Shown here: one piece after another, positions 1 to 64,000 of the stretch
Layout: each line of letters begins with the position of its first letter
How positions within the stretch are numbered: the stretch's first letter is position 1
From: Gemmatimonadota bacterium
GTDB taxonomy: Bacteria > JAAXHH01
Assembly: GCA_009838645.1 (NCBI GenBank)
Contig: VXRC01000024.1
Coordinates: 18,494 to 82,493 of the forward strand
Length of the DNA stretch: 64,000 bases
Direction of reading: 5' to 3'
The notes under the pieces: generated by a model
Told to the model about the DNA's origin: nothing
Databases searched by the model: none
The model's input: only the letters and a program-made list of their open reading frames with translations
Made by a program: the position numbers and the translations under genes

Positions 1-582
1 ACGGACGGATTCCTGTTCCCCAACCGGGTCCTGGAGGAAAGGGGGCTCATGCAGCGGAAGGGTTTTCCGGAAAGCTACGATCTCCGGCGCCTGGTGCGGA
101 CGATGGCGGACGTGAAGTCGGGCCGCGAATCGGTTACCGTTCCGGTGTACCGGCACCTGATCTACGATATCGTGCCGGGCGTCGAAAAGACGATCACGCA
201 GCCGGACATCATCATCCTGGAGGGGCTGAACATCCTGCAGACCGGCCATCACCTGACCGGCGACGCGTCGCCCCGCGTCTTCGTCTCCGATTTCATCGAT
301 TTCTCGATCTACGTGGAGGCGGAGGAACACGACCTGGAGCAGTGGTACGTCGATCGCTTCCTCAGGCTGCGGGACACCGCGTTCCGGAACCCAGAATCCT
401 ACTTCCATCACTATGCGGGGTTGAGCACGGAAGAGGCAGTGGAAACGGCCCGGGGGATCTGGCGGGACATCAACCTGGTGAATCTGCGCGAGAACATCAT
501 CCCGACGCGCGAACGGGCGGACCTGATCCTGGAAAAGGGCACGAACCACCGGGTGACAGGGGTGTACCAGCGAAAGTTGTAG
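1..582 (+). CDS. coaA: Type I pantothenate kinase, C-terminal ~190 aa; 5' end lies outside the window
   Basis: Frame 1 is open from nt 1. The translation ([27 protein letters not shown]...[11 protein letters not shown]...[13 protein letters not shown]...[14 protein letters not shown]) is colinear with the C-terminal half of E. coli CoaA. Stop at 580-582. Confidence 0.85.
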
Positions 583-728
583 CCAGGTGGGTTTCGTGAT
601 CAGCGCTGGGACATCAGGTGCAACTGGAATCCAGCAGAATCCAGCACACAAAACATTGTAATTAATAAAGTTATTGGATAACTACTCAGAAGTCTAGATT
701 AGAACTTTCTTCTGAGCGAAGGAGACTT

Positions 729-1805
729 ATGAGCGGTATTTGGACGAAGATCGATGGTAAATGGCGAGCTGCTTCTTCAAGGGATTTCGAACGCGAGAAA
801 GAACTTCATGACCTTGTTGAGGAGAACATTGGAATGTTACCCTTAGCTGGTTCTCCTCGTCTTTTTGTGCTTGGTCGAGAAGTGCAGCTGGGTAGTGGAT
901 ATGCCGATTTGTTGGCGGTAGAGGCATCCGGTCGCCCAGTCATTGCCGAAGTAAAGCTTGCCAGGAGTTCTGAAGCCAAACGGGCGATTGTGGCGCAGGT
1001 GATTTCGTATGCGGCGTTTCTTCAGGGATTCGATGTCGAATCTCTGGCAAAAGGGCCATTGAGCAAATCGCTGTCTGACCGGGAACAAGATTCTATTCTA
1101 GGCATGGTAATGACACAGGACCAGGAAGATGAGATTGACTCCGATACTTTTGAGACTTCGCTGCAGGAGTATCTGACCAACGGCATGTTCAGGCTCGTAC
1201 TTATAATGGACGATTCGTCTGAAGAATTGGAACGTGTAATCGCATATCTCGATTCCGTTACGAAGCAGTCACTTACTATAGATCTAATTACATTCCGGAT
1301 TTACTACGTAAATGGTACGGAAGTCGCAATGCCGCAACGAATATCACCAGATCTCAGTTTGACGTCGGATTCTGTGAGTGGGCTGTCAACTAAGAGAGCA
1401 TCTAAAGCAAGAAAGTCTGATGGTCCAGACGCTTTTATTGCTTCGTTTTCTGATATCGAAGGTGAAATTCGAGAGGTGTTTAATCAGCTTGTGGATTGGG
1501 CGATAGAGATTGAGAAAATCCAGGGAGTAAACCTGTATACGGCTACAGGTGTGAATAAAAGCAGATTTACGCTACTGCCTAGACTTGCAACGGAAAATGC
1601 TGGACTCATCACGATCTGGAACGATAACAAAAAACCATACATTTCGTTTTGGCGTGGAGTTTTTGAGAGGCGAGCACCAAACTCGATTGAAGCAGTGGAA
1701 AAAGCAGCGGGCTTAAAAATCGGCCATGGCAATGTCGTTAATGAAATCTCATCAGCTCTATTGGATGCATTGAAATCAGCATACTTAGAGGCAACAAAAT
1801 CTTAG
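729..1805 (+). CDS. PD-(D/E)xK nuclease-fold protein: NucS/DUF91-like N-terminal domain (GYADLLAVEASGRPVIAEVKLARSSEAKRAIVAQVISYA) plus a ~250-aa uncharacterized C-terminal region
   Basis: 1077-nt ORF with an AGGAG RBS (719-723) before the ATG. The N-terminal ~100 aa match the D...E-x-K core pattern of the NucS C-domain/DUF91. The gene and its flank (600-1810) are ~45% GC against a ~65% backbone. Confidence 0.55.
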   Translation: MSGIWTKIDGKWRAASSRDFEREKELHDLVEENIGMLPLAGSPRLFVLGREVQLGSGYADLLAVEASGRPVIAEVKLARSSEAKRAIVAQVISYAAFLQGFDVESLAKGPLSKSLSDREQDSILGMVMTQDQEDEIDSDTFETSLQEYLTNGMFRLVLIMDDSSEELERVIAYLDSVTKQSLTIDLITFRIYYVNGTEVAMPQRISPDLSLTSDSVSGLSTKRASKARKSDGPDAFIASFSDIEGEIREVFNQLVDWAIEIEKIQGVNLYTATGVNKSRFTLLPRLATENAGLITIWNDNKKPYISFWRGVFERRAPNSIEAVEKAAGLKIGHGNVVNEISSALLDALKSAYLEATKS

Positions 1806-1834
1806 CGTCTGGAACCACCCCTCCACATCGATCG

Positions 1835-3424
1835 TCACCGCAGAAACCGTTTCAGCACGTTGGACGTGACCCTGGACACCACGTCGTCCACGAGGATCGA
1901 CGAGGGGTAGGTGATCGATCCCGCAGAGAAAACCATCCCTCCGCTGTCCGTCTCATGGACGACCATTTCGGCCCCGCCGTCGTCTACGTTGGTTCCCTTG
2001 GCAAGCAGGTGAGTGTTCTTGGGCGAGTTCCGTGTGATCTTGTCCGTTTCGTGTCCCGACGCCCCTCCGGGTACCCGTTCGTGCAGGCTCGCTTCGCCGA
2101 AGATGTCTCCCACCGCGACGCCGGTACCCTCGAAGACCCAGTGACCCGCGTCGACCACGCGGTAGGGCGCGCTGGTCATGATCCCCGTGCGGGTGAAGGC
2201 CACACCGAGAAGGTTGGCCTCGGATTCGTTGTAGATGTTGAAGCGGCTTTCGATGCCCTCCCCTGGCCGGTCGAGCGAATCGATGTTGCCGTTCCTGACC
2301 TTCATCGTGTATTCGTCGACGAACTCGACCTCACAGTTCAGGCCGTTGCCGCCCAGGTACATGAGCCGGCCGCCGGATTCGAACACCCAGTCCTTGAGCT
2401 GGTAGTACATGTCCCGCGACCAGTATTCCGGATGGGTGGTGGTGATAAGCACCCTGTACCCGTCCAGGGGCAGCGTGCCGTCGTGAAACTGAGTCTCGGC
2501 GTAGAGGTCGTAGCCGAATCCCTCCCGTTCCATCCAGGCCAGGAACCGCCACTCGGCGGGCGCCACATGACAGGCCGCGCGGCCCCGGATCATGTCGGTG
2601 GCTTCCGTGTCCGCTGGGATATGATTGATGGGTTCCGGCCGGTCGAAGGAGAGCGGCGCGTAGTCGTCGGCGCTGTACATCCGGTGCTTCGAATCGGTAT
2701 ACCGCTTCAGGTCGTACCGTGCGTTGACCGTGGGGGTCGGGGGAAAGGCATCGGTGTGGATGTAGTTGCTGCGGCCCCCGAAGTTGTTGTAGGCGTTCCA
2801 GTTGATGTTGGCGGCCAGTACGGCGACGCCGGTCGTCGGCGCGGCGGGCGCGACGATCCAGGGGAAGGAGAAAAAACCGCCCACCTCCGTGGACGCGTGG
2901 AGGTAGTACAGGCCGGACCGTTCCGGCGCCTCGATGTACTGTTTGTGGGCGGGGTTCGTATAGCCCTGGGTATTCCACCGCACCCCGGTCCGGGTATAGT
3001 CGCCGTCGGGCGTGATCTGCATGGTGGCGCGGGGGCCGTGTTCGTCGTACCAGCCGATGTTCCGCACGAACTCCTTCTTCCATCCGTAGCGGTACAATTC
3101 GAGCTGGTAAGCCTCCACCGCGTGCACGCGGAACTCCGATTTCTCCCCGGACCGGACCCACTTGGGCCACATGTACCCCAGCAGGCTGTCCCGCAGCAGC
3201 CGGAAATGGTACGGCTCCCCATCGCGCGGGGTCATGTACACGCTCTTGTACCCGAAATCCGGGCCTGCCAGCGTGACCCTGTACTCCCGGCCTGGCTTCA
3301 CGTCCGCGTAGACCGACCCCGTGGCCCGGGAGCGCGCCTCGATGGACGCTCCATCGGCTTCGAATTCCAGCAGGACATCGGGAATGGCGACGTAGCGTTC
3401 GTCGCTGACGTACCCTACAAGCAT
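1835..3424 (-). CDS. N,N-dimethylformamidase beta-subunit-like family protein (family assignment tentative)
   Basis: The long ORF is 1835..3529. The likely start is the ATG at 3422-3424 (MLVGYVSDERY...), preceded by GGAGGT. The 529-aa product resembles large DMFase beta-subunit-like hydrolases. Assignment rests on recollection of family motifs, not a search. Confidence 0.5.
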   Translation of the reverse strand: MLVGYVSDERYVAIPDVLLEFEADGASIEARSRATGSVYADVKPGREYRVTLAGPDFGYKSVYMTPRDGEPYHFRLLRDSLLGYMWPKWVRSGEKSEFRVHAVEAYQLELYRYGWKKEFVRNIGWYDEHGPRATMQITPDGDYTRTGVRWNTQGYTNPAHKQYIEAPERSGLYYLHASTEVGGFFSFPWIVAPAAPTTGVAVLAANINWNAYNNFGGRSNYIHTDAFPPTPTVNARYDLKRYTDSKHRMYSADDYAPLSFDRPEPINHIPADTEATDMIRGRAACHVAPAEWRFLAWMEREGFGYDLYAETQFHDGTLPLDGYRVLITTTHPEYWSRDMYYQLKDWVFESGGRLMYLGGNGLNCEVEFVDEYTMKVRNGNIDSLDRPGEGIESRFNIYNESEANLLGVAFTRTGIMTSAPYRVVDAGHWVFEGTGVAVGDIFGEASLHERVPGGASGHETDKITRNSPKNTHLLAKGTNVDDGGAEMVVHETDSGGMVFSAGSITYPSSILVDDVVSRVTSNVLKRFLR

Positions 3425-3685
3425 CTTGGACCTCCGGTTGGCGGATGTTCCGGCACGGTTTCCGGCCGTTGTGAGCATTGCGGGCTTGCATGGTGTCTGG
3501 TTGTGCTGAGGACCAGACCCGGAAGACAATGTACACCGAACTTCATCGCCGTCAACCGTACCGGCGAGTCACACCGCAACCGCCGAATTACCTTTGACAC
3601 GGAATCGGGGCGGATGTTACCTTGGCAGTCCGTGTAGTGAGCCGAATCCCTCGTACGTTTTCTATTCGACAAGGACCCTGGCATC

Positions 3686-6445
3686 GTGCCTGCCTGCCGG
3701 TTCAAAGATATCGCGCGCCTGGCCGAACCCGGCGACAACGTGGCCATCGTCTCCCGGCGTCTGGAAGCGGGAACGGACGTGAGAGACGACGCCGGCGCGT
3801 CCTTCTCCCTCGCCCATACCTTGCTGGAAGGGCACCGGTTCGCCGTCCAGCCCATACCCGCCGGGGAGTTCGTCCTGTCCTGGGGTCTGCCCTTCGGCCG
3901 GGCGACCCGGGACATCGCGCCCGGCGACTACCTCTGCAACCCGGACATCCTCGACGCGCTCCGCGTCCGAAAAGTCGATTTCGCCCTCCCGGACCAGCCC
4001 AATTTCGAAGACCGCGTAGTGCCCTACGAACTGGACGAATCCACCTTCAAAGCAGGCGAGCAGGTACCGCTCAGTAACCGTCCGCCGGAGTTCGACGGTT
4101 TCGACCGCGGTCCGGCGCGAGGTGTCGGGACCCGAAACTATATCATTCTGCTGGGCATTACGTCGCAGTCGACGGGTTTCGTGCGGCGCCTGGAATCGCT
4201 GCTGAAGGGCCAGGTGGATCGGTACCCGAACATCGACGGGGTGGTGGCGGTAGCCCATACCGAGGGCGGCTCGGGCGTGGATCCCAACAACCGGGAACTG
4301 GTGCTGCGGACACTGGCGGGTTTCATGGTCCATTCCAACGTCGGGGCGGTGCTTGCGGTGGACCGCGGCACCGAGTTCGTCTCGGACAGGATGCTCGAAA
4401 ACTACATGCGGCTCAACCGCTATCCATTGAACGATGTTCCCCACCGGTTCGAGACGCTCAAGGGCGGGTTCGAAGAGGACCTGGAGCGCTGCGCGGGGAT
4501 CGTCACCGGATGGTTCGAGACGGTCAACCGAGTTTCGCGGAAACCGGCTTCCGCGTCTCATCTCAACATCGTGCTTCAATGCGGTGGTTCCGATTCCTTT
4601 TCGGGCATATCGGGCAATCCCCTGGCCGCACTCGTGGCCCGGGAGATCATACGCTTCGGCGGGAAGGCCAATCTCGCGGAGACGGACGAGCTCATCGGCG
4701 GCGAGCCCTACGTACTGGACAACGTGCGGGACATCGAGACGGCCCGAACTTTCCTCCATATGATCGAGCGGTTTCAGGAACGCACGGCGTGGCACGGCCA
4801 GTCGGTGGACGCCAATCCGTCCGGCGGCAACAAGCTGCGGGGAATCTACAATATCGTGCTCAAGTCCATCGGCGCGGCCCGGAAGCGACATCCCGACGTA
4901 CGCCTCGACTACGCCATCGATTACGCGGTTCCGATGAAGGATCCGGGGTACTACTTCATGGACAGTCCGGGCAACGACCTGGAAGCCATCGCGGGGCAAG
5001 TGGCCTCCGGCGGCAATCTCATCTTCTTCATAACCGGGAATGGATCCATCACCAACTTCCCCTTCGTGCCGACGATCAAGTTCGTGACGACCACGAAGCG
5101 GTACGAGATGCTTTCGGGTGAAATGGACGTGAACGCCGGTGCCTACCTGGACGGCGTGTCCATGGAAGAACTTGGCGGGCAGACGCTCGATCTGACGCTG
5201 CGAGCGGCGTCGGGCGAGTTGACCCGCGGCGAGCGGGCGGGCCACAGCCAGACCCAGATCTGGCGCGACTGGCGGCAGACCGACGGAAGCCGGCTGCAGG
5301 ACCTGCGCGAACGTCCCGTGCCGGCGGGCAGGCCGCTGGAGGTCCGGTCGAACGGGGAATCGACGCCCCCGCCGGCTTTCAGCTTGCCCGTGTTCGAATC
5401 GAACGGATTGCGCGCCACAGAACGGATCGGCCTCATACTTCCCACCAGCCTGTGCTCCGGCCAGATCGCCCGCATAGCCGCGGAACGGTTGAGCGAAAAA
5501 GGCGTGGGGCAAGGCGCCGGCCTATCCCGTTTCGTCGCCCTGGTACACACCGAGGGATGCGGAGTTTCGGGCGGCGTCTCGGAGGAAATGTACATCCGCA
5601 CCATGGCCGGCTACCTGACCCACCCGATGACGGCGGCCGCCCTGCTCCTGGAACACGGATGCGAACGCACGCACAACGATTTCTACCGCCAGCAACTGGT
5701 CGACCGCGGCCTGGATCCCGCTAGTTTCGGCTGGGCCAGCGTGCAGCTCGACGGCGGCATCGAGAAGGTCATCGATCGCATAGAGCAATGGTTTAACGGG
5801 ACCCTGGACGAGTGCGCGGGTCCGGTCGCCGTCGAAGCCGGCCTGTCTACCCTCAGGTTGGGGGTGGCCACGGTAGGTTTGGCTGCCACGGCCGGTCCGG
5901 CTACGATCTTGTGTCCGGCTACCACGGCCGGTCCGGTTTCCGATGACGTTTCCGAAACGTTTTTTAAGTTGATCTTCGATGTCGTAGACGCGGGCGGCAC
6001 GGTCGTCGTGCCGGACAACGACGCGCTGCTCGAATACCCGGCTTTCATGCGGCGCCTGGAGGATGGAACCATATCCCCGACATTGTCCTATGGAGAGCCC
6101 GCTTCGGTACCTGGGCTTCACGTCATGGAGACGCAGACAGCCCACTGGGTAGAGACCCTGACCGGGCTGGGCGCGGCCGGCGTGGAGCTGGTCGTCGCCG
6201 GCGTCGGCGGCCCCCCCCTGCCCGGCCATCCCATGATCCCGGTGCTGCAGGTCGCCGCGGACGACCTGGCCAGCCCTTTCCGTGAAGACGTGGATCTCAT
6301 CCTGACCGGGGAACCGTTGAATCGGTGCCAGGCCGTGCTGGACCTGATCCGGAATACGGCCGCCGGGAGGCATGCGCCGCGGACCGTGGTCGTCGGCAAC
6401 ACGGATTTCCAGATAACGCGCGGATTACTCGGCGTCTCGGTGTGA
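3686..6445 (+). CDS. Altronate/galactarate dehydratase (UxaA/GarD) family protein, 919 aa, with a second degenerate UxaA-like repeat at the C-terminus
   Basis: N-terminal SAF-like segment (DNVAIVSRRLEAGTDV), then the UxaA core (GTRNYIILLGITSQSTG...AVAHTEGGSG...NLIFFITGNGSITNFPFVPTIKFVTT). Residues ~570-919 repeat the pattern (GLILPTSLCSGQIARIAAERL...ALVHTEGCGVSGG...). The halves are joined by a low-complexity linker encoded by direct DNA repeats at 5860-5950. Confidence 0.6.
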   Translation: MPACRFKDIARLAEPGDNVAIVSRRLEAGTDVRDDAGASFSLAHTLLEGHRFAVQPIPAGEFVLSWGLPFGRATRDIAPGDYLCNPDILDALRVRKVDFALPDQPNFEDRVVPYELDESTFKAGEQVPLSNRPPEFDGFDRGPARGVGTRNYIILLGITSQSTGFVRRLESLLKGQVDRYPNIDGVVAVAHTEGGSGVDPNNRELVLRTLAGFMVHSNVGAVLAVDRGTEFVSDRMLENYMRLNRYPLNDVPHRFETLKGGFEEDLERCAGIVTGWFETVNRVSRKPASASHLNIVLQCGGSDSFSGISGNPLAALVAREIIRFGGKANLAETDELIGGEPYVLDNVRDIETARTFLHMIERFQERTAWHGQSVDANPSGGNKLRGIYNIVLKSIGAARKRHPDVRLDYAIDYAVPMKDPGYYFMDSPGNDLEAIAGQVASGGNLIFFITGNGSITNFPFVPTIKFVTTTKRYEMLSGEMDVNAGAYLDGVSMEELGGQTLDLTLRAASGELTRGERAGHSQTQIWRDWRQTDGSRLQDLRERPVPAGRPLEVRSNGESTPPPAFSLPVFESNGLRATERIGLILPTSLCSGQIARIAAERLSEKGVGQGAGLSRFVALVHTEGCGVSGGVSEEMYIRTMAGYLTHPMTAAALLLEHGCERTHNDFYRQQLVDRGLDPASFGWASVQLDGGIEKVIDRIEQWFNGTLDECAGPVAVEAGLSTLRLGVATVGLAATAGPATILCPATTAGPVSDDVSETFFKLIFDVVDAGGTVVVPDNDALLEYPAFMRRLEDGTISPTLSYGEPASVPGLHVMETQTAHWVETLTGLGAAGVELVVAGVGGPPLPGHPMIPVLQVAADDLASPFREDVDLILTGEPLNRCQAVLDLIRNTAAGRHAPRTVVVGNTDFQITRGLLGVSV

Positions 6446-6499
6446 TGCGAATGAGCCGCGGACGGCCTCCTCGGCGTCTCTGTGTGAAAGGAATCCCCC

Positions 6500-7546
6500 A
6501 TGCCTCGTGAAGTCGTACGGCCCGACAAACTCGATCTCGATTCCCCCGGGCGCCGGGACTACTGGGTCGCCCTCGAACACGATTCACTTTGGGCGGACCA
6601 TCTCATCCCCCTGACGGTCATGGTCGGACCCGACGTGCGCGAAGGCGAAGGCCTTCTCGCCACAGGTTCCAACCACGGCAACGAATACGAAGGACCGGTG
6701 GCGGTCAAGGGACTGCTCCAGGAGATCGAGCTGGCAGCCGTCAAGGGGCGGCTGATCTTCATTCCCGTGCTCAACCCCGCGGCCTTCCACGCGGGCCGCC
6801 GGGCCAGTGACGCCGATGACGGGGTCAACCTGAACCGGGCTTTCGTGGACGACGCCGGCACCTCACCGGCCCTCGCGGGCATCACCCACCGGATCGCCGG
6901 GTTCGTGCGGGAACATCTCTGGCCCCGCGTGCACGTCGTGACGGATATCCATTCCGGCGGGGCCGAGCTCGACTTCGCCCTGTGTTCCAGCTTTCACGAG
7001 GTGGATGACCCGGAACAGGCCGCCGTCATCGAAGACACGGCGCGCTGGTTCGGCACGCCCTTTCTGATGGCCTACCAGAACGAGACCCCCGGGCTGATGG
7101 TCAGCGAAGCCGAGCGGCTGGGAAAGATCACGATCGGCACCGAACTGGGCTGGGGAGAGTCGGTCAATCCGGACGGCGTACGGTACGCGCGGCACGGCAT
7201 TCGGGCCGCGGCCATCCACCACGGCCAGCTTGCCGGTGACATTCAGCCTATCGCCCATCACGCCGACGGCACCCAGAAACTGACGGCCATCATCGACCGG
7301 GCCTGTTACGTTCCCGCGCCTTTCCCGGGTCACTACGAACCGCTCATGGCCTGCGGCGCGCACGTGGCGGCGGGGCAGGTCGTGGGAAACCTGCACGACT
7401 TCTACCGCGTGGACGATCCGCCCTGGCCGGTACGGGCGGGCGTGGACGGTTTCGTGCTGTCCCAGGCGTTCCGCCAGCCGGTCAGGCAGGGCAGCCACAT
7501 CCTCGTCGTGGCCCAGGAATACCAGGCGCGGTCGAATTCCGCCTAA
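6500..7546 (+). CDS. Succinylglutamate desuccinylase/aspartoacylase (AstE/AspA) family zinc hydrolase
   Basis: 348-aa ORF with the HGNE zinc motif (GSNHGNEYEG) and overall M14-like AstE/AspA topology. Confidence 0.55.
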   Translation: MPREVVRPDKLDLDSPGRRDYWVALEHDSLWADHLIPLTVMVGPDVREGEGLLATGSNHGNEYEGPVAVKGLLQEIELAAVKGRLIFIPVLNPAAFHAGRRASDADDGVNLNRAFVDDAGTSPALAGITHRIAGFVREHLWPRVHVVTDIHSGGAELDFALCSSFHEVDDPEQAAVIEDTARWFGTPFLMAYQNETPGLMVSEAERLGKITIGTELGWGESVNPDGVRYARHGIRAAAIHHGQLAGDIQPIAHHADGTQKLTAIIDRACYVPAPFPGHYEPLMACGAHVAAGQVVGNLHDFYRVDDPPWPVRAGVDGFVLSQAFRQPVRQGSHILVVAQEYQARSNSA

Positions 7547-7617
7547 TCGATCGCGACCAGTGGGCAGTCGTCCAGCCATCAGCCGGCCAGTCGGCCATCG
7601 AAACCTGCGTAATCGCA

Positions 7618-8235
7618 TTGAAGAACACGGAGGCCCGCACGCAACGACTCGAAGACCATCCCGACCGGCTGAAGTGGAACGCAAGGTACCTGGCGCCGAA
7701 GCGCTTGGCGCCCAAGGGTTTCTGCCCGCTGTACGACCGGGCGGCGGTCCTGGGATATCCGGACGGTCCCGTACTGGAACTCGCCTGCGGCCTGTCGAAC
7801 CAGGCCCTCGCCCTGGCCGGCGACGGACGCGACGTGCTTGCTGTCGACATATCAAACGTGGCCCTGGACCGTCTGCGTACGGAGGCGGCGAAAAGGGGCA
7901 TCGGGTCCCGACTGACCTGCGTGGAAGCGGACCTGGTTTCCTGGCGTCCGCCCGTCGGTCGCAAGTTCGCGCTCGTGATCTGCGTGATGTACTGGGAGGA
8001 GGCGGTCTTCGACTATGCCTGGCCCGTGGTCGCCGACGGCGGACTCATCGCCTGGCAGGGCTTTACCCTGGACCACCTGAGGTACCGGCCCTCGCAGAAC
8101 CCGGACTGGTGCTTCAAGGCGGATGAACCCGCGAGTCGGCTACCCGCCGGCGAGTATACCGTGCTGCACGAAGAGGACGTGGACGAAGGCCACCGGGTGA
8201 TCCGGCGCATGGTGGCCAGGAGGAACCGAAGCTGA
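7618..8235 (+). CDS. Class I SAM-dependent methyltransferase
   Basis: 205 aa with a glycine-rich SAM motif (VLELACGLSNQALALA) and an acidic residue (VLAVDIS) typical of the Rossmann MTase fold. Confidence 0.55.
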   Translation: MKNTEARTQRLEDHPDRLKWNARYLAPKRLAPKGFCPLYDRAAVLGYPDGPVLELACGLSNQALALAGDGRDVLAVDISNVALDRLRTEAAKRGIGSRLTCVEADLVSWRPPVGRKFALVICVMYWEEAVFDYAWPVVADGGLIAWQGFTLDHLRYRPSQNPDWCFKADEPASRLPAGEYTVLHEEDVDEGHRVIRRMVARRNRS

Positions 8236-8285
8236 GGTCCGGCCAACTGACATCCGGCCAGCTGAGATCCAGCGAGGAGACGTAC

Positions 8286-9206
8286 ATGCAGGTACAACGA
8301 ATCGCCATATTGAGCCCGGGAGAGATGGGCCATTCCGTGGGGCGGTGCCTCCAGGCGGGCGGCTTCGACGTGGCCACCTGCCTGACGGACCGGAGCGAAC
8401 GAACTCGCACGCTGACGGCGGCCGCGGGCATCCGGGACGAGCCGGACCTGGACAAACTGGTCCGGGACACGGACCTGATCCTGGCCATCCTCGTGCCCGA
8501 CCAGGCCCGGGCCCTCGCCGGCCAGGTGGCGGAGGTGATGAAACGGACCGGGTCCTCGAGACGGACCGGGTCCTCGCCGGCCTACGCCGACTGCAACGCC
8601 ATCTCCCCGGATTCGGCGCGGGAGATCGACCGGGTCGTCACCGCCGCCGGAGGCCGCTTCATCGACGCGGGCATCATCGGCGGTCCACCCGGCGCGGACG
8701 AAAAGACGCGCTTCTACGCTTCCGGCCCCCACGAGGCCATACTCACGCAACTGGACGGCCACGGCATCCTCGTCCGGCCGCTGGGCGGCGAAGTGGGCCG
8801 GGCGTCGGGCATCAAGATGTGCTATGCCTCGGTCACCAAGGGGACCTCCGCCCTCTATGCCGCGGCGCTGACGGCCGCCGAAGTCATGGACCTGAGCGAG
8901 GAACTGCTGGCGGAATTCGCCGAAAGCCAGGGGCAGCGTCTCAAGGCGATGGGCGGCGTAAACAGCCTGTCGGCCAAGGCCTTCCGCTGGATCGGTGAAA
9001 TGCAGGAGATCGCGGCGACGTACGAACGGGCCGGGGTATCGCCCGGTTTTCACGAAGGCGCCGAGCACATCTTCCGCCTCATCGCCGAAAGTCCCATTGG
9101 CCACGAACGGCCCGAGACCGTGGACCGCAACCGCACCCTGGAGGAAACCGTGGCCATCTTTGCGGACGAGGCGCGGCGGCGGGCACGCGAATCCGGGAAA
9201 GGGTAA
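8286..9206 (+). CDS. NAD(P)-binding oxidoreductase: 6-phosphogluconate-dehydrogenase-like N-domain with a DUF1932-type C-domain
   Basis: N-terminal Rossmann motif (RIAILSPGEMGHSVG), family-like C-terminal domain. Contains a short in-frame duplication (RTGSSRRTGSSP, 8547-8587). Confidence 0.5.
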   Translation: MQVQRIAILSPGEMGHSVGRCLQAGGFDVATCLTDRSERTRTLTAAAGIRDEPDLDKLVRDTDLILAILVPDQARALAGQVAEVMKRTGSSRRTGSSPAYADCNAISPDSAREIDRVVTAAGGRFIDAGIIGGPPGADEKTRFYASGPHEAILTQLDGHGILVRPLGGEVGRASGIKMCYASVTKGTSALYAAALTAAEVMDLSEELLAEFAESQGQRLKAMGGVNSLSAKAFRWIGEMQEIAATYERAGVSPGFHEGAEHIFRLIAESPIGHERPETVDRNRTLEETVAIFADEARRRARESGKG

Positions 9207-9304
9207 GCGCCATCCCTTCGATCCAGACCATCGGCATACCGGTCCGCAGCGTCAACTGGGTCCGGGTCTTCCCCACGCTGGACGGAGTCGGCCGGGACTG
9301 CCTG

Positions 9305-10999
9305 GTGGCCGTGATGGGCCAGCAGGCGGCGGGATTCACCGTCGTGAAAATCGATCCGGCCACCGGCGCGACGTCCCAGGCGACTTCGCCCGATCCCACC
9401 GCCAATTTCCCCACGGGCGCCTTGCGCACCCGAGATGGCCGGATCTACGTCGGCGCCGCCTACGCCGGGCATCTCCACTGTTACGATCCCAAGACGGAAC
9501 AGTTGGACGACCTGGGCGCCATCAACCTGCCCGACGATACCTTCCCCTGTAATATGGATGAAGACGAAAACGGCGTAATCTGGATCGGATGCTACGGGTC
9601 GGCCGGCCTGACGAGCTACGACCCGGCGTCCGGTGCGTTCACCCGCCACGGGCGGATGGACGAGACCGACATGTACTGCTATCCCTACGTGGGCGCCGGG
9701 GGAACGGTCGCCTGCAACATCAGGATGACCCGTCCGCACGTGGTCGTCTACGATCCAGTATCGGGCCGGCGCGAGACCGTGGGACCCGTGGTGGTCACGG
9801 AGGACGGGGGATCGCTTAACCTGTACAGGGCGGCCGACGACCAACTCTACATCCGGTCGACCGCAGGCGATTTCAGACTGGACGGCTTCGAGGCCAAACC
9901 CGTTGCAGCCCTCCCCGACCCGGCGCCGCCGCTGACGATGTCCGACGGATCCACGGCGGATTTCGCTGACCGGGAAATCCAGATGTTCCGCGAGATGGCC
10001 ATTACCCGGCCGGAATCCGGCGGGACGCGCATCTTGCCCGTAGCCTACGAGTCCGCGGGCAGCGAGATCTTCCTGGTGCATCGCGGGCCCGACGACAACC
10101 TGTACGGTTCGAGCATCCTGCCTCTGCACCTGTTTCGACATGATCCGTCCACCGGCGCCATGGACGACCTGGGCATATGCACCACCGCCACCGGGGAAGC
10201 CTATTCCATGGCCAACATGGACGGCAGCCTCTACATCTGTTCCTACCCGGGCGCCGTGCTGTCCGTCTACGATCCTGCCCGGCCCTATCACTTTGGAAAG
10301 GACACCGGCAGCAACCCCCGGGATCTCGGCCGCATGGACGAATTCTCCTATCGACCACGTTCCATGGTCGCAGGTCCGCTTGGCCGGGTGTGGACGGCCT
10401 CCGTACCGAACTACGGCATGTGGGGAGGACCGTTGTCCTGGTACGATCCGGTCGCGGATGCGTTCGGTACCTATCGCGATATCGCCGGGGAAGCCAGTTG
10501 CTGGTCACTGGCCTGGCTGGAGGCCCATGGCCTGCTGGCCATCGGGACGACGATCGACGGCGGCACCGGCACGCAGCCGCGCGTAGACCAGGCGTCGCTG
10601 TTCCTCTGGGATTACGAGAAGGAGGAAAAGGTGTGGGAAGGCCGGCTTCCGGTAGAGGTTACGGCCGTCGACGCGCTGGCCGTCATGGACGGCGGCCTGC
10701 TATGCGGGACGGCCCGTGCGGGATCCGGGTCCATCCTATTCGATTTCGATGCAGGTGACTGGCGATTCGTGCACCTGGCTTCCCTGCCGGGTGGTCGCTC
10801 GCTGGAAGGTGGCCTCCAGACCGGTCCCGATGGCGGGATATACGGATTTACGACCGAATGTTTCTACCGTTTCGATGCCGCCGCCGGCGTTGTGACCACG
10901 ATTCACGAAGCGCCGTCCGCCTTCCAGAATCCCGGTCCGATGTACGGGGACGGTGTCTACTTCACGAAGAAACACGAGCTGAAGAAACTGGTGTTCTGA
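9305..10999 (+). CDS. Hypothetical beta-propeller repeat protein; no signal peptide evident
   Basis: 564-aa ORF starting at GTG (an in-frame ATG follows 3 codons later). A YDPxxG-like motif recurs about every 50 aa (CYDPKTEQ, SYDPASGAF, VYDPVSGRR, VYDPARPYH, WYDPVADAF). Confidence 0.45.
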   Translation: MAVMGQQAAGFTVVKIDPATGATSQATSPDPTANFPTGALRTRDGRIYVGAAYAGHLHCYDPKTEQLDDLGAINLPDDTFPCNMDEDENGVIWIGCYGSAGLTSYDPASGAFTRHGRMDETDMYCYPYVGAGGTVACNIRMTRPHVVVYDPVSGRRETVGPVVVTEDGGSLNLYRAADDQLYIRSTAGDFRLDGFEAKPVAALPDPAPPLTMSDGSTADFADREIQMFREMAITRPESGGTRILPVAYESAGSEIFLVHRGPDDNLYGSSILPLHLFRHDPSTGAMDDLGICTTATGEAYSMANMDGSLYICSYPGAVLSVYDPARPYHFGKDTGSNPRDLGRMDEFSYRPRSMVAGPLGRVWTASVPNYGMWGGPLSWYDPVADAFGTYRDIAGEASCWSLAWLEAHGLLAIGTTIDGGTGTQPRVDQASLFLWDYEKEEKVWEGRLPVEVTAVDALAVMDGGLLCGTARAGSGSILFDFDAGDWRFVHLASLPGGRSLEGGLQTGPDGGIYGFTTECFYRFDAAAGVVTTIHEAPSAFQNPGPMYGDGVYFTKKHELKKLVF

Positions 11000-11196
11000 A
11001 AAACGAAGGATCGTAGTTACCACGACGCAAAGGTAGAGGATGCAAACTGAAGAGATAAAGTGTATAAACTATTGAAAATATGAATCATAAGTATATTACT
11101 CCACGCCGTACAATGACCTTGACAGATTCGACCGCATACGGTAACTATGCATTGGCTTTTGTTGAGCATCGCCAACCAATCACAAGGATCCGTCAG

Positions 11197-12192
11197 ATGA
11201 GATACCCATACAGGTCGTGGAAAAGGTCAATGTTTCTTGCCGGTCTGGTCTCGCTGTTGCTGATCCGGCCGGACCCGGTCGCCGCGCTGGATGCCCCGCA
11301 ATCCTGGGAACTGCGTAAATCCACGATTATCGACCTGCCGCGGTCCCATCCCGCAGCGTCTTACCTGCCCGACCTGATCAAGCGTCTCGCGTCCGGACAG
11401 GGCGGAGGATCGCCCGTGTCCGAGGTGGAATTCCTGGCCCTGTTCGACCGGCCCGAAAGCCGTACGGTCTACAACAACCAACTGATCAAGGTGGCCACGC
11501 CCCGGAGCGTCGCGATTCAGAACAAGGCCCACGAGGATTTCTCGCGCGTCTTCCTGGCGGAAAAGCGGGTGAAGCGGGGTGTTGCGTTCCTCGAAGAGAA
11601 GAAAAACCTGCTGGACCGGGCGGAGAGGACCTACGGTGTGGCCCCGAAGGACATCGTGTCCATCCTGATGTGGGAATCCGGCCTAGGTGAGTTCACGGGA
11701 AACTACCGCGTGTTCAATGTCCTGGTCGCCCAGTTGTTATACCTGGAGGAAGCCCAGCAGGCCGCCGTGCGACGCATTACAGCCGGGGGTGAAGCCGATC
11801 CGCTCACCTCTGCCGCGGTAGCCGAAAGACAGCAGGAACGATTCGCGAAAATCCGCCGCAGGTGCGTCGGCAACCTGGTGGCGCTCCTTCGCCATAGCAA
11901 GGCCACCGGCGTGGACCCGCTTTCGCTCCACGGTTCCTGGGCCGGCGCCATCGGGTATCCCCAGTTCATGCCGGCCAGCATGCCCCATGCCGCCGATGGA
12001 GACGGGGATGGCGAAATCGACCTGCATTCGTGGCCCGATGCCATCATGAGCGTGGCCAAGTATCTCAACGAACGCGGCAAGTACGGCACAGCCGATGCCG
12101 CACGCCGCAGGGCCATCTTCAGCTACAACCCCATCGACTCCTACGTAAACGGCGTGATCAAGTACGCCGAAGCCATCTCGAAGGCGCGCTGA
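11197..12192 (+). CDS. Lytic murein transglycosylase (MltB-like)
   Basis: Start chosen at MRYPYRSWKRSMFLAGLVSLLLI (signal-like). C-terminal motifs GAIGYPQFMP...DGDGDGEIDL...AKYL are characteristic of MltB-type transglycosylases. Confidence 0.6.
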   Translation: MRYPYRSWKRSMFLAGLVSLLLIRPDPVAALDAPQSWELRKSTIIDLPRSHPAASYLPDLIKRLASGQGGGSPVSEVEFLALFDRPESRTVYNNQLIKVATPRSVAIQNKAHEDFSRVFLAEKRVKRGVAFLEEKKNLLDRAERTYGVAPKDIVSILMWESGLGEFTGNYRVFNVLVAQLLYLEEAQQAAVRRITAGGEADPLTSAAVAERQQERFAKIRRRCVGNLVALLRHSKATGVDPLSLHGSWAGAIGYPQFMPASMPHAADGDGDGEIDLHSWPDAIMSVAKYLNERGKYGTADAARRRAIFSYNPIDSYVNGVIKYAEAISKAR

Positions 12193-12325
12193 AAACAGCC
12201 CCTTCCTGCGATTTGCCAGACCTACCCGGAAAGGCCGTGCCGGAAACCCGGTAAACTCACCTGGACCAATGCCGACCCGCCTCTACTTGAACCCAGGGGG
12301 CGTTGTCGAAAAAGGCGGTCAGCCC

Positions 12326-12808
12326 ATGACCATGCACGACGACATCGATCCAGCCCTGGATCTCGTCCTTGAGCGCCACATCCCGGACGTCACGCCCGCC
12401 CAGCTATGGCGAGCCTGGACCGAGCCCGAGGCGTTAAAGCGATGGTTCACGCCGAAGCCGTGGGAGACGACGGCCTGTGAAATCGATCTGCGGCCCGGCG
12501 GCGCCTTCGGCACGACGATGCGCTCACCCGAAGGCGAAGAGGTATCGGGCACAGGGTGCTATCTGGAGATCGTCGAGCACCGGAGGCTCGTATGGACCGA
12601 TGCACTGGAGCCAGGCTATCGTCCGGGTGCGTCACCATTCATGACGGCCATCATCACGATGGCGCCCGAAGGCGACGGTACGCGCTATCGTGCGCTTGTA
12701 CGGCATCACGACGAAGCCGCACGCCAAAAGCACGAGGAAATGGGGTTTTTTACAGGCTGGGGCACGGCACTCGATCAACTCGTTGAGCACGCGCGGAAAC
12801 TTGACTGA
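12326..12808 (+). CDS. SRPBCC (AHSA1/polyketide-cyclase-like) domain protein
   Basis: ~160 aa, pattern typical of Activator-of-Hsp90-ATPase-homolog/SRPBCC proteins. Start at the ATG at 12326 within ORF 12269..12808. Confidence 0.45.
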   Translation: MTMHDDIDPALDLVLERHIPDVTPAQLWRAWTEPEALKRWFTPKPWETTACEIDLRPGGAFGTTMRSPEGEEVSGTGCYLEIVEHRRLVWTDALEPGYRPGASPFMTAIITMAPEGDGTRYRALVRHHDEAARQKHEEMGFFTGWGTALDQLVEHARKLD

Positions 12809-12834
12809 CGAGGTCTCCAGGCCAGGATCCGTAT

Positions 12835-13626
12835 CTACAGGGCGATGATCCTCCGGATGCGCTCGGCGGTTTCCCGCATGTTGTCGTCGTCGCCGCCGAC
12901 CTCGCTCACCAGGGCTCCGTCGAAACTGATGCCGCGCAGTTCGGTCATGACCGCAGGCCAGTCCGTGTCGCCATCCATCAGCTGGACCCAGGCGCCTTCC
13001 CCGCGCAGGAAGTCCTTCACGTGCACCTTGAAGATCCGGCGGCCCAGTTCCTTGATCCACATGTCGGGGTAGCCGTAGAGGATCATGTTGGCCGTGTCCA
13101 GGTAGATCCCGACGGCGGGCGACCCGACCTCGTCGACGAGCTGGCGGGCTTCCCGGGGACTCAGCATGAACTGGTTCCACACGTTCTCGATGCCGATCCG
13201 TGTGCCGCGACGTTCCGCCTCGGGCGCGAGATCACGCAGGGCGTCGCGGAAGTTGTCCCAGGTCGTCCCGTAGGAGCTCGCCGGATCGAGCGCTCCGGGA
13301 TGCAGAAGGAGGGCGTCCACCCCCAGGATCTCGGCGATTTCGAAACCGCGCTTGAGGATGGCAACCCGCTTCGCCCGTTCTTCCGCGGACGGCGATAGCA
13401 GGGATCCGGCATCGCCGCGGATGGCGATCATGGAACTCAGTTCGAGGCCGTGGTTCCTGCAGGCCTCCCCCACGGCGGCGATCTCCGGGGTCGAGGCGTC
13501 AATGTTCGGGAAACCGCTGTCGGAGAAAACCAGTTCGATGGCCTCGTAGCCCAGGTTTCGGGCCTTTGAGAGATCCGCTTCGAGATCCTGGCGGGCGAGA
13601 CAGAGTTGCGTGATGCCTGGCTTCAT
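12835..13626 (-). CDS. Sugar phosphate isomerase/epimerase (xylose-isomerase-like TIM barrel)
   Basis: The product begins MKPGITQLCL... and has family features (IGIENVWNQF, GIYLDTANM). An alternative start lies at 13659. Confidence 0.6.
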   Translation of the reverse strand: MKPGITQLCLARQDLEADLSKARNLGYEAIELVFSDSGFPNIDASTPEIAAVGEACRNHGLELSSMIAIRGDAGSLLSPSAEERAKRVAILKRGFEIAEILGVDALLLHPGALDPASSYGTTWDNFRDALRDLAPEAERRGTRIGIENVWNQFMLSPREARQLVDEVGSPAVGIYLDTANMILYGYPDMWIKELGRRIFKVHVKDFLRGEGAWVQLMDGDTDWPAVMTELRGISFDGALVSEVGGDDDNMRETAERIRRIIAL

Positions 13627-13775
13627 GGGGAGGCGGCTCCTTGGAATCGTTGCGGGCACATGAAATCGTTGCGGACGGCGGTAATTTTGAAGTTAACAGT
13701 CGTGTCGGGGTAGGTTATATTATAAGTAACAAAACGCAAGCGAATTGCGCTGCATCTGAAACGAGGAGGAAGACC

Positions 13776-14351
13776 ATGATTCATACACTGGCGCGGTGGT
13801 GCTTCGCCCTGGCCCTGGTCGGCCTGGTGGCGGAGTCCGCCGACGCGCAACCCCGTAACTTGGCGCCGAGGCTGAGTGAGGCCGCACCGGAGTTCAGCCT
13901 GCAGGACGTCAACGGCGAAACCGTCAACTTCGCCGATTACAAGGGCAGCAAGAACCTGCTTGTGGTCGTCGACCGCGGCTGGATAGGCTACTGGTGACCC
14001 CTTTGCTTACGGCAACTGGGGCAGTTGCAATCCGATTACGAACGCATAGCAGCACTCGACACCGAATTACTCTTCATCAATCCCGAAGACCTCGACCAGA
14101 CCAGGGACTTCGTCGCCAAATCGAAAGTCACGCGGGAAGCGCTTTCCTTCCGCGTTCTCGCCGACCCGGATCGGGCCATTCCCACCAAGTTCAAGATCCA
14201 GAAAGCGACCGACAAGGGGACGGAAGTCATTCCCACGGCCTTCATCATCGACAAGGAAGGCGTCCTTCGGTTCAAGTACGTGGGTTCGGATCCCTTCGAC
14301 CGGCCGTCGACAGACAGCCTGGTGGAGATCCTGGATATGATCGAAGGGTAG
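13776..14351 (+). CDS. Secreted thioredoxin-fold redoxin (AhpC/TSA, TlpA/ResA-like); putative selenoprotein with in-frame UGA (13995-13997) at the first position of W-C-P-x-C (W-U-P-L-C)
   Basis: ORFs 13641..13997 and 14025..14351 share one frame and are separated only by TGA. The read-through product has a signal peptide (MIHTLARWCFALALVGLVAESADA) and redoxin motifs (APEFSLQDVNGETVNFADYKG...IPTAFIIDKEGVL...YVG). The RBS GAGGAGG precedes the ATG at 13776. Confidence 0.55.
14012..14028 (+). promoter_or_regulatory. Putative bacterial SECIS-like hairpin (GCAACUG-GGG-CAGUUGC), 15 nt downstream of the in-frame UGA
   Basis: Perfect 7-bp inverted repeat with a G-rich apical loop, read directly from the sequence. 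The spacing from the UGA is in the bacterial SECIS range. Confidence 0.35.
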
Positions 14352-14414
14352 TAAGTCGGTTTTGAAGTCGAGATGAAGTTTGATTGAGGTAGAGTTTACG
14401 AAGCGAAGTTGAAG

Positions 14415-14834
14415 TCAGGACACCAGATTCCTGATCTCGTCGGACACGAATTCGACCAGGATCTGGTTTTCCAGCCAGACTTCGTAGAGCGGTCCGCCCA
14501 GCCTCGGCCGAAAGCGGTGGTGAAGTCCATGCGATTCCGCCACCGCTTTCAAATGGTCGAGGCTTTGCTGCGTTTCAAGCAGAAAATGGGTCGAATTGAA
14601 ATTCTGTACCTCTTCAACCGGTCTGAATTCCGCGGCGTGTTCCCCGGGGCAGAGCAGGTAGATGTTCGGGATAAATTCGATCATCTCACCCGACTGACAG
14701 TCCCAAGCGCATACCCAGGCACCTTCCATGGTCCTCGATGTGAATGGATATACTGATCCATACGTCAATTCTGCCAGAACCCTCGCTGCCCTTTCGGGTT
14801 TTGATGCCGTAATGGAAAGGTGTTTGATCTTCAT
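14415..14834 (-). CDS. VOC (glyoxalase/bleomycin-resistance/dioxygenase) family protein
   Basis: 139 aa with a VOC-like N-terminus (MKIKHLSITASKPERAARVLAEL). Lies in a lower-GC block. Confidence 0.4.
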   Translation of the reverse strand: MKIKHLSITASKPERAARVLAELTYGSVYPFTSRTMEGAWVCAWDCQSGEMIEFIPNIYLLCPGEHAAEFRPVEEVQNFNSTHFLLETQQSLDHLKAVAESHGLHHRFRPRLGGPLYEVWLENQILVEFVSDEIRNLVS

Positions 14835-14890
14835 ATGGCGATGCGACTCTATATGGGTGTGTAATCTGCAGAACGCTCACAAGCGTTGCG

Positions 14891-15214
14891 TTATTCACGC
14901 GGTTCAGTATGGATAAGAAAGACCTTCGTTTCAAATCCTCCTCTTTTCTCCTTCTTCGCGTTTCTCATTTTCTCGAGTTGTATCGGATCAATTCCCATTC
15001 GAGACGCAATAGCGTATACCACCTCCAGGATATCAACTAATTCCTCGGCGTCATTGGAAGTGTTGAATTCCCCGACTTCCTCCACAAGTTTGCGTCTGAG
15101 TTCATGAATATACTCGGCCCTGTCGAGAACTCGGGTCGTCGGACGATCGCCCGCAGCAGCAATGATATCGGGAATCCTGTCCCGCACAAGCTTGTTGTGG
15201 TCAACTCGTTTCAT
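14891..15214 (-). CDS. MazG-like nucleoside triphosphate pyrophosphohydrolase (PRA-PH fold)
   Basis: MKRVDHNKLVRDRIPDII...EELVDILEVVYAIA, characteristic of small all-alpha NTP-PPases. GGAAGG lies 8-13 nt upstream of the ATG at 15212-15214. Confidence 0.5.
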   Translation of the reverse strand: MKRVDHNKLVRDRIPDIIAAAGDRPTTRVLDRAEYIHELRRKLVEEVGEFNTSNDAEELVDILEVVYAIASRMGIDPIQLEKMRNAKKEKRGGFETKVFLIHTEPRE

Positions 15215-15239
15215 TGCTGCACCTTCCACGGCGTAATTG

Positions 15240-15623
15240 TCAAAACCGAACCTGGCCTGCAGGTGTCACGTCTGCGAAGTCACCGAGGATATCATTATAG
15301 TGAGCGATAATCTGCTCTGCTGTAAGTACATCGGAATCGAAAGTACTGTGTCCATCCTTGACTAGCGTTATCGAATATCCTGCAATACGAGCATGATGGC
15401 AGGTCGTGCTGATACAGTTCTCGGTTTGAACGCCTGTAATGAATAACCTGCCGATCTCCTTTTCATTCAAAATAGATGCTAACTGAGCTTCGCAAAACGC
15501 ATCCGGAGTTCGTTTCTGAACGACGATATCTCCCTTCTGCGGGGAAACCCGTTCGTGTATATGCCATCCTGGTGAATCCGTCCGATCCGGGTCGCCCGGT
15601 TTTCCGTTGTGTACGTTGCCCAA
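15240..15623 (-). pseudogene. Isochorismatase-family hydrolase fragment (C-terminal ~2/3 only; the N-terminal catalytic Asp region is missing)
   Basis: WHIHERVSPQKGDIVVQKRTPDAF...LFITGVQTENCISTTCHHARIAGYSITLVKDGHST matches the C-terminal part of YcaC-like isochorismatases. The upstream gene ends 9 nt away, leaving no room for the N-terminal ~60 aa. Confidence 0.4.
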
Positions 15624-15632
15624 TGTCGTTTC

Positions 15633-16559
15633 CTATATGCATTCCACGATGCGGTCTTCAATCTCAGCCAGCTCTTCGAATTGCCCTACCGTGCTTTTCC
15701 AGTCTTCCTGCGTGGCATAGTACTGCGCCAGTCCGTATGACTCGGCTTTTTTGACCAACCATTCCGCGGTTTCAGTTTGGTCTGCCGACTTCATGAAATC
15801 GGCCGCATCGAGGCAACGACGGGCGCCGATCGGCAGGACGAAGTGGACCAGCATGGCCGCGAATCCTTTGGGCGGTATACCGCGGATCACCTCGGCGGCC
15901 ATCCGGAACGCCTGCGAACCTCCAAAAAAGACCGGACCGGAGGGGGCGGCATGAATCAGTTCTCGTGCGTTTTCCAGCGTAGCCTTCAGCATGTCTTCGG
16001 TCGATACCTGACGGTCTTCCCGGAAATCGCCGCGCAGGGTGTATGCACTTGTTGCGTAGCCGAGATCAGTGGCATTCCACGCACGCAAAAGGTCATCGAC
16101 CGGCAGTACCGCGAATGGATAGAATTGCGGGTCATGCACCTGTACACGGTCGCCTTCGAGTTTCAGAGCTATAATGAAATGGTCTCCGCCACGTTTCAGC
16201 CGGTGATTCGGGTCATAGGGCAGGAAACCCAGGTCCAGGGGACCAAGCAGTACGGGGCCGTTCTTCAGGTTAGCTTTTAATGCTTCAAGAGCCGATTCAA
16301 CATCGTCACCCTCCCACTGTGTACACGTCCAACCCAGAATGCTGAGCGCACGGGACATCCCGCTGTTAGGATTCAGGTCGGCGTGGCTAGGGAAGAACAG
16401 TGGAGTATCAAACTGCAGGAACAGCTCGCCGAACGGCATACCCGTCATGCATTCCAACAGGCCGGGTTCCGGAAGATCGGCCATGCCGGCGTGCTGCAGA
16501 CACATGTGAAGGCTGTTGCTGTAACAGTAATGGCTGTTCCCGGTATAAGCGATGTGCAT
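15633..16559 (-). CDS. Papain-like fold protein, BtrH_N/DUF4872-like (tentative)
   Basis: 308 aa with an N-terminal Cys-containing motif (HYCYSNSLHMCL) reminiscent of BtrH N-terminal/peptidase-C39-like domains. Assignment by recollection only. Confidence 0.35.
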   Translation of the reverse strand: MHIAYTGNSHYCYSNSLHMCLQHAGMADLPEPGLLECMTGMPFGELFLQFDTPLFFPSHADLNPNSGMSRALSILGWTCTQWEGDDVESALEALKANLKNGPVLLGPLDLGFLPYDPNHRLKRGGDHFIIALKLEGDRVQVHDPQFYPFAVLPVDDLLRAWNATDLGYATSAYTLRGDFREDRQVSTEDMLKATLENARELIHAAPSGPVFFGGSQAFRMAAEVIRGIPPKGFAAMLVHFVLPIGARRCLDAADFMKSADQTETAEWLVKKAESYGLAQYYATQEDWKSTVGQFEELAEIEDRIVECI

Positions 16560-16705
16560 TTGCTGATCCTCTCGTCAAATATCGCAATGGATCGAATAAA
16601 CCCTCATTGTTTAAATGGGATTCATCCAGACCAATATACTATATATTTGTTTAGTATATGTCAAGAAATACGAGAGGAAACTTCCAGGTTTTTGCAGAAA
16701 AACAT

Positions 16706-17698
16706 TCAGGGTATTCCGAGCGTCCTACCGATCCTGTCCACCACGTCGTCGATCCTTTCCAGGTACCGCATCGCCGCCTTGTAGGTGGGCATGAGTACCC
16801 GCTGCTCATCCACCTCGCCATCCAGGTACTGGTCGGCCATCCAGAGATAGATGGAGAGTTCGTAGATCGTCCATTCAGGATCTTTCGGGGTGTTGCCGTA
16901 TCCTTCATAGAAAGCGGCCGGTGTGGGGCCGATCGGCTTCAACCGGAAGATCTCCAGCCTGGCCAGGTCCCAGGTCGGATCGCCGGACCAGGCGTACTCC
17001 CAGTCGAGCCAGGCGGAACACCTCCAGTGGCCGGTTTCCTCGTGAACCAGCACGTTCCAGGGATGGGGATCGTTGTGCAGCAGGACCAGGGGTCTTTCGT
17101 TCAGCAGGGGTACCGTTTGCTTCAGTACCCGCTTCATCGACGACAGTTCGAAACGAAGTCCCGGGTCCCGCTTCAGCAGGCTCTCCGCATGCCGCACGGC
17201 CTGGTGGTAGTGAAAGTCACCCCAGGTTCCTTCGTCAAAAGGCTGAATGCGTTCTCCGACGATCAATCCCGGGCAGCGATCGGAAAGCTGGATGGCGTGC
17301 ACTTTTCGTAACGCGGCGCCGACAGCCCGCCAGGCCTGAGCGCGCTGTCCATCGGTCAGGTTATCGACAACGTTCCCCAGAAGGGATCCGGGTTTGAATT
17401 CCATCAGCACGGCGCATCCGTCTTCATCATCGTGATGCGCGACAATGGCCGGCACGGGTACGCCATGCTTCGATAACAAATCGTGCAAATAAAGTTCTTT
17501 TTCGACCCTTTGCAGGTCGTCATCTGTAGCGTAAGGCCATTCGTATTCGCGGAGGATGTAGCGTGTGTCGTCCCGGAGTTTTACGAGGGACGTTCGATTG
17601 GTCACGCCGGTATTGAGCGGCTCGACAGATCGGATGGGATTACGGCTTTGCCCGGCTTCGGCGAGTAGTCTTGGAAGGAATGCAGGAAGCTGGGACAT
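16706..17698 (-). CDS. Aminoglycoside phosphotransferase (APH)/choline-kinase-family small-molecule kinase
   Basis: Catalytic-loop and DFG-like motifs (LLHNDPHPWNVLV, DWEYAWSGDPTWDLA) typical of the APH fold. Confidence 0.65.
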   Translation of the reverse strand: MSQLPAFLPRLLAEAGQSRNPIRSVEPLNTGVTNRTSLVKLRDDTRYILREYEWPYATDDDLQRVEKELYLHDLLSKHGVPVPAIVAHHDDEDGCAVLMEFKPGSLLGNVVDNLTDGQRAQAWRAVGAALRKVHAIQLSDRCPGLIVGERIQPFDEGTWGDFHYHQAVRHAESLLKRDPGLRFELSSMKRVLKQTVPLLNERPLVLLHNDPHPWNVLVHEETGHWRCSAWLDWEYAWSGDPTWDLARLEIFRLKPIGPTPAAFYEGYGNTPKDPEWTIYELSIYLWMADQYLDGEVDEQRVLMPTYKAAMRYLERIDDVVDRIGRTLGIP

Positions 17699-17713
17699 GA
17701 GGTATGCACGCTT

Positions 17714-18019
17714 TCAGTTCGATCGGTTTAGCACGCGTACTTCAGTCTTCAATCGTTCTCCCAGCCGATCCCTTTGCAACTCCAGGTCATAGTGGGTCTG
17801 CAGATTCAGCCAGAATCGATCCGTAGTTCCGAAATAGCGAGCCAGTCGTAAAGCGGTGTCGGCCGAAATGGCGCGTTTGCCGTGCACGATCTCGTTTATG
17901 CGGCGCGGGGGAACTGAAATATCCACGGCAACACGGTACTGACTCAGACCTAGTGGTTCGAGAAACTCTTCCTTGAGGATCTCTCCGGGATGAATCGGAG
18001 GCATAATAGCAGCAGGCAT
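17714..18019 (-). CDS. higA: HigA-family antitoxin-like XRE HTH protein (no HigB partner present)
   Basis: MPAAIMPPIHPGEILKEEFLEPLGLSQYRVAVDISVPPRRINEIVHGKRAISADTALRLARYFGTTDRFWLNLQTHYDLE is a textbook HigA/VapI N-terminus. AGGAG lies 8 nt upstream of the ATG at 18017-18019. The APH gene starts 16 nt downstream. Confidence 0.7.
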   Translation of the reverse strand: MPAAIMPPIHPGEILKEEFLEPLGLSQYRVAVDISVPPRRINEIVHGKRAISADTALRLARYFGTTDRFWLNLQTHYDLELQRDRLGERLKTEVRVLNRSN

Positions 18020-18187
18020 GTGAAACTCCTGGTGGTAGTCTACAAGTTCGTCCACAAAAACGGTCTTTGAACGATAGGATCATGCCAATACTATAGTAAC
18101 GTTATGTGAATCCTTTAAACACTGTTTCCTCATCGGTCCAGACGCCAACACAACAGCCATCTGGTTTATATCCGGGGACACCACGCC

Positions 18188-19342
<1,155 letters not shown>

Positions 19343-19428
19343 AGTGGGCGTTCGTTTTTGGTATCGGTAAGACGATGTGGAAACCGCGACCGCATGTACC
19401 TGGTTAATCTAACCCCAGATAGCCGGTA

Positions 19429-19647
19429 TCAATCAAGGGCGAGCGACTTCTCCACCTCATCTGGTACGGATATTGTGACGAACCTGGCCGCAGGATAGAG
19501 ATAGTCCTCTCCACTCTCGTCAATAACCCGGAGGTCGCCATCGTCCCTCGCCGCTTCATCACGGACAACCCGGTAAATCTTGTGTTTTTCCAATGATGCG
19601 GTGTAGTCCGTGTTGTCGATGCAAACGACGTAGAAACCAGCGTTCAT
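19429..19647 (-). CDS. Hypothetical 72-aa protein, translationally coupled to nhaA
   Basis: The ATG at 19645-19647 sits 2 nt after the nhaA stop (TGAGATG). No recognizable domain. Confidence 0.35.
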   Translation of the reverse strand: MNAGFYVVCIDNTDYTASLEKHKIYRVVRDEAARDDGDLRVIDESGEDYLYPAARFVTISVPDEVEKSLALD

Positions 19648-19648
19648 C

Positions 19649-20875
19649 TCACACCACCCTCTCTAACTCTTCCCCAACAGGCTCGGTCTTCTTCTCCGTG
19701 GGCGGCAGGCAGTTACGCAGGACGATGTAGCCCAACACGCCCGACAGCAGCGAGCCGGCCATGATCCCCAGTCTTTCGTCGAATAACCCGTACGTGTCGA
19801 TGTCCGCGAAGGCCAGCGACCCGATGAAGAGGCTCATGGTAAACCCGATGCCACACAATGCGCTGGCTCCGTATATGCTCGTCCAGGTCATGCCCGTGGG
19901 CAGGCTGGCCCATTTGAATTTGACGAACATCCAGCAGAGGCCGAAGATACCGATCTGCTTACCCAGGAACAGGCCCAGCGCCACACCGACGGGAACGCCG
20001 TGAAGGACCTGATCGAGCGTCATGCCCTCGAAACTGATCCCGGCGTTGGCGAAAGCGAACACGGGAAGGATGACGAAGGCGACGACCGTATGCAGATCGT
20101 GCTCCAGGATCTTGAGCGGCGAGACGTCGGGATCGGTCCTGGACCGCATGGGAATGAATATGGCCAGGATCACGCCCGCCAGCGTCGCGTGGACGCCGGA
20201 CTTCACCAGGGCGATCCACAGGACTACGCCGACCATCATGTAGGAACTGTGGGAGACCCAGTTCCTGTTGTTCAGAAAGAACAGTACCAGTACGCAGCCC
20301 GCGGCTACCAGTAGGGCCGGTATCGATATTTCCGCAGCGTAGAACACCGCGATAATCGCGATGGCCCCGATGTCGTCCAGTATGGCCAGGGAGGTGAGGA
20401 AGACCTTGATCGAAATGGGCACGCGGGAGCCCAGGAGGGCCAGCACGCCGAGGGCGAAGGCGATATCCGTGGCCACCGGGACAGCCCAGCCTCGCAATGC
20501 GTCAGAATTGCCGCTGTTGAAGAGGAAATAGATCAGCGCGGGGACGATCATGCCGCCGACGGCGCCCACGCCGGGCAGGACGATGTTTCGCCGGTCCGAC
20601 AACTCGCCCTCGAGGAATTCGCGCTTCAGTTCCAGGCCGACGAGGAAGAAGAAGATGGCCATCAGGCCGTCGTTGATCCAGAGCTGCAGCGGCTTGTGGA
20701 TATCCAGCGCGGCAATGTGAATCTGAATCGGGATATTCAGCAGGAAGTGGTAAAGCGGCTCAAGGAACGAGTTCGCGAAAATCAAGGCCAGCGCGGTCGC
20801 GAGCATCAGGAGGATGCCGCTGGCGGATTCCAGGCGTAAAAAGGCGTCGATGAACGGTAATTTCTGATTCGACAT
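19649..20875 (-). CDS. nhaA: Na+/H+ antiporter NhaA
   Basis: 408 aa polytopic membrane protein with NhaA family motifs (WINDGLMAIFFFLVGLELKRE). Confidence 0.8.
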   Translation of the reverse strand: MSNQKLPFIDAFLRLESASGILLMLATALALIFANSFLEPLYHFLLNIPIQIHIAALDIHKPLQLWINDGLMAIFFFLVGLELKREFLEGELSDRRNIVLPGVGAVGGMIVPALIYFLFNSGNSDALRGWAVPVATDIAFALGVLALLGSRVPISIKVFLTSLAILDDIGAIAIIAVFYAAEISIPALLVAAGCVLVLFFLNNRNWVSHSSYMMVGVVLWIALVKSGVHATLAGVILAIFIPMRSRTDPDVSPLKILEHDLHTVVAFVILPVFAFANAGISFEGMTLDQVLHGVPVGVALGLFLGKQIGIFGLCWMFVKFKWASLPTGMTWTSIYGASALCGIGFTMSLFIGSLAFADIDTYGLFDERLGIMAGSLLSGVLGYIVLRNCLPPTEKKTEPVGEELERVV

Positions 20876-20947
20876 AATCTGTGTTACCCGTACCTCCTCA
20901 GGCTGCGCTTCCTATCTGCACCTCAGGCTGCGTCCGCCATCTGCACG

Positions 20948-22006
20948 TCAGACCGGGCCCGCCACCCGCACCACCATCTCCTCCACGTCGACGGACCGGC
21001 TGCTGCGGGAGGCCTCGATGGCGGCGAAGACCATGGCCACGCTCCGTATGTTGTGTTCCAGGCGCGTATCCGGCGCGGGGCCGCCGTCGATCCAGTCCAG
21101 GAACTCGTTGATCTGCCACTGGTGTCCGTCGTACTCCGGCACTACGGGACTGACGTCCTCGACCAGCATGCCCTTGCCGGGCGTATGCCGGTACATGCGC
21201 GTGACCCCGTCGCTTCCGATGGCTACGGCGCCTTCCTCGCATTCGGCGCGGTAGTGCTCCTGGTGCCAGCTGTTCTGCTCGGCGGCGCCCAGGCACGAAC
21301 CTTCGTAAGCCGCCTTCACCCCGTTGGTCATGTCCATCACGTACATGGCACAGCAATCCCCCTGGAAGGTGCTCCACGGCCGGTTCCACTCCCATCCGGC
21401 GATCGTCTTGCAGTCTCCCCCGGAGAGATTCCGCATCATGTCAAAGTGATGCACAGCGCCTTCCACGAGCAGGGTGTGCGGTATTTCGTAGCGGAAGGCG
21501 CCCCAGGTGCCGTGCTTCCGGTAGTCCGCGGCAAAGCGGCCCTGGATGTGGTTGATTCGTCCCAGTGCTCCGTCCCGCAGCACCTGCCGCATGGTCAGCA
21601 TGCGGCTGGAATAGCGGTAGTTCTGAATCACGTGCATCTTCAGGCCGGCTTCCGTGACCGCCCTGTATATATCTACGCATGCGGGCCACGTGTCGGCAAT
21701 CGGTTTTTCACTCAGGATGTCCAGCTTGTGTTCCACTGCCTGCATTACGGCGTCCCGGTGGACGGCCGGTGGGATCACGATCGTGCAGTAGTCCGCTTCC
21801 ACCTCCCCGAAGGCGGCTACCATGTCCGTGTACCGGCGGCTCCGTGGAAGCCCCAGGAAATCCCCGGAATCGTGGAGGATATCCGCATTGATGTCCACCA
21901 GGGCGACGATTTCGATCCGGTCTTCGAATTGGGGATAGAATCGGCGTATCCATGCCCCGGCCATGCCGCCGCCGCCGATCATCAGGCATTTCTTTTTGTT
22001 AGACAC
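20948..22006 (-). CDS. Gfo/Idh/MocA-family NAD(P)-dependent oxidoreductase
   Basis: N-terminal Rossmann motif (CLMIGGGGMAGAW) and an EKP motif (ILSEKPIA). Confidence 0.7.
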   Translation of the reverse strand: MSNKKKCLMIGGGGMAGAWIRRFYPQFEDRIEIVALVDINADILHDSGDFLGLPRSRRYTDMVAAFGEVEADYCTIVIPPAVHRDAVMQAVEHKLDILSEKPIADTWPACVDIYRAVTEAGLKMHVIQNYRYSSRMLTMRQVLRDGALGRINHIQGRFAADYRKHGTWGAFRYEIPHTLLVEGAVHHFDMMRNLSGGDCKTIAGWEWNRPWSTFQGDCCAMYVMDMTNGVKAAYEGSCLGAAEQNSWHQEHYRAECEEGAVAIGSDGVTRMYRHTPGKGMLVEDVSPVVPEYDGHQWQINEFLDWIDGGPAPDTRLEHNIRSVAMVFAAIEASRSSRSVDVEEMVVRVAGPV

Positions 22007-22082
22007 TCAGTACTCCGTTCTCTTGTTGGAAATCGTCTGGGATTCGATGGAAAACCTCTCGCGTTCGATATTAACCGCCTCG

Positions 22083-23465
22083 CTATATCACCATCCTCTT
22101 CCAGGCGCCTTGCCGGAACCGGTAGACGCAGGCGATTCCGAGCAGGCAGATGTAGATGGTCGCACTCAGCCAGGCGCCCCAGAAGTCCAGTTCCAGGGTG
22201 AAGGCGAGCAGGTAGGTCATCGGAAGGAAGATCACCCAGGCGCCGATGAAAGCGGCCACGGCAGACCACCGGGTGTCGCCGGCCCCGCGCAGGGCGCCGA
22301 TGAATATGACCGCGAGGGCGTCGAAGGCCTGGAACAGCGCCGCGTACAGCAGTCCCTGCCTGCCGTAGCGGATGACGTCGGGATCGTCGTTGAACAAGCT
22401 GACCAGCGGTTCGGGAAACAACAGGAACGCCAGGCCGACGAAGACCATGATGCCCATCGCCAGTTTCAGGGCGCTGTAGGCGCTGCGTTCGGCCAGCGCG
22501 ATACGTTTGGCCCCGATATACTGCCCCACGAGGGTGGCGGCGGCCATGCCGATGCCCAGGCCGATCATGTAGGAGATGGACATCAGCTGGATGGCGATCT
22601 GGTTCGCGGCCAGCTGGGCGTTTCCCAGCCTTCCGATGATGGCGGCGAAGATGACGAAGCTGCCGATGTCGAGAAACCGTTGCAGGCCAATCGGGGCGCC
22701 GACTTTCAAGAGCCGGACCTGGTCCAGCCAACGGGGCCGCGGCACGGACCGGTTGTCGTAGGGACGAAGCCGCCGGGAAAGGTAAAGGACCAAGTAAATT
22801 CCCCCGCCCAGTATGCCGGCCAGCGCCGATCCCATGGCCGATCCCTGTACCTCGAGGCGGGGCAGGCCGAAGTGTCCGTAGATCAGCCCGTAGTTCAGGA
22901 TGACGTTGATGATGTTGATGGTGATGCCGATCTTCATCGGCGTCTTCGTATCGCCGATCCCGCGGAAGAAGCTGGCCGCGGTCATGGCGACCATGAAGGC
23001 CGGACCGTCGATCAGCCGCCATTGCAGGTAGGTGATCCCCAGGCGCCGCACTTCGGCGGAGGGTCCCGCGAGGTCGAACAACAGGGGTACGAAGGGGATG
23101 ACGAGCAGGATCAGTACGCCGCTGGCCACGGCCATGTACAGCCCCTGCCACGTCATGTAGCCGCAGTCCTTCCGGTTGCCCGCGCCGTAGCTCTGGGCGA
23201 CGAAGGTGTTCAACCCCATCGCCAGCCCCAGGAACGGAAGGTAGAAAAGCCAGGCGAGCATGGATCCGAGGCCCACGGCACCGATCTCGGCCACGCCCAG
23301 TTGGCCGACCATGTACGTGTCGACCACGCCCAGCAGCGTTTCTGACATGTTGGCCAGGATGATCGGGTAGGCCAGCAGCCACACCTGGTTCACGCTTCCC
23401 GAGGTGGGATGGAAGGCGGGTGCCGTATCCTGGTCCGTAGGTTTCGATGTATCGGAAACGCTCAT
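22083..23465 (-). CDS. MATE-family multidrug/sodium efflux transporter
   Basis: 460 aa, 12-TM pattern, NorM-like N-terminus (WLLAYPIILANMSETLLGVVDTYMVGQLG). Confidence 0.75.
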   Translation of the reverse strand: MSVSDTSKPTDQDTAPAFHPTSGSVNQVWLLAYPIILANMSETLLGVVDTYMVGQLGVAEIGAVGLGSMLAWLFYLPFLGLAMGLNTFVAQSYGAGNRKDCGYMTWQGLYMAVASGVLILLVIPFVPLLFDLAGPSAEVRRLGITYLQWRLIDGPAFMVAMTAASFFRGIGDTKTPMKIGITINIINVILNYGLIYGHFGLPRLEVQGSAMGSALAGILGGGIYLVLYLSRRLRPYDNRSVPRPRWLDQVRLLKVGAPIGLQRFLDIGSFVIFAAIIGRLGNAQLAANQIAIQLMSISYMIGLGIGMAAATLVGQYIGAKRIALAERSAYSALKLAMGIMVFVGLAFLLFPEPLVSLFNDDPDVIRYGRQGLLYAALFQAFDALAVIFIGALRGAGDTRWSAVAAFIGAWVIFLPMTYLLAFTLELDFWGAWLSATIYICLLGIACVYRFRQGAWKRMVI

Positions 23466-23674
23466 TTTTAGTGGGAGGTTTTGACTTGTTCACAGGATAT
23501 AACGCCAGGAACGATGGCACAGCAGATTACATTTCGCGCCGAACCGGATCTTCCGTGCCGTCCTTGACACTTCGCATCATACGAATCAGTCGGATCGGTA
23601 CATGCGATTCTTGCAGAAAAGTGCGCGATGCTGCGCGTCCCTTTCTGAAATGCTACGCACCTCCGCCTGAAACG

Positions 23675-24424
23675 CTACGCGTCCCCGACGATGGTCAGTC
23701 CGCCGTCGACCACGAGGCTGGCGCCGGTGATGAAGGACGCCTCGTCGGACGCGAGAAACACCACCGCGGACGCGATGTCTTCCGGCAGACCCAGCCGCTT
23801 CATGGGCGGCCGGTCGATGTAGGGTTTGCGTATCGACTCGTCGAGGCCGTCCCAGGCATTCGTCAGTATGGCGCCGGGCAGCACCGCGTTGCTGCGGATC
23901 TCCGGACCGTAGTCCACGGCGACAGCCCGCGTGATCCCAATGACGCCGCCCTTGGCTGCGTCGTAGGCGGCGTAGTCCCGAAACCCGGCCAGGCTGTGCA
24001 CCGACGCCGTGTTGACGACGGCGCCTCCGCCGGATTCCCTCATGACCGGGATGGCGTGCCTGCAGCCCAGGTAGATCGCTTTCAGGCACACGTCGAGCGT
24101 CCGGTCCCAATCGGCTTCCGCCAGGTCGCACACCGGTCCGGGCGCGTGCCAGTACGCGTTGTTGTGCAGTATCTGTAGCCCGCCGTAGGTGTCGACCGCA
24201 CACTGGACCATGTTCCGAACCTGTTCGTCCCGGCCCACGTCGGCGACGCAGGCCGTGGCCGTCCAGCCTTCCCGGCGGATCGATTCGACCGTCTGTTCCA
24301 GCCCCACTTCGTTGATGTCCACGGCCACGACCCGGGCGCCTTCCCGCGCCATCCTCTCCGCGGTGCCCCGTCCAATGCCCGAGGCCGCGCCGGTTACGAT
24401 CGCCGTCTTGTCTGCCAGTCTCAT
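23675..24424 (-). CDS. SDR-family oxidoreductase
   Basis: TGAASGIG cofactor motif and YxxxK-type active site; 249 aa. Confidence 0.75.
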   Translation of the reverse strand: MRLADKTAIVTGAASGIGRGTAERMAREGARVVAVDINEVGLEQTVESIRREGWTATACVADVGRDEQVRNMVQCAVDTYGGLQILHNNAYWHAPGPVCDLAEADWDRTLDVCLKAIYLGCRHAIPVMRESGGGAVVNTASVHSLAGFRDYAAYDAAKGGVIGITRAVAVDYGPEIRSNAVLPGAILTNAWDGLDESIRKPYIDRPPMKRLGLPEDIASAVVFLASDEASFITGASLVVDGGLTIVGDA

Positions 24425-24496
24425 GGTTCTGCTCCGTTGCTATGTCGCTGAATTCGGGTTGTGTCGCGGAATCCAGGCCAAGCCCCAGTATCCGGG

Positions 24497-25762
24497 TCAA
24501 CGTTCGGTAACCGGTGACTCCCGGGTGCGGCGCCACAGGTCCTCGAACTCCGCGGTGCCGTCCTCCCGCCAGTATTCGGTTCGGATGCCGGGCGTGTAGG
24601 CCTCCAGTTCCCAGCCGTGACGGATATTCCCGAAATGGACGCGGTGTCCGTCGGGAGAAACCGCCGTGCGGATGAAACGCGGCCTGGGAAAGTCGTAGGG
24701 TTCGTCCCGGTCGAGAAAGGGTCGCATCACGTCATCCGGGACGAGGAATCCGTGCATGGCCTCTTCGTCCACTTCGACGCCCAGCCCGGGCCCGTCGGGC
24801 ACGCGGTGGAAGCCGCCCACGACCTCGATGGGATGCTTGAGCAGGTGGTGGCGGTACAGGTTGACGCAGGTGATGGCAGGCCAGGTGGCGTGGGTGAGGA
24901 CGGCGCCGAGATGGGCGGCCCAGGTGGTGGTGAGCCCGTTGCCGACCATCTGGAGCCAGAAGGGCATGTTGGCCTCCGCGCTGAGGATGCCCTGGTACTT
25001 AACCCGCGTGGCGCCGCCGCTGACGACGAAACCGTCGCAGACCGCCTCGCGGATCGCTGTGGTGTAGGGCGGCGAACCGAAATGCATGGCGATGGGACGG
25101 CTGATGACCTGCCGCAACTGGCGGTTCCCCAGGATGTCGGGCTGCGGTATGGGCGTCTCGAACATGGCCACGATGTCGAACCCCTCCAGGCCGCGCATGA
25201 CGGGCATGGCCGCCGCGGCGTTGTGCATGGAGCCGTTGGCGTCGAGGTCCACCCGGAAGTGGCGCGGCACGTTGGCGTCGATTTCCGTCATCTGTTCGTG
25301 GATGTCGTGCCAGGGCCGTTGTTTCAGCTTGATGGTCGTATACCCCTTGTCCACGGCGTCCCGCACCTGGCGGACCCAGTCGTCCGGCGGTCCCTCGTTG
25401 GACCACCAGGATATGGGCACCCAGTCCCGCACCTTGCTGCCCAGGAGCTTGTGACAGGGAACCTCGAGCGCCTTGCCCACCACGTCGTAGAGGGCCATCT
25501 GCAGCCCGGCGCCGATCGTATCGTCCTGCATGAAGTCCGCCGGGCTCTTTCCCATGACGCGCTGCACGCTCTGGTCGGTCACCCGCGCGTGGATGTAGTG
25601 GACGATGGTCTCGCCCCAGCCCACGAGGCCGGCGTCGGTGGTGACCTTGCACAGTTCGAACACGGACCAGTTGTAAACCGTCCGCTCCGCCATGGGCCGC
25701 TGTCCCTGCGTGAACGGCACGGTGACGGTGAAGCGTTCCACGTTGGTGACTTTCAGGGGCAT
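24497..25762 (-). CDS. Enolase-superfamily enzyme (mandelate racemase/muconate lactonizing enzyme family)
   Basis: True start MPLKVTNVERF at 25760-25762, preceded by GGGAGGAACGGAG. The long ORF to 26167 is an upstream extension. Family motifs present (GWGET, KLKQ..., DANGS). Confidence 0.6.
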   Translation of the reverse strand: MPLKVTNVERFTVTVPFTQGQRPMAERTVYNWSVFELCKVTTDAGLVGWGETIVHYIHARVTDQSVQRVMGKSPADFMQDDTIGAGLQMALYDVVGKALEVPCHKLLGSKVRDWVPISWWSNEGPPDDWVRQVRDAVDKGYTTIKLKQRPWHDIHEQMTEIDANVPRHFRVDLDANGSMHNAAAAMPVMRGLEGFDIVAMFETPIPQPDILGNRQLRQVISRPIAMHFGSPPYTTAIREAVCDGFVVSGGATRVKYQGILSAEANMPFWLQMVGNGLTTTWAAHLGAVLTHATWPAITCVNLYRHHLLKHPIEVVGGFHRVPDGPGLGVEVDEEAMHGFLVPDDVMRPFLDRDEPYDFPRPRFIRTAVSPDGHRVHFGNIRHGWELEAYTPGIRTEYWREDGTAEFEDLWRRTRESPVTER

Positions 25763-25784
25763 GAAGTTGCTCCGTTCCTCCCGG

Positions 25785-26852
25785 TTACTCCGGTTTTTCC
25801 AGGTAGGCCGCCAGCAGGGCGGCGCACCGGACCAGACTGTTGCGGGGTATGATCTCGAAACCGTGTGTGTTCTCCGTGGGGATGCACAGCAGGCCGGCCT
25901 GGGGCGTCTGCCCCACGGACTTGGCCATGGTGGCGTCCGAGGCGTAGCTCTGCCAGTACGCGCACTGGGGGTCCATGTCCAGCGCGCGTCCGCACGCCAG
26001 CAGGCGGTCCGCGACGGCCTTGTCGTAGAGTCCCCCTCCGTCGCCGTAGACCACGATGGGTTCGTCGGAGAGCGCCACGCCGTATTCCTCGCAGGCCGGG
26101 CCGGAATCCACGGCCAGGGACACCTCGCCGGGCAGGGACCGCGCGGCATATGCGGCGCCGTGACCACCGATCTCCTCGGAGGTGGTCATCACCAGGTAGG
26201 CATCGCACGCGGGCCGGACGCCGCGGTCCCTCATGCTCACGGCCGCGCCAATGGCGATGGCGATGGCCGCCCGGTTGTCCATGAAATACCCGCCGATGCA
26301 GTCTTCGATTTCCCAGAAAGCGCGCCGCGATTGAGCGATGACGACGCGCGTACCGGCGTGGATCCCCGCCTCCTTGAGCTGTGCCGCCGTCATGCGCGTG
26401 AAGACGTACACGTGCTTCCAGTCCATGGCCACGTTGCCGCCCCTGGCCTTGGTCTCCCAGATCCGCGCGGAATCGGCCGTCGTGTGCTGCGGTCCGACGG
26501 ACAGGACGCCCGGAACGATGCCGTCGTCCGCGAGGATCTCAACGGGGCCCTGCCCGTAGTTGGCCGGATAGATGCCCCCGAGGGGATTGACCCGGAGCGT
26601 GCCGTCCTCGTTGACGCGCTTGACGACCAGGGCCAGCTCGTCCAGGTGGGCCATCACGCGGATCACCGGGGCGTCCGGCGAGGCGCCCTTTAACAGGCCG
26701 ACGACGTTGCCGGCGGCGTCGACCCGGGTCTCGTCGCACAGGGACTGCAGTTCCTGTTCGCAGACCGCCCGCACCTCGTCTTCCTGGCCTGACGGCCCCC
26801 GGGCGTAAACGAGTTCCTGGAGCAGCGAAACGAGGTGGTCGTCGGCGGACAT
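25785..26852 (-). CDS. M42-family metallopeptidase (FrvX/glutamyl-aminopeptidase-like)
   Basis: 355 aa with M42 features (VMAHLDELALVV, GGYFMDNRAAIAIAIGA). Confidence 0.7.
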   Translation of the reverse strand: MSADDHLVSLLQELVYARGPSGQEDEVRAVCEQELQSLCDETRVDAAGNVVGLLKGASPDAPVIRVMAHLDELALVVKRVNEDGTLRVNPLGGIYPANYGQGPVEILADDGIVPGVLSVGPQHTTADSARIWETKARGGNVAMDWKHVYVFTRMTAAQLKEAGIHAGTRVVIAQSRRAFWEIEDCIGGYFMDNRAAIAIAIGAAVSMRDRGVRPACDAYLVMTTSEEIGGHGAAYAARSLPGEVSLAVDSGPACEEYGVALSDEPIVVYGDGGGLYDKAVADRLLACGRALDMDPQCAYWQSYASDATMAKSVGQTPQAGLLCIPTENTHGFEIIPRNSLVRCAALLAAYLEKPE

Positions 26853-27118
26853 GGATCGCTCCTTGCGGGTTGAATGGACGGTCGCGGTCGTCGAGCGTTT
26901 GTCGATAAGGTATGCGTGAAATAGTACTTTTCGATCGGCTCCAGATCAAGGGTAAAGACTTGACAGAGGGCATGTTATGTATAAACTCCAGATATCGCCG
27001 CCGTGGTGTCCGGAGTTACCGCCTTCATGTTGCCGGAGATTACGGGCGTCGTAAACCCCGAAGCCGTTTCAAGCGCAGATCGCCGGCCTGGATCCGGGCG
27101 TGGTTTCCGGAGCAATGT

Positions 27119-27655
27119 ATGGTTAAAGCCGCTCAATGGACGCTGGCGGCAATCGTCACGAAAACGACGGTCGTGCACACCGTGACGTATTTCGTCGCCG
27201 GTGCGCTGGCCTACGCGTTTTTCGACTACAGAGCGCTCTGGGACGAACCGGTCTTCAACGTTTACATGAAGCGCATGGACGATCCGGTCTTAATGGCCGG
27301 ACCGCTCTTTCAGCCTATACGTGGAGTGTTGTTCGGCGTAGTGTTCTACCTGCTGCGGCGCGAGTACTTCGGCCGGGCCTACGGCTGGCTGACCATCTGG
27401 GCGGTCCTGGTCGTGGTGGGGATGTTGAGTACGTTCGGTCCGGCGCCGGGTTCCATAGAAGGTCTGATCTATACCACGATTCCCTTCGGTGCCCAGTTCG
27501 GCGGCGGCAGCATCGAGACCCTGGCCCAGGCGCTTTTCTTTTCCATGATCGTGTTCTACTGGGTTCGCCAGCCCGAAAAGCGGTGGTTGACCTGGGTATT
27601 GTCGGCCGCGTTCCTTCTCGTCCTGGCGTTATCAATCATCGGGATCCTCCAGTGA
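27119..27655 (+). CDS. Hypothetical integral membrane protein (~4 TM)
   Basis: Start MVKAAQWTLAAIV, preceded by GGAG. Hydrophobic segments throughout. Confidence 0.4.
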   Translation: MVKAAQWTLAAIVTKTTVVHTVTYFVAGALAYAFFDYRALWDEPVFNVYMKRMDDPVLMAGPLFQPIRGVLFGVVFYLLRREYFGRAYGWLTIWAVLVVVGMLSTFGPAPGSIEGLIYTTIPFGAQFGGGSIETLAQALFFSMIVFYWVRQPEKRWLTWVLSAAFLLVLALSIIGILQ

Positions 27656-27689
27656 TCCTTCCTGATTTATCTATTTTACAGGAGTCATT

Positions 27690-28640
27690 ATGTACCGGAA
27701 TCTGATGGCAATACTCGCATGCGGCGCATTGGTAACCATGTTGTCGGCCTGCGCGGCCACGGAAGAGGAAACGGCAGCGCCCGCGTCCGAAACCGCGGCC
27801 GACGCCGAAACCGCGGCCGACGCCGACGTCCTCACCACGACCCTGACGCCCGACTCGGACCGGGCCGCCATCGTCGCCCACCTGCTGGAGGCGGAGCGGA
27901 AGAAGATCAATACCGAGGCCATGGCGGTCAACTTCCCCGACATGGACCGCCAGACGGCCTACGACATCCAGGCGGACATCCTGGCCGAGAAACTGAAGAA
28001 TGAAGAGCGCGTCGGCTGGAAGATCGGGTTCTCCCGCATGCCCGAGGACCCGGCCACGCTGGATCCTATTTACGGACACATCATGGCGTCGAACGTATTC
28101 GAGCCCGGGACGCCCGTGGAAGCCTCGGCCTTCGTGCCCGACTCGGCGACCGTGGAAGGCGAGTTCGCCTTCTGGATCGGCGTGGATCTCCCCGGTCCCG
28201 ATCTGACCCGTGAGCAGGTCGGCGATGCGGTCAGTGCGGTAGGCGGCGTGATCGAACTGCTGTCCACGTGGACGAACGGTACCGAGGAGCATCCGTCCAC
28301 GCGTGACCATGACGTCACCGGCAATGTCTTCCACGTGGGGATCATCCTGGGCGAAACGCGGGTGCCCCTCGACGAGGTGGATTTTACGAAGGAAACCGCG
28401 ACCGTGGTGATCGACGGCGAGGAAAGGGCCTCCGCCCTGGCCACCATGAACATGGGCGTGGACCCCCTGGAAGCGCTGACCTGGCTGGCCAACGAGTTGA
28501 CCACTTACAGCGACGAGTACCTCCGGGCGGGGGACGTGGTAATCACCGGAACGGTCTTCCCGCCGCCCCGCATGGGCGCCGGCAGCAAGGCCGTGATGAG
28601 CTTCACGACCCTCGGCACGATCGAGGTGGAACTGAAATAA
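27690..28640 (+). CDS. Lipoprotein, 2-keto-4-pentenoate-hydratase/fumarylacetoacetate-hydrolase-fold family
   Basis: Lipobox (LSAC) followed by a hydratase-like body (WKIGFSR...GEFAFWIGVDL...ITGTV). Confidence 0.5.
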   Translation: MYRNLMAILACGALVTMLSACAATEEETAAPASETAADAETAADADVLTTTLTPDSDRAAIVAHLLEAERKKINTEAMAVNFPDMDRQTAYDIQADILAEKLKNEERVGWKIGFSRMPEDPATLDPIYGHIMASNVFEPGTPVEASAFVPDSATVEGEFAFWIGVDLPGPDLTREQVGDAVSAVGGVIELLSTWTNGTEEHPSTRDHDVTGNVFHVGIILGETRVPLDEVDFTKETATVVIDGEERASALATMNMGVDPLEALTWLANELTTYSDEYLRAGDVVITGTVFPPPRMGAGSKAVMSFTTLGTIEVELK

Positions 28641-28682
28641 GGCCATGGCTACTGAACCACCCTCGTATTCGAACGCGGGGGC

Positions 28683-29156
28683 GTGATGATCAACGTCAAG
28701 AAGTTGATCCTGGGAACCGCCGCTTATACGATCTGCACGTTCTCCCTTGCCGTGGTCTGGCATATCTTTCTTTTCAATGAGAGGTATGAATCGTTCGGAT
28801 ACTTCGAGGGAGAGCCTGATTTTCTGCTCGGATTGCTCACCATCGTGCTCCAGGGCGTTTTGCTCTCCATCCTGTTTCCGATGCTGAAGGCCGAGGGAAC
28901 TTCATATCGGCGAGGGATCAGGTTCGCTTTCATTACTGGCGCATTCTTCTGGACTTCTCACGTGCTCGCCTTCGTCGCCAAGCAGAAGGTGCCGGAAGTG
29001 TCGGCGTTCATCTGGATGGAAACGGCCTATCTACTTCTCCAGTTCGGGCTGTTCGGTCTGATCATCGGTGTCATCTACCGTGGAGAGATGCAGACTGAAA
29101 GTCGGCCAAACCCCGGCGACGAAGGTGGGGATGCACAAAATCAGCCGAACGATTAG
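28683..29156 (+). CDS. Hypothetical membrane protein
   Basis: 157 aa with about 4 hydrophobic helices. Overlaps the next gene's start by ~26 nt. Confidence 0.4.
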   Translation: MMINVKKLILGTAAYTICTFSLAVVWHIFLFNERYESFGYFEGEPDFLLGLLTIVLQGVLLSILFPMLKAEGTSYRRGIRFAFITGAFFWTSHVLAFVAKQKVPEVSAFIWMETAYLLLQFGLFGLIIGVIYRGEMQTESRPNPGDEGGDAQNQPND

Positions 29157-30087
29157 TCCAAACCTCAATGCTAAAATAAAAGACCGCTACGCCATCGCCG
29201 GCCTGGGTGAATTGCTCTGGGACATGCTGCCGTCGGGCCCCCAACTCGGCGGCGCCCCGGCAAACTTCGCCTACTTCGCGTCCCTCCTGGGAGAAGAGGG
29301 CATCGTAGCAAGCCGGGTCGGCCGGGACGACCTCGGGGACCGGGCCGTGGACCGCATCGCCGGTCACGGTCTCTCCACCGAAGCGATACAGCGGGACGAA
29401 ATCTATCCCACCGGGACGGTCGAGATGGCCCTTGGACCAGACGGACAGCCCGAATTTACGATCAACGGTGATGTCGCGTGGGAGCACATGGCGTGGACGC
29501 CCGGCTGGTCGGCGCTGGCGGCCCGGGCGGATGTCGTGTGCTTCGGGACGGTGTGCCGTCACCAGGCGGGTTCGGCGACCGCGGTCACGGCATTCCTCGA
29601 GGCCCTGGGGCCCGCCGCCCTTCGCCTCTTCGACGTGAACCTGCGGCAGGACCGGTACGCCCCGGCCCTGCTGCACGATTCCTTCCATCACGCCCAAATC
29701 GTCAAGCTGAACGACGGGGAACTGCGCACGGTCTGTCCCCTGCTGGACCTCGGGGGCGAGGATCTCGAGACCATGGCGCGGCAGCTACGCGAGCACTATG
29801 AGCTGGAAGTGGTCTGCGTCACCCGCGGCGCGGAAGGCAGCCTGCTGGTCACCGCGTCGGAGACCGTGGCCCACCCGGGCGTGCCGGTCGACGTGGTGGA
29901 CACCATCGGCGCCGGCGACGCCTTCACCGCGGTCCTGGCCAGCGGGTACCTGCGCGGCGTGCCGTTAGAACGGGTGAGCGAAGCCGCCAACCGGTTCGGC
30001 GCCTGGGTCGCGTCTCAGACCGGCGCTATGCCGGCGGCCGACGAGGCGGTGTGCTCCGCGGTCCGGAATACCCTCCGGGAAGCATAG
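29131..30087 (+). CDS. PfkB-family carbohydrate kinase
   Basis: Start MHKISR after GAAGGTGGGG. C-terminal GAGDAF motif (DTIGAGDAFTAV). Confidence 0.65.
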   Translation: MHKISRTISPNLNAKIKDRYAIAGLGELLWDMLPSGPQLGGAPANFAYFASLLGEEGIVASRVGRDDLGDRAVDRIAGHGLSTEAIQRDEIYPTGTVEMALGPDGQPEFTINGDVAWEHMAWTPGWSALAARADVVCFGTVCRHQAGSATAVTAFLEALGPAALRLFDVNLRQDRYAPALLHDSFHHAQIVKLNDGELRTVCPLLDLGGEDLETMARQLREHYELEVVCVTRGAEGSLLVTASETVAHPGVPVDVVDTIGAGDAFTAVLASGYLRGVPLERVSEAANRFGAWVASQTGAMPAADEAVCSAVRNTLREA

Positions 30088-30133
30088 GGGAACCGTCATG
30101 GAAGCGTAAGGGTAGTGTAAAGGAAACGCCGGA

Positions 30134-32995
30134 TTATTCAGGCAGGTAGTAGGTCTCTTCCGCAGGCCGCAGGGGACGGTTGAGCCAGAGGGGCCGGCGC
30201 AATCCGCCCGGCCCGGGCGCGGGGCGCGTCCGGGCCAGCCATTCGCGGTACACCTCGAAGGACTTCTCCGTATCCACCATCACGTCCCCGTAGGCGTCCT
30301 CTTCGCGGGCCTTTTCGATCCGGACCTTCTGGTGCCAGCAGTGCATTCCGCTTATTGGATCGGGGTGCACGGGGAAAGTGATGTTCTGGTGCACGCCGCC
30401 GTCCCGCCAGAAGATGCGGGAGGAGTCGCGGTCGGCGCTTTCGTAGGGCCGGATTCCGTCCATCACTTTCATGCGCCACTTGCCGCCGTCCGCCTCCTGG
30501 ATATCCACCAGGTTGACGGACCAGCGATTGCCGTCCGCGTCCTGCTTGCGCCGCCAGCGGCCCAGGTGGTGGGAGCAGGCGACCACGCCGGGCTTCATGG
30601 CCTCGGTGACCCAGACACGGTCCACGAAATGGCCGATCTCGGTGGTCACCCGGACCAGGTCGCCCGTGGTGATGCCCATCCGGTCGGCGTCCTGGCGGTG
30701 CATCCACACGGGGTTGCGGTTGGAGATCTCGTTGAGCCACTTGGCGTTGCCCGACCTTGAGTGGATCAGCGTGGGCAGCCGAAAGGTGGGCACCAGCGGG
30801 AACTCACCCTTCTCGCGGTCGAGCTCGTCGGGGTGCACGTGGCTCTTGATGTAGGTGGGGATGGCGTACTCCGGCCAGCCCCAGTCCACCATGGTCTGGG
30901 AGTAGAATTCCTGCTTGAGCGACGGCGTGGGGAAACCCGCACGCGGCGCGCCGTCCACCATGACGCCTACGGTCTTGCCGTCGGCGACCAGGGTATTCGT
31001 CTCCGGGTCGACCTCAGCGCCCGCGACGGCCTCGTCATCCAGCTTCTTGAGGTGCTTCGCGTAGGCCGTCTTCTCCACCTCGAAAGCGCCGTACTTGCGC
31101 ATGTAGTCCAGGGTGGACAGCCCTTCTTCCGCGGCGGCCTCGGGCAGCCCGTCCACGTGGTCGAAGATGTAACGGTAGTATTCGTCGACGGTGATCTTCT
31201 CGCCGGGCCGGTAGGGCGAGATGAAATGGTCCCTGATCCCCAGGCTGCCGTCGGGATCGATGCGCCAGGACAGCTCGATCCAGAACTCGTCCTCTTCCCA
31301 CACCTCGCCCGGGTTGGCCTCGTAGGTGAAGGTCACCGGATCGCCCATGCGCCGCCGCGCCTCGCGCAGGACGGGCTGGCGGAAACCGATCCAGGTGCCC
31401 GAGTGGGTCTCGTAGCTGATGATGTCGTGGCGTTCGCTGGCGTGGCCCATGGGCAGCACGTAGTCGGCGAAATAGGCCGTCTCGTTCCACGTGGGAGTCA
31501 GGGCCGCGTGCAGCCCCACCTTCTCCTCGTCGCGCAGCGCCTCGACCCAGGTGAACCCGTCGGGGTATGTCCACACGGGATTGAACACCCGGGTGAAGTA
31601 GACGGCCAGCTTCCCACGCCCCTCTTTCAGGAAATGGGGCAGGAGGAAGCTCATCTCGTAATGGGAGAGGGGGTATTCCTTCGGGAAATGCAGTTCGTTC
31701 CAGAACTTCTGGTCCGGGGGATGGTCGAAGACGTTGGGCTTGAACTTGTTCCACCCGCTCGGCGAGGTCCCGCCCTCCGTGCCGACGCTGCCGGTAAGGA
31801 CGTTCAGGAAGTGGAGGCACCGCGCCACGGCCCAGCCGCCGGCGTTGCCGCTGCCCGCGCTGCGCCAGTTGTGGGTGGCGAACCGCGATCCCGCCCGTCC
31901 GATCTCCCGGGCTATCTCCACGATATGCGCCGCCGGCACGCCGCTCTCCTGCTCGGCGAACTCGGGGGTGTATTCGCTGTAGACCCCCTTGAGCGCCTCG
32001 ATGAAACGTTCGAAGGTGCGCGGCGCGTCCGGATGTTCCTTCTCCAGGTAGGTCTGCCAGTTCACCCACGTCTTCATGAACGCGCCGTCGTAGAGGCCGT
32101 CCTGCAGGATGACGTTGGCCATGGCCAGCAGCACCGCGGCCTCGCTGCCCGGATAGGTGGGCATCCAGTGGTCGGCCATGCTGGCCGTGTTGGACAGCCT
32201 CGGGTCCATGACGGCGAGTTTTGCCCCCTTCATCATGCCCTCGATGATGCGCTGGGCGTGGGGATTGAAATAGTGTCCCGATTCCAGGTGGGCGCTGATG
32301 AGGAGGATGAACCGCGCGTTGGCGTGATCCGGCGACGGCCGGTCGAAGAAATGCCAGAGGGCGTAGCCGAAGCGGGCGCCCGACGAGCAGATGTTGGTGT
32401 GGCTGTTGTGCCCGTCCACGCCCCAGGCCTTGAGCACCCGGTCGATGTAGCCCTCGGCGCCGGGCCGGCCCACGTGGTAGGCGATTTCGTTGTTCGCGCC
32501 CTGCTGCAGCCGTTCGCGGATCCGGCCGGCGATGTCGTCCAGCGCGTCGTCCCAGGACACCCGTTCCCACTCGCCGCTCCCCCGGGCGCCCGACCTGCGC
32601 ACGGGATAGAGGATGCGGTCGGTGTCGCGGATCTGGTTGATGGTCGCCGGACCCTTGGCGCAGTTGCGCCCCCGGCTGGCCGGGTGGTAGGGATTGCCCT
32701 CGAACTTGCGGACCTCCATCGTCTCCTTGTCGACGTAGCTCAGCATTCCGCATCCGGCTTCGCAGTTGAAGCAGGCCGTGGGCACCACCATGTAGCGTTT
32801 GGCCTGTTGCCGCGGCCAGTCCTGCGCCTCGTACTCCACCCAGTCGTCCCACTGGTCCGGCGGCGGGTAGTCCGTGAGCGCGCCGCCCTCGGTCAGGCTC
32901 GGGAGATCAGGCCCGTCCTCTTCGTGCAGGTTGGGGATCAGGCCGATCTTCTCAGCCAGCGATTCGATCAATCCCGGTTTATGGCGTATGGACAT
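30134..32995 (-). CDS. Molybdopterin (bis-MGD) oxidoreductase catalytic subunit, DMSO-reductase superfamily; no Tat signal
   Basis: 953 aa. N-terminal FeS-0 cysteine motif (CFNCEAGCGMLSY) after a ~75-aa extension lacking an RR motif. Molybdopterin-binding domains throughout. Confidence 0.75.
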   Translation of the reverse strand: MSIRHKPGLIESLAEKIGLIPNLHEEDGPDLPSLTEGGALTDYPPPDQWDDWVEYEAQDWPRQQAKRYMVVPTACFNCEAGCGMLSYVDKETMEVRKFEGNPYHPASRGRNCAKGPATINQIRDTDRILYPVRRSGARGSGEWERVSWDDALDDIAGRIRERLQQGANNEIAYHVGRPGAEGYIDRVLKAWGVDGHNSHTNICSSGARFGYALWHFFDRPSPDHANARFILLISAHLESGHYFNPHAQRIIEGMMKGAKLAVMDPRLSNTASMADHWMPTYPGSEAAVLLAMANVILQDGLYDGAFMKTWVNWQTYLEKEHPDAPRTFERFIEALKGVYSEYTPEFAEQESGVPAAHIVEIAREIGRAGSRFATHNWRSAGSGNAGGWAVARCLHFLNVLTGSVGTEGGTSPSGWNKFKPNVFDHPPDQKFWNELHFPKEYPLSHYEMSFLLPHFLKEGRGKLAVYFTRVFNPVWTYPDGFTWVEALRDEEKVGLHAALTPTWNETAYFADYVLPMGHASERHDIISYETHSGTWIGFRQPVLREARRRMGDPVTFTYEANPGEVWEEDEFWIELSWRIDPDGSLGIRDHFISPYRPGEKITVDEYYRYIFDHVDGLPEAAAEEGLSTLDYMRKYGAFEVEKTAYAKHLKKLDDEAVAGAEVDPETNTLVADGKTVGVMVDGAPRAGFPTPSLKQEFYSQTMVDWGWPEYAIPTYIKSHVHPDELDREKGEFPLVPTFRLPTLIHSRSGNAKWLNEISNRNPVWMHRQDADRMGITTGDLVRVTTEIGHFVDRVWVTEAMKPGVVACSHHLGRWRRKQDADGNRWSVNLVDIQEADGGKWRMKVMDGIRPYESADRDSSRIFWRDGGVHQNITFPVHPDPISGMHCWHQKVRIEKAREEDAYGDVMVDTEKSFEVYREWLARTRPAPGPGGLRRPLWLNRPLRPAEETYYLPE

Positions 32996-33025
32996 GTGGT
33001 CTTTTCCATCCTCAATCGTTGCACA

Positions 33026-34681
33026 TTAGCTCAACGGGATGTCCTGCGGCGCCCTGACCCAGACGTACTCCGTCGCGTAGAGACCGATCAGCACGCCCGC
33101 GCCTGCAACGGCGAGCAATGCTTCACCGCCGATCCAGGCCAGTACGACGGGCACGAGATTGCCTATCGCGATGCCAAGGATCCAGAAGTATCCCCGGTAC
33201 CGGCCCCTCACGATGGCCTGCACGGCTTTCCGGGCGTCGGCCGTGGGATGGGGCGTCAGCATCTCGGACGCGATCACCAGCAGGTTCAGGATGACGGCGG
33301 CGATCAACGTAGTCCGCACGAAGGCGGTCCACGCCTCGCCGGGCGCGCCGAACAGGAGCGCCAGGGCGAACACCGCCGCGCCGGCCAGCACCGTGTGGAG
33401 CAGCATGTGCAGGACCAGCGTCGGGCTCTGCCAGAAATCCCGCCCCTTGGCCTGGGCGAAGAGAAAGGCCGTGTAGACCGCCGTGATGACCGCCAGCGCG
33501 GCCGTGACCCAGCCGATGATTTCGGCCGCCCCGGTTCGGCCGGTCCACATGGCCGCGGCCCAGAGCGTGAGCGCCAGACCATATAGGGTCAAGGCGTAGC
33601 CGCCGAGCACGAGCCAGGATTTCCACTGCGGGCGGAACAGCACGTAGAGAAAGCGTTTGGGCCGGGTCAGGTCGCTGACGAGAAGGATCGTCGTGGCCAG
33701 GAGGAACGTCAAGGCCACGGTGCAGCCGGTCCACGCGAGCACGGGGTCGACGGCATACCCGAGGACCGAGGCCGCGAAGGGGAGGAGGAAGGCCCCAGCC
33801 GAAATGGCCTTGGTCCACACGTAGGCCGCCACGTCGTTGCCCCACAGGACGCCCTTGTCCGGCGCGTCGTAGACCCGGCGCGCCGCGGCGTCTTTTCCTT
33901 TTTGCCCGCTTCCGGATACGGCTCCCGACTGGCCGCCGGCGCTGGTCTGGCCGCCGACGCTGGTCTGGCCGCCGGGCTGTCCGTCCTGTCCCGCCCCGCC
34001 GAGTTGCCGGATCATGTCCTCCGGGTCCGCCTTGGCGGTCCGTTCCTCGATGTACCGGGCGAAATGGCCGACGCCGTCCGACTGCGAACTCCACATGTAG
34101 TTGTCCGACGTCGCGGTCTCCCCCGGTGTCAATGAAGCCTCGTCGCCATCGATGTAGTACAGGCGGGGCTTCGTGTCCTTCTCGATCTTTCGCACCGTCA
34201 CCTGTTCCTTCGCGAGCAACTGGGAGATCTCCGTCGATCCATCGTCCATGTCGCCGGAAATGATGGCGTGTTCCGGGCAGACGTTCACGCAGGCGGGTTC
34301 GAGACCGATGTCCACCCGGTGGGCGCAGTAGTTGCACTTGGCGGCCGTATGGGTGTCCGGATCGATATACAGGGCATCGTAGGGACAGGCCTGCATGCAG
34401 CCCTTGCACCCGATGCATCGCCGCGGATCGAAATCGACGATGCCGTCCTTCCGGGTGTACAGCGCCGTCACCGGGCAGATCTCCACGCAAGGGGCGTCCT
34501 CGCAGTGGTTGCACCGCATGACGGAGAAATGCCTGGCCGTATTCGGGTACGTCCCTTTCTCGATGTACTTCACCCAGGTCCGGTTGACGCCGAGGGGCAC
34601 CTCGTGTTCGGCCTTGCACGCGACGGTGCAGGCATGGCACCCGATGCACTTCCTGTTGTCGATGATGAAACCGTATTGCAT
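33026..34681 (-). CDS. Fused four-cluster [4Fe-4S] ferredoxin subunit plus NrfD/PsrC-like polytopic membrane anchor
   Basis: Four Cys clusters in the first ~150 aa (CIGCHACTVAC, CNHCEDAPCVEICP, CIGCKGCMQACP, CNYCAHRV...CVNVCP). A G/Q-rich linker follows (encoded by repeats at 33900-34000), then about 8 TM helices. Confidence 0.7.
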   Translation of the reverse strand: MQYGFIIDNRKCIGCHACTVACKAEHEVPLGVNRTWVKYIEKGTYPNTARHFSVMRCNHCEDAPCVEICPVTALYTRKDGIVDFDPRRCIGCKGCMQACPYDALYIDPDTHTAAKCNYCAHRVDIGLEPACVNVCPEHAIISGDMDDGSTEISQLLAKEQVTVRKIEKDTKPRLYYIDGDEASLTPGETATSDNYMWSSQSDGVGHFARYIEERTAKADPEDMIRQLGGAGQDGQPGGQTSVGGQTSAGGQSGAVSGSGQKGKDAAARRVYDAPDKGVLWGNDVAAYVWTKAISAGAFLLPFAASVLGYAVDPVLAWTGCTVALTFLLATTILLVSDLTRPKRFLYVLFRPQWKSWLVLGGYALTLYGLALTLWAAAMWTGRTGAAEIIGWVTAALAVITAVYTAFLFAQAKGRDFWQSPTLVLHMLLHTVLAGAAVFALALLFGAPGEAWTAFVRTTLIAAVILNLLVIASEMLTPHPTADARKAVQAIVRGRYRGYFWILGIAIGNLVPVVLAWIGGEALLAVAGAGVLIGLYATEYVWVRAPQDIPLS

Positions 34682-34701
34682 GGATGCTCCGGATGATGCG
34701 G

Positions 34702-35175
34702 TCAGCCGGAAAGCGTTCCGTACTGGCCGCCGTAGAAGACCAGTGGGCGCCCTTGCCCGGCGCCGCCCGCAACGATCTCGCCGATGAAGATGTCGTGATC
34801 CCCGCCCGGCAGTATTTCTGTGACGCGGCAGTCAACGTAGGCCAGCGCTTGCTCGAAAACGGGCGAACCCGTGGCCTCGTTCCGGTACGCGATGCCTGAA
34901 AAGTCCTTTGGACCGTGCTTTGCGAAACGCACGGAGATTTCTTCCTGTTCTTCGGTCAGAATGTTGACGGCGAAGCAGTCGCTGGCCCTGAGGCAGGTGT
35001 TCATCTGGGCCTTCACGTCCACCGATACGAGGATGAGCGGGGGATCCAGCGAGAGGGAAGCCACCGCATTGGCGGTCATGCCCTGCGGCCTGTCCTCGTA
35101 GCAGGTGGTTACGACGGTCACGCCGGTCGCGAAATGTCCCATGATCCGCCGTTGTTCCATTTGATCAAAAGCCAT
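34702..35175 (-). CDS. Flavin reductase-like FMN-binding protein (HpaC/NADH:flavin oxidoreductase family)
   Basis: MAFDQMEQRRIMGHFATGVTVVTT...GMTANAVASLSLDPPLILVSV is a typical flavin-reductase domain. An alternative upstream start lies at 35280. Confidence 0.6.
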   Translation of the reverse strand: MAFDQMEQRRIMGHFATGVTVVTTCYEDRPQGMTANAVASLSLDPPLILVSVDVKAQMNTCLRASDCFAVNILTEEQEEISVRFAKHGPKDFSGIAYRNEATGSPVFEQALAYVDCRVTEILPGGDHDIFIGEIVAGGAGQGRPLVFYGGQYGTLSG

Positions 35176-35299
35176 TTTACCACGCTTGTCAGGGTGTTTT
35201 TCGCGATCGGGCAACTGTCTCCCACTGTGATGCATCGTCCCGTCAAAGTCAATGTATTTAAAGATGATCCCGTGTTTCATTCCCGGTGGCGTCTCAGGG

Positions 35300-35911
35300 C
35301 TACAGCCGAATCACCACGGAAGCGGTTACGGGTATCCATCGGGCGCTTTCATCGAACACATTGCGCGCATGGTTGTACCTCGCCTCCAGGGACAGCCCCA
35401 CGCGTTCGCTGACCGTCAGGTTGACCCCCAGGCCGAACACGAACATGAACGAATGGTCGCTGGTGCCGGAATCCGCATCTTCACCCGTGACAAGGCGATC
35501 GGATTGGCCCGTAGCGCGATCGGGTCGACCCGTGGCCCTGGCCCATCCCACGCCCCCGTGGCCGTAGAACCCCACGGGATCCGCGATCCCCTCAATCAGC
35601 AGGCCCACATTGCCACCCGTCAGCGTTTTATCGGCAACCGATGCCGACCCCTCGTTAGCCATCCCTTCATTCGAATGCGAAAACGCCGAGCCTTCAATTC
35701 CGAAACGACTGTGATGGCCCTCGAGCAACAGGAAGTAACCTTCATCGACGGGTATCGCCAGGCCAGCGACCAGAAAAGGGCCGGCCGAAGCCGTACCGTC
35801 CGCCAGGTCACCGATGGGCATGGCGGGTCCGCCTCCCAACCTGACATTCGCCTGACCCTCGGCCAGCAGCGGTGAAATCATACACGCGATCGCCAACCAG
35901 ATAATACGCAC
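35300..35911 (-). CDS. Outer-membrane beta-barrel protein (OmpA-like/OmpW-like barrel)
   Basis: GTG start at 35909-35911, preceded by AAGGAG. Signal peptide (RIIWLAIACMISPLLAEGQA), C-terminal aromatic residue, alternating hydrophobic beta-strand pattern. Confidence 0.5.
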   Translation of the reverse strand: MRIIWLAIACMISPLLAEGQANVRLGGGPAMPIGDLADGTASAGPFLVAGLAIPVDEGYFLLLEGHHSRFGIEGSAFSHSNEGMANEGSASVADKTLTGGNVGLLIEGIADPVGFYGHGGVGWARATGRPDRATGQSDRLVTGEDADSGTSDHSFMFVFGLGVNLTVSERVGLSLEARYNHARNVFDESARWIPVTASVVIRL

Positions 35912-36206
35912 GTGAGAACTCCTTTCATGCCGCATCAAATCGCATCTGCGCATACACCGGCAAGAACGGACCGGTACCTGCTACAGGCTCGTTGAGCTAC
36001 AGGATCATTGAGCAGGTTCCTTTCGAAAGAAGAAACCTAATTCTGAATTTTGTGGGAATAGAATCGGCGACGGCGGAGTCTAATCGGTAGGCAGCGGCAA
36101 CCGCTCGGATCGATCTCCGGCACTTTCGTGAGGCGTTAACGGACCGCGCCGGCCGACAGTCCGCCCGATGCTGACCATATTGTTCCGGCCATTCGAGGAA
36201 AGCGGG

Positions 36207-36797
36207 ATGAGGGAAGATGCCTTGACGGACGAAGCACTGGTCGACGCCGCCCGCGATGGCAGCGAGGACGCCTTCCGCACCCTGGTGGAACGATACGAAG
36301 GCCGCGTGGCGTCCGTCGTGATCCGCATGCTGGGGAACACCCCCGAAGCCGAGGACGCGGGGCAGGAGACTTTCATCCGGTTCTATCGAGGCTTGCATGG
36401 ATTCCGCGGTCAGGCGTCGGTCGGCACCTACCTGACGCGGATCGCCATCAACCTGTCGCTCACCGAACTGAGAATACGCCGGCGCCGTTCGATCTTCGTC
36501 CCCTTCACACCGCCGGGCAGGGAACACGACGCGCCGGAACTGGAATATGCCGACCCGGCGGCCAGCGCAGAATACGACGACACGGCCGACCGGATTCAGG
36601 CGGCGCTGAACCGATTGAAGCCCGAATTCCGTTCCGTGATCGTACTCCGGTTGATAGAGGGCTACTCGACGAAAGAAACCGCCGAGATCCTGGGCTTGCC
36701 CGTCGGGACGGTACTGTCCCGCCTGAGGAGGTCCCAGGAGAAACTGAAACGCATGCTTATTTCCTCTAACAGGGAGCTTGTCCATGAAACGGTCTGA
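36207..36797 (+). CDS. ECF-type RNA polymerase sigma factor (sigma-70 family)
   Basis: Region-2 and region-4 motifs (FRTLVERYEGRVASVVIRMLGN, YSTKETAEILGLPVGTVLSRLRRSQEKL). GAGGAAAGCGGG precedes the ATG at 36207. Confidence 0.75.
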   Translation: MREDALTDEALVDAARDGSEDAFRTLVERYEGRVASVVIRMLGNTPEAEDAGQETFIRFYRGLHGFRGQASVGTYLTRIAINLSLTELRIRRRRSIFVPFTPPGREHDAPELEYADPAASAEYDDTADRIQAALNRLKPEFRSVIVLRLIEGYSTKETAEILGLPVGTVLSRLRRSQEKLKRMLISSNRELVHETV

Positions 36798-37242
36798 ACT
36801 GGATCTGATGTACCGGTCGCTGGATGCGTCCCTGACGCCCGGTGAACAAAGCCGACTGGACGAGGCGTTGCGGCGCGATCCCGGCCTGCGGGACGAATAC
36901 GAGCGACTGGTCCGGCTGCGAAGCCAGGTCGAAAACCTGGAATCGCCCTCGTTCCGGGCGGATTTCTCCCAACGCGTCATGGAACGCCTGGCGGCGGAAT
37001 CCACGGTTATTCCGGCGTCGAATCCTGAAGGTGGGACAACGCCTGAATTCGAGGACGCGCTGTCCCTCATGTTCCGCAAAGTGGCGGTGGCCGCTTCGGT
37101 CGCTGCCGTCCTGCTGTTGACCTACAACCTGGCCACGTCCGACAGCGTCTCCATCACCACGTCGTTCGGACTGACCGAGGAACTGTATCCTGAAGACCTG
37201 TACGACGCGCGGATCGCGCTGGAATCGGAGGGCGAATTATGA
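36784..37242 (+). CDS. Putative anti-sigma factor (single TM)
   Basis: Overlaps the sigma-factor stop. About 150 aa with one TM helix (VAVAASVAAVLLLTYNL); position typical of a cognate anti-sigma factor. Confidence 0.45.
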   Translation: MKRSELDLMYRSLDASLTPGEQSRLDEALRRDPGLRDEYERLVRLRSQVENLESPSFRADFSQRVMERLAAESTVIPASNPEGGTTPEFEDALSLMFRKVAVAASVAAVLLLTYNLATSDSVSITTSFGLTEELYPEDLYDARIALESEGEL

Positions 37243-37763
37243 ACATCCACCTGAAGACCGCGGCCATTCTGCTGGCCACGTTGATCATCGGCATGGTCTG
37301 CGGCGCGCTTATCCTGGGCGCCTTTGCCCGGGACCGCCTGCAACCTCCGCCCCAGGTGACCCGGGACCGCTTCGTGGAACGATGGGTCAGGATGGTGCGG
37401 CCGGACCCGGCGCAGCTGCAGAGGATCCGGGAAGTGGTGGGCGAGCATGAATCCGGATTCCGGGAGAACTACATGCGCCACCGGCAGGAGATGCAGGACC
37501 TGGTCGATTCATTGCACAGGGACCTGGAACCCATCCTTACCGAAGAGCAACTCGAGCGGATCAAGCGGATTCGCGAGGAACGCGAACGCGTCCTCGAGTT
37601 CCGTCGGGATGGCGATCGCGAGCCACGCCGGGGTCGCCCGGGGCCGTCCGGACGCAACCGGGCCGGCGAGCGGGGCCGAGGGGATCGCACTGACAGTAAT
37701 CGTTCTGAAGGGCGCGGGAGCGACGACCGTGCAGAAGGGAGCGGGAACGGGAGCGACCGTTGA
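37239..37763 (+). CDS. Periplasmic LTXXQ-motif protein, Spy/CpxP/ZraP family
   Basis: Signal/TM N-terminus, LTEEQ motif, helical body, R/G-rich tail. Confidence 0.5.
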   Translation: MNIHLKTAAILLATLIIGMVCGALILGAFARDRLQPPPQVTRDRFVERWVRMVRPDPAQLQRIREVVGEHESGFRENYMRHRQEMQDLVDSLHRDLEPILTEEQLERIKRIREERERVLEFRRDGDREPRRGRPGPSGRNRAGERGRGDRTDSNRSEGRGSDDRAEGSGNGSDR

Positions 37764-37929
37764 CTCCTCGTTCCGGCACGTCCGGCGTGGCCCGGGCAAT
37801 GTACGGATGTAAAGAAAGTCGGAATAAACCGCAACCGGCCACTGTCTAATCCTGTAGAGCAGCACGAAGACGATCTCCGGAGATCGCGGTTCATACATCC
37901 GCCAGCATTACCACGAAGGGAGCGACAAA

Positions 37930-38535
37930 ATGAAAAAGATCATTTCAGGAACCATCGCCGGCGCGCTGAGTATCGTCGTACTGACCTGGACTATTGTCGT
38001 ACTGGCCTGGGCTTCTGATGCGATGGGCCGGATCAGTCATGAGGATGCTGACGTGCTCGACGGAGTAGCTGAACTCGCGGCGGCCGGATCGTCCGGCGAG
38101 TTCTCCGACATCCTGGCAGACGATCTCACCGATGACGACGCGGATGACGTGCGGACGCGTCTGTCCCGGGGAGGATTGTCCAGTCTCGAACTTACGGACG
38201 AGCAGGAGGATAAGATCGAGACGCTGCGTTCCGCCTACACGCGGGAAATGATACAGCTTCGCGCCGATTCGAGACTCGCACGGGTCGATCTTCGCGAACT
38301 GATGAATGAGATCAGCCCGGACATCGACAGGGTGAAGGAACTGGCCGCGGCCGCTTCGGCGGCCCAGGGCGCCGTGTTCGAGCGAAGCGCGCTCTTCCGC
38401 GCCGAGTTCAAGAATGTCCTGACCCCGGAGCAGCAGGAGAACCTGCGTGAGTCATACCGCGACCGGCGCGACGGTCGCCGGGACTCCGGGGTGCGCGGGC
38501 GGCGCGACGGCCGCGAATCGCGCAACCGGCGTTGA
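37930..38535 (+). CDS. Periplasmic LTXXQ-motif protein, Spy/CpxP/ZraP family
   Basis: N-terminal TM/signal; LTDEQ and LTPEQ motifs. Confidence 0.5.
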   Translation: MKKIISGTIAGALSIVVLTWTIVVLAWASDAMGRISHEDADVLDGVAELAAAGSSGEFSDILADDLTDDDADDVRTRLSRGGLSSLELTDEQEDKIETLRSAYTREMIQLRADSRLARVDLRELMNEISPDIDRVKELAAAASAAQGAVFERSALFRAEFKNVLTPEQQENLRESYRDRRDGRRDSGVRGRRDGRESRNRR

Positions 38536-38625
38536 GCAGGTGTTGCGAGCTGAAGGAATTCGAAGCGCGTTCAGTGGTTTGACGCAGTGATTGTAGACGA
38601 ACACATGCCGCGGAAGGATCCAGGT

Positions 38626-38695
38626 CCGGCCGCGGCATTTGACCGCGGAATCTGGCCGCGACATTAAGCCGTGGAATCTGACCGCGGCATTCATT
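38626..38695. repeat. About three imperfect tandem copies of a ~20-26-nt unit (GGAATCTGRCCGCGRCATT...) in the intergenic region upstream of the third Spy-like gene
   Basis: ggaatctggccgcgacatt (38647-38665) and ggaatctgaccgcggcatt (38673-38691), plus the partial ccggccgcggcattt (38626-38640). Confidence 0.4.
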
Positions 38696-38727
38696 CGCCA
38701 GATTTGATCTTTAAAAGGAGTCGAAAC

Positions 38728-39174
38728 ATGAGATACCGTCTTCACCTGGCCATACTTGGCCTGATCCTGACCGCCTTTATCGCCAACGACGCGGCCGCAC
38801 AGCGAGGCGGATTTGGTCGCGGGGGCGGCCGAGGCCAGAACAGTGCCATGATAGAACGCATGCGGGCGGTAAGCACCTTCCCCGTCGACCGGATCTGGCA
38901 CGTGTTGAGCATCCGGATGGAAACCACCGACGAGCAGGTGCTGCAATTGCGCGCGGTCGTGAAGGAAGCCTCGTCTCAGAAGACCGCGCTGGTGGAACAG
39001 GCCACGAAGACCGAGGACTGGACCTGGCTGCGCGAGCAACTGGAAGCGAACGAGAAGCAGTTTAAGGAGAACCTGAAGAGCATGCTCTCCGCCGACGAGT
39101 TCAAAGCGTTCGAGCAACTGGCGGAGGAAGCCTCAAACCTGATGCCGGACAGGCAAGGTAGATCCAGGCGTTGA
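38728..39174 (+). CDS. Periplasmic Spy/CpxP-like helical protein
   Basis: Start MRYRLHLAILGLILTAFIANDAAAQ after AAAGGAG. Helical and charged body (TDEQVLQL). Confidence 0.45.
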   Translation: MRYRLHLAILGLILTAFIANDAAAQRGGFGRGGGRGQNSAMIERMRAVSTFPVDRIWHVLSIRMETTDEQVLQLRAVVKEASSQKTALVEQATKTEDWTWLREQLEANEKQFKENLKSMLSADEFKAFEQLAEEASNLMPDRQGRSRR

Positions 39175-39217
39175 CAGAACGGGCCCGCCTGGGTTCGCCT
39201 TGACTCGGCTGGACCGA

Positions 39218-40486
39218 TTATCCCGACCACCGTTCCATCTTCTCTTCATCCAGAACCATGCCCAGCCCCGGACCCTCGATAGGAGCGAGTTCACCGCCCT
39301 CGACGGTGAAGGGGTTGGCGCATACATCGTCCTGAAGCAAACCGGGCCCCACCAGGTCCGAGGGCACCTCGACGTTCGTCGATGAAACGGCGAGATGCAC
39401 CGACGCCGCGGTACCGGGTCCCAGTTCTATGGTGCTGCCCAGCAAGGCGGGCATGCCCGCGGTCTCCGCGGCGTGGAGCAGGCGGCTCGCGCGGCGAAGC
39501 CCGCCGGCCTGGCAGGGGACGACATTGACGATGTCCACGGCGCGGTGGCGGATCAGGGCCGTCAGGAAGGCGTCCCCGAGATCAGCGACATGCTCGATAA
39601 TGGGAATGGGGGAACGGTTGCGTACTTTCGCCAGCGCTTCGGCAATACCCTCGGCATCCGCTTCGATACGGGCGGGATCCTCCCGCGACATGGGCCGCGA
39701 TAGCGCGCGAATCGGCGTCTCGCACGCGTCGGCCCCGGCCTCCGCCATGTCGCGCAGCCTGGACAGGGCTTCGTCTTCCTCCCAGAAACCGCTGGCATCC
39801 ACCTTGATGTAGGCTACGGTTCCCGCGATCTTGCGAGCAAGCCTCACCCGCTCGAGGTCCCTTTCGTGGTCCTCGCCCACCTTGAGCTTGAAGGCCTTCA
39901 TGCCCGATCCCACCTGGTCGGCAACCTCCCGTTCGAGAGCCTGCAGTTCGTCCTCGAGCGTGGCGTCTCCGCGCAGGTAGGCCACCCAGGAAACGGATGC
40001 GGCGCGCCGGCACCGGCCGCCCAGGAGTTCGTACAACGGAAGGCCGTGCGTCTTTCCGACCAGGTCTAGCAACGCACATTCGACACCGAAGAGCATCAAC
40101 TGCCGCAGTTCGGGGTACCAGTCGCCGGGAAGCGCCTCGTCGACCCCGTCATAGAGGTTGCGCCACGCACGCACGTCGCCTCCGGCCAGCACGCCAGCGT
40201 CGACCAGCACGCCGGCCGACACGCCAGCGCCGCCCGGCACGCCAGTGTCGACCAGCACGCCGGACAACAGGTCCTGGAGCGTCGCCGGCGAAGGAGCGTC
40301 CATCCGCGGCGCGATATCGGAGACCTCGCCGATACCGGTCAGGCCGTCAGAAGTCGTCAATTCGATGATCTGGTAGGTGGACCGCCCGTGGTCGATGGTG
40401 GCCTTCAGTTGCTTGGGGTCCGCACAATAGGTGTCGTAGATGCGCGGGACGGCCACCTGGCGCACGCGGACGTCGGAGATTCGCAT
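39218..40486 (-). CDS. Enolase-superfamily enzyme (MR/MLE family) with an internal G/V/A low-complexity insert
   Basis: 422 aa with MR/MLE motifs (KLKVGEDHERDLERV, KVDASG, IIEHVAD). The insert VLVDTGVPGGAGVSAGVLVDAGVLAGGD is encoded by tandem DNA repeats near 40190-40260. Confidence 0.55.
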   Translation of the reverse strand: MRISDVRVRQVAVPRIYDTYCADPKQLKATIDHGRSTYQIIELTTSDGLTGIGEVSDIAPRMDAPSPATLQDLLSGVLVDTGVPGGAGVSAGVLVDAGVLAGGDVRAWRNLYDGVDEALPGDWYPELRQLMLFGVECALLDLVGKTHGLPLYELLGGRCRRAASVSWVAYLRGDATLEDELQALEREVADQVGSGMKAFKLKVGEDHERDLERVRLARKIAGTVAYIKVDASGFWEEDEALSRLRDMAEAGADACETPIRALSRPMSREDPARIEADAEGIAEALAKVRNRSPIPIIEHVADLGDAFLTALIRHRAVDIVNVVPCQAGGLRRASRLLHAAETAGMPALLGSTIELGPGTAASVHLAVSSTNVEVPSDLVGPGLLQDDVCANPFTVEGGELAPIEGPGLGMVLDEEKMERWSG

Positions 40487-40728
40487 TTCGGTATGTTACC
40501 GCCGTCGTGTTCCGGGGTCAATGGCATCTTCATTCGTCGTTCGCGCGGCTTCCCTGCCCGTTGCCGGGCGCATTCCGGCAGATCAAGTACGTGAATCGCC
40601 CGGACCGCCGGACCGCCTGGACCGCCTGGTTACGTACCGGTTTGCAACTTGCCAGCGGGGTTCGAAGTCTTTATCTTTAGAAAGCCAGAATCCGAACACA
40701 CATTCCGATTACACAGGGGAAGTACCTC

Positions 40729-42534
40729 ATGTCTCGACATATGAAACTGGTCTTGATGACCGGCTTGATCGCGCTGATGGGTGGATTTCTGCAGATCGGA
40801 CCGGGTGCGGAGCGTTCGGTGGCGACCGATCGCCTGCGTTCGGCCGATGACGCGGCGCGGATCACAAAAGGCGCAGTCAACGCGGAAAACACAGAAAATG
40901 CAGAACGAGCGATCCGGGAGATCACCGGACTGTTCGGCCCATTCGGTCCGGAGGAGGCCTACGCCCGCCGCGGTTTCGGCGGTTTTCGAAGTTCACGGTC
41001 CCTCTGGAATCGCCGCAGTTCATTTGGCCGGCGCAGCCCCTTCGCCCGGAGAAGCACGCCTGCCGCCACGCGCCAGACGCCGGCGCGCAGCACGTCGGCC
41101 GGGCAGCCCTCGGCCACCGCGGCGCGGTCGACCCGGGCAGGCGCCGCAACCGCCGGCCGGGCCACGGCGCGGTCTTCGGTCATGGGCCGGCGGGTCCAGA
41201 GCGAAACGGCGCGCCGGTCGCTGGCCACGCACCAGTCCAGGCAGGCCGGTTTCGCCCAGTCGTCCAATTCGGCCGCCAATACGAGCACCTACCGGGATAA
41301 GGGCCTCTACAACCGGGGCTCGCAGAACCGCACGTCCTATGACAACTACTACGCAGGCCGGGACAGTTATTACGGTGGCATGGGCTGGAGGACGCCGGGA
41401 TACGCCTTCATGTCATACCCCAGCTTCGGCATGTGGGACGCCCTGTTCATGTGGTCCATGCTGGACATGATGAGCAGCCGCCGTCATTACGCCGTGGCCC
41501 ATCACCACGCCAATGACCCGGGATACCAGGAATGGCGCGGCGAGGCCGAGCGCCTGGCCGAGGACAACGCGGAACTGCGCGCGAAGCTGGACGAGCTGGA
41601 CAAGCAGGTCGCCACGCTCGAAGGCACGCCGCGGGATCCCGAATACCTTCCGCCCGGCGTCACCCCGGCGATCGCACTGGCCGCCGAAGTCGTGGCCACC
41701 GCCGATCCGAACCAACCTCGCATCACGGTGAATACGGGGGTGGCGAACGGCAATTACCACCGATTCGGCCAGATCCTGCAGTCGCACCTGCCGGATTTCG
41801 ACGTGATGCTCGAGACGACGGCGGGTTCGGAGGAGAACCTGAACAACCTGGTCCAGAACCAGGTCGACGCGATCCTCGTGCAGAGCGACATCCTGAACTC
41901 CTACCTGCGCAGGAACCCTGACGCGGAAAACCAGCTGGTCGGACTGCAGTCGACCCTGTACACCGAGTACGTTCAACTGATCGTCAACGAGGACAGCGGC
42001 ATCGCGAGCGTGTCCGACCTCGAACCGAACACCCACATCGTGTACGTCGGCCCCCGGGGTTCGGGGACACACCGGGCCTGGGAGGGCTTCGTCCTGCAGG
42101 ATCCGAGGTACGGGGAATTCAATACGCGGTTCGCAGGCTACGAGGAAGCGTTGAGCCAGGTGGCGGGAGATGCCAACGCGGTCATGCTGTTCGTCGCCGG
42201 CCTCAACTCGGAACTGCTCAAGGATGCGGACCGGCAGTACGGACTGCAGTTGAGCATGGTCGCCGTGGACGAGCACTATTTCAGCACGGCCGTGGACCAG
42301 TTCGGCAACACGATCTACGAGGTGGCGACGATCCCCCACGAGACCTATCCCGAGCTGCAGGAAGGCTGGCTCTTCGGATATTTTGACAGCAGCGTGGAGA
42401 CACTGACGGTGGACGCCATCCTGATCCTGTCCAAGCGGTGGGTGGATACCTACGGCAGCAAGCCGATGACCCTCTTCGAAGACGCCCTGTGGAGGTCCAT
42501 CGACGACATCAAGCCCATCGTGGGCGAGGAGTAG
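40729..42534 (+). CDS. Secreted/membrane-anchored multidomain protein: N-terminal TM, R/S-rich disordered region, coiled coil, C-terminal TAXI-type (TRAP-associated) solute-binding-like domain
   Basis: 601 aa with a TM N-terminus (MSRHMKLVLMTGLIALMGGFLQIGPGA), an R/S/T-rich segment of ~150 aa, a coiled coil (AELRAKLDELDKQVATLEG), then ITVNTGVANGNYHRFGQILQSHLP...AGSEENLNNLVQNQVDAILVQSDIL matching the TAXI SBP pattern. Confidence 0.5.
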   Translation: MSRHMKLVLMTGLIALMGGFLQIGPGAERSVATDRLRSADDAARITKGAVNAENTENAERAIREITGLFGPFGPEEAYARRGFGGFRSSRSLWNRRSSFGRRSPFARRSTPAATRQTPARSTSAGQPSATAARSTRAGAATAGRATARSSVMGRRVQSETARRSLATHQSRQAGFAQSSNSAANTSTYRDKGLYNRGSQNRTSYDNYYAGRDSYYGGMGWRTPGYAFMSYPSFGMWDALFMWSMLDMMSSRRHYAVAHHHANDPGYQEWRGEAERLAEDNAELRAKLDELDKQVATLEGTPRDPEYLPPGVTPAIALAAEVVATADPNQPRITVNTGVANGNYHRFGQILQSHLPDFDVMLETTAGSEENLNNLVQNQVDAILVQSDILNSYLRRNPDAENQLVGLQSTLYTEYVQLIVNEDSGIASVSDLEPNTHIVYVGPRGSGTHRAWEGFVLQDPRYGEFNTRFAGYEEALSQVAGDANAVMLFVAGLNSELLKDADRQYGLQLSMVAVDEHYFSTAVDQFGNTIYEVATIPHETYPELQEGWLFGYFDSSVETLTVDAILILSKRWVDTYGSKPMTLFEDALWRSIDDIKPIVGEE

Positions 42535-42546
42535 CGCGAAGGCCCG

Positions 42547-43248
42547 ATGAGCTTTCACATCATTCGTTCCGTAGCGAAGAAGCAGGCGAAAGAGGCGGCT
42601 GGCTTCTTTCGAAAGAAACCCGTGCGGGTCGACCAGGATCTGCCCCTGGGCGTCGCCATCGACCGGCTGGTCGACATCGACGCCGTCGCGTCGTCCACTT
42701 TTACCGGCCTCGTACACTTCAACTTTCCATCCTTTCCCCTGGCCATCGAGGCGATCGGAAAGATCGACCTCGGCGAAGGGGCCATGGCCTACCGGTGCTA
42801 TCTCCAGGGCACCTCGGCCTTCCTCCAGGTGGTGTCGGACCACGGGGAGCCCGTGGAATGCCGCCTGTACGTGCTCGACCGGGATCTGTATCCCCATTCC
42901 GAGGAAGTCTGGGAGCTCTGGCTGAACGGCGAGAACGGCATCATCGGATCCCCGGAAGTGCTGCACGGCGACGGGGAGGAACGGAGCTACCAGCGGGAAT
43001 GGATGGACGGCGACGGGCAGTCGGCGCCGATACAGGTCGAAGAACGGATCATCCGCGACGCGTACGGAGAGCAGGTCTTCGAGGAAACCCAGCAGGCCAT
43101 GTCCTACTTCCGGGTGGCAAGCGGGGATCCCCACAACCCGGAAGATCCCGAACGCGAGGACGAATTCCTGTTGATCAGCGCGGGCGACGGCGTTATAGAA
43201 CTGTATCTGGGCGTGGCATTGATGCTCGAGGAAGTCACGGTTATTTAA
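42547..43248 (+). CDS. DUF2491/YjfK-like protein (tentative), partner of PspA-family proteins
   Basis: 233 aa, 13 nt after the previous gene. The segment AMAYRCYLQGTSAFLQVVSDHGEPVECRLYVL is reminiscent of YjfK-type proteins. Its N-terminus (MSFHIIRSVAKKQAKEAAGFF) resembles that of the downstream gene. Confidence 0.35.
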   Translation: MSFHIIRSVAKKQAKEAAGFFRKKPVRVDQDLPLGVAIDRLVDIDAVASSTFTGLVHFNFPSFPLAIEAIGKIDLGEGAMAYRCYLQGTSAFLQVVSDHGEPVECRLYVLDRDLYPHSEEVWELWLNGENGIIGSPEVLHGDGEERSYQREWMDGDGQSAPIQVEERIIRDAYGEQVFEETQQAMSYFRVASGDPHNPEDPEREDEFLLISAGDGVIELYLGVALMLEEVTVI

Positions 43249-43266
43249 ACGCGAAAGGATGAAAAA

Positions 43267-44037
43267 ATGATCTGGAAGTTTCTCTCCCGCGTCGGCAAGA
43301 AACAGGCCGGCAACGCCCTGGAGTCCTTCACCCAGGCCGTGGTGGCCTTCGACCCGGAAACCGCCTCCGAGGCGCAGATCTCCCTCATGGAAGAGGAACT
43401 CGACAAGCTCGGGAAGCGGGTCGGCAAGGCCGAGATGGACGTGAAGAAGGACCATGAAGAGACGCAGGCGCTCTTGACGCAGTACGACCGGTACCTGGCC
43501 GCCGCAGAACGGATCGAAGGCCAGCTCGAAGGGGCGGAAGAGGGCCAGCGTTCCAAGCTGGAGGAGAGCCTTGAAAAGCTGGTCGCGGAACTGGAGCGTC
43601 TGAACCCGGAGATCGAACGGGAACGCCAGGAGGACCAGGAAGCGGAGGCCTTCGCGACCGAACTGCGCCAGGCCTACGATGTGGCGGCGGAGAAGCTCAA
43701 GAAGGCGCAGGTCCAGCTGAAACAGGCCCAGCGCCGCATGGAGCAGGCCCGGATGAAGAAGGAACGGGCCCTCGAACGCGCAGAAGGCGTGCGGCAGGCC
43801 TCTGGGCTGAGCAGTTCAATGGGCGGGCTCGACACGGCCCTCAACGCCATGGACAAGGAAACGGAGAAGGCGGAGACGACCTCCCGTGCCGCAGAGCTGA
43901 AGATCGGCGCCTTCGGCCAGACCGAAATCTCCGACGATCCCAACATCGCGGCGGCCCTTGAAGCGGCCGACAAACCCGCGCTGCCCGCTTCTTCGACGCG
44001 GGACCGGCTGGCGGCCCTGCGTTCCAGGAAGTCCTGA
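43267..44037 (+). CDS. PspA/IM30 (phage-shock protein A/Vipp1) family coiled-coil protein, YjfJ-like
   Basis: 256 aa, all-helical and coiled coil. The N-terminal pattern (FLSRVGKKQAGNALESF...SLMEEELDKLGKRVGKAEMDV) parallels E. coli YjfJ/PspA (LFTLGKSFISQAEESI...ELDKAGKSRVDL). Confidence 0.5.
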   Translation: MIWKFLSRVGKKQAGNALESFTQAVVAFDPETASEAQISLMEEELDKLGKRVGKAEMDVKKDHEETQALLTQYDRYLAAAERIEGQLEGAEEGQRSKLEESLEKLVAELERLNPEIERERQEDQEAEAFATELRQAYDVAAEKLKKAQVQLKQAQRRMEQARMKKERALERAEGVRQASGLSSSMGGLDTALNAMDKETEKAETTSRAAELKIGAFGQTEISDDPNIAAALEAADKPALPASSTRDRLAALRSRKS

Positions 44038-44149
44038 GACCGCCGCAGGACCTGAAATCAAAGGCTCACCCGATGCGAAAAGCGGACGGTGGGCCTTTTC
44101 TTTAAATATGCCTTAGATAAGCCCACCGCACTCTCCCAGGAGGCAAACC

Positions 44150-44989
44150 ATGCCGGGAATCCTGTCCTCCCTCCTTGCGGCCGTACACCGTTTCGGTCCC
44201 TACGTACTGGCCGTCAACATGATCCTCTATTTCATCGAGTTGCAATATACCCAGACGCGCAGCAGCCTGGACGCCGGCGCCTGGGCGGGGTTCATCTGGA
44301 TCGAACGGGTCATCGCCGGGTTCTTCACCCTGGAGTACGTGTTGCGCATCAAGCTGGCGCCGCACAAGGGGAAGTACCTGCGCAGCGGGCTCGGGTTGAT
44401 CGACCTGGTCAGCATCCTGCCCTTCTGGATCGGATTCTATCCCGGCCTCACCCAGGAGCAACTCGGCCTGGTGCGCGGCGCGCGGACGCTCCGGCTGCTC
44501 AAGATGTTCCGTTACAGCCCCAAGCTGGCGGAGTTCGCCCGGTCTATGTACACCAACCGCGTCCGGGTCATCCCCATCTTCCTCATTACCATCATGTACC
44601 TGATGATCAGCTCCACCGTGATCTACGAGGTGGAACGCCGCGCCCAGCCGGAGGTATTCAATGTCTACGGCGACAGCATCTGGTGGGCCGTGGTGACCTC
44701 CACCACGGTGGGGTACGGGGACAAGTACCCGGTCACTCCCCTGGGTCAGGGGGCCACCGTCCTGATGATGATGGTGGGCATCGGTATCGTGGGCATGATA
44801 TTCGGGTTCTTCGCCGACAGCTTCCACGACTCCCGGCAACCGCTGGAACCGACGTTAATGGAGGAATACTGCAGAGGGGTTCGCGAAGAGGGGACGGAAG
44901 GCCGCACGGTGCAGGCCCTGCGGCAGACTCACCGCAGCAACCCGCAATTCCTGATCTTCGCCGATACGGTGGACCGATATATCGGTTAG
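44150..44989 (+). CDS. Voltage-gated potassium channel (6TM, Kv/KvAP-like)
   Basis: Selectivity filter TTVGYGD, S4-like segment LVRGARTLRLLKMFRY, six hydrophobic helices. Confidence 0.75.
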   Translation: MPGILSSLLAAVHRFGPYVLAVNMILYFIELQYTQTRSSLDAGAWAGFIWIERVIAGFFTLEYVLRIKLAPHKGKYLRSGLGLIDLVSILPFWIGFYPGLTQEQLGLVRGARTLRLLKMFRYSPKLAEFARSMYTNRVRVIPIFLITIMYLMISSTVIYEVERRAQPEVFNVYGDSIWWAVVTSTTVGYGDKYPVTPLGQGATVLMMMVGIGIVGMIFGFFADSFHDSRQPLEPTLMEEYCRGVREEGTEGRTVQALRQTHRSNPQFLIFADTVDRYIG

Positions 44990-45038
44990 GCGGAAGGAGC
45001 GAACTAGCGGAAGGAGCGAGTCAGGCTGACGGAGCGAA

Positions 45039-45887
45039 CTAAAGGGATGAAGTTTCTTCGGACCCGGTTTCGGGATCGGTCTCGGGATCGGTCTCGGGCT
45101 CCGGCTCGAACGTCCCGATGGATTCCTTGAGGGAAATCAGCCTCCGGAGCCGTCTCCGGTCCTTGGGCGTGAAACGATCCGTGTAGGCGTCGTAGATGGG
45201 TTGCTCGGGCGCGCCGTCGATGCGCGTGACGATCACGTACAGAAAGAGATTGTCCACGTCCTCCGGGGCGTTCTTCCAGACGGGCGACAGCAGGGCGAAA
45301 TTCCAGACGGCCCGCTCGTCCGGCCCCAGGTCCTTGCCCTCCGTGTGCCGGATGTTGTAGTTGAAATCGTCGTCCAGGATCCACTTCCGGGGTTCCCTTC
45401 TCATGAGCGAACCGCGGAAGTACACCTTGGAGATCCGGTGTTCCGTCCGGTTGTGTATGGAGAGTTTCACGACGGACCGGCCCCGCTGCACGTAGTACTC
45501 GACCCCACGCACCCTCACGTCCTTGAGACTTTCCATGGCGGAATCCGTGTTCTCCTGCTTCTCCTCCAGGGCCTCGATGGCCTTGTTCACCCGCTCGTTC
45601 CACTCCGCGAAGATGTCCGTCGCGTCCATGCCGTCCAGCCGGCCGCGGATCCGGTTCTGTATGGCGTCTGACGCGTTCAGCGAGCTGATTACGTTGTCGC
45701 TGTAAAGGTACACGAACGCTTCCAGCACCTCGTCGAGTCTTTCCTGGTCGTCCTCGGCCAGGGTGGCCTTGACCTCGGCGGTGGATGCGTCGAAGGTCTC
45801 GACGTCCGTGCCATCTATGGTAGGACCGGACTTGCAGGCCATCGCGACCAGCGCGAGACCCGCGGTAAACAGACTCAGGCGCACCAT
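45039..45887 (-). CDS. Lipoprotein of unknown function with C-terminal E-P-E-T-D-P repeats
   Basis: Signal and lipobox (LALVAMAC). The C-terminal repeat is encoded by tandem DNA repeats at ~45060-45105. Confidence 0.5.
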   Translation of the reverse strand: MVRLSLFTAGLALVAMACKSGPTIDGTDVETFDASTAEVKATLAEDDQERLDEVLEAFVYLYSDNVISSLNASDAIQNRIRGRLDGMDATDIFAEWNERVNKAIEALEEKQENTDSAMESLKDVRVRGVEYYVQRGRSVVKLSIHNRTEHRISKVYFRGSLMRREPRKWILDDDFNYNIRHTEGKDLGPDERAVWNFALLSPVWKNAPEDVDNLFLYVIVTRIDGAPEQPIYDAYTDRFTPKDRRRLRRLISLKESIGTFEPEPETDPETDPETGSEETSSL

Positions 45888-45932
45888 CGTTCGTCTCCTG
45901 CCCGTTCGTCTCCTGCCCGTTCATCTCCTGCC
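45888..45932 (-). repeat. Three tandem 15-nt units (GGCAGGAGAYGAACG on the coding strand), each with a Shine-Dalgarno-like AGGAGA, immediately 5' of the lipoprotein start codon
   Basis: Read directly: cgttcgtctcctgcc x2 plus cgttcatctcctgcc on the + strand, abutting the ATG at 45885-45887. Confidence 0.5.
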
Positions 45933-45996
45933 GAATACGCTGAAGTATGTTCTTCGCTCATGTAAATACTATCCGGTTTGTGCTGGATGTACAAGG

Positions 45997-47028
45997 TTAA
46001 ACGTCCCCGGCGGTACGCAGTTGCTCCGCAGGTTTACGCCCCACGAAATCGTGCAGTTCACGCCGGGAAAGGACGGACGTGGCCGGTTTCTGCACGATGA
46101 CGGCTGCCGCGTCGTTGGCGAGTACCCCCGCCTCCTCGAGTGGAAGTCCCAACGCCGCGCCGATGGCAAGTACCGCCCGTACCGTGTCGCCGCAACCGAC
46201 CTTGTCCACGGGCTCGACCCGGTGCCCGGGCGCATGGAAGAACCCACCCGTGCCCACGCCGCAGAGTCCGTGCGCGCCGAGGGTGACCACCGTGTTCCGG
46301 CAGCCCAGCGCGTCGTGCAGTCGCCGGCAGTCGGTTTCCAGCCGTTCCATGGAGAACCCGCCGATGAGTTCGGCGGCCTCGGCGGCGTTCGGCGCGATGA
46401 TGTCCACGCCGGAGAAGGCCTCCCGGTTGCCCGGTTTGAAGTCGACCACGACCGGGATTTCATGGAGGCGGCATTCACGGATGATCTGGCCGGCGTTCTT
46501 CGAAGTAAAGACGCCCTTGTCGTAGTCGCTCAGGACCACCACGTCGGTTTCCGGCAGCGCGCGAAGGACTTCCTTCACCAGCGCGGCCGAGATCCTTTCG
46601 CCCACCCGGTCGTTGCACTCGGAATCACGGCGCAGCAGGTAGTCGTCGTCCAGGTACAGCCGGACCTTGGTCGTGGTGGGCCGGCCGCCGTCCCGGATCA
46701 GGCCGTGGCGGATGGATAAACCGTCGGCCAGCTCTCGGATCTTGAAGTAATGTTCGTCGTCGCCCGTCACGCCCACGAGGGTGGTGCGCACGTCCAGGGA
46801 AGCCAGGTTGGCGGCCACGTTGCCCGCGCCGCCCAGCACCTTGATCGTCTCCTGCGCCTGGTAGGCCCGCTTCCCTGACTTCTCCGAATCGATGGGCTTG
46901 CTGTCGCCGGTCCGGCAGAACTCGTAGACGTCGAGCATGACGTCCCCGACGACGAGGGCGCGCAGTTCCGGGAAACGATCGATGACCTCGAGCGCACTTC
47001 CGGGGTTGTAGTCCGGGTTCCGGTTCAT
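45997..47028 (-). CDS. PfkB-family kinase resembling D-glycero-beta-D-manno-heptose-7-phosphate kinase (HldE domain I/RfaE)
   Basis: N-terminal ALVVGDVMLDVYEF and GGAGNVAANLASL, plus a C-terminal GCGDT motif, match the RfaE kinase domain pattern. Confidence 0.55.
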   Translation of the reverse strand: MNRNPDYNPGSALEVIDRFPELRALVVGDVMLDVYEFCRTGDSKPIDSEKSGKRAYQAQETIKVLGGAGNVAANLASLDVRTTLVGVTGDDEHYFKIRELADGLSIRHGLIRDGGRPTTTKVRLYLDDDYLLRRDSECNDRVGERISAALVKEVLRALPETDVVVLSDYDKGVFTSKNAGQIIRECRLHEIPVVVDFKPGNREAFSGVDIIAPNAAEAAELIGGFSMERLETDCRRLHDALGCRNTVVTLGAHGLCGVGTGGFFHAPGHRVEPVDKVGCGDTVRAVLAIGAALGLPLEEAGVLANDAAAVIVQKPATSVLSRRELHDFVGRKPAEQLRTAGDV

Positions 47029-47819
47029 GGGCTTTCCACTCCGACGCTCTTCATCGTTGCGATGCGGGCGATGAGGCCGGCCTGGTCGAGGATGGCAAAA
47101 CCTGAGCGTCGCGCCAGCGCGTGGTCGTCCGGTCCGATATACCCCCAGGAGGCCAGCATCAGTTCGAGCGGGGGCTCACCGGCGTTACCGGACTCACCGG
47201 CGTTGAAATGGGCGTCGAGTTCCACCAGGTTGCCGATGGAATCGTCGACGAACCCGTAACGCTCCCGGCCGAACCGCGCCTGGATCGCCTCCAGGTTCTC
47301 GATCTTGGTGGCCCCGTGATCGCCCGCGTACACGTTCTCCGGCCGAACGGCCAGGCCGAAGTGGTGGCACAGGGTCACGGTGGCCTCCCGGTTCTTGTTG
47401 GTCAGGATCACAATCCCCTCGGCGTCCACCCCTTTCAATTCGTCCCAGACCGGTTGGTAGACCGTGTTGAGCAACGGCCACTGGACGGGATCGTGGGCGA
47501 CGAACCGCTTCCGAGCCGCGAAGAATCGGACCGTGCGCTCCTTCAGGGTAACGTCCGACGATTCGCGGATCGTTCGGTATTCCGCCGGATCCAGCCGGTG
47601 GTCGCCGGGCAGGCCGGCGTTCTCCACGCACCAGGCCATCAGGTTGATCGCGTCGCCGGCCGGCTGGACGTGGTACCGGTTGGTCACGAAGAGCGCCGCG
47701 GCGTTGCCGGGCAGATCGTCCGGGGAGGTGGCCAGTCCGCCGGTGACCGTATTGTAGGCCGTGATCGACATCTCCACGACGGAGTTCAGCAGGACCCCGT
47801 CGAAGTCGAATATGAGCAT
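47025..47819 (-). CDS. HAD-superfamily hydrolase
   Basis: True start MLIFDFDGVLL (DxD motif I) at 47817-47819. The long ORF to 48236 is an upstream out-of-gene extension. Confidence 0.55.
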   Translation of the reverse strand: MLIFDFDGVLLNSVVEMSITAYNTVTGGLATSPDDLPGNAAALFVTNRYHVQPAGDAINLMAWCVENAGLPGDHRLDPAEYRTIRESSDVTLKERTVRFFAARKRFVAHDPVQWPLLNTVYQPVWDELKGVDAEGIVILTNKNREATVTLCHHFGLAVRPENVYAGDHGATKIENLEAIQARFGRERYGFVDDSIGNLVELDAHFNAGESGNAGEPPLELMLASWGYIGPDDHALARRSGFAILDQAGLIARIATMKSVGVESP

Positions 47820-47848
47820 GGACTCGTTGTCGGAGGCGTGTAAACGCG

Positions 47849-48817
47849 TCACGGCCGCTGCACCCCCTGGGCTTCGACGTAGAGGGCGTACAACGACTGG
47901 CTGGCGGTCATGAACAGGCGGTTCTTCTTCACCCCGCCGAAACACAGGTTGGCGCAAGGCTCGGGCAGGTGGATCATGCCCAGTCGCTCGCCTTCCGGGG
48001 AGAAGCAGATCACGCCGTTCGTGTCCGGACCGCCCCAGCCGGAGGCTGCCCACAGGTTGCCGTCCACGTCGGTCCGGATGCCGTCGGAGGAGGCCGGTTT
48101 CATGTCGGTGAATACGCGGGAGTTCGTGGCTCGGGTGCCTTCGATGTCCAGTACCCGGATGTGGGCGGGTCCGTCGGGGTCGTGGGAAGCGCCTGTATCT
48201 ACAACGTATAGACATGATTCGTCGGGCGAAAAGCAAAGCCCGTTGGGACGCATGAAGTCGTCGGCGATGACGGTCGCGCCGCCCGTGATCGGGTCCAGTC
48301 GATACACCCGGGTGGGCAGTTCGAATTCGGCCTTGTGCCCTTCGTAGTTCATCAGGATGCCGTACCCCGGATCGGTGAACCAGACCGAGCCGTCGGAGTG
48401 CACCACCACGTCGTTCGGCGCGTTGAGCCGCTTGCCGTCGAACCGGTCGATCAGCACGGTGATCGTCCCGTCATGTTCCGTGCGGGTCACCCGCCGGCTG
48501 TCGTGCTCGCAGGAGACCAGCCGCCCCTCGCGGTCCCGCGTATTGCCGTTGGTGTTGTTGGACGGCTTGCGGAAGACGCTCACCGCACCGGTCTCTTCGT
48601 CCCACCGCAGCAGGCGGTTATTGGGGATGTCGCTCCACACCAGGCATCGGGCGTCGCCGATCCAGACGGGGCCTTCCGACCACCGCGTCCCGGTGAACAG
48701 CCGCTCGATCCCGGCCGTGTGCAGCACGTAGGGCTTGAACCGGTCGTCGATGATCTCCACATTGGGATCGGGATAGCTCACGAGACCCCGGTCCCAGTCC
48801 CTGCCATGGTCGTTCAT
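47849..48817 (-). CDS. SMP-30/gluconolactonase/LRE-family protein
   Basis: 322 aa with beta-propeller lactonase motifs (EGPVW, NDVVVHSDGSVWFTDPGYG, PNGLCFSPDES). Confidence 0.7.
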   Translation of the reverse strand: MNDHGRDWDRGLVSYPDPNVEIIDDRFKPYVLHTAGIERLFTGTRWSEGPVWIGDARCLVWSDIPNNRLLRWDEETGAVSVFRKPSNNTNGNTRDREGRLVSCEHDSRRVTRTEHDGTITVLIDRFDGKRLNAPNDVVVHSDGSVWFTDPGYGILMNYEGHKAEFELPTRVYRLDPITGGATVIADDFMRPNGLCFSPDESCLYVVDTGASHDPDGPAHIRVLDIEGTRATNSRVFTDMKPASSDGIRTDVDGNLWAASGWGGPDTNGVICFSPEGERLGMIHLPEPCANLCFGGVKKNRLFMTASQSLYALYVEAQGVQRP

Positions 48818-48921
48818 ATCCGCTCCGTGATGAGGCGTGTCGTATCCATTCGATCGGCGTCAACGCAACGGCTCAAGATATGACGCAGGCGGCCCGCGGA
48901 CAAGCGAGAAATAGGCTGGCG

Positions 48922-49608
48922 TCAGGTCCCGCGGGTGACCCCGTAGAGGTCGATATGTACCCGAGGGCAGTACCGGAAGCCACGGGATTTGCAGGCCTCG
49001 GCGACCCACGCGCCACGGTTGCTCAACTCCTCGGCCGTCCTCCCCTGGGGCATGAGAAGCACGCGGTTGCGGTCCGCATCATCCAGTTCCACGAGGAGCG
49101 ATTCGACTTCGTCCAGGTCTTCCTGGCGGTCGACCACGAACTTCAGCTGGTAGGGATAGGCCGCCATGAACCTGCCGAGGACGGGCAGGTTGATTCGGAG
49201 TTTCTCGTGGTTCGCGGCGAACTTGCCGTTCTCCTCTTTCCAGGGCGTGGAATTGGACAGCTTGGGGCTTAGGGAAGCGAGGTCGCAGTGCAGGTCGGCG
49301 TATACGGTGCCGGCCGTCTCGATGGTCACGTGATATCCCCCGTCGCCGAGTCTCTCGGTCAGTTCGGGCAGATCCTTCATGAGAAGCGGTTCGCCACCCG
49401 TGATTACCGCGTGACGGGAGGGGAAACCTGCGATGTCCGCCATGATCTCATCCACGGAGCGCTCCACACCTTCGGGCGACCACGACGTGTATGGCGTGTC
49501 GCACCAGCGGCACCGCAGGTTGCATCCCGAGGTGCGGATGAAGACGGAGGGCACACCGGTTAGCAGGCCCTCGCCCTGAATGGAATGAAAGATCTCGGAA
49601 ATGAACAT
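48922..49608 (-). CDS. queE: 7-carboxy-7-deazaguanine synthase (radical SAM)
   Basis: Start MFISEIFHSIQGEGLL at 49606-49608. Cluster-binding motif CNLRCRWCDTPYTSW. The ORF extension to 49779 is upstream non-coding. Confidence 0.75.
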   Translation of the reverse strand: MFISEIFHSIQGEGLLTGVPSVFIRTSGCNLRCRWCDTPYTSWSPEGVERSVDEIMADIAGFPSRHAVITGGEPLLMKDLPELTERLGDGGYHVTIETAGTVYADLHCDLASLSPKLSNSTPWKEENGKFAANHEKLRINLPVLGRFMAAYPYQLKFVVDRQEDLDEVESLLVELDDADRNRVLLMPQGRTAEELSNRGAWVAEACKSRGFRYCPRVHIDLYGVTRGT

Positions 49609-49635
49609 GGTCAGTATGCCGTGTCCTGACGCTGC

Positions 49636-49686
49636 CCCGTGCTTGTACGCCGCACGGTGCTTGTACGCCGCCCGGTGCTTGACACC
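49636..49686. repeat. Tandem direct repeat (2 full plus 1 partial copies of CGGTGCTTGTACGCCG) 28-78 nt upstream of the queE start
   Basis: ccgtgcttgtacgccg / cacggtgcttgtacgccg / cccggtgcttgacacc, read directly from the + strand. Confidence 0.45.
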
Positions 49687-49814
49687 CCTTTCTATCGGGA
49701 ATATATAGAGCGTGGACCGGTTTTCAAAGCGCCGCGCCGGGAACGCGACGGACCCGCGATGGGCGCCGGTGAAAAACAAGTATCGTACAAAGTAGAGACG
49801 ACAGGAGTTAGCCG

Positions 49815-50993
49815 ATGGAAGGCCCGAGGGGATTGAAGGCGCAGGAGTTCGATTCGCTCTGCACCCTGGTCAATACCGTTTTCCGCGGCGACGGCGTGGG
49901 ACGCATGGAGGAGCAGTATCCGCTGCTCTTTGCACCGGATAACTACGATGAACTTTTCGTCATGGTCGACGAGGGCGTTGTGGTTTCCCATGTGGGCGCG
50001 TTGACGCGGGATATCTCCGTGCTCGGGTGCCGGATGTCCACCATGAGCATCGGCGCGGTGGCGACCTATGAATCCCATCGGGGACGGGGACTGGCGACGC
50101 AGTTGATGGAAGCAGCGGTCCGGAAGGCCGTTGCACAGGACGCCGTGCTCATGCCCATATCGGGCGGAAGGGGATTGTACACTCGCCTCGGCGCGAAGCG
50201 AATCGGTCAGTACGCCCTTTATACCGTTCCCCGGGACACGCTGCCCGCCTGCGATGGCCCGGGCTCGGGCGAAACGGGCGCGGATGAAACGGCCGTGGGC
50301 GAAACGGACATCCAACTGGCGGGCCCCGAAGACCTGCACGAAATGACCCGGCTGTACGCGGAAGAGCCCAGCCGGTACGTGCGATCGACGGCCGATCTCC
50401 GGATGGCGGTCGACGCCGCGTGGATCTGCGACCGGGACGGCGAGACCGTGGTGATCCGCGAGGAAGGCCGTCTGGTGGCCTACGTGGCCATCCAGAAGCG
50501 CCGGCCCGACCGCGATGACGAAGCCCGCAGGGCCAGGCTGGCCGAGATAGCCGGTTCACGATCGGCTCTTGTGCGCGCGTTGCCCTGTCTGTACGACCGC
50601 TACGATGTGGATTACCTCGAAATCGTGACCACGGCGTCAGACATAGAACTGTCCTCCCTGCTCCGGCCCCACGGCGTGACCGCGGCGCCCCAGGGATTCT
50701 CGGGCACGGTACTCGTCCTCCAACCGGAACGGCTGCTGCAGGTATTTGAGGATTACATCACGGATGTGCTCGGCAGGGACGTATTGACGTGGGACGCTTC
50801 AGCGGACGCGGTGGTATTCCGATGCGGTAAAAAGGACCATGCCGTCGCCACGGGCGACCTTGGCACTCTCGTCTTCGGCGTGGTACCGCCCGATCAGGAT
50901 CCCATCGAGACGATACCGCCCGGACTGCTCAGGACCGCGCTGGCGCGCGTATTCCCCGTCCAATTGCCCTGGTACGGATTCAATTTCGTTTGA
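49815..50993 (+). CDS. GNAT-family N-acetyltransferase with Eis-like three-domain architecture
   Basis: N-terminal GNAT motif (HRGRGLATQLMEAAV); length and layout are consistent with Eis-like acetyltransferases. Confidence 0.5.
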   Translation: MEGPRGLKAQEFDSLCTLVNTVFRGDGVGRMEEQYPLLFAPDNYDELFVMVDEGVVVSHVGALTRDISVLGCRMSTMSIGAVATYESHRGRGLATQLMEAAVRKAVAQDAVLMPISGGRGLYTRLGAKRIGQYALYTVPRDTLPACDGPGSGETGADETAVGETDIQLAGPEDLHEMTRLYAEEPSRYVRSTADLRMAVDAAWICDRDGETVVIREEGRLVAYVAIQKRRPDRDDEARRARLAEIAGSRSALVRALPCLYDRYDVDYLEIVTTASDIELSSLLRPHGVTAAPQGFSGTVLVLQPERLLQVFEDYITDVLGRDVLTWDASADAVVFRCGKKDHAVATGDLGTLVFGVVPPDQDPIETIPPGLLRTALARVFPVQLPWYGFNFV

Positions 50994-51103
50994 CGAGCCG
51001 CGTCGGGCGAAGCGCGACGATCTACGGACCGTAGATTCCCAGCCGCCCCGGCCGCACCACTCGCGCCGCCCGCGCTTCCGCCCCGCGCCGGTCCGGCGAC
51101 CCA

Positions 51104-52987
51104 TCACTCCAGTAGTTTCATCTTCAGATGCGAAGGCGCGCTCCGAGAGAAGTATATCCGGTGCGTGGCCGCCTGGTAGTCCTCTTCCTTCGCTTCGTAG
51201 ATACTCGGCACCCAGGTCTGGGGATTGCGGTCCACCATGGGGAACCAACTGCTCTGCACCTGCACCATCATGCGGTGCCCCGCCTTAAAAGTGTGGGCGA
51301 CGTCCTGCATGTCGAATTCGATTCGCGTGACGTTGCCCGGCCGCATGGGCTCAGGATGGGTGAAACTGTTCCGGTACCGTGCCCGCATGACCTCGCCTCG
51401 CACCATGAGCTGGAAACCTCCCATCTTCACATTCATGGGGTTCTCGCCCACGTAGCTCGCCGTATCGGGATACACGTCGATCAGCTTGACGATGAAATCC
51501 GCGTCTTCCCCCGTCGTGACCACGTAGAGGTTGGCGAACAGGTCGCCGGCCACGGTGACGTCCTCCTGCAGCACGCCGGACTCGAAGACCAGCACGTCGG
51601 TCCGAGTTGCCGCGAACCGCTGGTCCTGGATGAGGTACCGGTCGTCCCGGTTGATGACGACCTGGGAGGTGTGGGGCACGGGTTTCGCGGGATCGCTGAC
51701 GTACTCGGCATAGTCGTCCGCGCCCGTCGGCCGGTCGAAGGACAGTCCGCCGCCGGGCGCCAGGTAGAGGTTCGCTTCGCGCGCCTCCCTGGGCGGCCAG
51801 CGGTCGAAGGCGTGCCACTCGTTCGAACCCGTGACGAAGATGCTGGCTTCAGGCAACTCCGGATCGGGACCGTCCTTCAGGTAGTGGTTGAAGAAGGGCA
51901 GTTCGATGGTTTCCCGGTAGTGCGCCGCCGTGGGCTGTTCGAAATAGATGTCCTGGTACCGCAGGCCGCTGCCCCGCGCCCACCCGCCGTGCCACCACGG
52001 ACCCATAACGAGGTGGTTCACGAGGCCCGGGTTGTTGTTCTCCACGGCGGCGTACGTCTTCAGCGGGCCGTACAGGTCCTGGGCGTCGAAGAACCCGCCC
52101 ACCACGAGCACCGCCGGCTTCACGTCTTTCAGGTGGGGCAGCGGTGTGCGGGCCTGCCAGAATTCGTCGTAGTCCGGATGCTCCATCATGGCGTTCCAGA
52201 TCTTGTTCTCCCCGTGCAGGTATTTCTCGTTGACGTTAGACAGCGGACCGAGATCCAGGTACCACTGGTAGCCGTCCGGCGTGCCGTAGTCCCGGAATCC
52301 CGTGGCTCGCCGGGTCGTGGGCTCGGGACGCGGCTGGCCGTAGAAGGACAGGAAACTGAAGCTCGCCTGCAACTGGAACGCGCCGTTGTGGTGACGGTCG
52401 TCGCCGATCCACCAGTCGGTCACCGGCGCCTGGGGCGAAACGATCTTCACGGCGGGATGGGCGTCGATCAGGGCGTGGGTGGCGTAGAAACCCGGCGCCG
52501 AAATGCCCCATACGCCCACGCGGCCGTTGTGATTGGGCACGTTTTCAAGGAGCCAGGAGACCGTATCGTAGGTATCGGTGCTCTCGTCGATGTCGGTGTC
52601 CGATGTCTTGTCCGGATTATGGGGGCGCACGGCCTCGAATTCCCCTTCCGACATCATGCGGCCGCGCACGTCCTGGTAGACGATGACGTACCCGTCGCGG
52701 GCGAACAGCATGGACGGACCGATCTGCGTCCTGTACGCCGCCCCGTAGGGCGCCACGCTGTAGGGCGTGCGCTGCAGCAGGATGGGATAGGTCCGTGAAT
52801 CGTCCTTGGGCACGTAAATGGAAGTGAACAGCCGGGCCCCGTCGCGCATGGACACGTGGCGTTCCATCTTGTTATAATGCTCCGCGATGTAACGCGCGTC
52901 GGCGTTGGACTGGCCGATGACGGTGCCAGGCAGGAGCAAAAGGGCCAGCAATCCGATGAGTAAGACGGGACAGGGTACGGTTTTCAT
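51104..52987 (-). CDS. Secreted CocE/NonD-family (S15 X-Pro dipeptidyl-peptidase-like) alpha/beta hydrolase
   Basis: Signal peptide (MKTVPCPVLLIGLLALLLLPGTVIGQS), nucleophile elbow (GVWGISAPG), long C-terminal beta-sandwich region. Confidence 0.7.
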   Translation of the reverse strand: MKTVPCPVLLIGLLALLLLPGTVIGQSNADARYIAEHYNKMERHVSMRDGARLFTSIYVPKDDSRTYPILLQRTPYSVAPYGAAYRTQIGPSMLFARDGYVIVYQDVRGRMMSEGEFEAVRPHNPDKTSDTDIDESTDTYDTVSWLLENVPNHNGRVGVWGISAPGFYATHALIDAHPAVKIVSPQAPVTDWWIGDDRHHNGAFQLQASFSFLSFYGQPRPEPTTRRATGFRDYGTPDGYQWYLDLGPLSNVNEKYLHGENKIWNAMMEHPDYDEFWQARTPLPHLKDVKPAVLVVGGFFDAQDLYGPLKTYAAVENNNPGLVNHLVMGPWWHGGWARGSGLRYQDIYFEQPTAAHYRETIELPFFNHYLKDGPDPELPEASIFVTGSNEWHAFDRWPPREAREANLYLAPGGGLSFDRPTGADDYAEYVSDPAKPVPHTSQVVINRDDRYLIQDQRFAATRTDVLVFESGVLQEDVTVAGDLFANLYVVTTGEDADFIVKLIDVYPDTASYVGENPMNVKMGGFQLMVRGEVMRARYRNSFTHPEPMRPGNVTRIEFDMQDVAHTFKAGHRMMVQVQSSWFPMVDRNPQTWVPSIYEAKEEDYQAATHRIYFSRSAPSHLKMKLLE

Positions 52988-53062
52988 GAGGGGAACTCCT
53001 GCAGGAATCATGGATTCAGTTAAACCGGGACACCGGAAATATGGAGGGATTCCGCGGGAAGA

Positions 53063-53509
53063 TCAAGGACGGCCCTTGTCCGTCAGCCGCTCGTAGGCGT
53101 CTACGACCTCGATGAAGGCGTCGTGGTCGCCGCCGTGGTCGGGGTGGTGGACCTGGGCCAGTTCCCGGTACCGTTGCTTGATGTCCTGGAGCGTCGCGTA
53201 GGGCGGCAGGCCGAGGAGGGAAAGCAGTCCCGGGTCGTAGGCGTCGGCCATGGAGAGGCCGTGTTCCTTGAAATACTGGAAGTAAACGCGGTAGAAGAAG
53301 GCCTCGTAGACTATTTTAAGCTCGTCGTGGTTCATATTCGCCAGCCGTTTCAGGGGATAGGCGACCCGGTCGTCGTCCGCGGTCCGCGTGGAGAAGAAGG
53401 CGTTCCAGACCAGCGTCTGGTGGTCCTCCTGCGGACGTGTCCTGAACCGGATGCGACACTCGGTCTGTTTGAGCTGACGCAGCTTGCGTTTCAGCTGGGG
53501 AATGGTCAT
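53063..53509 (-). CDS. Small protein with a C-terminal DnaJ (J) domain (HPD motif) and an unassigned ~90-aa N-terminal region
   Basis: LLSLLGLPPYATLQDIKQRYRELAQVHHPDHGGDHDAFIEVVDAYERL is a canonical J domain. Confidence 0.55.
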   Translation of the reverse strand: MTIPQLKRKLRQLKQTECRIRFRTRPQEDHQTLVWNAFFSTRTADDDRVAYPLKRLANMNHDELKIVYEAFFYRVYFQYFKEHGLSMADAYDPGLLSLLGLPPYATLQDIKQRYRELAQVHHPDHGGDHDAFIEVVDAYERLTDKGRP

Positions 53510-53641
53510 GGCGTGGTCCGTAGAGCGTAAGCCGAGTAAGGCTGTTTCTAGTCGACAAATCTAACAAAGTCAACTATTTTGCGCTCCAGAAGTGTGTTTC
53601 TCCGGAGTCAAAAACCCGACTTCATGCAGAATCGATATCCC

Positions 53642-54127
53642 ATGCCTGACTACGTGACACACAAAGCCATTGCACTTGTGCTTCGACCGGATAGTGCGGG
53701 GTACAGTCTCCTTGCATTGTCGGGTTATGCTCCTAGCACGTAAAACCCGTCTCCCTTGCGTTTTCCGGGCGGGAACCTGGATCCCGGAGAAACGCCCGAG
53801 GAAGCAATGTACCGGGAACTGTTTGAAGAGTCAGGCTTGGGACCACTGAAACTACTGCGCAAACTAGGCGTGCACCGTTACTACAAAGAGTTCATTCGGT
53901 CACAAGTCGAAAGACACGACTTTCTACTTCTCGCTCCGAACCATACTCCAGATCAATGGTCTCACAGGGTCACAGGAGGAGATGGCGACATCAAATGTAT
54001 CTTCTCATACCGGTGGTTACAGAAAGACGAATTTGACCTACTATCTGATGAACTCACCACTTTTGTCACACTGGAACACATACCCGAACTGTTCAATGGC
54101 AAGACTCCTAGGTCATCTCATAAATAA
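53642..54127 (+). pseudogene. NUDIX hydrolase gene interrupted by an in-frame TAA (53741-53743)
   Basis: MPDYVTHKAIALVLRPDSAGYSLLALSGYAPST-[TAA]-NPSPLRFPGGNLDPGETPEEAMYRELFEESGL reads through into a complete Nudix box (GX5EX7REUXEEXGU). Both parts share one frame. The region is ~45% GC. Confidence 0.5.
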
Positions 54128-54150
54128 GAGTCAGCCGTTGAGGACATAGG

Positions 54151-54822
54151 CTAGTTCAGCATAGACGGCAGATTCTCCATCGACTCCGCACGGGGCAGGG
54201 GATGGTCCCAGGGCCACCCCACTTCCTGTCGCAGGTACCAGGCCGCCTGGATCGCCGTCATGCCGGCGGCTGCCGCGCCGCGCAGTTCGTCAAAGCCACC
54301 ATCTCCGACGAAATACGCATCGGACGGCCGGACACCCATGCGCGCGCAGGCGAGATCGTAGATCTTCCTGTCCGGCTTCATCAATCCGACTTCACAGGAA
54401 AAAACGACTTCGTCCACGTGATCCCGAAGCGGACAGGCGTTCCATGCCAGCGCTTCCCAGGGCATGGCGTTGCTGATGATTCCGATATCGAGCCCCAGGG
54501 CCCTGACTTCGCCCAGCATCTCGAACACTCCGGGATCCACTTCGGATAAGACTCGGCTCTTCCACTGTTCGTAATCCCGGGCGATTTCGCCGAGTTCCCG
54601 GTCCGAGACCGGCGAGCCGACTTCATCCCGCATGTGCAGGAACTTGGCGAGGCAGTTCGAAAACTCGCCGGTCATCACACGCTCGCCGAAATCGTCCCAC
54701 CACTGCACCACCCGGTCCTGCGTGGTACGCAGTTTCACGTAGTTCGGGGATCTCGAACGAAAGGCGCTTTTCGTCTTCTCGGTGATCAGCGTTTCGAATA
54801 AATCGAAGAAAACGACTTTCAT
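54151..54822 (-). CDS. HAD-superfamily hydrolase (haloacid-dehalogenase-like)
   Basis: Motif I (VVFFDLFETL), motif III K, motif IV (FVGDGGFDELRGA). Confidence 0.65.
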   Translation of the reverse strand: MKVVFFDLFETLITEKTKSAFRSRSPNYVKLRTTQDRVVQWWDDFGERVMTGEFSNCLAKFLHMRDEVGSPVSDRELGEIARDYEQWKSRVLSEVDPGVFEMLGEVRALGLDIGIISNAMPWEALAWNACPLRDHVDEVVFSCEVGLMKPDRKIYDLACARMGVRPSDAYFVGDGGFDELRGAAAAGMTAIQAAWYLRQEVGWPWDHPLPRAESMENLPSMLN

Positions 54823-54846
54823 CGCGCCTCGTATTCAGGTGATCTA

Positions 54847-56334
54847 TCAGGTGATCCCGAACTCCTGTATGGACTGGATGGCGGACATGTCGTGCACGCC
54901 GCTGTCGTCGAGGGACACGTTGGACTGCAGTTCCAGGACGGCGTCCCGGTGCAACGCCTCGATCGTGGCGCAACCCGCCGTGGCCATGCCCGACTTGAGC
55001 ATCTGCATGACGATGGGCAGCTTGTCGTAGACCGACCCCGCATGGGGCACCTGGCCCACGATGCCTTCCTCGAAGAAGGTGCTGGCGAGCTGCGCGTAGC
55101 GCCGGTTGTTGAAGGCCTTCCGGCTGCCTTCCATCCAGTATTCCTTGACCAGGTCCCCGGCCGCGTTGCGGACTAGTTCGCCGTGGCTCTCGGTGAACCG
55201 TGCCAGGAGGTTGCCCATCATCAGCGTATCGGCGCCCAGTGAAAGGGCGATGAGCATGTCCGCGGGACCCTGGATGCTGCCGTCCGCCACGAGGGGGAGA
55301 TAGTCGCCCGATGTCTTTGCCCGTGCGTCGCGGGCCGCGGCGACTTCCCGGATGGAGGTGGCCTGTCCGCGGCCGGTGGCCTTCACCATCTGCGTCGTGC
55401 AGCCCGACGCGATGCCCATGCCGATCTTGACGGCGTCCGCGCCGCAACCGGCCAGGTAATCAAAGCCTTCCCGCGTCACCACGTTCCCGGCGATCACCGG
55501 GATGTCGTAGTGGGACTTGATCCATTTCAAAGTCTCGCCCTGGTACTCGGTATGGCCGTCGGAGGCGTCGATGACGATCACGTCCGCCTGGTGCTCGACC
55601 AGTGCCTCCACCCGTTCCCGGTCCTCGGGATGGGTCGATACGGCGGCGCCTACCACGAGGCGCTTCTGTGCGTCCTCCGTGGAATGGGGATGGCGGATGT
55701 GCTTGTCGAGGTCCCGCTTGAACACCACCGAAACCAGCGTCCCTTCGGAAGAAACCATGGGCAGGAACCCGCGGCCGTACTCGATCATCCGCGTGTTCGC
55801 CGTCTTCAGGTCGTCCTCCTCGGCGCCGGTCTGCACGTCGGTCTTCATGCGATCGCCCACCCGCAAGCCATGATCGTACCGCTCGTCGAAGTCCTTGTCC
55901 GTGATCACGCCCACCAGCTTGCCGTGGAATACGCCCGTATCCGTCACCGGGAAGGTGTGGTAGCCGGTATCGTTCATGATGCCGATCACCTCGCCGATGG
56001 ACTGTTCCGGCGACAGCGTGACGATATCGGTCTGAAACCCGGCCTTGAACCGCTTCACCGCGTCGATCTTGCCGCACTGTTCCTCGATGGTCTGGCTCAC
56101 GGCGAACACGCCCATGCCGCCCAGTTGGGCCATGGCGATGGCCATCTCCACGCTGGTGACCGCCTGCATGGCCGCACTGAGGAAAGGCGTGCGCAGCTCC
56201 AGATAGCCGTCCCCCTGCCGGCAGAGGCGCGTCTCCAGCGACACGAGCTGGGCGTTCGCGTCGGCCTGCGTAAGGCGTGGCAAAATACGGTATTCCTTTA
56301 GACTGTGAGAAACGGTAGAGGCTATCTGCGCCAT
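54847..56334 (-). CDS. guaB: IMP dehydrogenase-family protein with CBS pair
   Basis: N-terminal LRTPFLSAAMQAVTSVEMAIAMAQLGGMGV, a CBS pair (HTFPVTDTG...GKLVGVITDKDF), and the catalytic Cys loop (GMGIASGCTTQ). It could be a paralog rather than the housekeeping guaB, since no guaA is adjacent. Confidence 0.6.
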   Translation of the reverse strand: MAQIASTVSHSLKEYRILPRLTQADANAQLVSLETRLCRQGDGYLELRTPFLSAAMQAVTSVEMAIAMAQLGGMGVFAVSQTIEEQCGKIDAVKRFKAGFQTDIVTLSPEQSIGEVIGIMNDTGYHTFPVTDTGVFHGKLVGVITDKDFDERYDHGLRVGDRMKTDVQTGAEEDDLKTANTRMIEYGRGFLPMVSSEGTLVSVVFKRDLDKHIRHPHSTEDAQKRLVVGAAVSTHPEDRERVEALVEHQADVIVIDASDGHTEYQGETLKWIKSHYDIPVIAGNVVTREGFDYLAGCGADAVKIGMGIASGCTTQMVKATGRGQATSIREVAAARDARAKTSGDYLPLVADGSIQGPADMLIALSLGADTLMMGNLLARFTESHGELVRNAAGDLVKEYWMEGSRKAFNNRRYAQLASTFFEEGIVGQVPHAGSVYDKLPIVMQMLKSGMATAGCATIEALHRDAVLELQSNVSLDDSGVHDMSAIQSIQEFGIT

Positions 56335-56577
56335 TTATGTCCTCCGTGGGAAGCCGTTTGAGGATCCATTTCCCCGTTTGGAATCCCGGTGCGGTGATCC
56401 GAGGTTGTGCTAATCCATTTTCACGTCAATCGACGGCTCTAGATACCTGACAAAGGCACGTCCACATTCGAGTCATTCAATATACATCATTCCGCCGATT
56501 TTGCCTTGACATAATACCGGGTTTGATATATTAGTCAAATTAATAATTTAAATACGCGCTATTACGTGGATGAATAA

Positions 56578-57519
56578 ATGAACCTGTCCTACGATCAAGC
56601 CGTCGCCTTTCACGCCGTGGCCCGTCACGGAAGCTTTTCTCTGGCGGCAAAAGCCCTCTTCCGGTCCCAGTCCGCCGTGAGCATCCAGGTGGCCAAGCTC
56701 GAGGGCGAAATCGGCCAGCCGCTTTTCCACCGGACGACCCGTCATCTCGCGCTCACCGAGGCCGGCAAGGTGCTGCTCAAGTACGTGAGCGAGATGGAAG
56801 GGCTGATGAAAGAGGCCGTGCAAGAACTGGAAGACCTGGACCGGCTCGAGGCCGGCCGTCTCGTGCTTTGCACGTCCGACACCACGGGCTGCTACCGCCT
56901 GCCGGCCATCCTTAAATCCTTTCAGGACCGTTATCCCGGCATCGACATTGTCGTGAAGAACGCCACGTCGCTGCGGACTATCCAGGCCGTGGTCGACGGC
57001 GAGGTGGATCTCGGCGTGGTCACGCTGGCCTACCTGCCCCGGGAGATCGAGTCGATCCCGCTGTTCTCCCGCCACGACGTGCTGATCACGCCGCCGGACC
57101 ATCCCCTGGCGAAACGGCGGACCGTGCATCTCAAGGACATGGAGCAGTACCCGCTGATCCTGCTCGACCAGCACTGCGCTTCGCGGCGGTTGATCGACGA
57201 TTTGTGCGAGAAATCGCGGGTACAGCTCGACGTCGCCATGGAGCTCAGTTCGATCGAGGTAATCAAGCACTTCGTACGGATCGAAGCGGGCCTGTCCATC
57301 GTCCCTTCCATAGCCATCCAGGAGGAACTGGAAAACGGCACGCTCGCGCAGGTCACGATCGGGGATTTTCGAAACCGCCCCCGCCAGAAAATGGGGGCGG
57401 TCTACCTTAAGGGCCGGTATCTGTCCAGGGCGGCCCGCAGTTTCCTGGAGGCCCTGCAGGCTTACTTCAGGCCGGGGCGCAGGAAGATCGCGGCGGACCG
57501 GGGCAAGCCGGCGGCCTGA
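56578..57519 (+). CDS. LysR-family transcriptional regulator
   Basis: N-terminal wHTH (QAVAFHAVARHGSFSLAAKALFRSQSAVSIQVAKLE) and a LysR substrate-binding domain. Divergent from the IMPDH-like gene across an AT-rich intergenic region. Confidence 0.8.
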   Translation: MNLSYDQAVAFHAVARHGSFSLAAKALFRSQSAVSIQVAKLEGEIGQPLFHRTTRHLALTEAGKVLLKYVSEMEGLMKEAVQELEDLDRLEAGRLVLCTSDTTGCYRLPAILKSFQDRYPGIDIVVKNATSLRTIQAVVDGEVDLGVVTLAYLPREIESIPLFSRHDVLITPPDHPLAKRRTVHLKDMEQYPLILLDQHCASRRLIDDLCEKSRVQLDVAMELSSIEVIKHFVRIEAGLSIVPSIAIQEELENGTLAQVTIGDFRNRPRQKMGAVYLKGRYLSRAARSFLEALQAYFRPGRRKIAADRGKPAA

Positions 57520-57702
57520 TCGGGCGGACAGTTTCGGTGGCTCATCGGTAGCCCGATCAGGGTCGAAACCGGAAACTTCCCGTGCCCCACAGCGTCTAAC
57601 CAATGTGAGTGCTCAGTAGCTAGAATTTAACGTACAGTATCTGCCACGCTTTGAAACTAACGAGGATGACAAGCGGTCGTACCGCGGGAAGGTCGGCTGA
57701 TT

Positions 57703-57972
57703 TTGATCCAGACGGTTACGAACGATCTGTTGTTGTTGATTCAGCCACACCTGGCCCCTCTACTCGCCATTTGCGGAATCCTGGTAATCTGCTACGGGCT
57801 TTTTCGATTAGCACGCTCCCCACGCCGTGGCGGCGGCAGCGCGACCGTTTTCTTCGTGGGTACGACCGACGCACTACGGAACATGGACCAGCGCACGGCG
57901 GCCGAGATCATCGTACGTCAACAGACCGGGGACCGTTTGAAGGAAGAAGAAAGAGGCGGGGCGGGTAAGTGA
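57703..57972 (+). CDS. Possible small single-TM protein (low confidence)
   Basis: 89-aa ORF with one hydrophobic helix; no RBS or homology support. Confidence 0.2.
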   Translation: MIQTVTNDLLLLIQPHLAPLLAICGILVICYGLFRLARSPRRGGGSATVFFVGTTDALRNMDQRTAAEIIVRQQTGDRLKEEERGGAGK

Positions 57973-58092
57973 ACGGAACCAGGAGGCGGCGGAGGGAAAC
58001 TCGCCCCAATCATCCGATTCACCTGGTGGGGCATTGAGGATAAGAGTAAATTCGATATAGGTTTACAAGGAGTCATATTCCGGAGGTGCAAC

Positions 58093-58671
58093 ATGTCTCT
58101 TCCCGGCACCCAACACACTACCGCCCTTTCAGTCATGGCGGTTCTCGTTCTGCTTACCGTAGTCGGATGCGCCGCCCGCAAGCCAGCCCTGGTGGAATCC
58201 AGGGATCTGGTCGCGGTGACGGTCATGCCGGCCGGCCCCAACAACTGGCGGTACACCATCGAGACGAAAAACGCCGAGTACCTTACGAGCGTGGAGTTTA
58301 TCTCCCCGGACCTGGAGGGCTGCAAGGTGCTCGCACTGCCCGAGGAAATCAAAATCATACAGCAGACCACGCCCGATGGCATCAAAGTAAACCTGTGGGG
58401 AAGCATCTATGGCGAACGGTACACCCAGTTCCGCAGCCTGCAACTGGTTCTGACCAGCGATCAGCCTAGAAGTCGGGGTGAGATAGACATCCGCGTTACC
58501 GATTTTCGAGGAAACACCACGACGATTGAATCTATTGCGGGGCCGGTCGCCGCCAGAATAGGCACGCCACGATACGCATGGCAACGTGCCTGGCGGTCTT
58601 ACGAGGTTATGCCCCAGCATTTCGGCCGGTTTCCGGATAACCTCGGGGGCATCAGTTTTATAGGGAATTGA
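58093..58671 (+). CDS. Lipoprotein of unknown function
   Basis: Signal plus lipobox (LLTVVGC); 192 aa. Confidence 0.45.
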   Translation: MSLPGTQHTTALSVMAVLVLLTVVGCAARKPALVESRDLVAVTVMPAGPNNWRYTIETKNAEYLTSVEFISPDLEGCKVLALPEEIKIIQQTTPDGIKVNLWGSIYGERYTQFRSLQLVLTSDQPRSRGEIDIRVTDFRGNTTTIESIAGPVAARIGTPRYAWQRAWRSYEVMPQHFGRFPDNLGGISFIGN

Positions 58672-58695
58672 TGCTTGCTGTCGGTGACGGGAGTA

Positions 58696-59883
58696 TCAAC
58701 CCACTTCCAGTACACTAACCCCTGGCAGCACCTTGCCTTCCAGCAGTTCAAGCGAAGCACCGCCGCCCGTGGATACGTGGCTCATGCGCCCGGCTAGACC
58801 AAGGGCGTTGATAGCCGCTGCCGTATCACCGCCGCCGATGATGGACACGGCTCCCCGGCCGGTTGCCTCCGCGATTGCTTGGGCGACCTCTTGAGTGCCC
58901 TCCGCGAACGCCTCGATCTCGAAGACGCCCATGGGGCCGTTCCACAGTATGGTACCCGCTTTGCCAATGGTTTCGACAAATTGACGTCGGGTTACCGGCC
59001 CGATATCGAGGCCCATCGATCCGTCGGGGATCCGGTCGACATGCAGCGGAGTCGCACCGGATTCGATTGAGTCGGCGACAATATGATCCACGGGCAGCAC
59101 GATCGGTTTATCCATCTCAGCCGCCCGGTCCAGGATCTCTGCCGCGAATCCCAGTTGATCCTCCTCCAACAGGCTTCCTCCGATGGCCTCGCCATGGCTT
59201 GCGAGAAAAGTATAGGCCATGCCGCCCCCGATGATCAGGGCGTCGGCGATCTCGATGAACCGGCGTGTTGCCCCGATCTTGTCCGACACCTTGGCCCCGC
59301 CGAGCATAACAACCAGCTTCCCTTTCGGGTTTTCGATCGCTCCGGAGAGGTAGTCCAGTTCCTTCTGCATGAGGAATCCGGCCGCGCGTTCAGGCAGCAG
59401 TCGCGCAACGCCTTCGGTGGATGCGTGGGCGCGGTGGGCCGTTCCGAAGGCGTCGTTCACGTAGGCGTCCCCCAGCGCAGCCAGTTCGCGGGCGAAGTCC
59501 GGATCGTTCCGGGTCTCCCCGTCGTTAAACCGGACGTTCTCCAGCAGGAGGCATTCGCCGTTCGCCAGGTCTGCTGCGGCACGTTCCGCGACCGGTCCGA
59601 CCGTCTCCCGCACGTAGCCTAACGTTTGGTCCAGGAGTCCGGACAACCGGTCCGCCACCGGCCGAACCCTCAGGTTCTCCGCGACCCCTTTTGGCCGTCC
59701 CAGATGGGTCATCAGGATGGCCCTGCCACCATGGTCCAGGATATGCCGCAGCGTGGGGAGCGACGCCCGGATGCGCGTGTCGTCGGTGATGTTGCCCGCT
59801 TCGTCAAGTGGCACGTTGTAGTCCACGCGCACGAGTACGCGCTGGCCGCGCAATTTGAGGTCGGTGAGGGAGCGGACGCTCAT
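58696..59883 (-). CDS. pgk: Phosphoglycerate kinase
   Basis: 395 aa with canonical PGK motifs (RVDYNVP, GRPKG, GGGASLELLEGK). Confidence 0.85.
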   Translation of the reverse strand: MSVRSLTDLKLRGQRVLVRVDYNVPLDEAGNITDDTRIRASLPTLRHILDHGGRAILMTHLGRPKGVAENLRVRPVADRLSGLLDQTLGYVRETVGPVAERAAADLANGECLLLENVRFNDGETRNDPDFARELAALGDAYVNDAFGTAHRAHASTEGVARLLPERAAGFLMQKELDYLSGAIENPKGKLVVMLGGAKVSDKIGATRRFIEIADALIIGGGMAYTFLASHGEAIGGSLLEEDQLGFAAEILDRAAEMDKPIVLPVDHIVADSIESGATPLHVDRIPDGSMGLDIGPVTRRQFVETIGKAGTILWNGPMGVFEIEAFAEGTQEVAQAIAEATGRGAVSIIGGGDTAAAINALGLAGRMSHVSTGGGASLELLEGKVLPGVSVLEVG

Positions 59884-60202
59884 GGACAGGACCCATCAAA
59901 GGCCTTGCTGGGCGGGCAATGGCGTGAGATCGTGGAGTGTATGTTCACGGTCATTTTCTCGGTGGAACGGTGCATTTTCTACTTTACTTAGTTGATCGCA
60001 CAGGTTATATACAGGGTTTCAACCGGAATTTGGTACAAGTGCGAATAACGGACTATCCTCTCTTTTTCCTCCTTCAAGAAACCGTGTCTGTTATTGCGAA
60101 TCAACGGTATTCCAGTACTCCGGTTTGAATTGAGAAACTGGAAATCGCGTTCCCGTATTCGATTTTCGCAACCGAAAGGATGCGAAAAAGGGGCGATCTT
60201 TA

Positions 60203-63200
60203 TATGAAAAAACCCCGGGGTCTCTACGATCCAGCCTATGAGCACGACGCGTGCGGCGTGGGTGTCGTGGCGAATCTGAGCGGCGAGAAGTCGTACGCCA
60301 TCATTCGCAACGCCATCCGGGTGCTGGTCAACCTGGAGCATCGCGGCGCCTGCGGATGCGATCCCCACACGGGGGATGGCGCGGGCCTGCTGTTCCAGCT
60401 TCCCCATGACTTCTTCCAGCGGCAGTGCCGGCTCTCCGGCATTTCACTGCCGGAAGCGGGCCAGTACGCCGTGGGCATGGTGTTCCTGCCCAGGGGCGCC
60501 GAACATCGCCGGTGGTGCGAGCGGGCGATCGAGAAAACTGTCTGGGAGGAAGATCAGGTTTTCCTGGGATGGCGCGACGTGCCGGTGGATTTCAGCCAGG
60601 CCGGGGAACTGGCGACCCAGGTGTCCCCGCTGATCCGGCAGTTCTTCATCGGAAGCGGCGAACAGACGGACGACCAGGATAGATTCGAGCGCAAGCTGTA
60701 CGTCATCCGCAAGGTCATCGAAAACGCCGTCGACGCGAAGCTTCCCGAGGACAACCGCGACGACTTCTACATCGCCAGCCTGTCGAGCAAGACCATCGTC
60801 TACAAGGGACTGCTTCGGGCGGACCAGCTGGACTCCTTCTACCGCGACCTGTCCGACGAGTCCATCGTCACGTCCCTGGCCCTGGTGCATTCCAGGTACA
60901 GCACCAACACGCTGGGGTCGTGGCGGCTCGCCCATCCCTACCGGCTGCTCTGCCACAACGGCGAAATCAACACGATCCGCGGGAACCAGAACTGGATGCG
61001 CGCCCGGGAGGCGCTCTTCGCGTCTCCGCTGTTCGGCGACGACATGGCCAAGCTGAGCCCGATCATTCGCGAAGGGGCCAGCGATACGGCAGGGTTCGAC
61101 AATGCGCTGGAACTGCTAGTCTCCACGGGACGGTCGCTGCCCCACGCCCTCATGATGATGATCCCGGAAGCCTGGGAGAATCATGAGTCCATGTCGGACG
61201 AGAAGAAGGCCTTCTACGAATACCACGCCTGCCTAATGGAACCGTGGGACGGCCCCGCCCTCATCGCGGCATGCGACGGCGACCGCATCTGCACGACCCT
61301 GGACCGCAATGGACTGCGGCCTTTCCGGTACGTGGTGACGAAGGATGATTTCGTCGTGGGCGCGTCTGAAGCCGGCGTACTGGATATCCCGCCCGAACGG
61401 ATCCTCACGCGGGGACGGCTGCAGCCCGGACGCCTGTTCCTGATCGACACGGTCCGCGGCCGCATCGTCACCGACGACGAGATCAAGCACGAGATCAGTT
61501 CGCGCAAGCCCTATCGCGCCTGGCTGGACGAGCACATGGAGAACCTGGACGACCTTCAGGAGCCGGACGACGTACCCGGACTCGACCTGGCGACGCTGGA
61601 AGAACGGCAACGGGCCTTCGGATACACCAGCGAGGAGCTGAAGATCCTCATCGGCCCAATGGCGGCCCATGGGTACGAACCCGTGGGGTCCATGGGCAAC
61701 GACGCGCCGATCGCCGTCCTGTCCAACAAGCCGCAACTACTGTTCCACTACTTCAAGCAGCTGTTTGCCCAGGTCACCAATCCTCCCCTGGACGCCATCC
61801 GCGAAGAACTGGTCACGTCCGTGGACACCTCGATCGGGCCCGAGCAGGACCTCTTCGCCGAAACGCCCGATCACTGCCGGCAACTCCGGATCCCCCGCCC
61901 CGTGCTGTCCAACGGGGAACTAGCCCGCATCCGGGCGCTCGACCTTCCCGGGCTGAAATCGGAGACGCTACCGGCCGTGTTCCGGCGGTCGGCCGGGGTC
62001 GCGGGAACAGATGAGTCTGCGGGACCAGGCGGGGCCGCGTCGGCCGGCGATCCAACGGAAACTGCCAGGTCCGCGTCCGCCGGCACCCTCGAGGAGGCCG
62101 TGGACGAGCTCTGCTTCGAGGCGGGCCGGGCCATCCGGGAACGGGGCGCGACGCTGCTCATCCTTTCGGACCGGAAAGTCGGACCGGACTGGGTCCAGAT
62201 CCCTAGTCTGATCGCCACTGCCGCTGTGCACCATTATCTCATACGGGAAGGACTGCGGACCAGCGCGGCTATCGTCGTGGAATCGGGCGAACCGCGGGAG
62301 GTCATGCACTTCTGCCTGCTCATCGGCTACGGGGCCAATGCCATCAATCCCTACCTGACCCTCGAAACGGTGGAATGGATGAGCATCGACGGTCTGATCG
62401 ATCCGCCGGCCAGCACGGTCAGCCCGGCCAGCGCGGCCAGCCCGGTCGGCCCAGGCGGTCCAGGCGGCGCGGACAAGGCGCGGAAGAACCTGATCAATGC
62501 CCTGTGCAAGGGCGTCCTGAAGACCATGTCCAAGATGGGCATCTCCACCATCAAGTCCTATCACGGCGCGCAGATCTTCGAGGCCATCGGCCTGAAGCAG
62601 TCGGTCATCGACAAGTACTTCACGTGGACCGCGTCCCGCATCGAGGGCATCGGCTTGCCCGAGATCGAAGCCGAGTACCGCCAGCATCATCACCACGGCT
62701 ATCCCGAACGTCCCGTGGCGAACGGCCATACGCTGGACGTGGGGGGCTACTACCAGTGGCGGAGCGACGGCGAGCACCACCTCTTCAACCCCCAGACCAT
62801 CGCGCTCCTGCAGACGTCGACGCGCACCGGCGATTATGAACTCTTCCGCCAGTACACGGACCAGATCGACGATCAGACGCGCCTGCTGGGCACGCTGCGC
62901 GGCCTGTTCGACTACAGGCAGGTGCAACCACCGGTGCCGATCGAGGAAGTGGAGCCGGCCTCGGAGATCGTCAAGCGCTTCTCCACCGGCGCCATGTCCT
63001 ACGGCTCCATCAGCAAGGAAGCCCACGAGACGCTGGCCATCGCCATGAACCGCATCGGCGGCCGGAGCAATTCCGGCGAGGGGGGCGAGGACCCGGACCG
63101 CTACTATCCGGATGATAACGGCGACTGGCGGAACAGTGCCATCAAGCAGGTGGCCTCGGGCCGGTTCGGGGTGACGAGCAACTACCTGGTCAACGCCACG

Positions 63201-64000
63201 GACCTGCAGATCAAGATGGCCCAGGGCGCGAAGCCCGGGGAAGGCGGTCAGTTGCCGGGCCACAAGGTCTTCGAAGAGATCGCGCGCGTGCGGAAGTCCA
63301 CTCCCGGCGTGGGGCTCATCTCGCCGCCGCCCCATCACGACATCTATTCCATTGAGGACCTGGCACAGCTGATCCACGACCTGAAGAGCGCCAACGACCG
63401 GGCCCGCATCCACGTCAAGCTCGTGGCCGAGGTGGGCGTGGGCACCGTGGCGGCCGGCGTGTCCAAGGGCAAGGCCGACGTGGTCCTCATCAGCGGGTAC
63501 GACGGCGGCACCGGCGCCTCGCCGGAATCGTCCATGAAGCACGCGGGCGTGCCGTGGGAGCTGGGCGTCGCCGAGACGCAGCAGGTGCTGGTCCAGAACG
63601 ACCTGCGGGGCCGCATCGTGGTGCAGACCGACGGCCAGCTCAAGACGGGCCGCGACGTGGTCATGGCCTGCATGCTGGGCGCCGAGGAGTTCGGCTTCGC
63701 CACGGCCGCCCTGGTGGTGAGCGGCTGCATCATGCTCCGCAAGTGCCATCTGAACACCTGCTCCGTGGGCGTGGCTACGCAGGACGAGGAGCTGCGCAAG
63801 CGCTTCACGGGCAAGCCCGAGCACGTCATCAACTTCATGATGTTCATCGCCGAGCAGATGCGGGAGCAGATGGCCCAGCTGGGCTTCCGTACGGTGAACG
63901 AGATGGTGGGGCGCACCGACTGCCTGGATACGCGCAAGGCCATCGACCACTGGAAGGCGAAGGGCCTGGACTTCACCCGGATGCTCGCGCCCGTGGAGGC
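60203..64000 (+). CDS. gltB: Glutamate synthase (GOGAT) large subunit, N-terminal ~1266 aa; 3' end beyond the window
   Basis: Not in the supplied ORF track because the frame runs off the window end. It was translated manually from the ATG at 60203. The product has the Ntn-amidotransferase start (...[12 protein letters not shown]), a central domain, and FMN-domain motifs ([54 protein letters not shown]). The frame is open to nt 64000. Confidence 0.85.

Follow-up and report, generated by a model that had tools for sequence, protein, structure and literature searches.

A conserved operon joining an exported MID-TAXI protein and a DUF2491 protein to a remote relative of PspA and Vipp1

What is the role of an exported protein with a TAXI-type solute-binding domain when its gene lies beside those for a DUF2491 protein and a PspA-like protein? 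This question is raised by a locus in the window (the whole stretch of 64,000 nucleotides that was analysed) in which three open reading frames of 601, 233 and 256 aa, all on the + strand, are separated by untranslated gaps of 12 and 18 nt. The preliminary description had rightly taken the three genes as co-directional, but the 13 and 19 nt that it gave as their spacing are coordinate differences, not the true gaps. The features discussed below are the following.

36168-39174: ECF-sigma/Spy cluster
39218-40486, opposite strand to gene 1: enolase-superfamily gene, between that cluster and gene 1
40644-40677, + strand: promoter-like element 5′ of gene 1, GCAACTT-N17-TCTTT overlapping TTGCCA-N17-TATCTT (consensus matches only)
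40729-42534, + strand: gene 1, ORF of 601 aa, exported or anchored; in order, signal/anchor segment, low-complexity region, MID domain and TAXI solute-binding domain
40741-40797, + strand: hydrophobic N-terminal segment, gene 1 aa 5-23
40936-41337, + strand: low-complexity region, gene 1 about aa 70-203, Arg/Ser/Thr/Ala/Gly-rich by composition
41338-41733, + strand: MID domain, gene 1 about aa 204-335, delimited from three alignments
41521-41619, + strand: coiled coil within MID, about aa 265-297, a helical heptad stretch
41734-42531, + strand: divergent TAXI-type (NMT1_3) solute-binding domain, gene 1 aa 336-601 (PF16868, TIGR02122)
42547-43248, + strand: gene 2, ORF of 233 aa, DUF2491/YjfK family, N-terminal amphipathic helix followed by a beta-rich domain
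42547-42606, + strand: N-terminal amphipathic helix, gene 2 aa 1-20
43267-44037, + strand: gene 3, ORF of 256 aa, unannotated family of about 250 aa, remote relative of PspA/IM30/Vipp1
43267-43344, + strand: helix alpha0 of gene 3
43351-43356, + strand: invariant D29-P30 of gene 3
43369-43800, + strand: helical hairpin, gene 3 aa 35-178 (AlphaFold2)
44002-44019, + strand: C-terminal DRLAAL motif of gene 3
44060-44104, + strand: terminator-like hairpin and U tract 3′ of gene 3

The operon, its conservation and its neighbours

With short gaps between them and promoter-like and terminator-like elements at either end, the three genes form one real operon. The promoter-like element was picked up by a sigma-70-type scan and an ECF-like motif by a separate motif scan of the window, which gave one further match (at 52992) and none upstream of the ECF-sigma gene. 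At the other end, RNA folding yielded a hairpin with an 11-bp outer stem (-22.9 kcal/mol, with a z-score of merely -1.77) followed by UUUUCUUU, which a simple terminator scan had missed because of its long loop.

The trio was found to be kept in other genomes, whereas its absence from all of them would, by the preliminary description, have refuted that account. Of the 80 species genomes in which a gene-3 homolog was identified, 65 carry the full trio (MID-TAXI, DUF2491 and gene 3, in this order), three more agree with it and are cut by contig ends, and three carry DUF2491, MID-TM and gene 3 in order; gene 3 stands alone in the remaining nine, in one of which it adjoins a Tim44-like protein. 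A separate metagenome survey, seeded on MID, returned 66 loci, 40 of them with enough downstream sequence, and gene 3 was present in 40/40 and DUF2491 in 38/40 of the latter; the trio order was seen in 32 metagenome loci, and DUF2491 was missing from two MID-TAXI loci. These surveys show that the three genes are tightly co-conserved across several bacterial phyla, including Gemmatimonadota/Latescibacterota, Thermodesulfobacteriota, Verrucomicrobiota and Alphaproteobacteria. No description of an operon combining an exported solute-binding protein, DUF2491 and a PspA relative was found in the searchable literature, in agreement with the earlier view that the arrangement had not been described.

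The genomic neighbours, on the other hand, are lineage-specific. The ECF-sigma/Spy cluster had been placed next to the operon and is indeed nearby, but the enolase-superfamily gene intervenes, the adjacency is confined to the Gemmatimonadota/Latescibacterota clade, and the motif scan found no promoter motif common to cluster and operon. Similarly, a K+ channel gene of the voltage-gated type, with a TVGYGD filter, lies 3′ of gene 3 in 23/23 loci of this clade and is absent from 57/57 loci outside it; in the window, the terminator-like hairpin parts it from gene 3. On another contig, a ligand-gated, GluR0-like K+ channel is encoded two genes upstream of a DUF2491-gene 3 pair, and in Belnapia an OmpA-domain lipoprotein gene lies directly upstream of the module.

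The exported protein and its MID domain

The domain plan drawn up earlier for gene 1 held up on closer analysis. Its hydrophobic N-terminal segment (Kyte-Doolittle 19-residue mean 1.75) may be a Sec-type signal peptide or a signal anchor, and its homologs begin with typical signal peptides with A-x-A-like ends; signal-peptide cleavage and topology were assessed from hydropathy and the positive-inside rule alone. By hydropathy, the N-terminal segment is the sole transmembrane candidate of gene 1 in the present lineage. The low-complexity region was confirmed as R/S/T-rich, since in a 100%-identical copy (L015) the stretch upstream of MID contains 14% R, 13% S and 8% T, along with 15% A and 10% G; in other lineages the corresponding stretch is rich in Ser, Gly, Lys and Arg and repeats SGGY(S/A)(K/R)P motifs. 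The coiled coil noted earlier corresponds to the heptad stretch within MID. For the C-terminal domain, the NMT1_3 profile (PF16868) gave 6e-13 and 49.5 bits, above the cut-off of 27, which upholds the TAXI identity, although the domain's match to TIGR02122 (2.4e-20, 72.6 bits) lies under that model's cut-off of 84.35. It also gives weak sequence matches to the solved TAXI proteins 8u79, 1us4, 9ibo and 8s4j (E 3e-5 to 7e-4) and keeps the usual GS-EN, VQSD and GSGT motifs. The gene 1 architecture is shared by 17 homologs aligned across several phyla, and NMT1_3 is matched by 13/13 of the TAXI-bearing homologs in the alignment.

Between the low-complexity region and TAXI lies MID, which belongs to no Pfam family and for which a PDB search gave coiled-coil noise only. 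It opens with an aromatic-rich motif, Y..RD.YY.G.GW..P.YAF...P.FGMWDA.F.W.MLD, followed in order by H-x-x-DPGYQ-x-WR, the coiled coil and GTP-x-DP-x-YLPPGV. Three architecture classes were distinguished, in which MID carries TAXI, ends in a transmembrane helix or is fused to DUF2491. In MID-only variants the C-terminal transmembrane helix is followed by RRR, and the verrucomicrobial MID-TAXI proteins likewise end in a transmembrane helix. In Belnapia mucosa and 20 metagenome loci, a single protein comprises signal peptide, low-complexity region, MID, a transmembrane helix with an Arg cluster and DUF2491, and the fusion gene is followed by DUF350 (YjfL family) and then gene 3. The constant partner is therefore the undescribed MID domain and not TAXI, which two of the three classes do without and which is accessory, not core. 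Additionally, the joining of MID to DUF2491 through a transmembrane helix in these other lineages indicates a probable periplasmic location for MID and a cytoplasmic one for DUF2491.

The DUF2491 protein and gene 3

The likeness of gene 2 to YjfK, claimed from the start, was confirmed by its match to DUF2491 (PF10679; 6e-18, 65.2 bits, cut-off 25) and by BLASTP against E. coli YjfK (E 9e-8). All 20 aligned homologs, YjfK included, match DUF2491, and the alignment contains invariant Arg, Glu and Trp residues; neither a catalytic motif nor a structural relative was identified for the domain, the PDB holds no solved structure for any gene-2 relative, and the structure model reached a pLDDT of 37. 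The N-terminal motif said to be common to genes 2 and 3 proved to be real, amphipathic and kept across phyla, the DUF2491 partners starting with M-x-x-W-N-L-F-K-K-I-G-Q-K-K and the gene-3 homologs with M-G-G-I-F-G-F-L-R-S-F-G-K-E-K. A similar helix begins YjfK (MSGFFQRLFGK), YjfJ (MGILKSLF) and PspA (MGIFSRF) of E. coli.

Gene 3, whose family comprises 691 clusters, is all-helical as had been proposed (AlphaFold2, pLDDT 76), with helices at 3-26, 35-87, 92-178, 188-215 and 244-255 in PspA order. A literal profile search for PspA/IM30 membership went against the preliminary description: no profile-versus-sequence match to PspA_IM30 was obtained in Pfam or NCBIfam (in Pfam at no listed E-value, relatives included), the matches there being coiled-coil noise (SMC, EzrA, COG6), and the family profile found no PspA or Vipp1 chain in the PDB. 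The sequence link to PspA/Vipp1 is made by profile-profile comparison alone. Following a smaller test, 178 family members were compared with a 12-sequence profile of PspA, Vipp1, YjfJ and PspA homologs of viral contigs, and the two aligned end to end, with a probability of 92% in local mode (P 5.5e-7, 200 columns) and 96.4% in global mode. The real alignment scored 52.5, whereas the reversed profile reached 16.3 and none of 20 column shuffles exceeded 16.7. In a calibration on a 10-sequence profile without YjfJ sequences, YjfJ itself scored 45.2 and gene 3 scored 43.0. The top nine Foldseek PDB matches of the model are all Vipp1/PspA (E 0.013 to 0.06), and three landmarks correspond in position: MG(G)IFGFL to PspA MGIFSRF, the invariant DP to PspA EDP, and the C-terminal DRLAALK to DELAALKA of Vipp1 and DRLAALKAK of the viral-contig homologs. 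These comparisons show gene 3 to be, at the level of remote homology, a very divergent relative within the PspA/IM30/Vipp1 (bacterial ESCRT-III) superfamily. Thus, the PspA/IM30 part of the earlier assignment stands as a remote relationship, but its YjfJ part does not, since a YjfJ-only profile gave a probability of 0.2% and hence no specific YjfJ likeness.

Possible function and known systems

The reading that we favour, at a probability of about 0.55, is that the operon encodes a three-part membrane-associated module, namely a trans-membrane sensor/anchor for a PspA-like membrane-maintenance protein. Gene 3 would bind the cytoplasmic face of the inner membrane via its N-terminal amphipathic helix and oligomerise there, thereby stabilising or remodelling the membrane. 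Gene 2 would be its cytoplasmic partner and contact it, as YjfK stands beside YjfJ in E. coli, and in the present lineage would be held at the membrane by its own PspA-like amphipathic helix. Gene 1 would be exported, with MID, here extended by a TAXI domain that may bind a ligand, in the periplasm; with DUF2491 on the cytoplasmic side it would make up one unit, to which it would contribute the sensing or anchoring part. The module may act in membrane stress, as the preliminary description proposed. Counting against this reading are the absence of a PspA_IM30 match and of a specific YjfJ likeness in gene 3, the single transmembrane candidate of gene 1 in this lineage, the TIGR02122 score under the cut-off, and the loci in which gene 3 stands alone or DUF2491 is missing.

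It is unlikely that gene 3 is instead a generic coiled-coil scaffold with no link to PspA, in an envelope-tethering or cell-wall complex built on the exported protein with its low-complexity region and MID, for instance an inner membrane-wall spacer or anchor. Such a scaffold would fit the coiled-coil noise returned in place of a PspA_IM30 match, the OmpA-domain lipoprotein upstream in Belnapia and the repeated SGGYSRP-type motifs of the exported region. However, the profile-profile alignment runs collinearly over about 200 columns and scores three times as high as composition-preserving controls, comparably to YjfJ, a genuine family member; the N-terminal helix of MGIF type, the turn at DP and the D-x-LAALK motif at the C-terminus occupy equivalent positions, the nine best structural matches are all Vipp1/PspA, and the operon partners published for YjfJ-type PspA are likewise DUF2491 and DUF350 (PMC11237479).

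Rather improbable is a chief function in small-molecule or ion homeostasis, with DUF2491 as an enzyme or ligand binder acting on the TAXI ligand (for instance an amino acid, carboxylate or polyamine-related compound), gene 3 merely supporting membrane protection and the K+ channel taking part. Ravi et al. (PMC11237479) predict enzymatic activity for DUF2491 and describe YjfJ operons in which polyamine-ligase genes and a K+ channel accompany it, and the invariant residues of DUF2491, the clade-wide TVGYGD channel and the GluR0-like channel point the same way. Yet the TVGYGD channel is missing outside the clade and lies beyond the hairpin, TAXI is dispensable, no polyamine genes occur among the scanned window ORFs, and DUF2491 lacks an identified catalytic motif or structural relative. 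The view of gene 1 as an ordinary TAXI-TRAP binding protein for a permease encoded elsewhere, with coincidental neighbours, is disfavoured and very improbable: the TAXI/NMT1_3 fold is recognisable by its motifs, and orphan solute-binding proteins are common, but the trio recurs in its order across phyla and metagenomes, a conserved stretch of about 330 aa (low-complexity region and MID) precedes TAXI, unlike in TRAP binding proteins, and MID is found in like operons where TAXI is missing, and also fused to DUF2491. Moreover, a scan of 21 window ORFs, each 322 aa or longer, gave no match to a TRAP permease family, in line with what had been noted earlier.

Compared with the TAXI-family TRAP binding proteins (Thermus thermophilus GluBP 1us4/1us5; 8s4j, 9ibo), gene 1 shares the domain family (PF16868, weak PDB sequence matches) but has no partner permease, carries TAXI behind signal peptide, low-complexity region and MID, falls under the TIGR02122 cut-off and belongs to a non-transport operon with TAXI-less relatives. 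Against cyanobacterial and chloroplast Vipp1/IM30 (PDB 7o3w, 6zvr, 8qbw), the gene 3 matches all fall short of E 1e-3 with low TM-scores (0.24-0.45); arm alpha2/3 of the gene 3 hairpin exceeds theirs by about 15 residues, and the genomic context is unrelated. The Psp and Lia systems (PspA with PspB/PspC; LiaH with LiaI) likewise pair a peripheral helical effector with a membrane-anchored partner, as we infer here, and gene 3 has its amphipathic helix, hairpin and C-terminal motif in the same layout. However, PspB, PspC, PspF, LiaI and LiaF homologs are absent here, the presumed anchor would be bipartite (periplasmic MID and cytoplasmic DUF2491), and the similarity of gene 3 is seen by profile-profile comparison alone.

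Another close system is E. coli yjfIJKLMC, comprising the PspA-family YjfJ, YjfK (DUF2491), YjfL (DUF350) and the DUF1190 lipoprotein YjfM, and representing the third PspA neighbourhood group of Ravi et al. 2024 (PMC11237479). Unlike there, DUF2491 precedes the PspA-like gene here, gene 3 has no specific YjfJ similarity and escapes PF04012, the window operon has no YjfI/CesT-like chaperone, DUF1190 or ATP-grasp polyamine ligase, and the exported partner is MID, with or without TAXI, with no detectable similarity to YjfM. In both systems, nevertheless, a PspA-superfamily gene adjoins a DUF2491 gene and both products bear a short N-terminal amphipathic helix; a DUF350 (YjfL-family) gene lies between DUF2491 and gene 3 in the fused class of the present system, and the pair is accompanied by an exported protein whose low-complexity region, in E. 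coli the YjfM C-terminus, is rich in Ser, Gly and Arg.

The operon and its flanks

The three genes under study are co-directional and closely spaced, with untranslated gaps of 12 and 18 nt between their open reading frames and a purine-rich stretch 5' of each of the three start codons. The operon proposed in the preliminary description was borne out, since the ORFs, the short gaps and both promoter-like and terminator-like ends were found, and the simplest reading is that genes 1-3 constitute a single transcription unit.

Features of the operon and its flanks
36168-36797, + strand: ECF sigma factor gene
36778-37242, + strand: putative anti-sigma gene overlapping the ECF sigma gene (weak RseA_N match)
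37239-37763, 37930-38535 and 38671-39174, + strand: three small genes after the anti-sigma gene
40644-40677: promoter-like element 5' of gene 1
40729-42534, + strand: gene 1 ORF, 601 aa
42547-43248, + strand: gene 2 ORF, 233 aa
43267-44037, + strand: gene 3 ORF, 256 aa
44060-44104: terminator-like hairpin (-22.9 kcal/mol), then UUUUCUUU, directly 3' of gene 3
44150-44989, + strand: voltage-gated-type K+ channel gene, 279 aa (Ion_trans and Ion_trans_2, TVGYGD filter)

At 40597-40629, immediately 5' of that promoter-like element, there is a short tandem repeat (CCGGACCG or CGCCTGGAC, ~3-4 copies) that could be an operator-like site or a chance product of GC-rich DNA. A 680-aa antisense ORF (41413-43455, - strand) runs across genes 1 to 3 without independent support; long spurious opposite-strand ORFs are common in sequence of 62-65% GC, so that ORF length alone is untrustworthy here. 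Over gene 3, the window is 100% identical to VXTP01000005.1, which belongs to a metagenome-assembled genome labelled Gemmatimonadetes bacterium SB0665_bin_8, and near-identical copies carry the label Candidatus Latescibacterota. Rfam gave no match within the window, and the defence-protein models of PADLOC matched neither gene 1 nor gene 2, returning for gene 3 only weak coiled-coil matches to SMC-like proteins and no defence link.

The ECF sigma/anti-sigma/Spy-like cluster (36168-39174), in which the small gene at 37930-38535 matches LTXXQ and Metal_resist (Spy/CpxP-like), does lie 5' of the operon, but the adjacency described earlier holds only in part, as an opposite-strand gene intervenes before gene 1 and synteny with the module is found only in the Gemmatimonadota/Latescibacterota clade. 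An ECF-type promoter motif common to gene 1 and the upstream ECF-sigma operon was looked for and none was found. Ligand-sensing K+ channels have been described in YjfJ operons (PMC11237479), and K+ channels recur near DUF2491-PspA-like pairs, with a GluR0-like ligand-gated channel on the contig of one gene-3 homolog (P0072). The K+ channel gene follows gene 3 in 23 of 23 Gemmatimonadota/Latescibacterota loci and is absent elsewhere; in the window, the terminator-like hairpin separates the two. Being confined to one clade, the ECF-sigma/Spy cluster and the K+ channel were both rejected as core components.

Identity of the three proteins

Gene 3 had been taken for a PspA/IM30-like protein, specifically of the YjfJ type, and conventional searches did not recover this relationship. 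No match to PF04012 PspA_IM30 appeared at E up to 0.1, which leaves gene 3 outside the family by gathering score, and PF04012 was not among the 25 most-matched families when 38 relatives were scanned singly at E up to 1. Likewise, no PspA model of NCBIfam was matched by gene 3 or 11 relatives, Pfam and NCBIfam giving coiled-coil noise only, as did PDB sequences searched with gene 3 and its family profile, where neither PspA nor Vipp1 was retrieved. Precomputed Pfam annotation is blank for nearly all homologs, and the few names given by their sources are COG-style mislabels, e.g. "chromosome segregation ATPase". The homologs form a compact family of ~250 aa (237 clusters at 90% identity in one search), and when 1.84 billion cluster representatives were searched exhaustively with a profile, 691 clusters (50% identity) had an E-value of 1e-3 or less and 528 one of 1e-10 or less. 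This widespread family is thus missed by current domain databases, and its labelling is corrected here.

The N-terminal consensus of the family, MGGIFGFLRSFGKEK, comprises an amphipathic alpha0 helix with a conserved (E)DP turn behind it, the combination that characterizes the PspA superfamily, and the hydrophobic moment of alpha0 over 11 residues is 0.82 in gene 3 versus 0.57 in PspA and 0.83 in Vipp1. Invariant positions include F5, D29-P30 and a C-terminal R-L-A-A-L, among others. The AlphaFold2 model of gene 3 (pLDDT 76 overall, >90 in the core) places helices at 3-26 (low pLDDT), 35-87, 92-178, 188-215, 225-232 and 244-255, a predicted order that may correspond to that of PspA/ESCRT-III, namely alpha0, an alpha1-alpha2/3 hairpin, alpha4 and alpha5.

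The remote homology was recovered by profile-profile comparison. When a six-sequence PspA/Vipp1/YjfJ profile was aligned with the gene-3 family by hhalign, a probability of 76.6% was obtained (P 2e-5, 199 columns), with a score of 42.1 for the real profile, 13.9 for its reversal and at most 17.3 for 30 column shuffles. In a second comparison, eight PspA homologs from viral contigs were added to the PspA side, which also drew on E. coli PspA and YjfJ and Synechocystis Vipp1, and the gene-3 alignment was widened to 178 sequences; with a PspA profile of only 12 sequences, the probability was 92% local (P 5.5e-7, 200 columns) and 96.4% global, and the real score was 52.5 versus 16.3 for the reversal and at most 16.7 for shuffles. 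The alignment is collinear end to end and superposes the family landmarks, pairing MG(G)IFGFL of the gene-3 family with MGIFSRF of PspA, the invariant DP with the EDP of PspA, and the C-terminal DRLAALK with DELAALKA of Vipp1 and DRLAALKAK of the viral-contig PspA homologs. As a calibration, a 10-sequence PspA/Vipp1 profile free of YjfJ scored YjfJ, a bona fide Pfam member, at 45.2 (88%) and gene 3 at 43.0 (80%).

The YjfJ-specific part of the earlier claim did not survive. The gene-3 family profile gave a probability of 0.3% against single-sequence YjfJ, and 0.2% local and 3.2% global against a six-sequence YjfJ profile of low diversity (>=86% identity); the matches listed in a protein search seeded on E. 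coli YjfJ were all at least 86% identical, so that this search provided no diverse PspA profile. YjfJ orthology was consequently rejected, since YjfJ-specific similarity is absent from the profile comparison, as was membership of PF04012 as currently defined, the family HMM being unmatched. From these alignments, we conclude that gene 3 probably belongs to a branch of its own, deeply divergent within the PspA/IM30 superfamily.

For gene 2, the proposed DUF2491/YjfK-like identity was upheld: the protein scores 65.2 bits against DUF2491 (PF10679; cut-off 25, E 6e-18), which places it in the family, and matches E. coli YjfK in BLASTP at E 9e-8. The DUF2491 HMM is matched by 20 of 20 aligned partners, E. 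coli YjfK included; the DUF2491 profile found no relative among PDB sequences, and the AlphaFold2 model of gene 2, built on a 17-sequence alignment, reached a pLDDT of 37. Stand-alone DUF2491 proteins begin with the consensus x-x-W-N-L-F-K-K-I-G-Q-K-K, an amphipathic helix similar to alpha0 of the gene-3 family, PspA, YjfJ and YjfK, in agreement with the N-terminal motif previously noticed as common to genes 2 and 3.

Gene 1 follows a plan that is constant in 17 aligned homologs and includes the low-complexity region and coiled coil already described: a Sec-type signal peptide, a low-complexity region of 170-230 aa, a conserved module of ~130 aa (MID) and a TAXI domain. The low-complexity region is Arg/Ser/Thr-rich in the window and Ser/Gly/Lys-rich with SGGYSKP repeats elsewhere. 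SGGY(S/A)(K/R)P repeats occur in this exported region in all three architecture classes defined below (loci L042, L046, L049, L061, L096, L129, L133, L161, L163 and L122), and may be a functional linear motif, e.g. one that contacts the wall or the outer membrane; a tail of similar composition (SRGGYGRSSSARG) is found at the C-terminus of E. coli YjfM. Along MID, Y..RD.YY.G.GW..P.YAF...P.FGMWDA.F.W.MLD is followed by H..DPGYQ.WR, a coiled coil and GTP.DP.YLPPGV. It corresponds to no Pfam family, its profile found only coiled-coil noise in the PDB, and no similarity to E. coli YjfM was detected.

The TAXI assignment was sustained by one model and fell short by another, as the C-terminal 270 aa match NMT1_3 (PF16868) above its cut-off (6e-13, 49.5 bits; cut-off 27), but TIGR02122 below it (2.4e-20, 72.6 bits; cut-off 84.35); direct matches to solved TAXI proteins (8u79, 1us4, 9ibo, 8s4j) are weak (E 3e-5 to 3e-3). 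The reported lack of a TRAP permease was confirmed, with no DctM/DctQ family in a scan of the window's 21 ORFs of 322 aa or longer (64 kb), and none among the called genes around the gene-1 homolog in locus L004. In that locus (1.47-Mb contig, 3066-5977), the homolog is split into two called genes of 275 aa and 383 aa, and the N-terminus of DUF2491 occupies its own 57-aa ORF in a different frame; these splits look like frameshifts or assembly errors and not a different architecture.

Conservation of the trio and its architecture classes

Co-conservation in other genomes had been set beforehand as a test, and non-conservation was decisively refuted. A scan of one genome per species, labelled with HMMs built for this analysis, gave 80 loci with a gene-3 homolog; the sample was drawn with the motif [FW]DPETASxA[QE] and is not unbiased. 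In 71 of these 80, DUF2491 lies just 5' of gene 3, either adjacent or with the MID gene alone between them. A metagenome scan seeded independently on MID gave 66 loci in three classes. Both collection scans used narrower alignment subsets, so that the samples are biased towards particular motifs.

Gene orders at loci with a gene-3 homolog or MID
Genomes, 65 of 80: MID-TAXI gene, then DUF2491, upstream of gene 3
Genomes, 3 of 80: MID-TAXI then DUF2491, cut off by the contig end, upstream of gene 3
Genomes, 3 of 80: DUF2491 then MID-TM upstream of gene 3 (Desulfovibrionales)
Genomes, 9 of 80: gene 3 alone
Metagenomes, class A, 32 loci: MID fused to TAXI, then DUF2491, then gene 3 (window type)
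Metagenomes, class B, 14 loci: MID with terminal transmembrane helix, then DUF2491, then gene 3
Metagenomes, class C, 20 loci: single MID-transmembrane helix-DUF2491 protein, then DUF350, then gene 3

Among metagenome loci with enough downstream sequence, gene 3 is present in 40 of 40 and DUF2491 in 38 of 40, which, together with the three classes, makes TAXI an accessory confined to one class; what stays constant is the trio of MID, DUF2491 and the PspA-like protein. Carriers include members of Gemmatimonadota/Latescibacterota, Desulfomonilaceae, Syntrophaceae, Desulfovibrionaceae and Akkermansiaceae, with Desulfoluna spongiiphila and Fundidesulfovibrio agrisoli as further examples and Bradyrhizobium and Belnapia added by individual look-ups.

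Stand-alone gene-3 paralogs were also observed in other conserved contexts (L063, L070, L071 and L076, at about 4000-8800; L038-L040; L003). They lie 3' of a cation-diffusion-facilitator-like transporter and a zinc-ribbon protein in Desulfomonile-like genomes, one of which (MFD01872.bin.2.71) carries the full trio as well, and 5' of a DUF465-like small protein in Pelagibius and Rhodospirillales. A distant homolog, P0113 (L097, 3341-4765), is preceded by a transmembrane Tim44-like protein (PF04280) instead of MID and DUF2491; as Tim44-like domains bind membranes, this protein may be an alternative anchor. Module copies were also found on contigs classed as viral: a full MID-TAXI, DUF2491 and gene-3 trio on L166 (IMG/VR, 545 kb), MID, DUF2491 and gene 3 on L167 (143 kb, 29% GC), and the P0072 contig, with HNH and T4-like genes alongside. 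Such copies may reflect provirus calls that take in host regions, or genuine large-phage carriage.

Predicted topology, proposed mechanism and relation to known systems

In Belnapia mucosa and class C, one polypeptide runs from signal peptide through low-complexity region, MID, a hydrophobic helix with an Arg cluster, and DUF2491. In class B, the protein terminates with a transmembrane helix and RRR after it, verrucomicrobial class A proteins carry an extra C-terminal transmembrane helix after TAXI, and in gene 1 of the window lineage the sole hydrophobic segment is N-terminal. By the positive-inside rule, MID, with TAXI where present, is predicted to be periplasmic and DUF2491 cytoplasmic; the MID-TM-DUF2491 fusions tie DUF2491 to a trans-membrane unit and indicate the membrane side of each part. 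The amphipathic helix of DUF2491 suggests that it substitutes for the covalent membrane tether where DUF2491 is a separate protein.

In the proposed mechanism, MID and TAXI would lie on the periplasmic side and DUF2491 on the cytoplasmic side, where it and the PspA-like protein would be held on the inner leaflet by their amphipathic helices. DUF2491 would couple the periplasmic part to the PspA-like effector, which would oligomerise on the membrane in the manner of PspA and Vipp1, and TAXI would contribute ligand sensitivity in class A. To this whole reading, from the operon, domains, remote PspA homology, co-conservation and fusions to the inferred topology, linkage, oligomerisation and ligand sensitivity, we assign a probability of roughly 0.55. 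More tentatively, the system may be a ligand-responsive trans-envelope switch, in which a periplasmic chemical or mechanical cue would be passed through MID (and TAXI in class A) to DUF2491, which would recruit or release the divergent PspA/IM30 (ESCRT-III-like) protein. If true, this would be the first role assigned to DUF2491, as a PspA adaptor, and the first solute-binding domain controlling a PspA-type membrane-remodelling protein.

The main rival, considered unlikely, is that the PspA-like protein serves an envelope-tethering complex as a generic coiled-coil scaffold; the coiled-coil noise of the domain searches would be expected of such a protein, and the end-to-end collinear alignment with PspA points the other way. 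Next comes a small-molecule or ion-homeostasis system with DUF2491 as the enzyme, which we regard as quite improbable: an enzymatic role has been predicted for DUF2491 (Ravi et al. 2024, PMC11237479) and K+ channels recur nearby. That gene 1 encodes an ordinary orphan TRAP binding protein is the least likely, indeed a very remote, explanation; it accounts for the NMT1_3 match, and TAXI is missing from classes B and C, in which the trio persists.

Membrane repair and remodelling depend on a conserved machinery of PspA, Vipp1 and ESCRT-III proteins, whose recruitment is poorly understood beyond the classical Psp and Lia systems, and we know of no mechanism assigned to the YjfJ/YjfK (DUF2491) branch. 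The cultured carriers Desulfoluna spongiiphila AA1, Fundidesulfovibrio agrisoli SG106, Belnapia mucosa and Bradyrhizobium sp. USDA 4341 make the role of DUF2491 and the coupling of PspA-like proteins to periplasmic cues directly testable.

In the searchable literature, DUF2491 is mentioned solely by Ravi et al. 2024 (PMC11237479), who place it in YjfJ-type PspA operons with DUF350, DUF1190, a polyamine ATP-grasp ligase and a K+ channel, and do not mention TAXI/NMT1, Latescibacterota or Gemmatimonadota; no TAXI-PspA link was found there either. The arrangement thus appears to be undescribed, as had been suspected, and the overall finding is real, with the main identifications right. The system is widespread, its description was found nowhere in the searchable literature, and it is a PspA-type module whose effector branch and periplasmic partner are both new, MID being an undescribed domain of putatively periplasmic location. 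The closest known arrangement is yjfI-J-K-L-M-C of E. coli, which has in common with the present system DUF2491, a PspA-superfamily protein, DUF350 (in class C here) and an exported protein with a Ser/Gly/Arg-rich tail. The present system departs from it in the family of its PspA-like protein, which is another, unannotated one, in gene order, in lacking the CesT-like chaperone and the ligase, and in having MID (with or without TAXI) as its exported partner.
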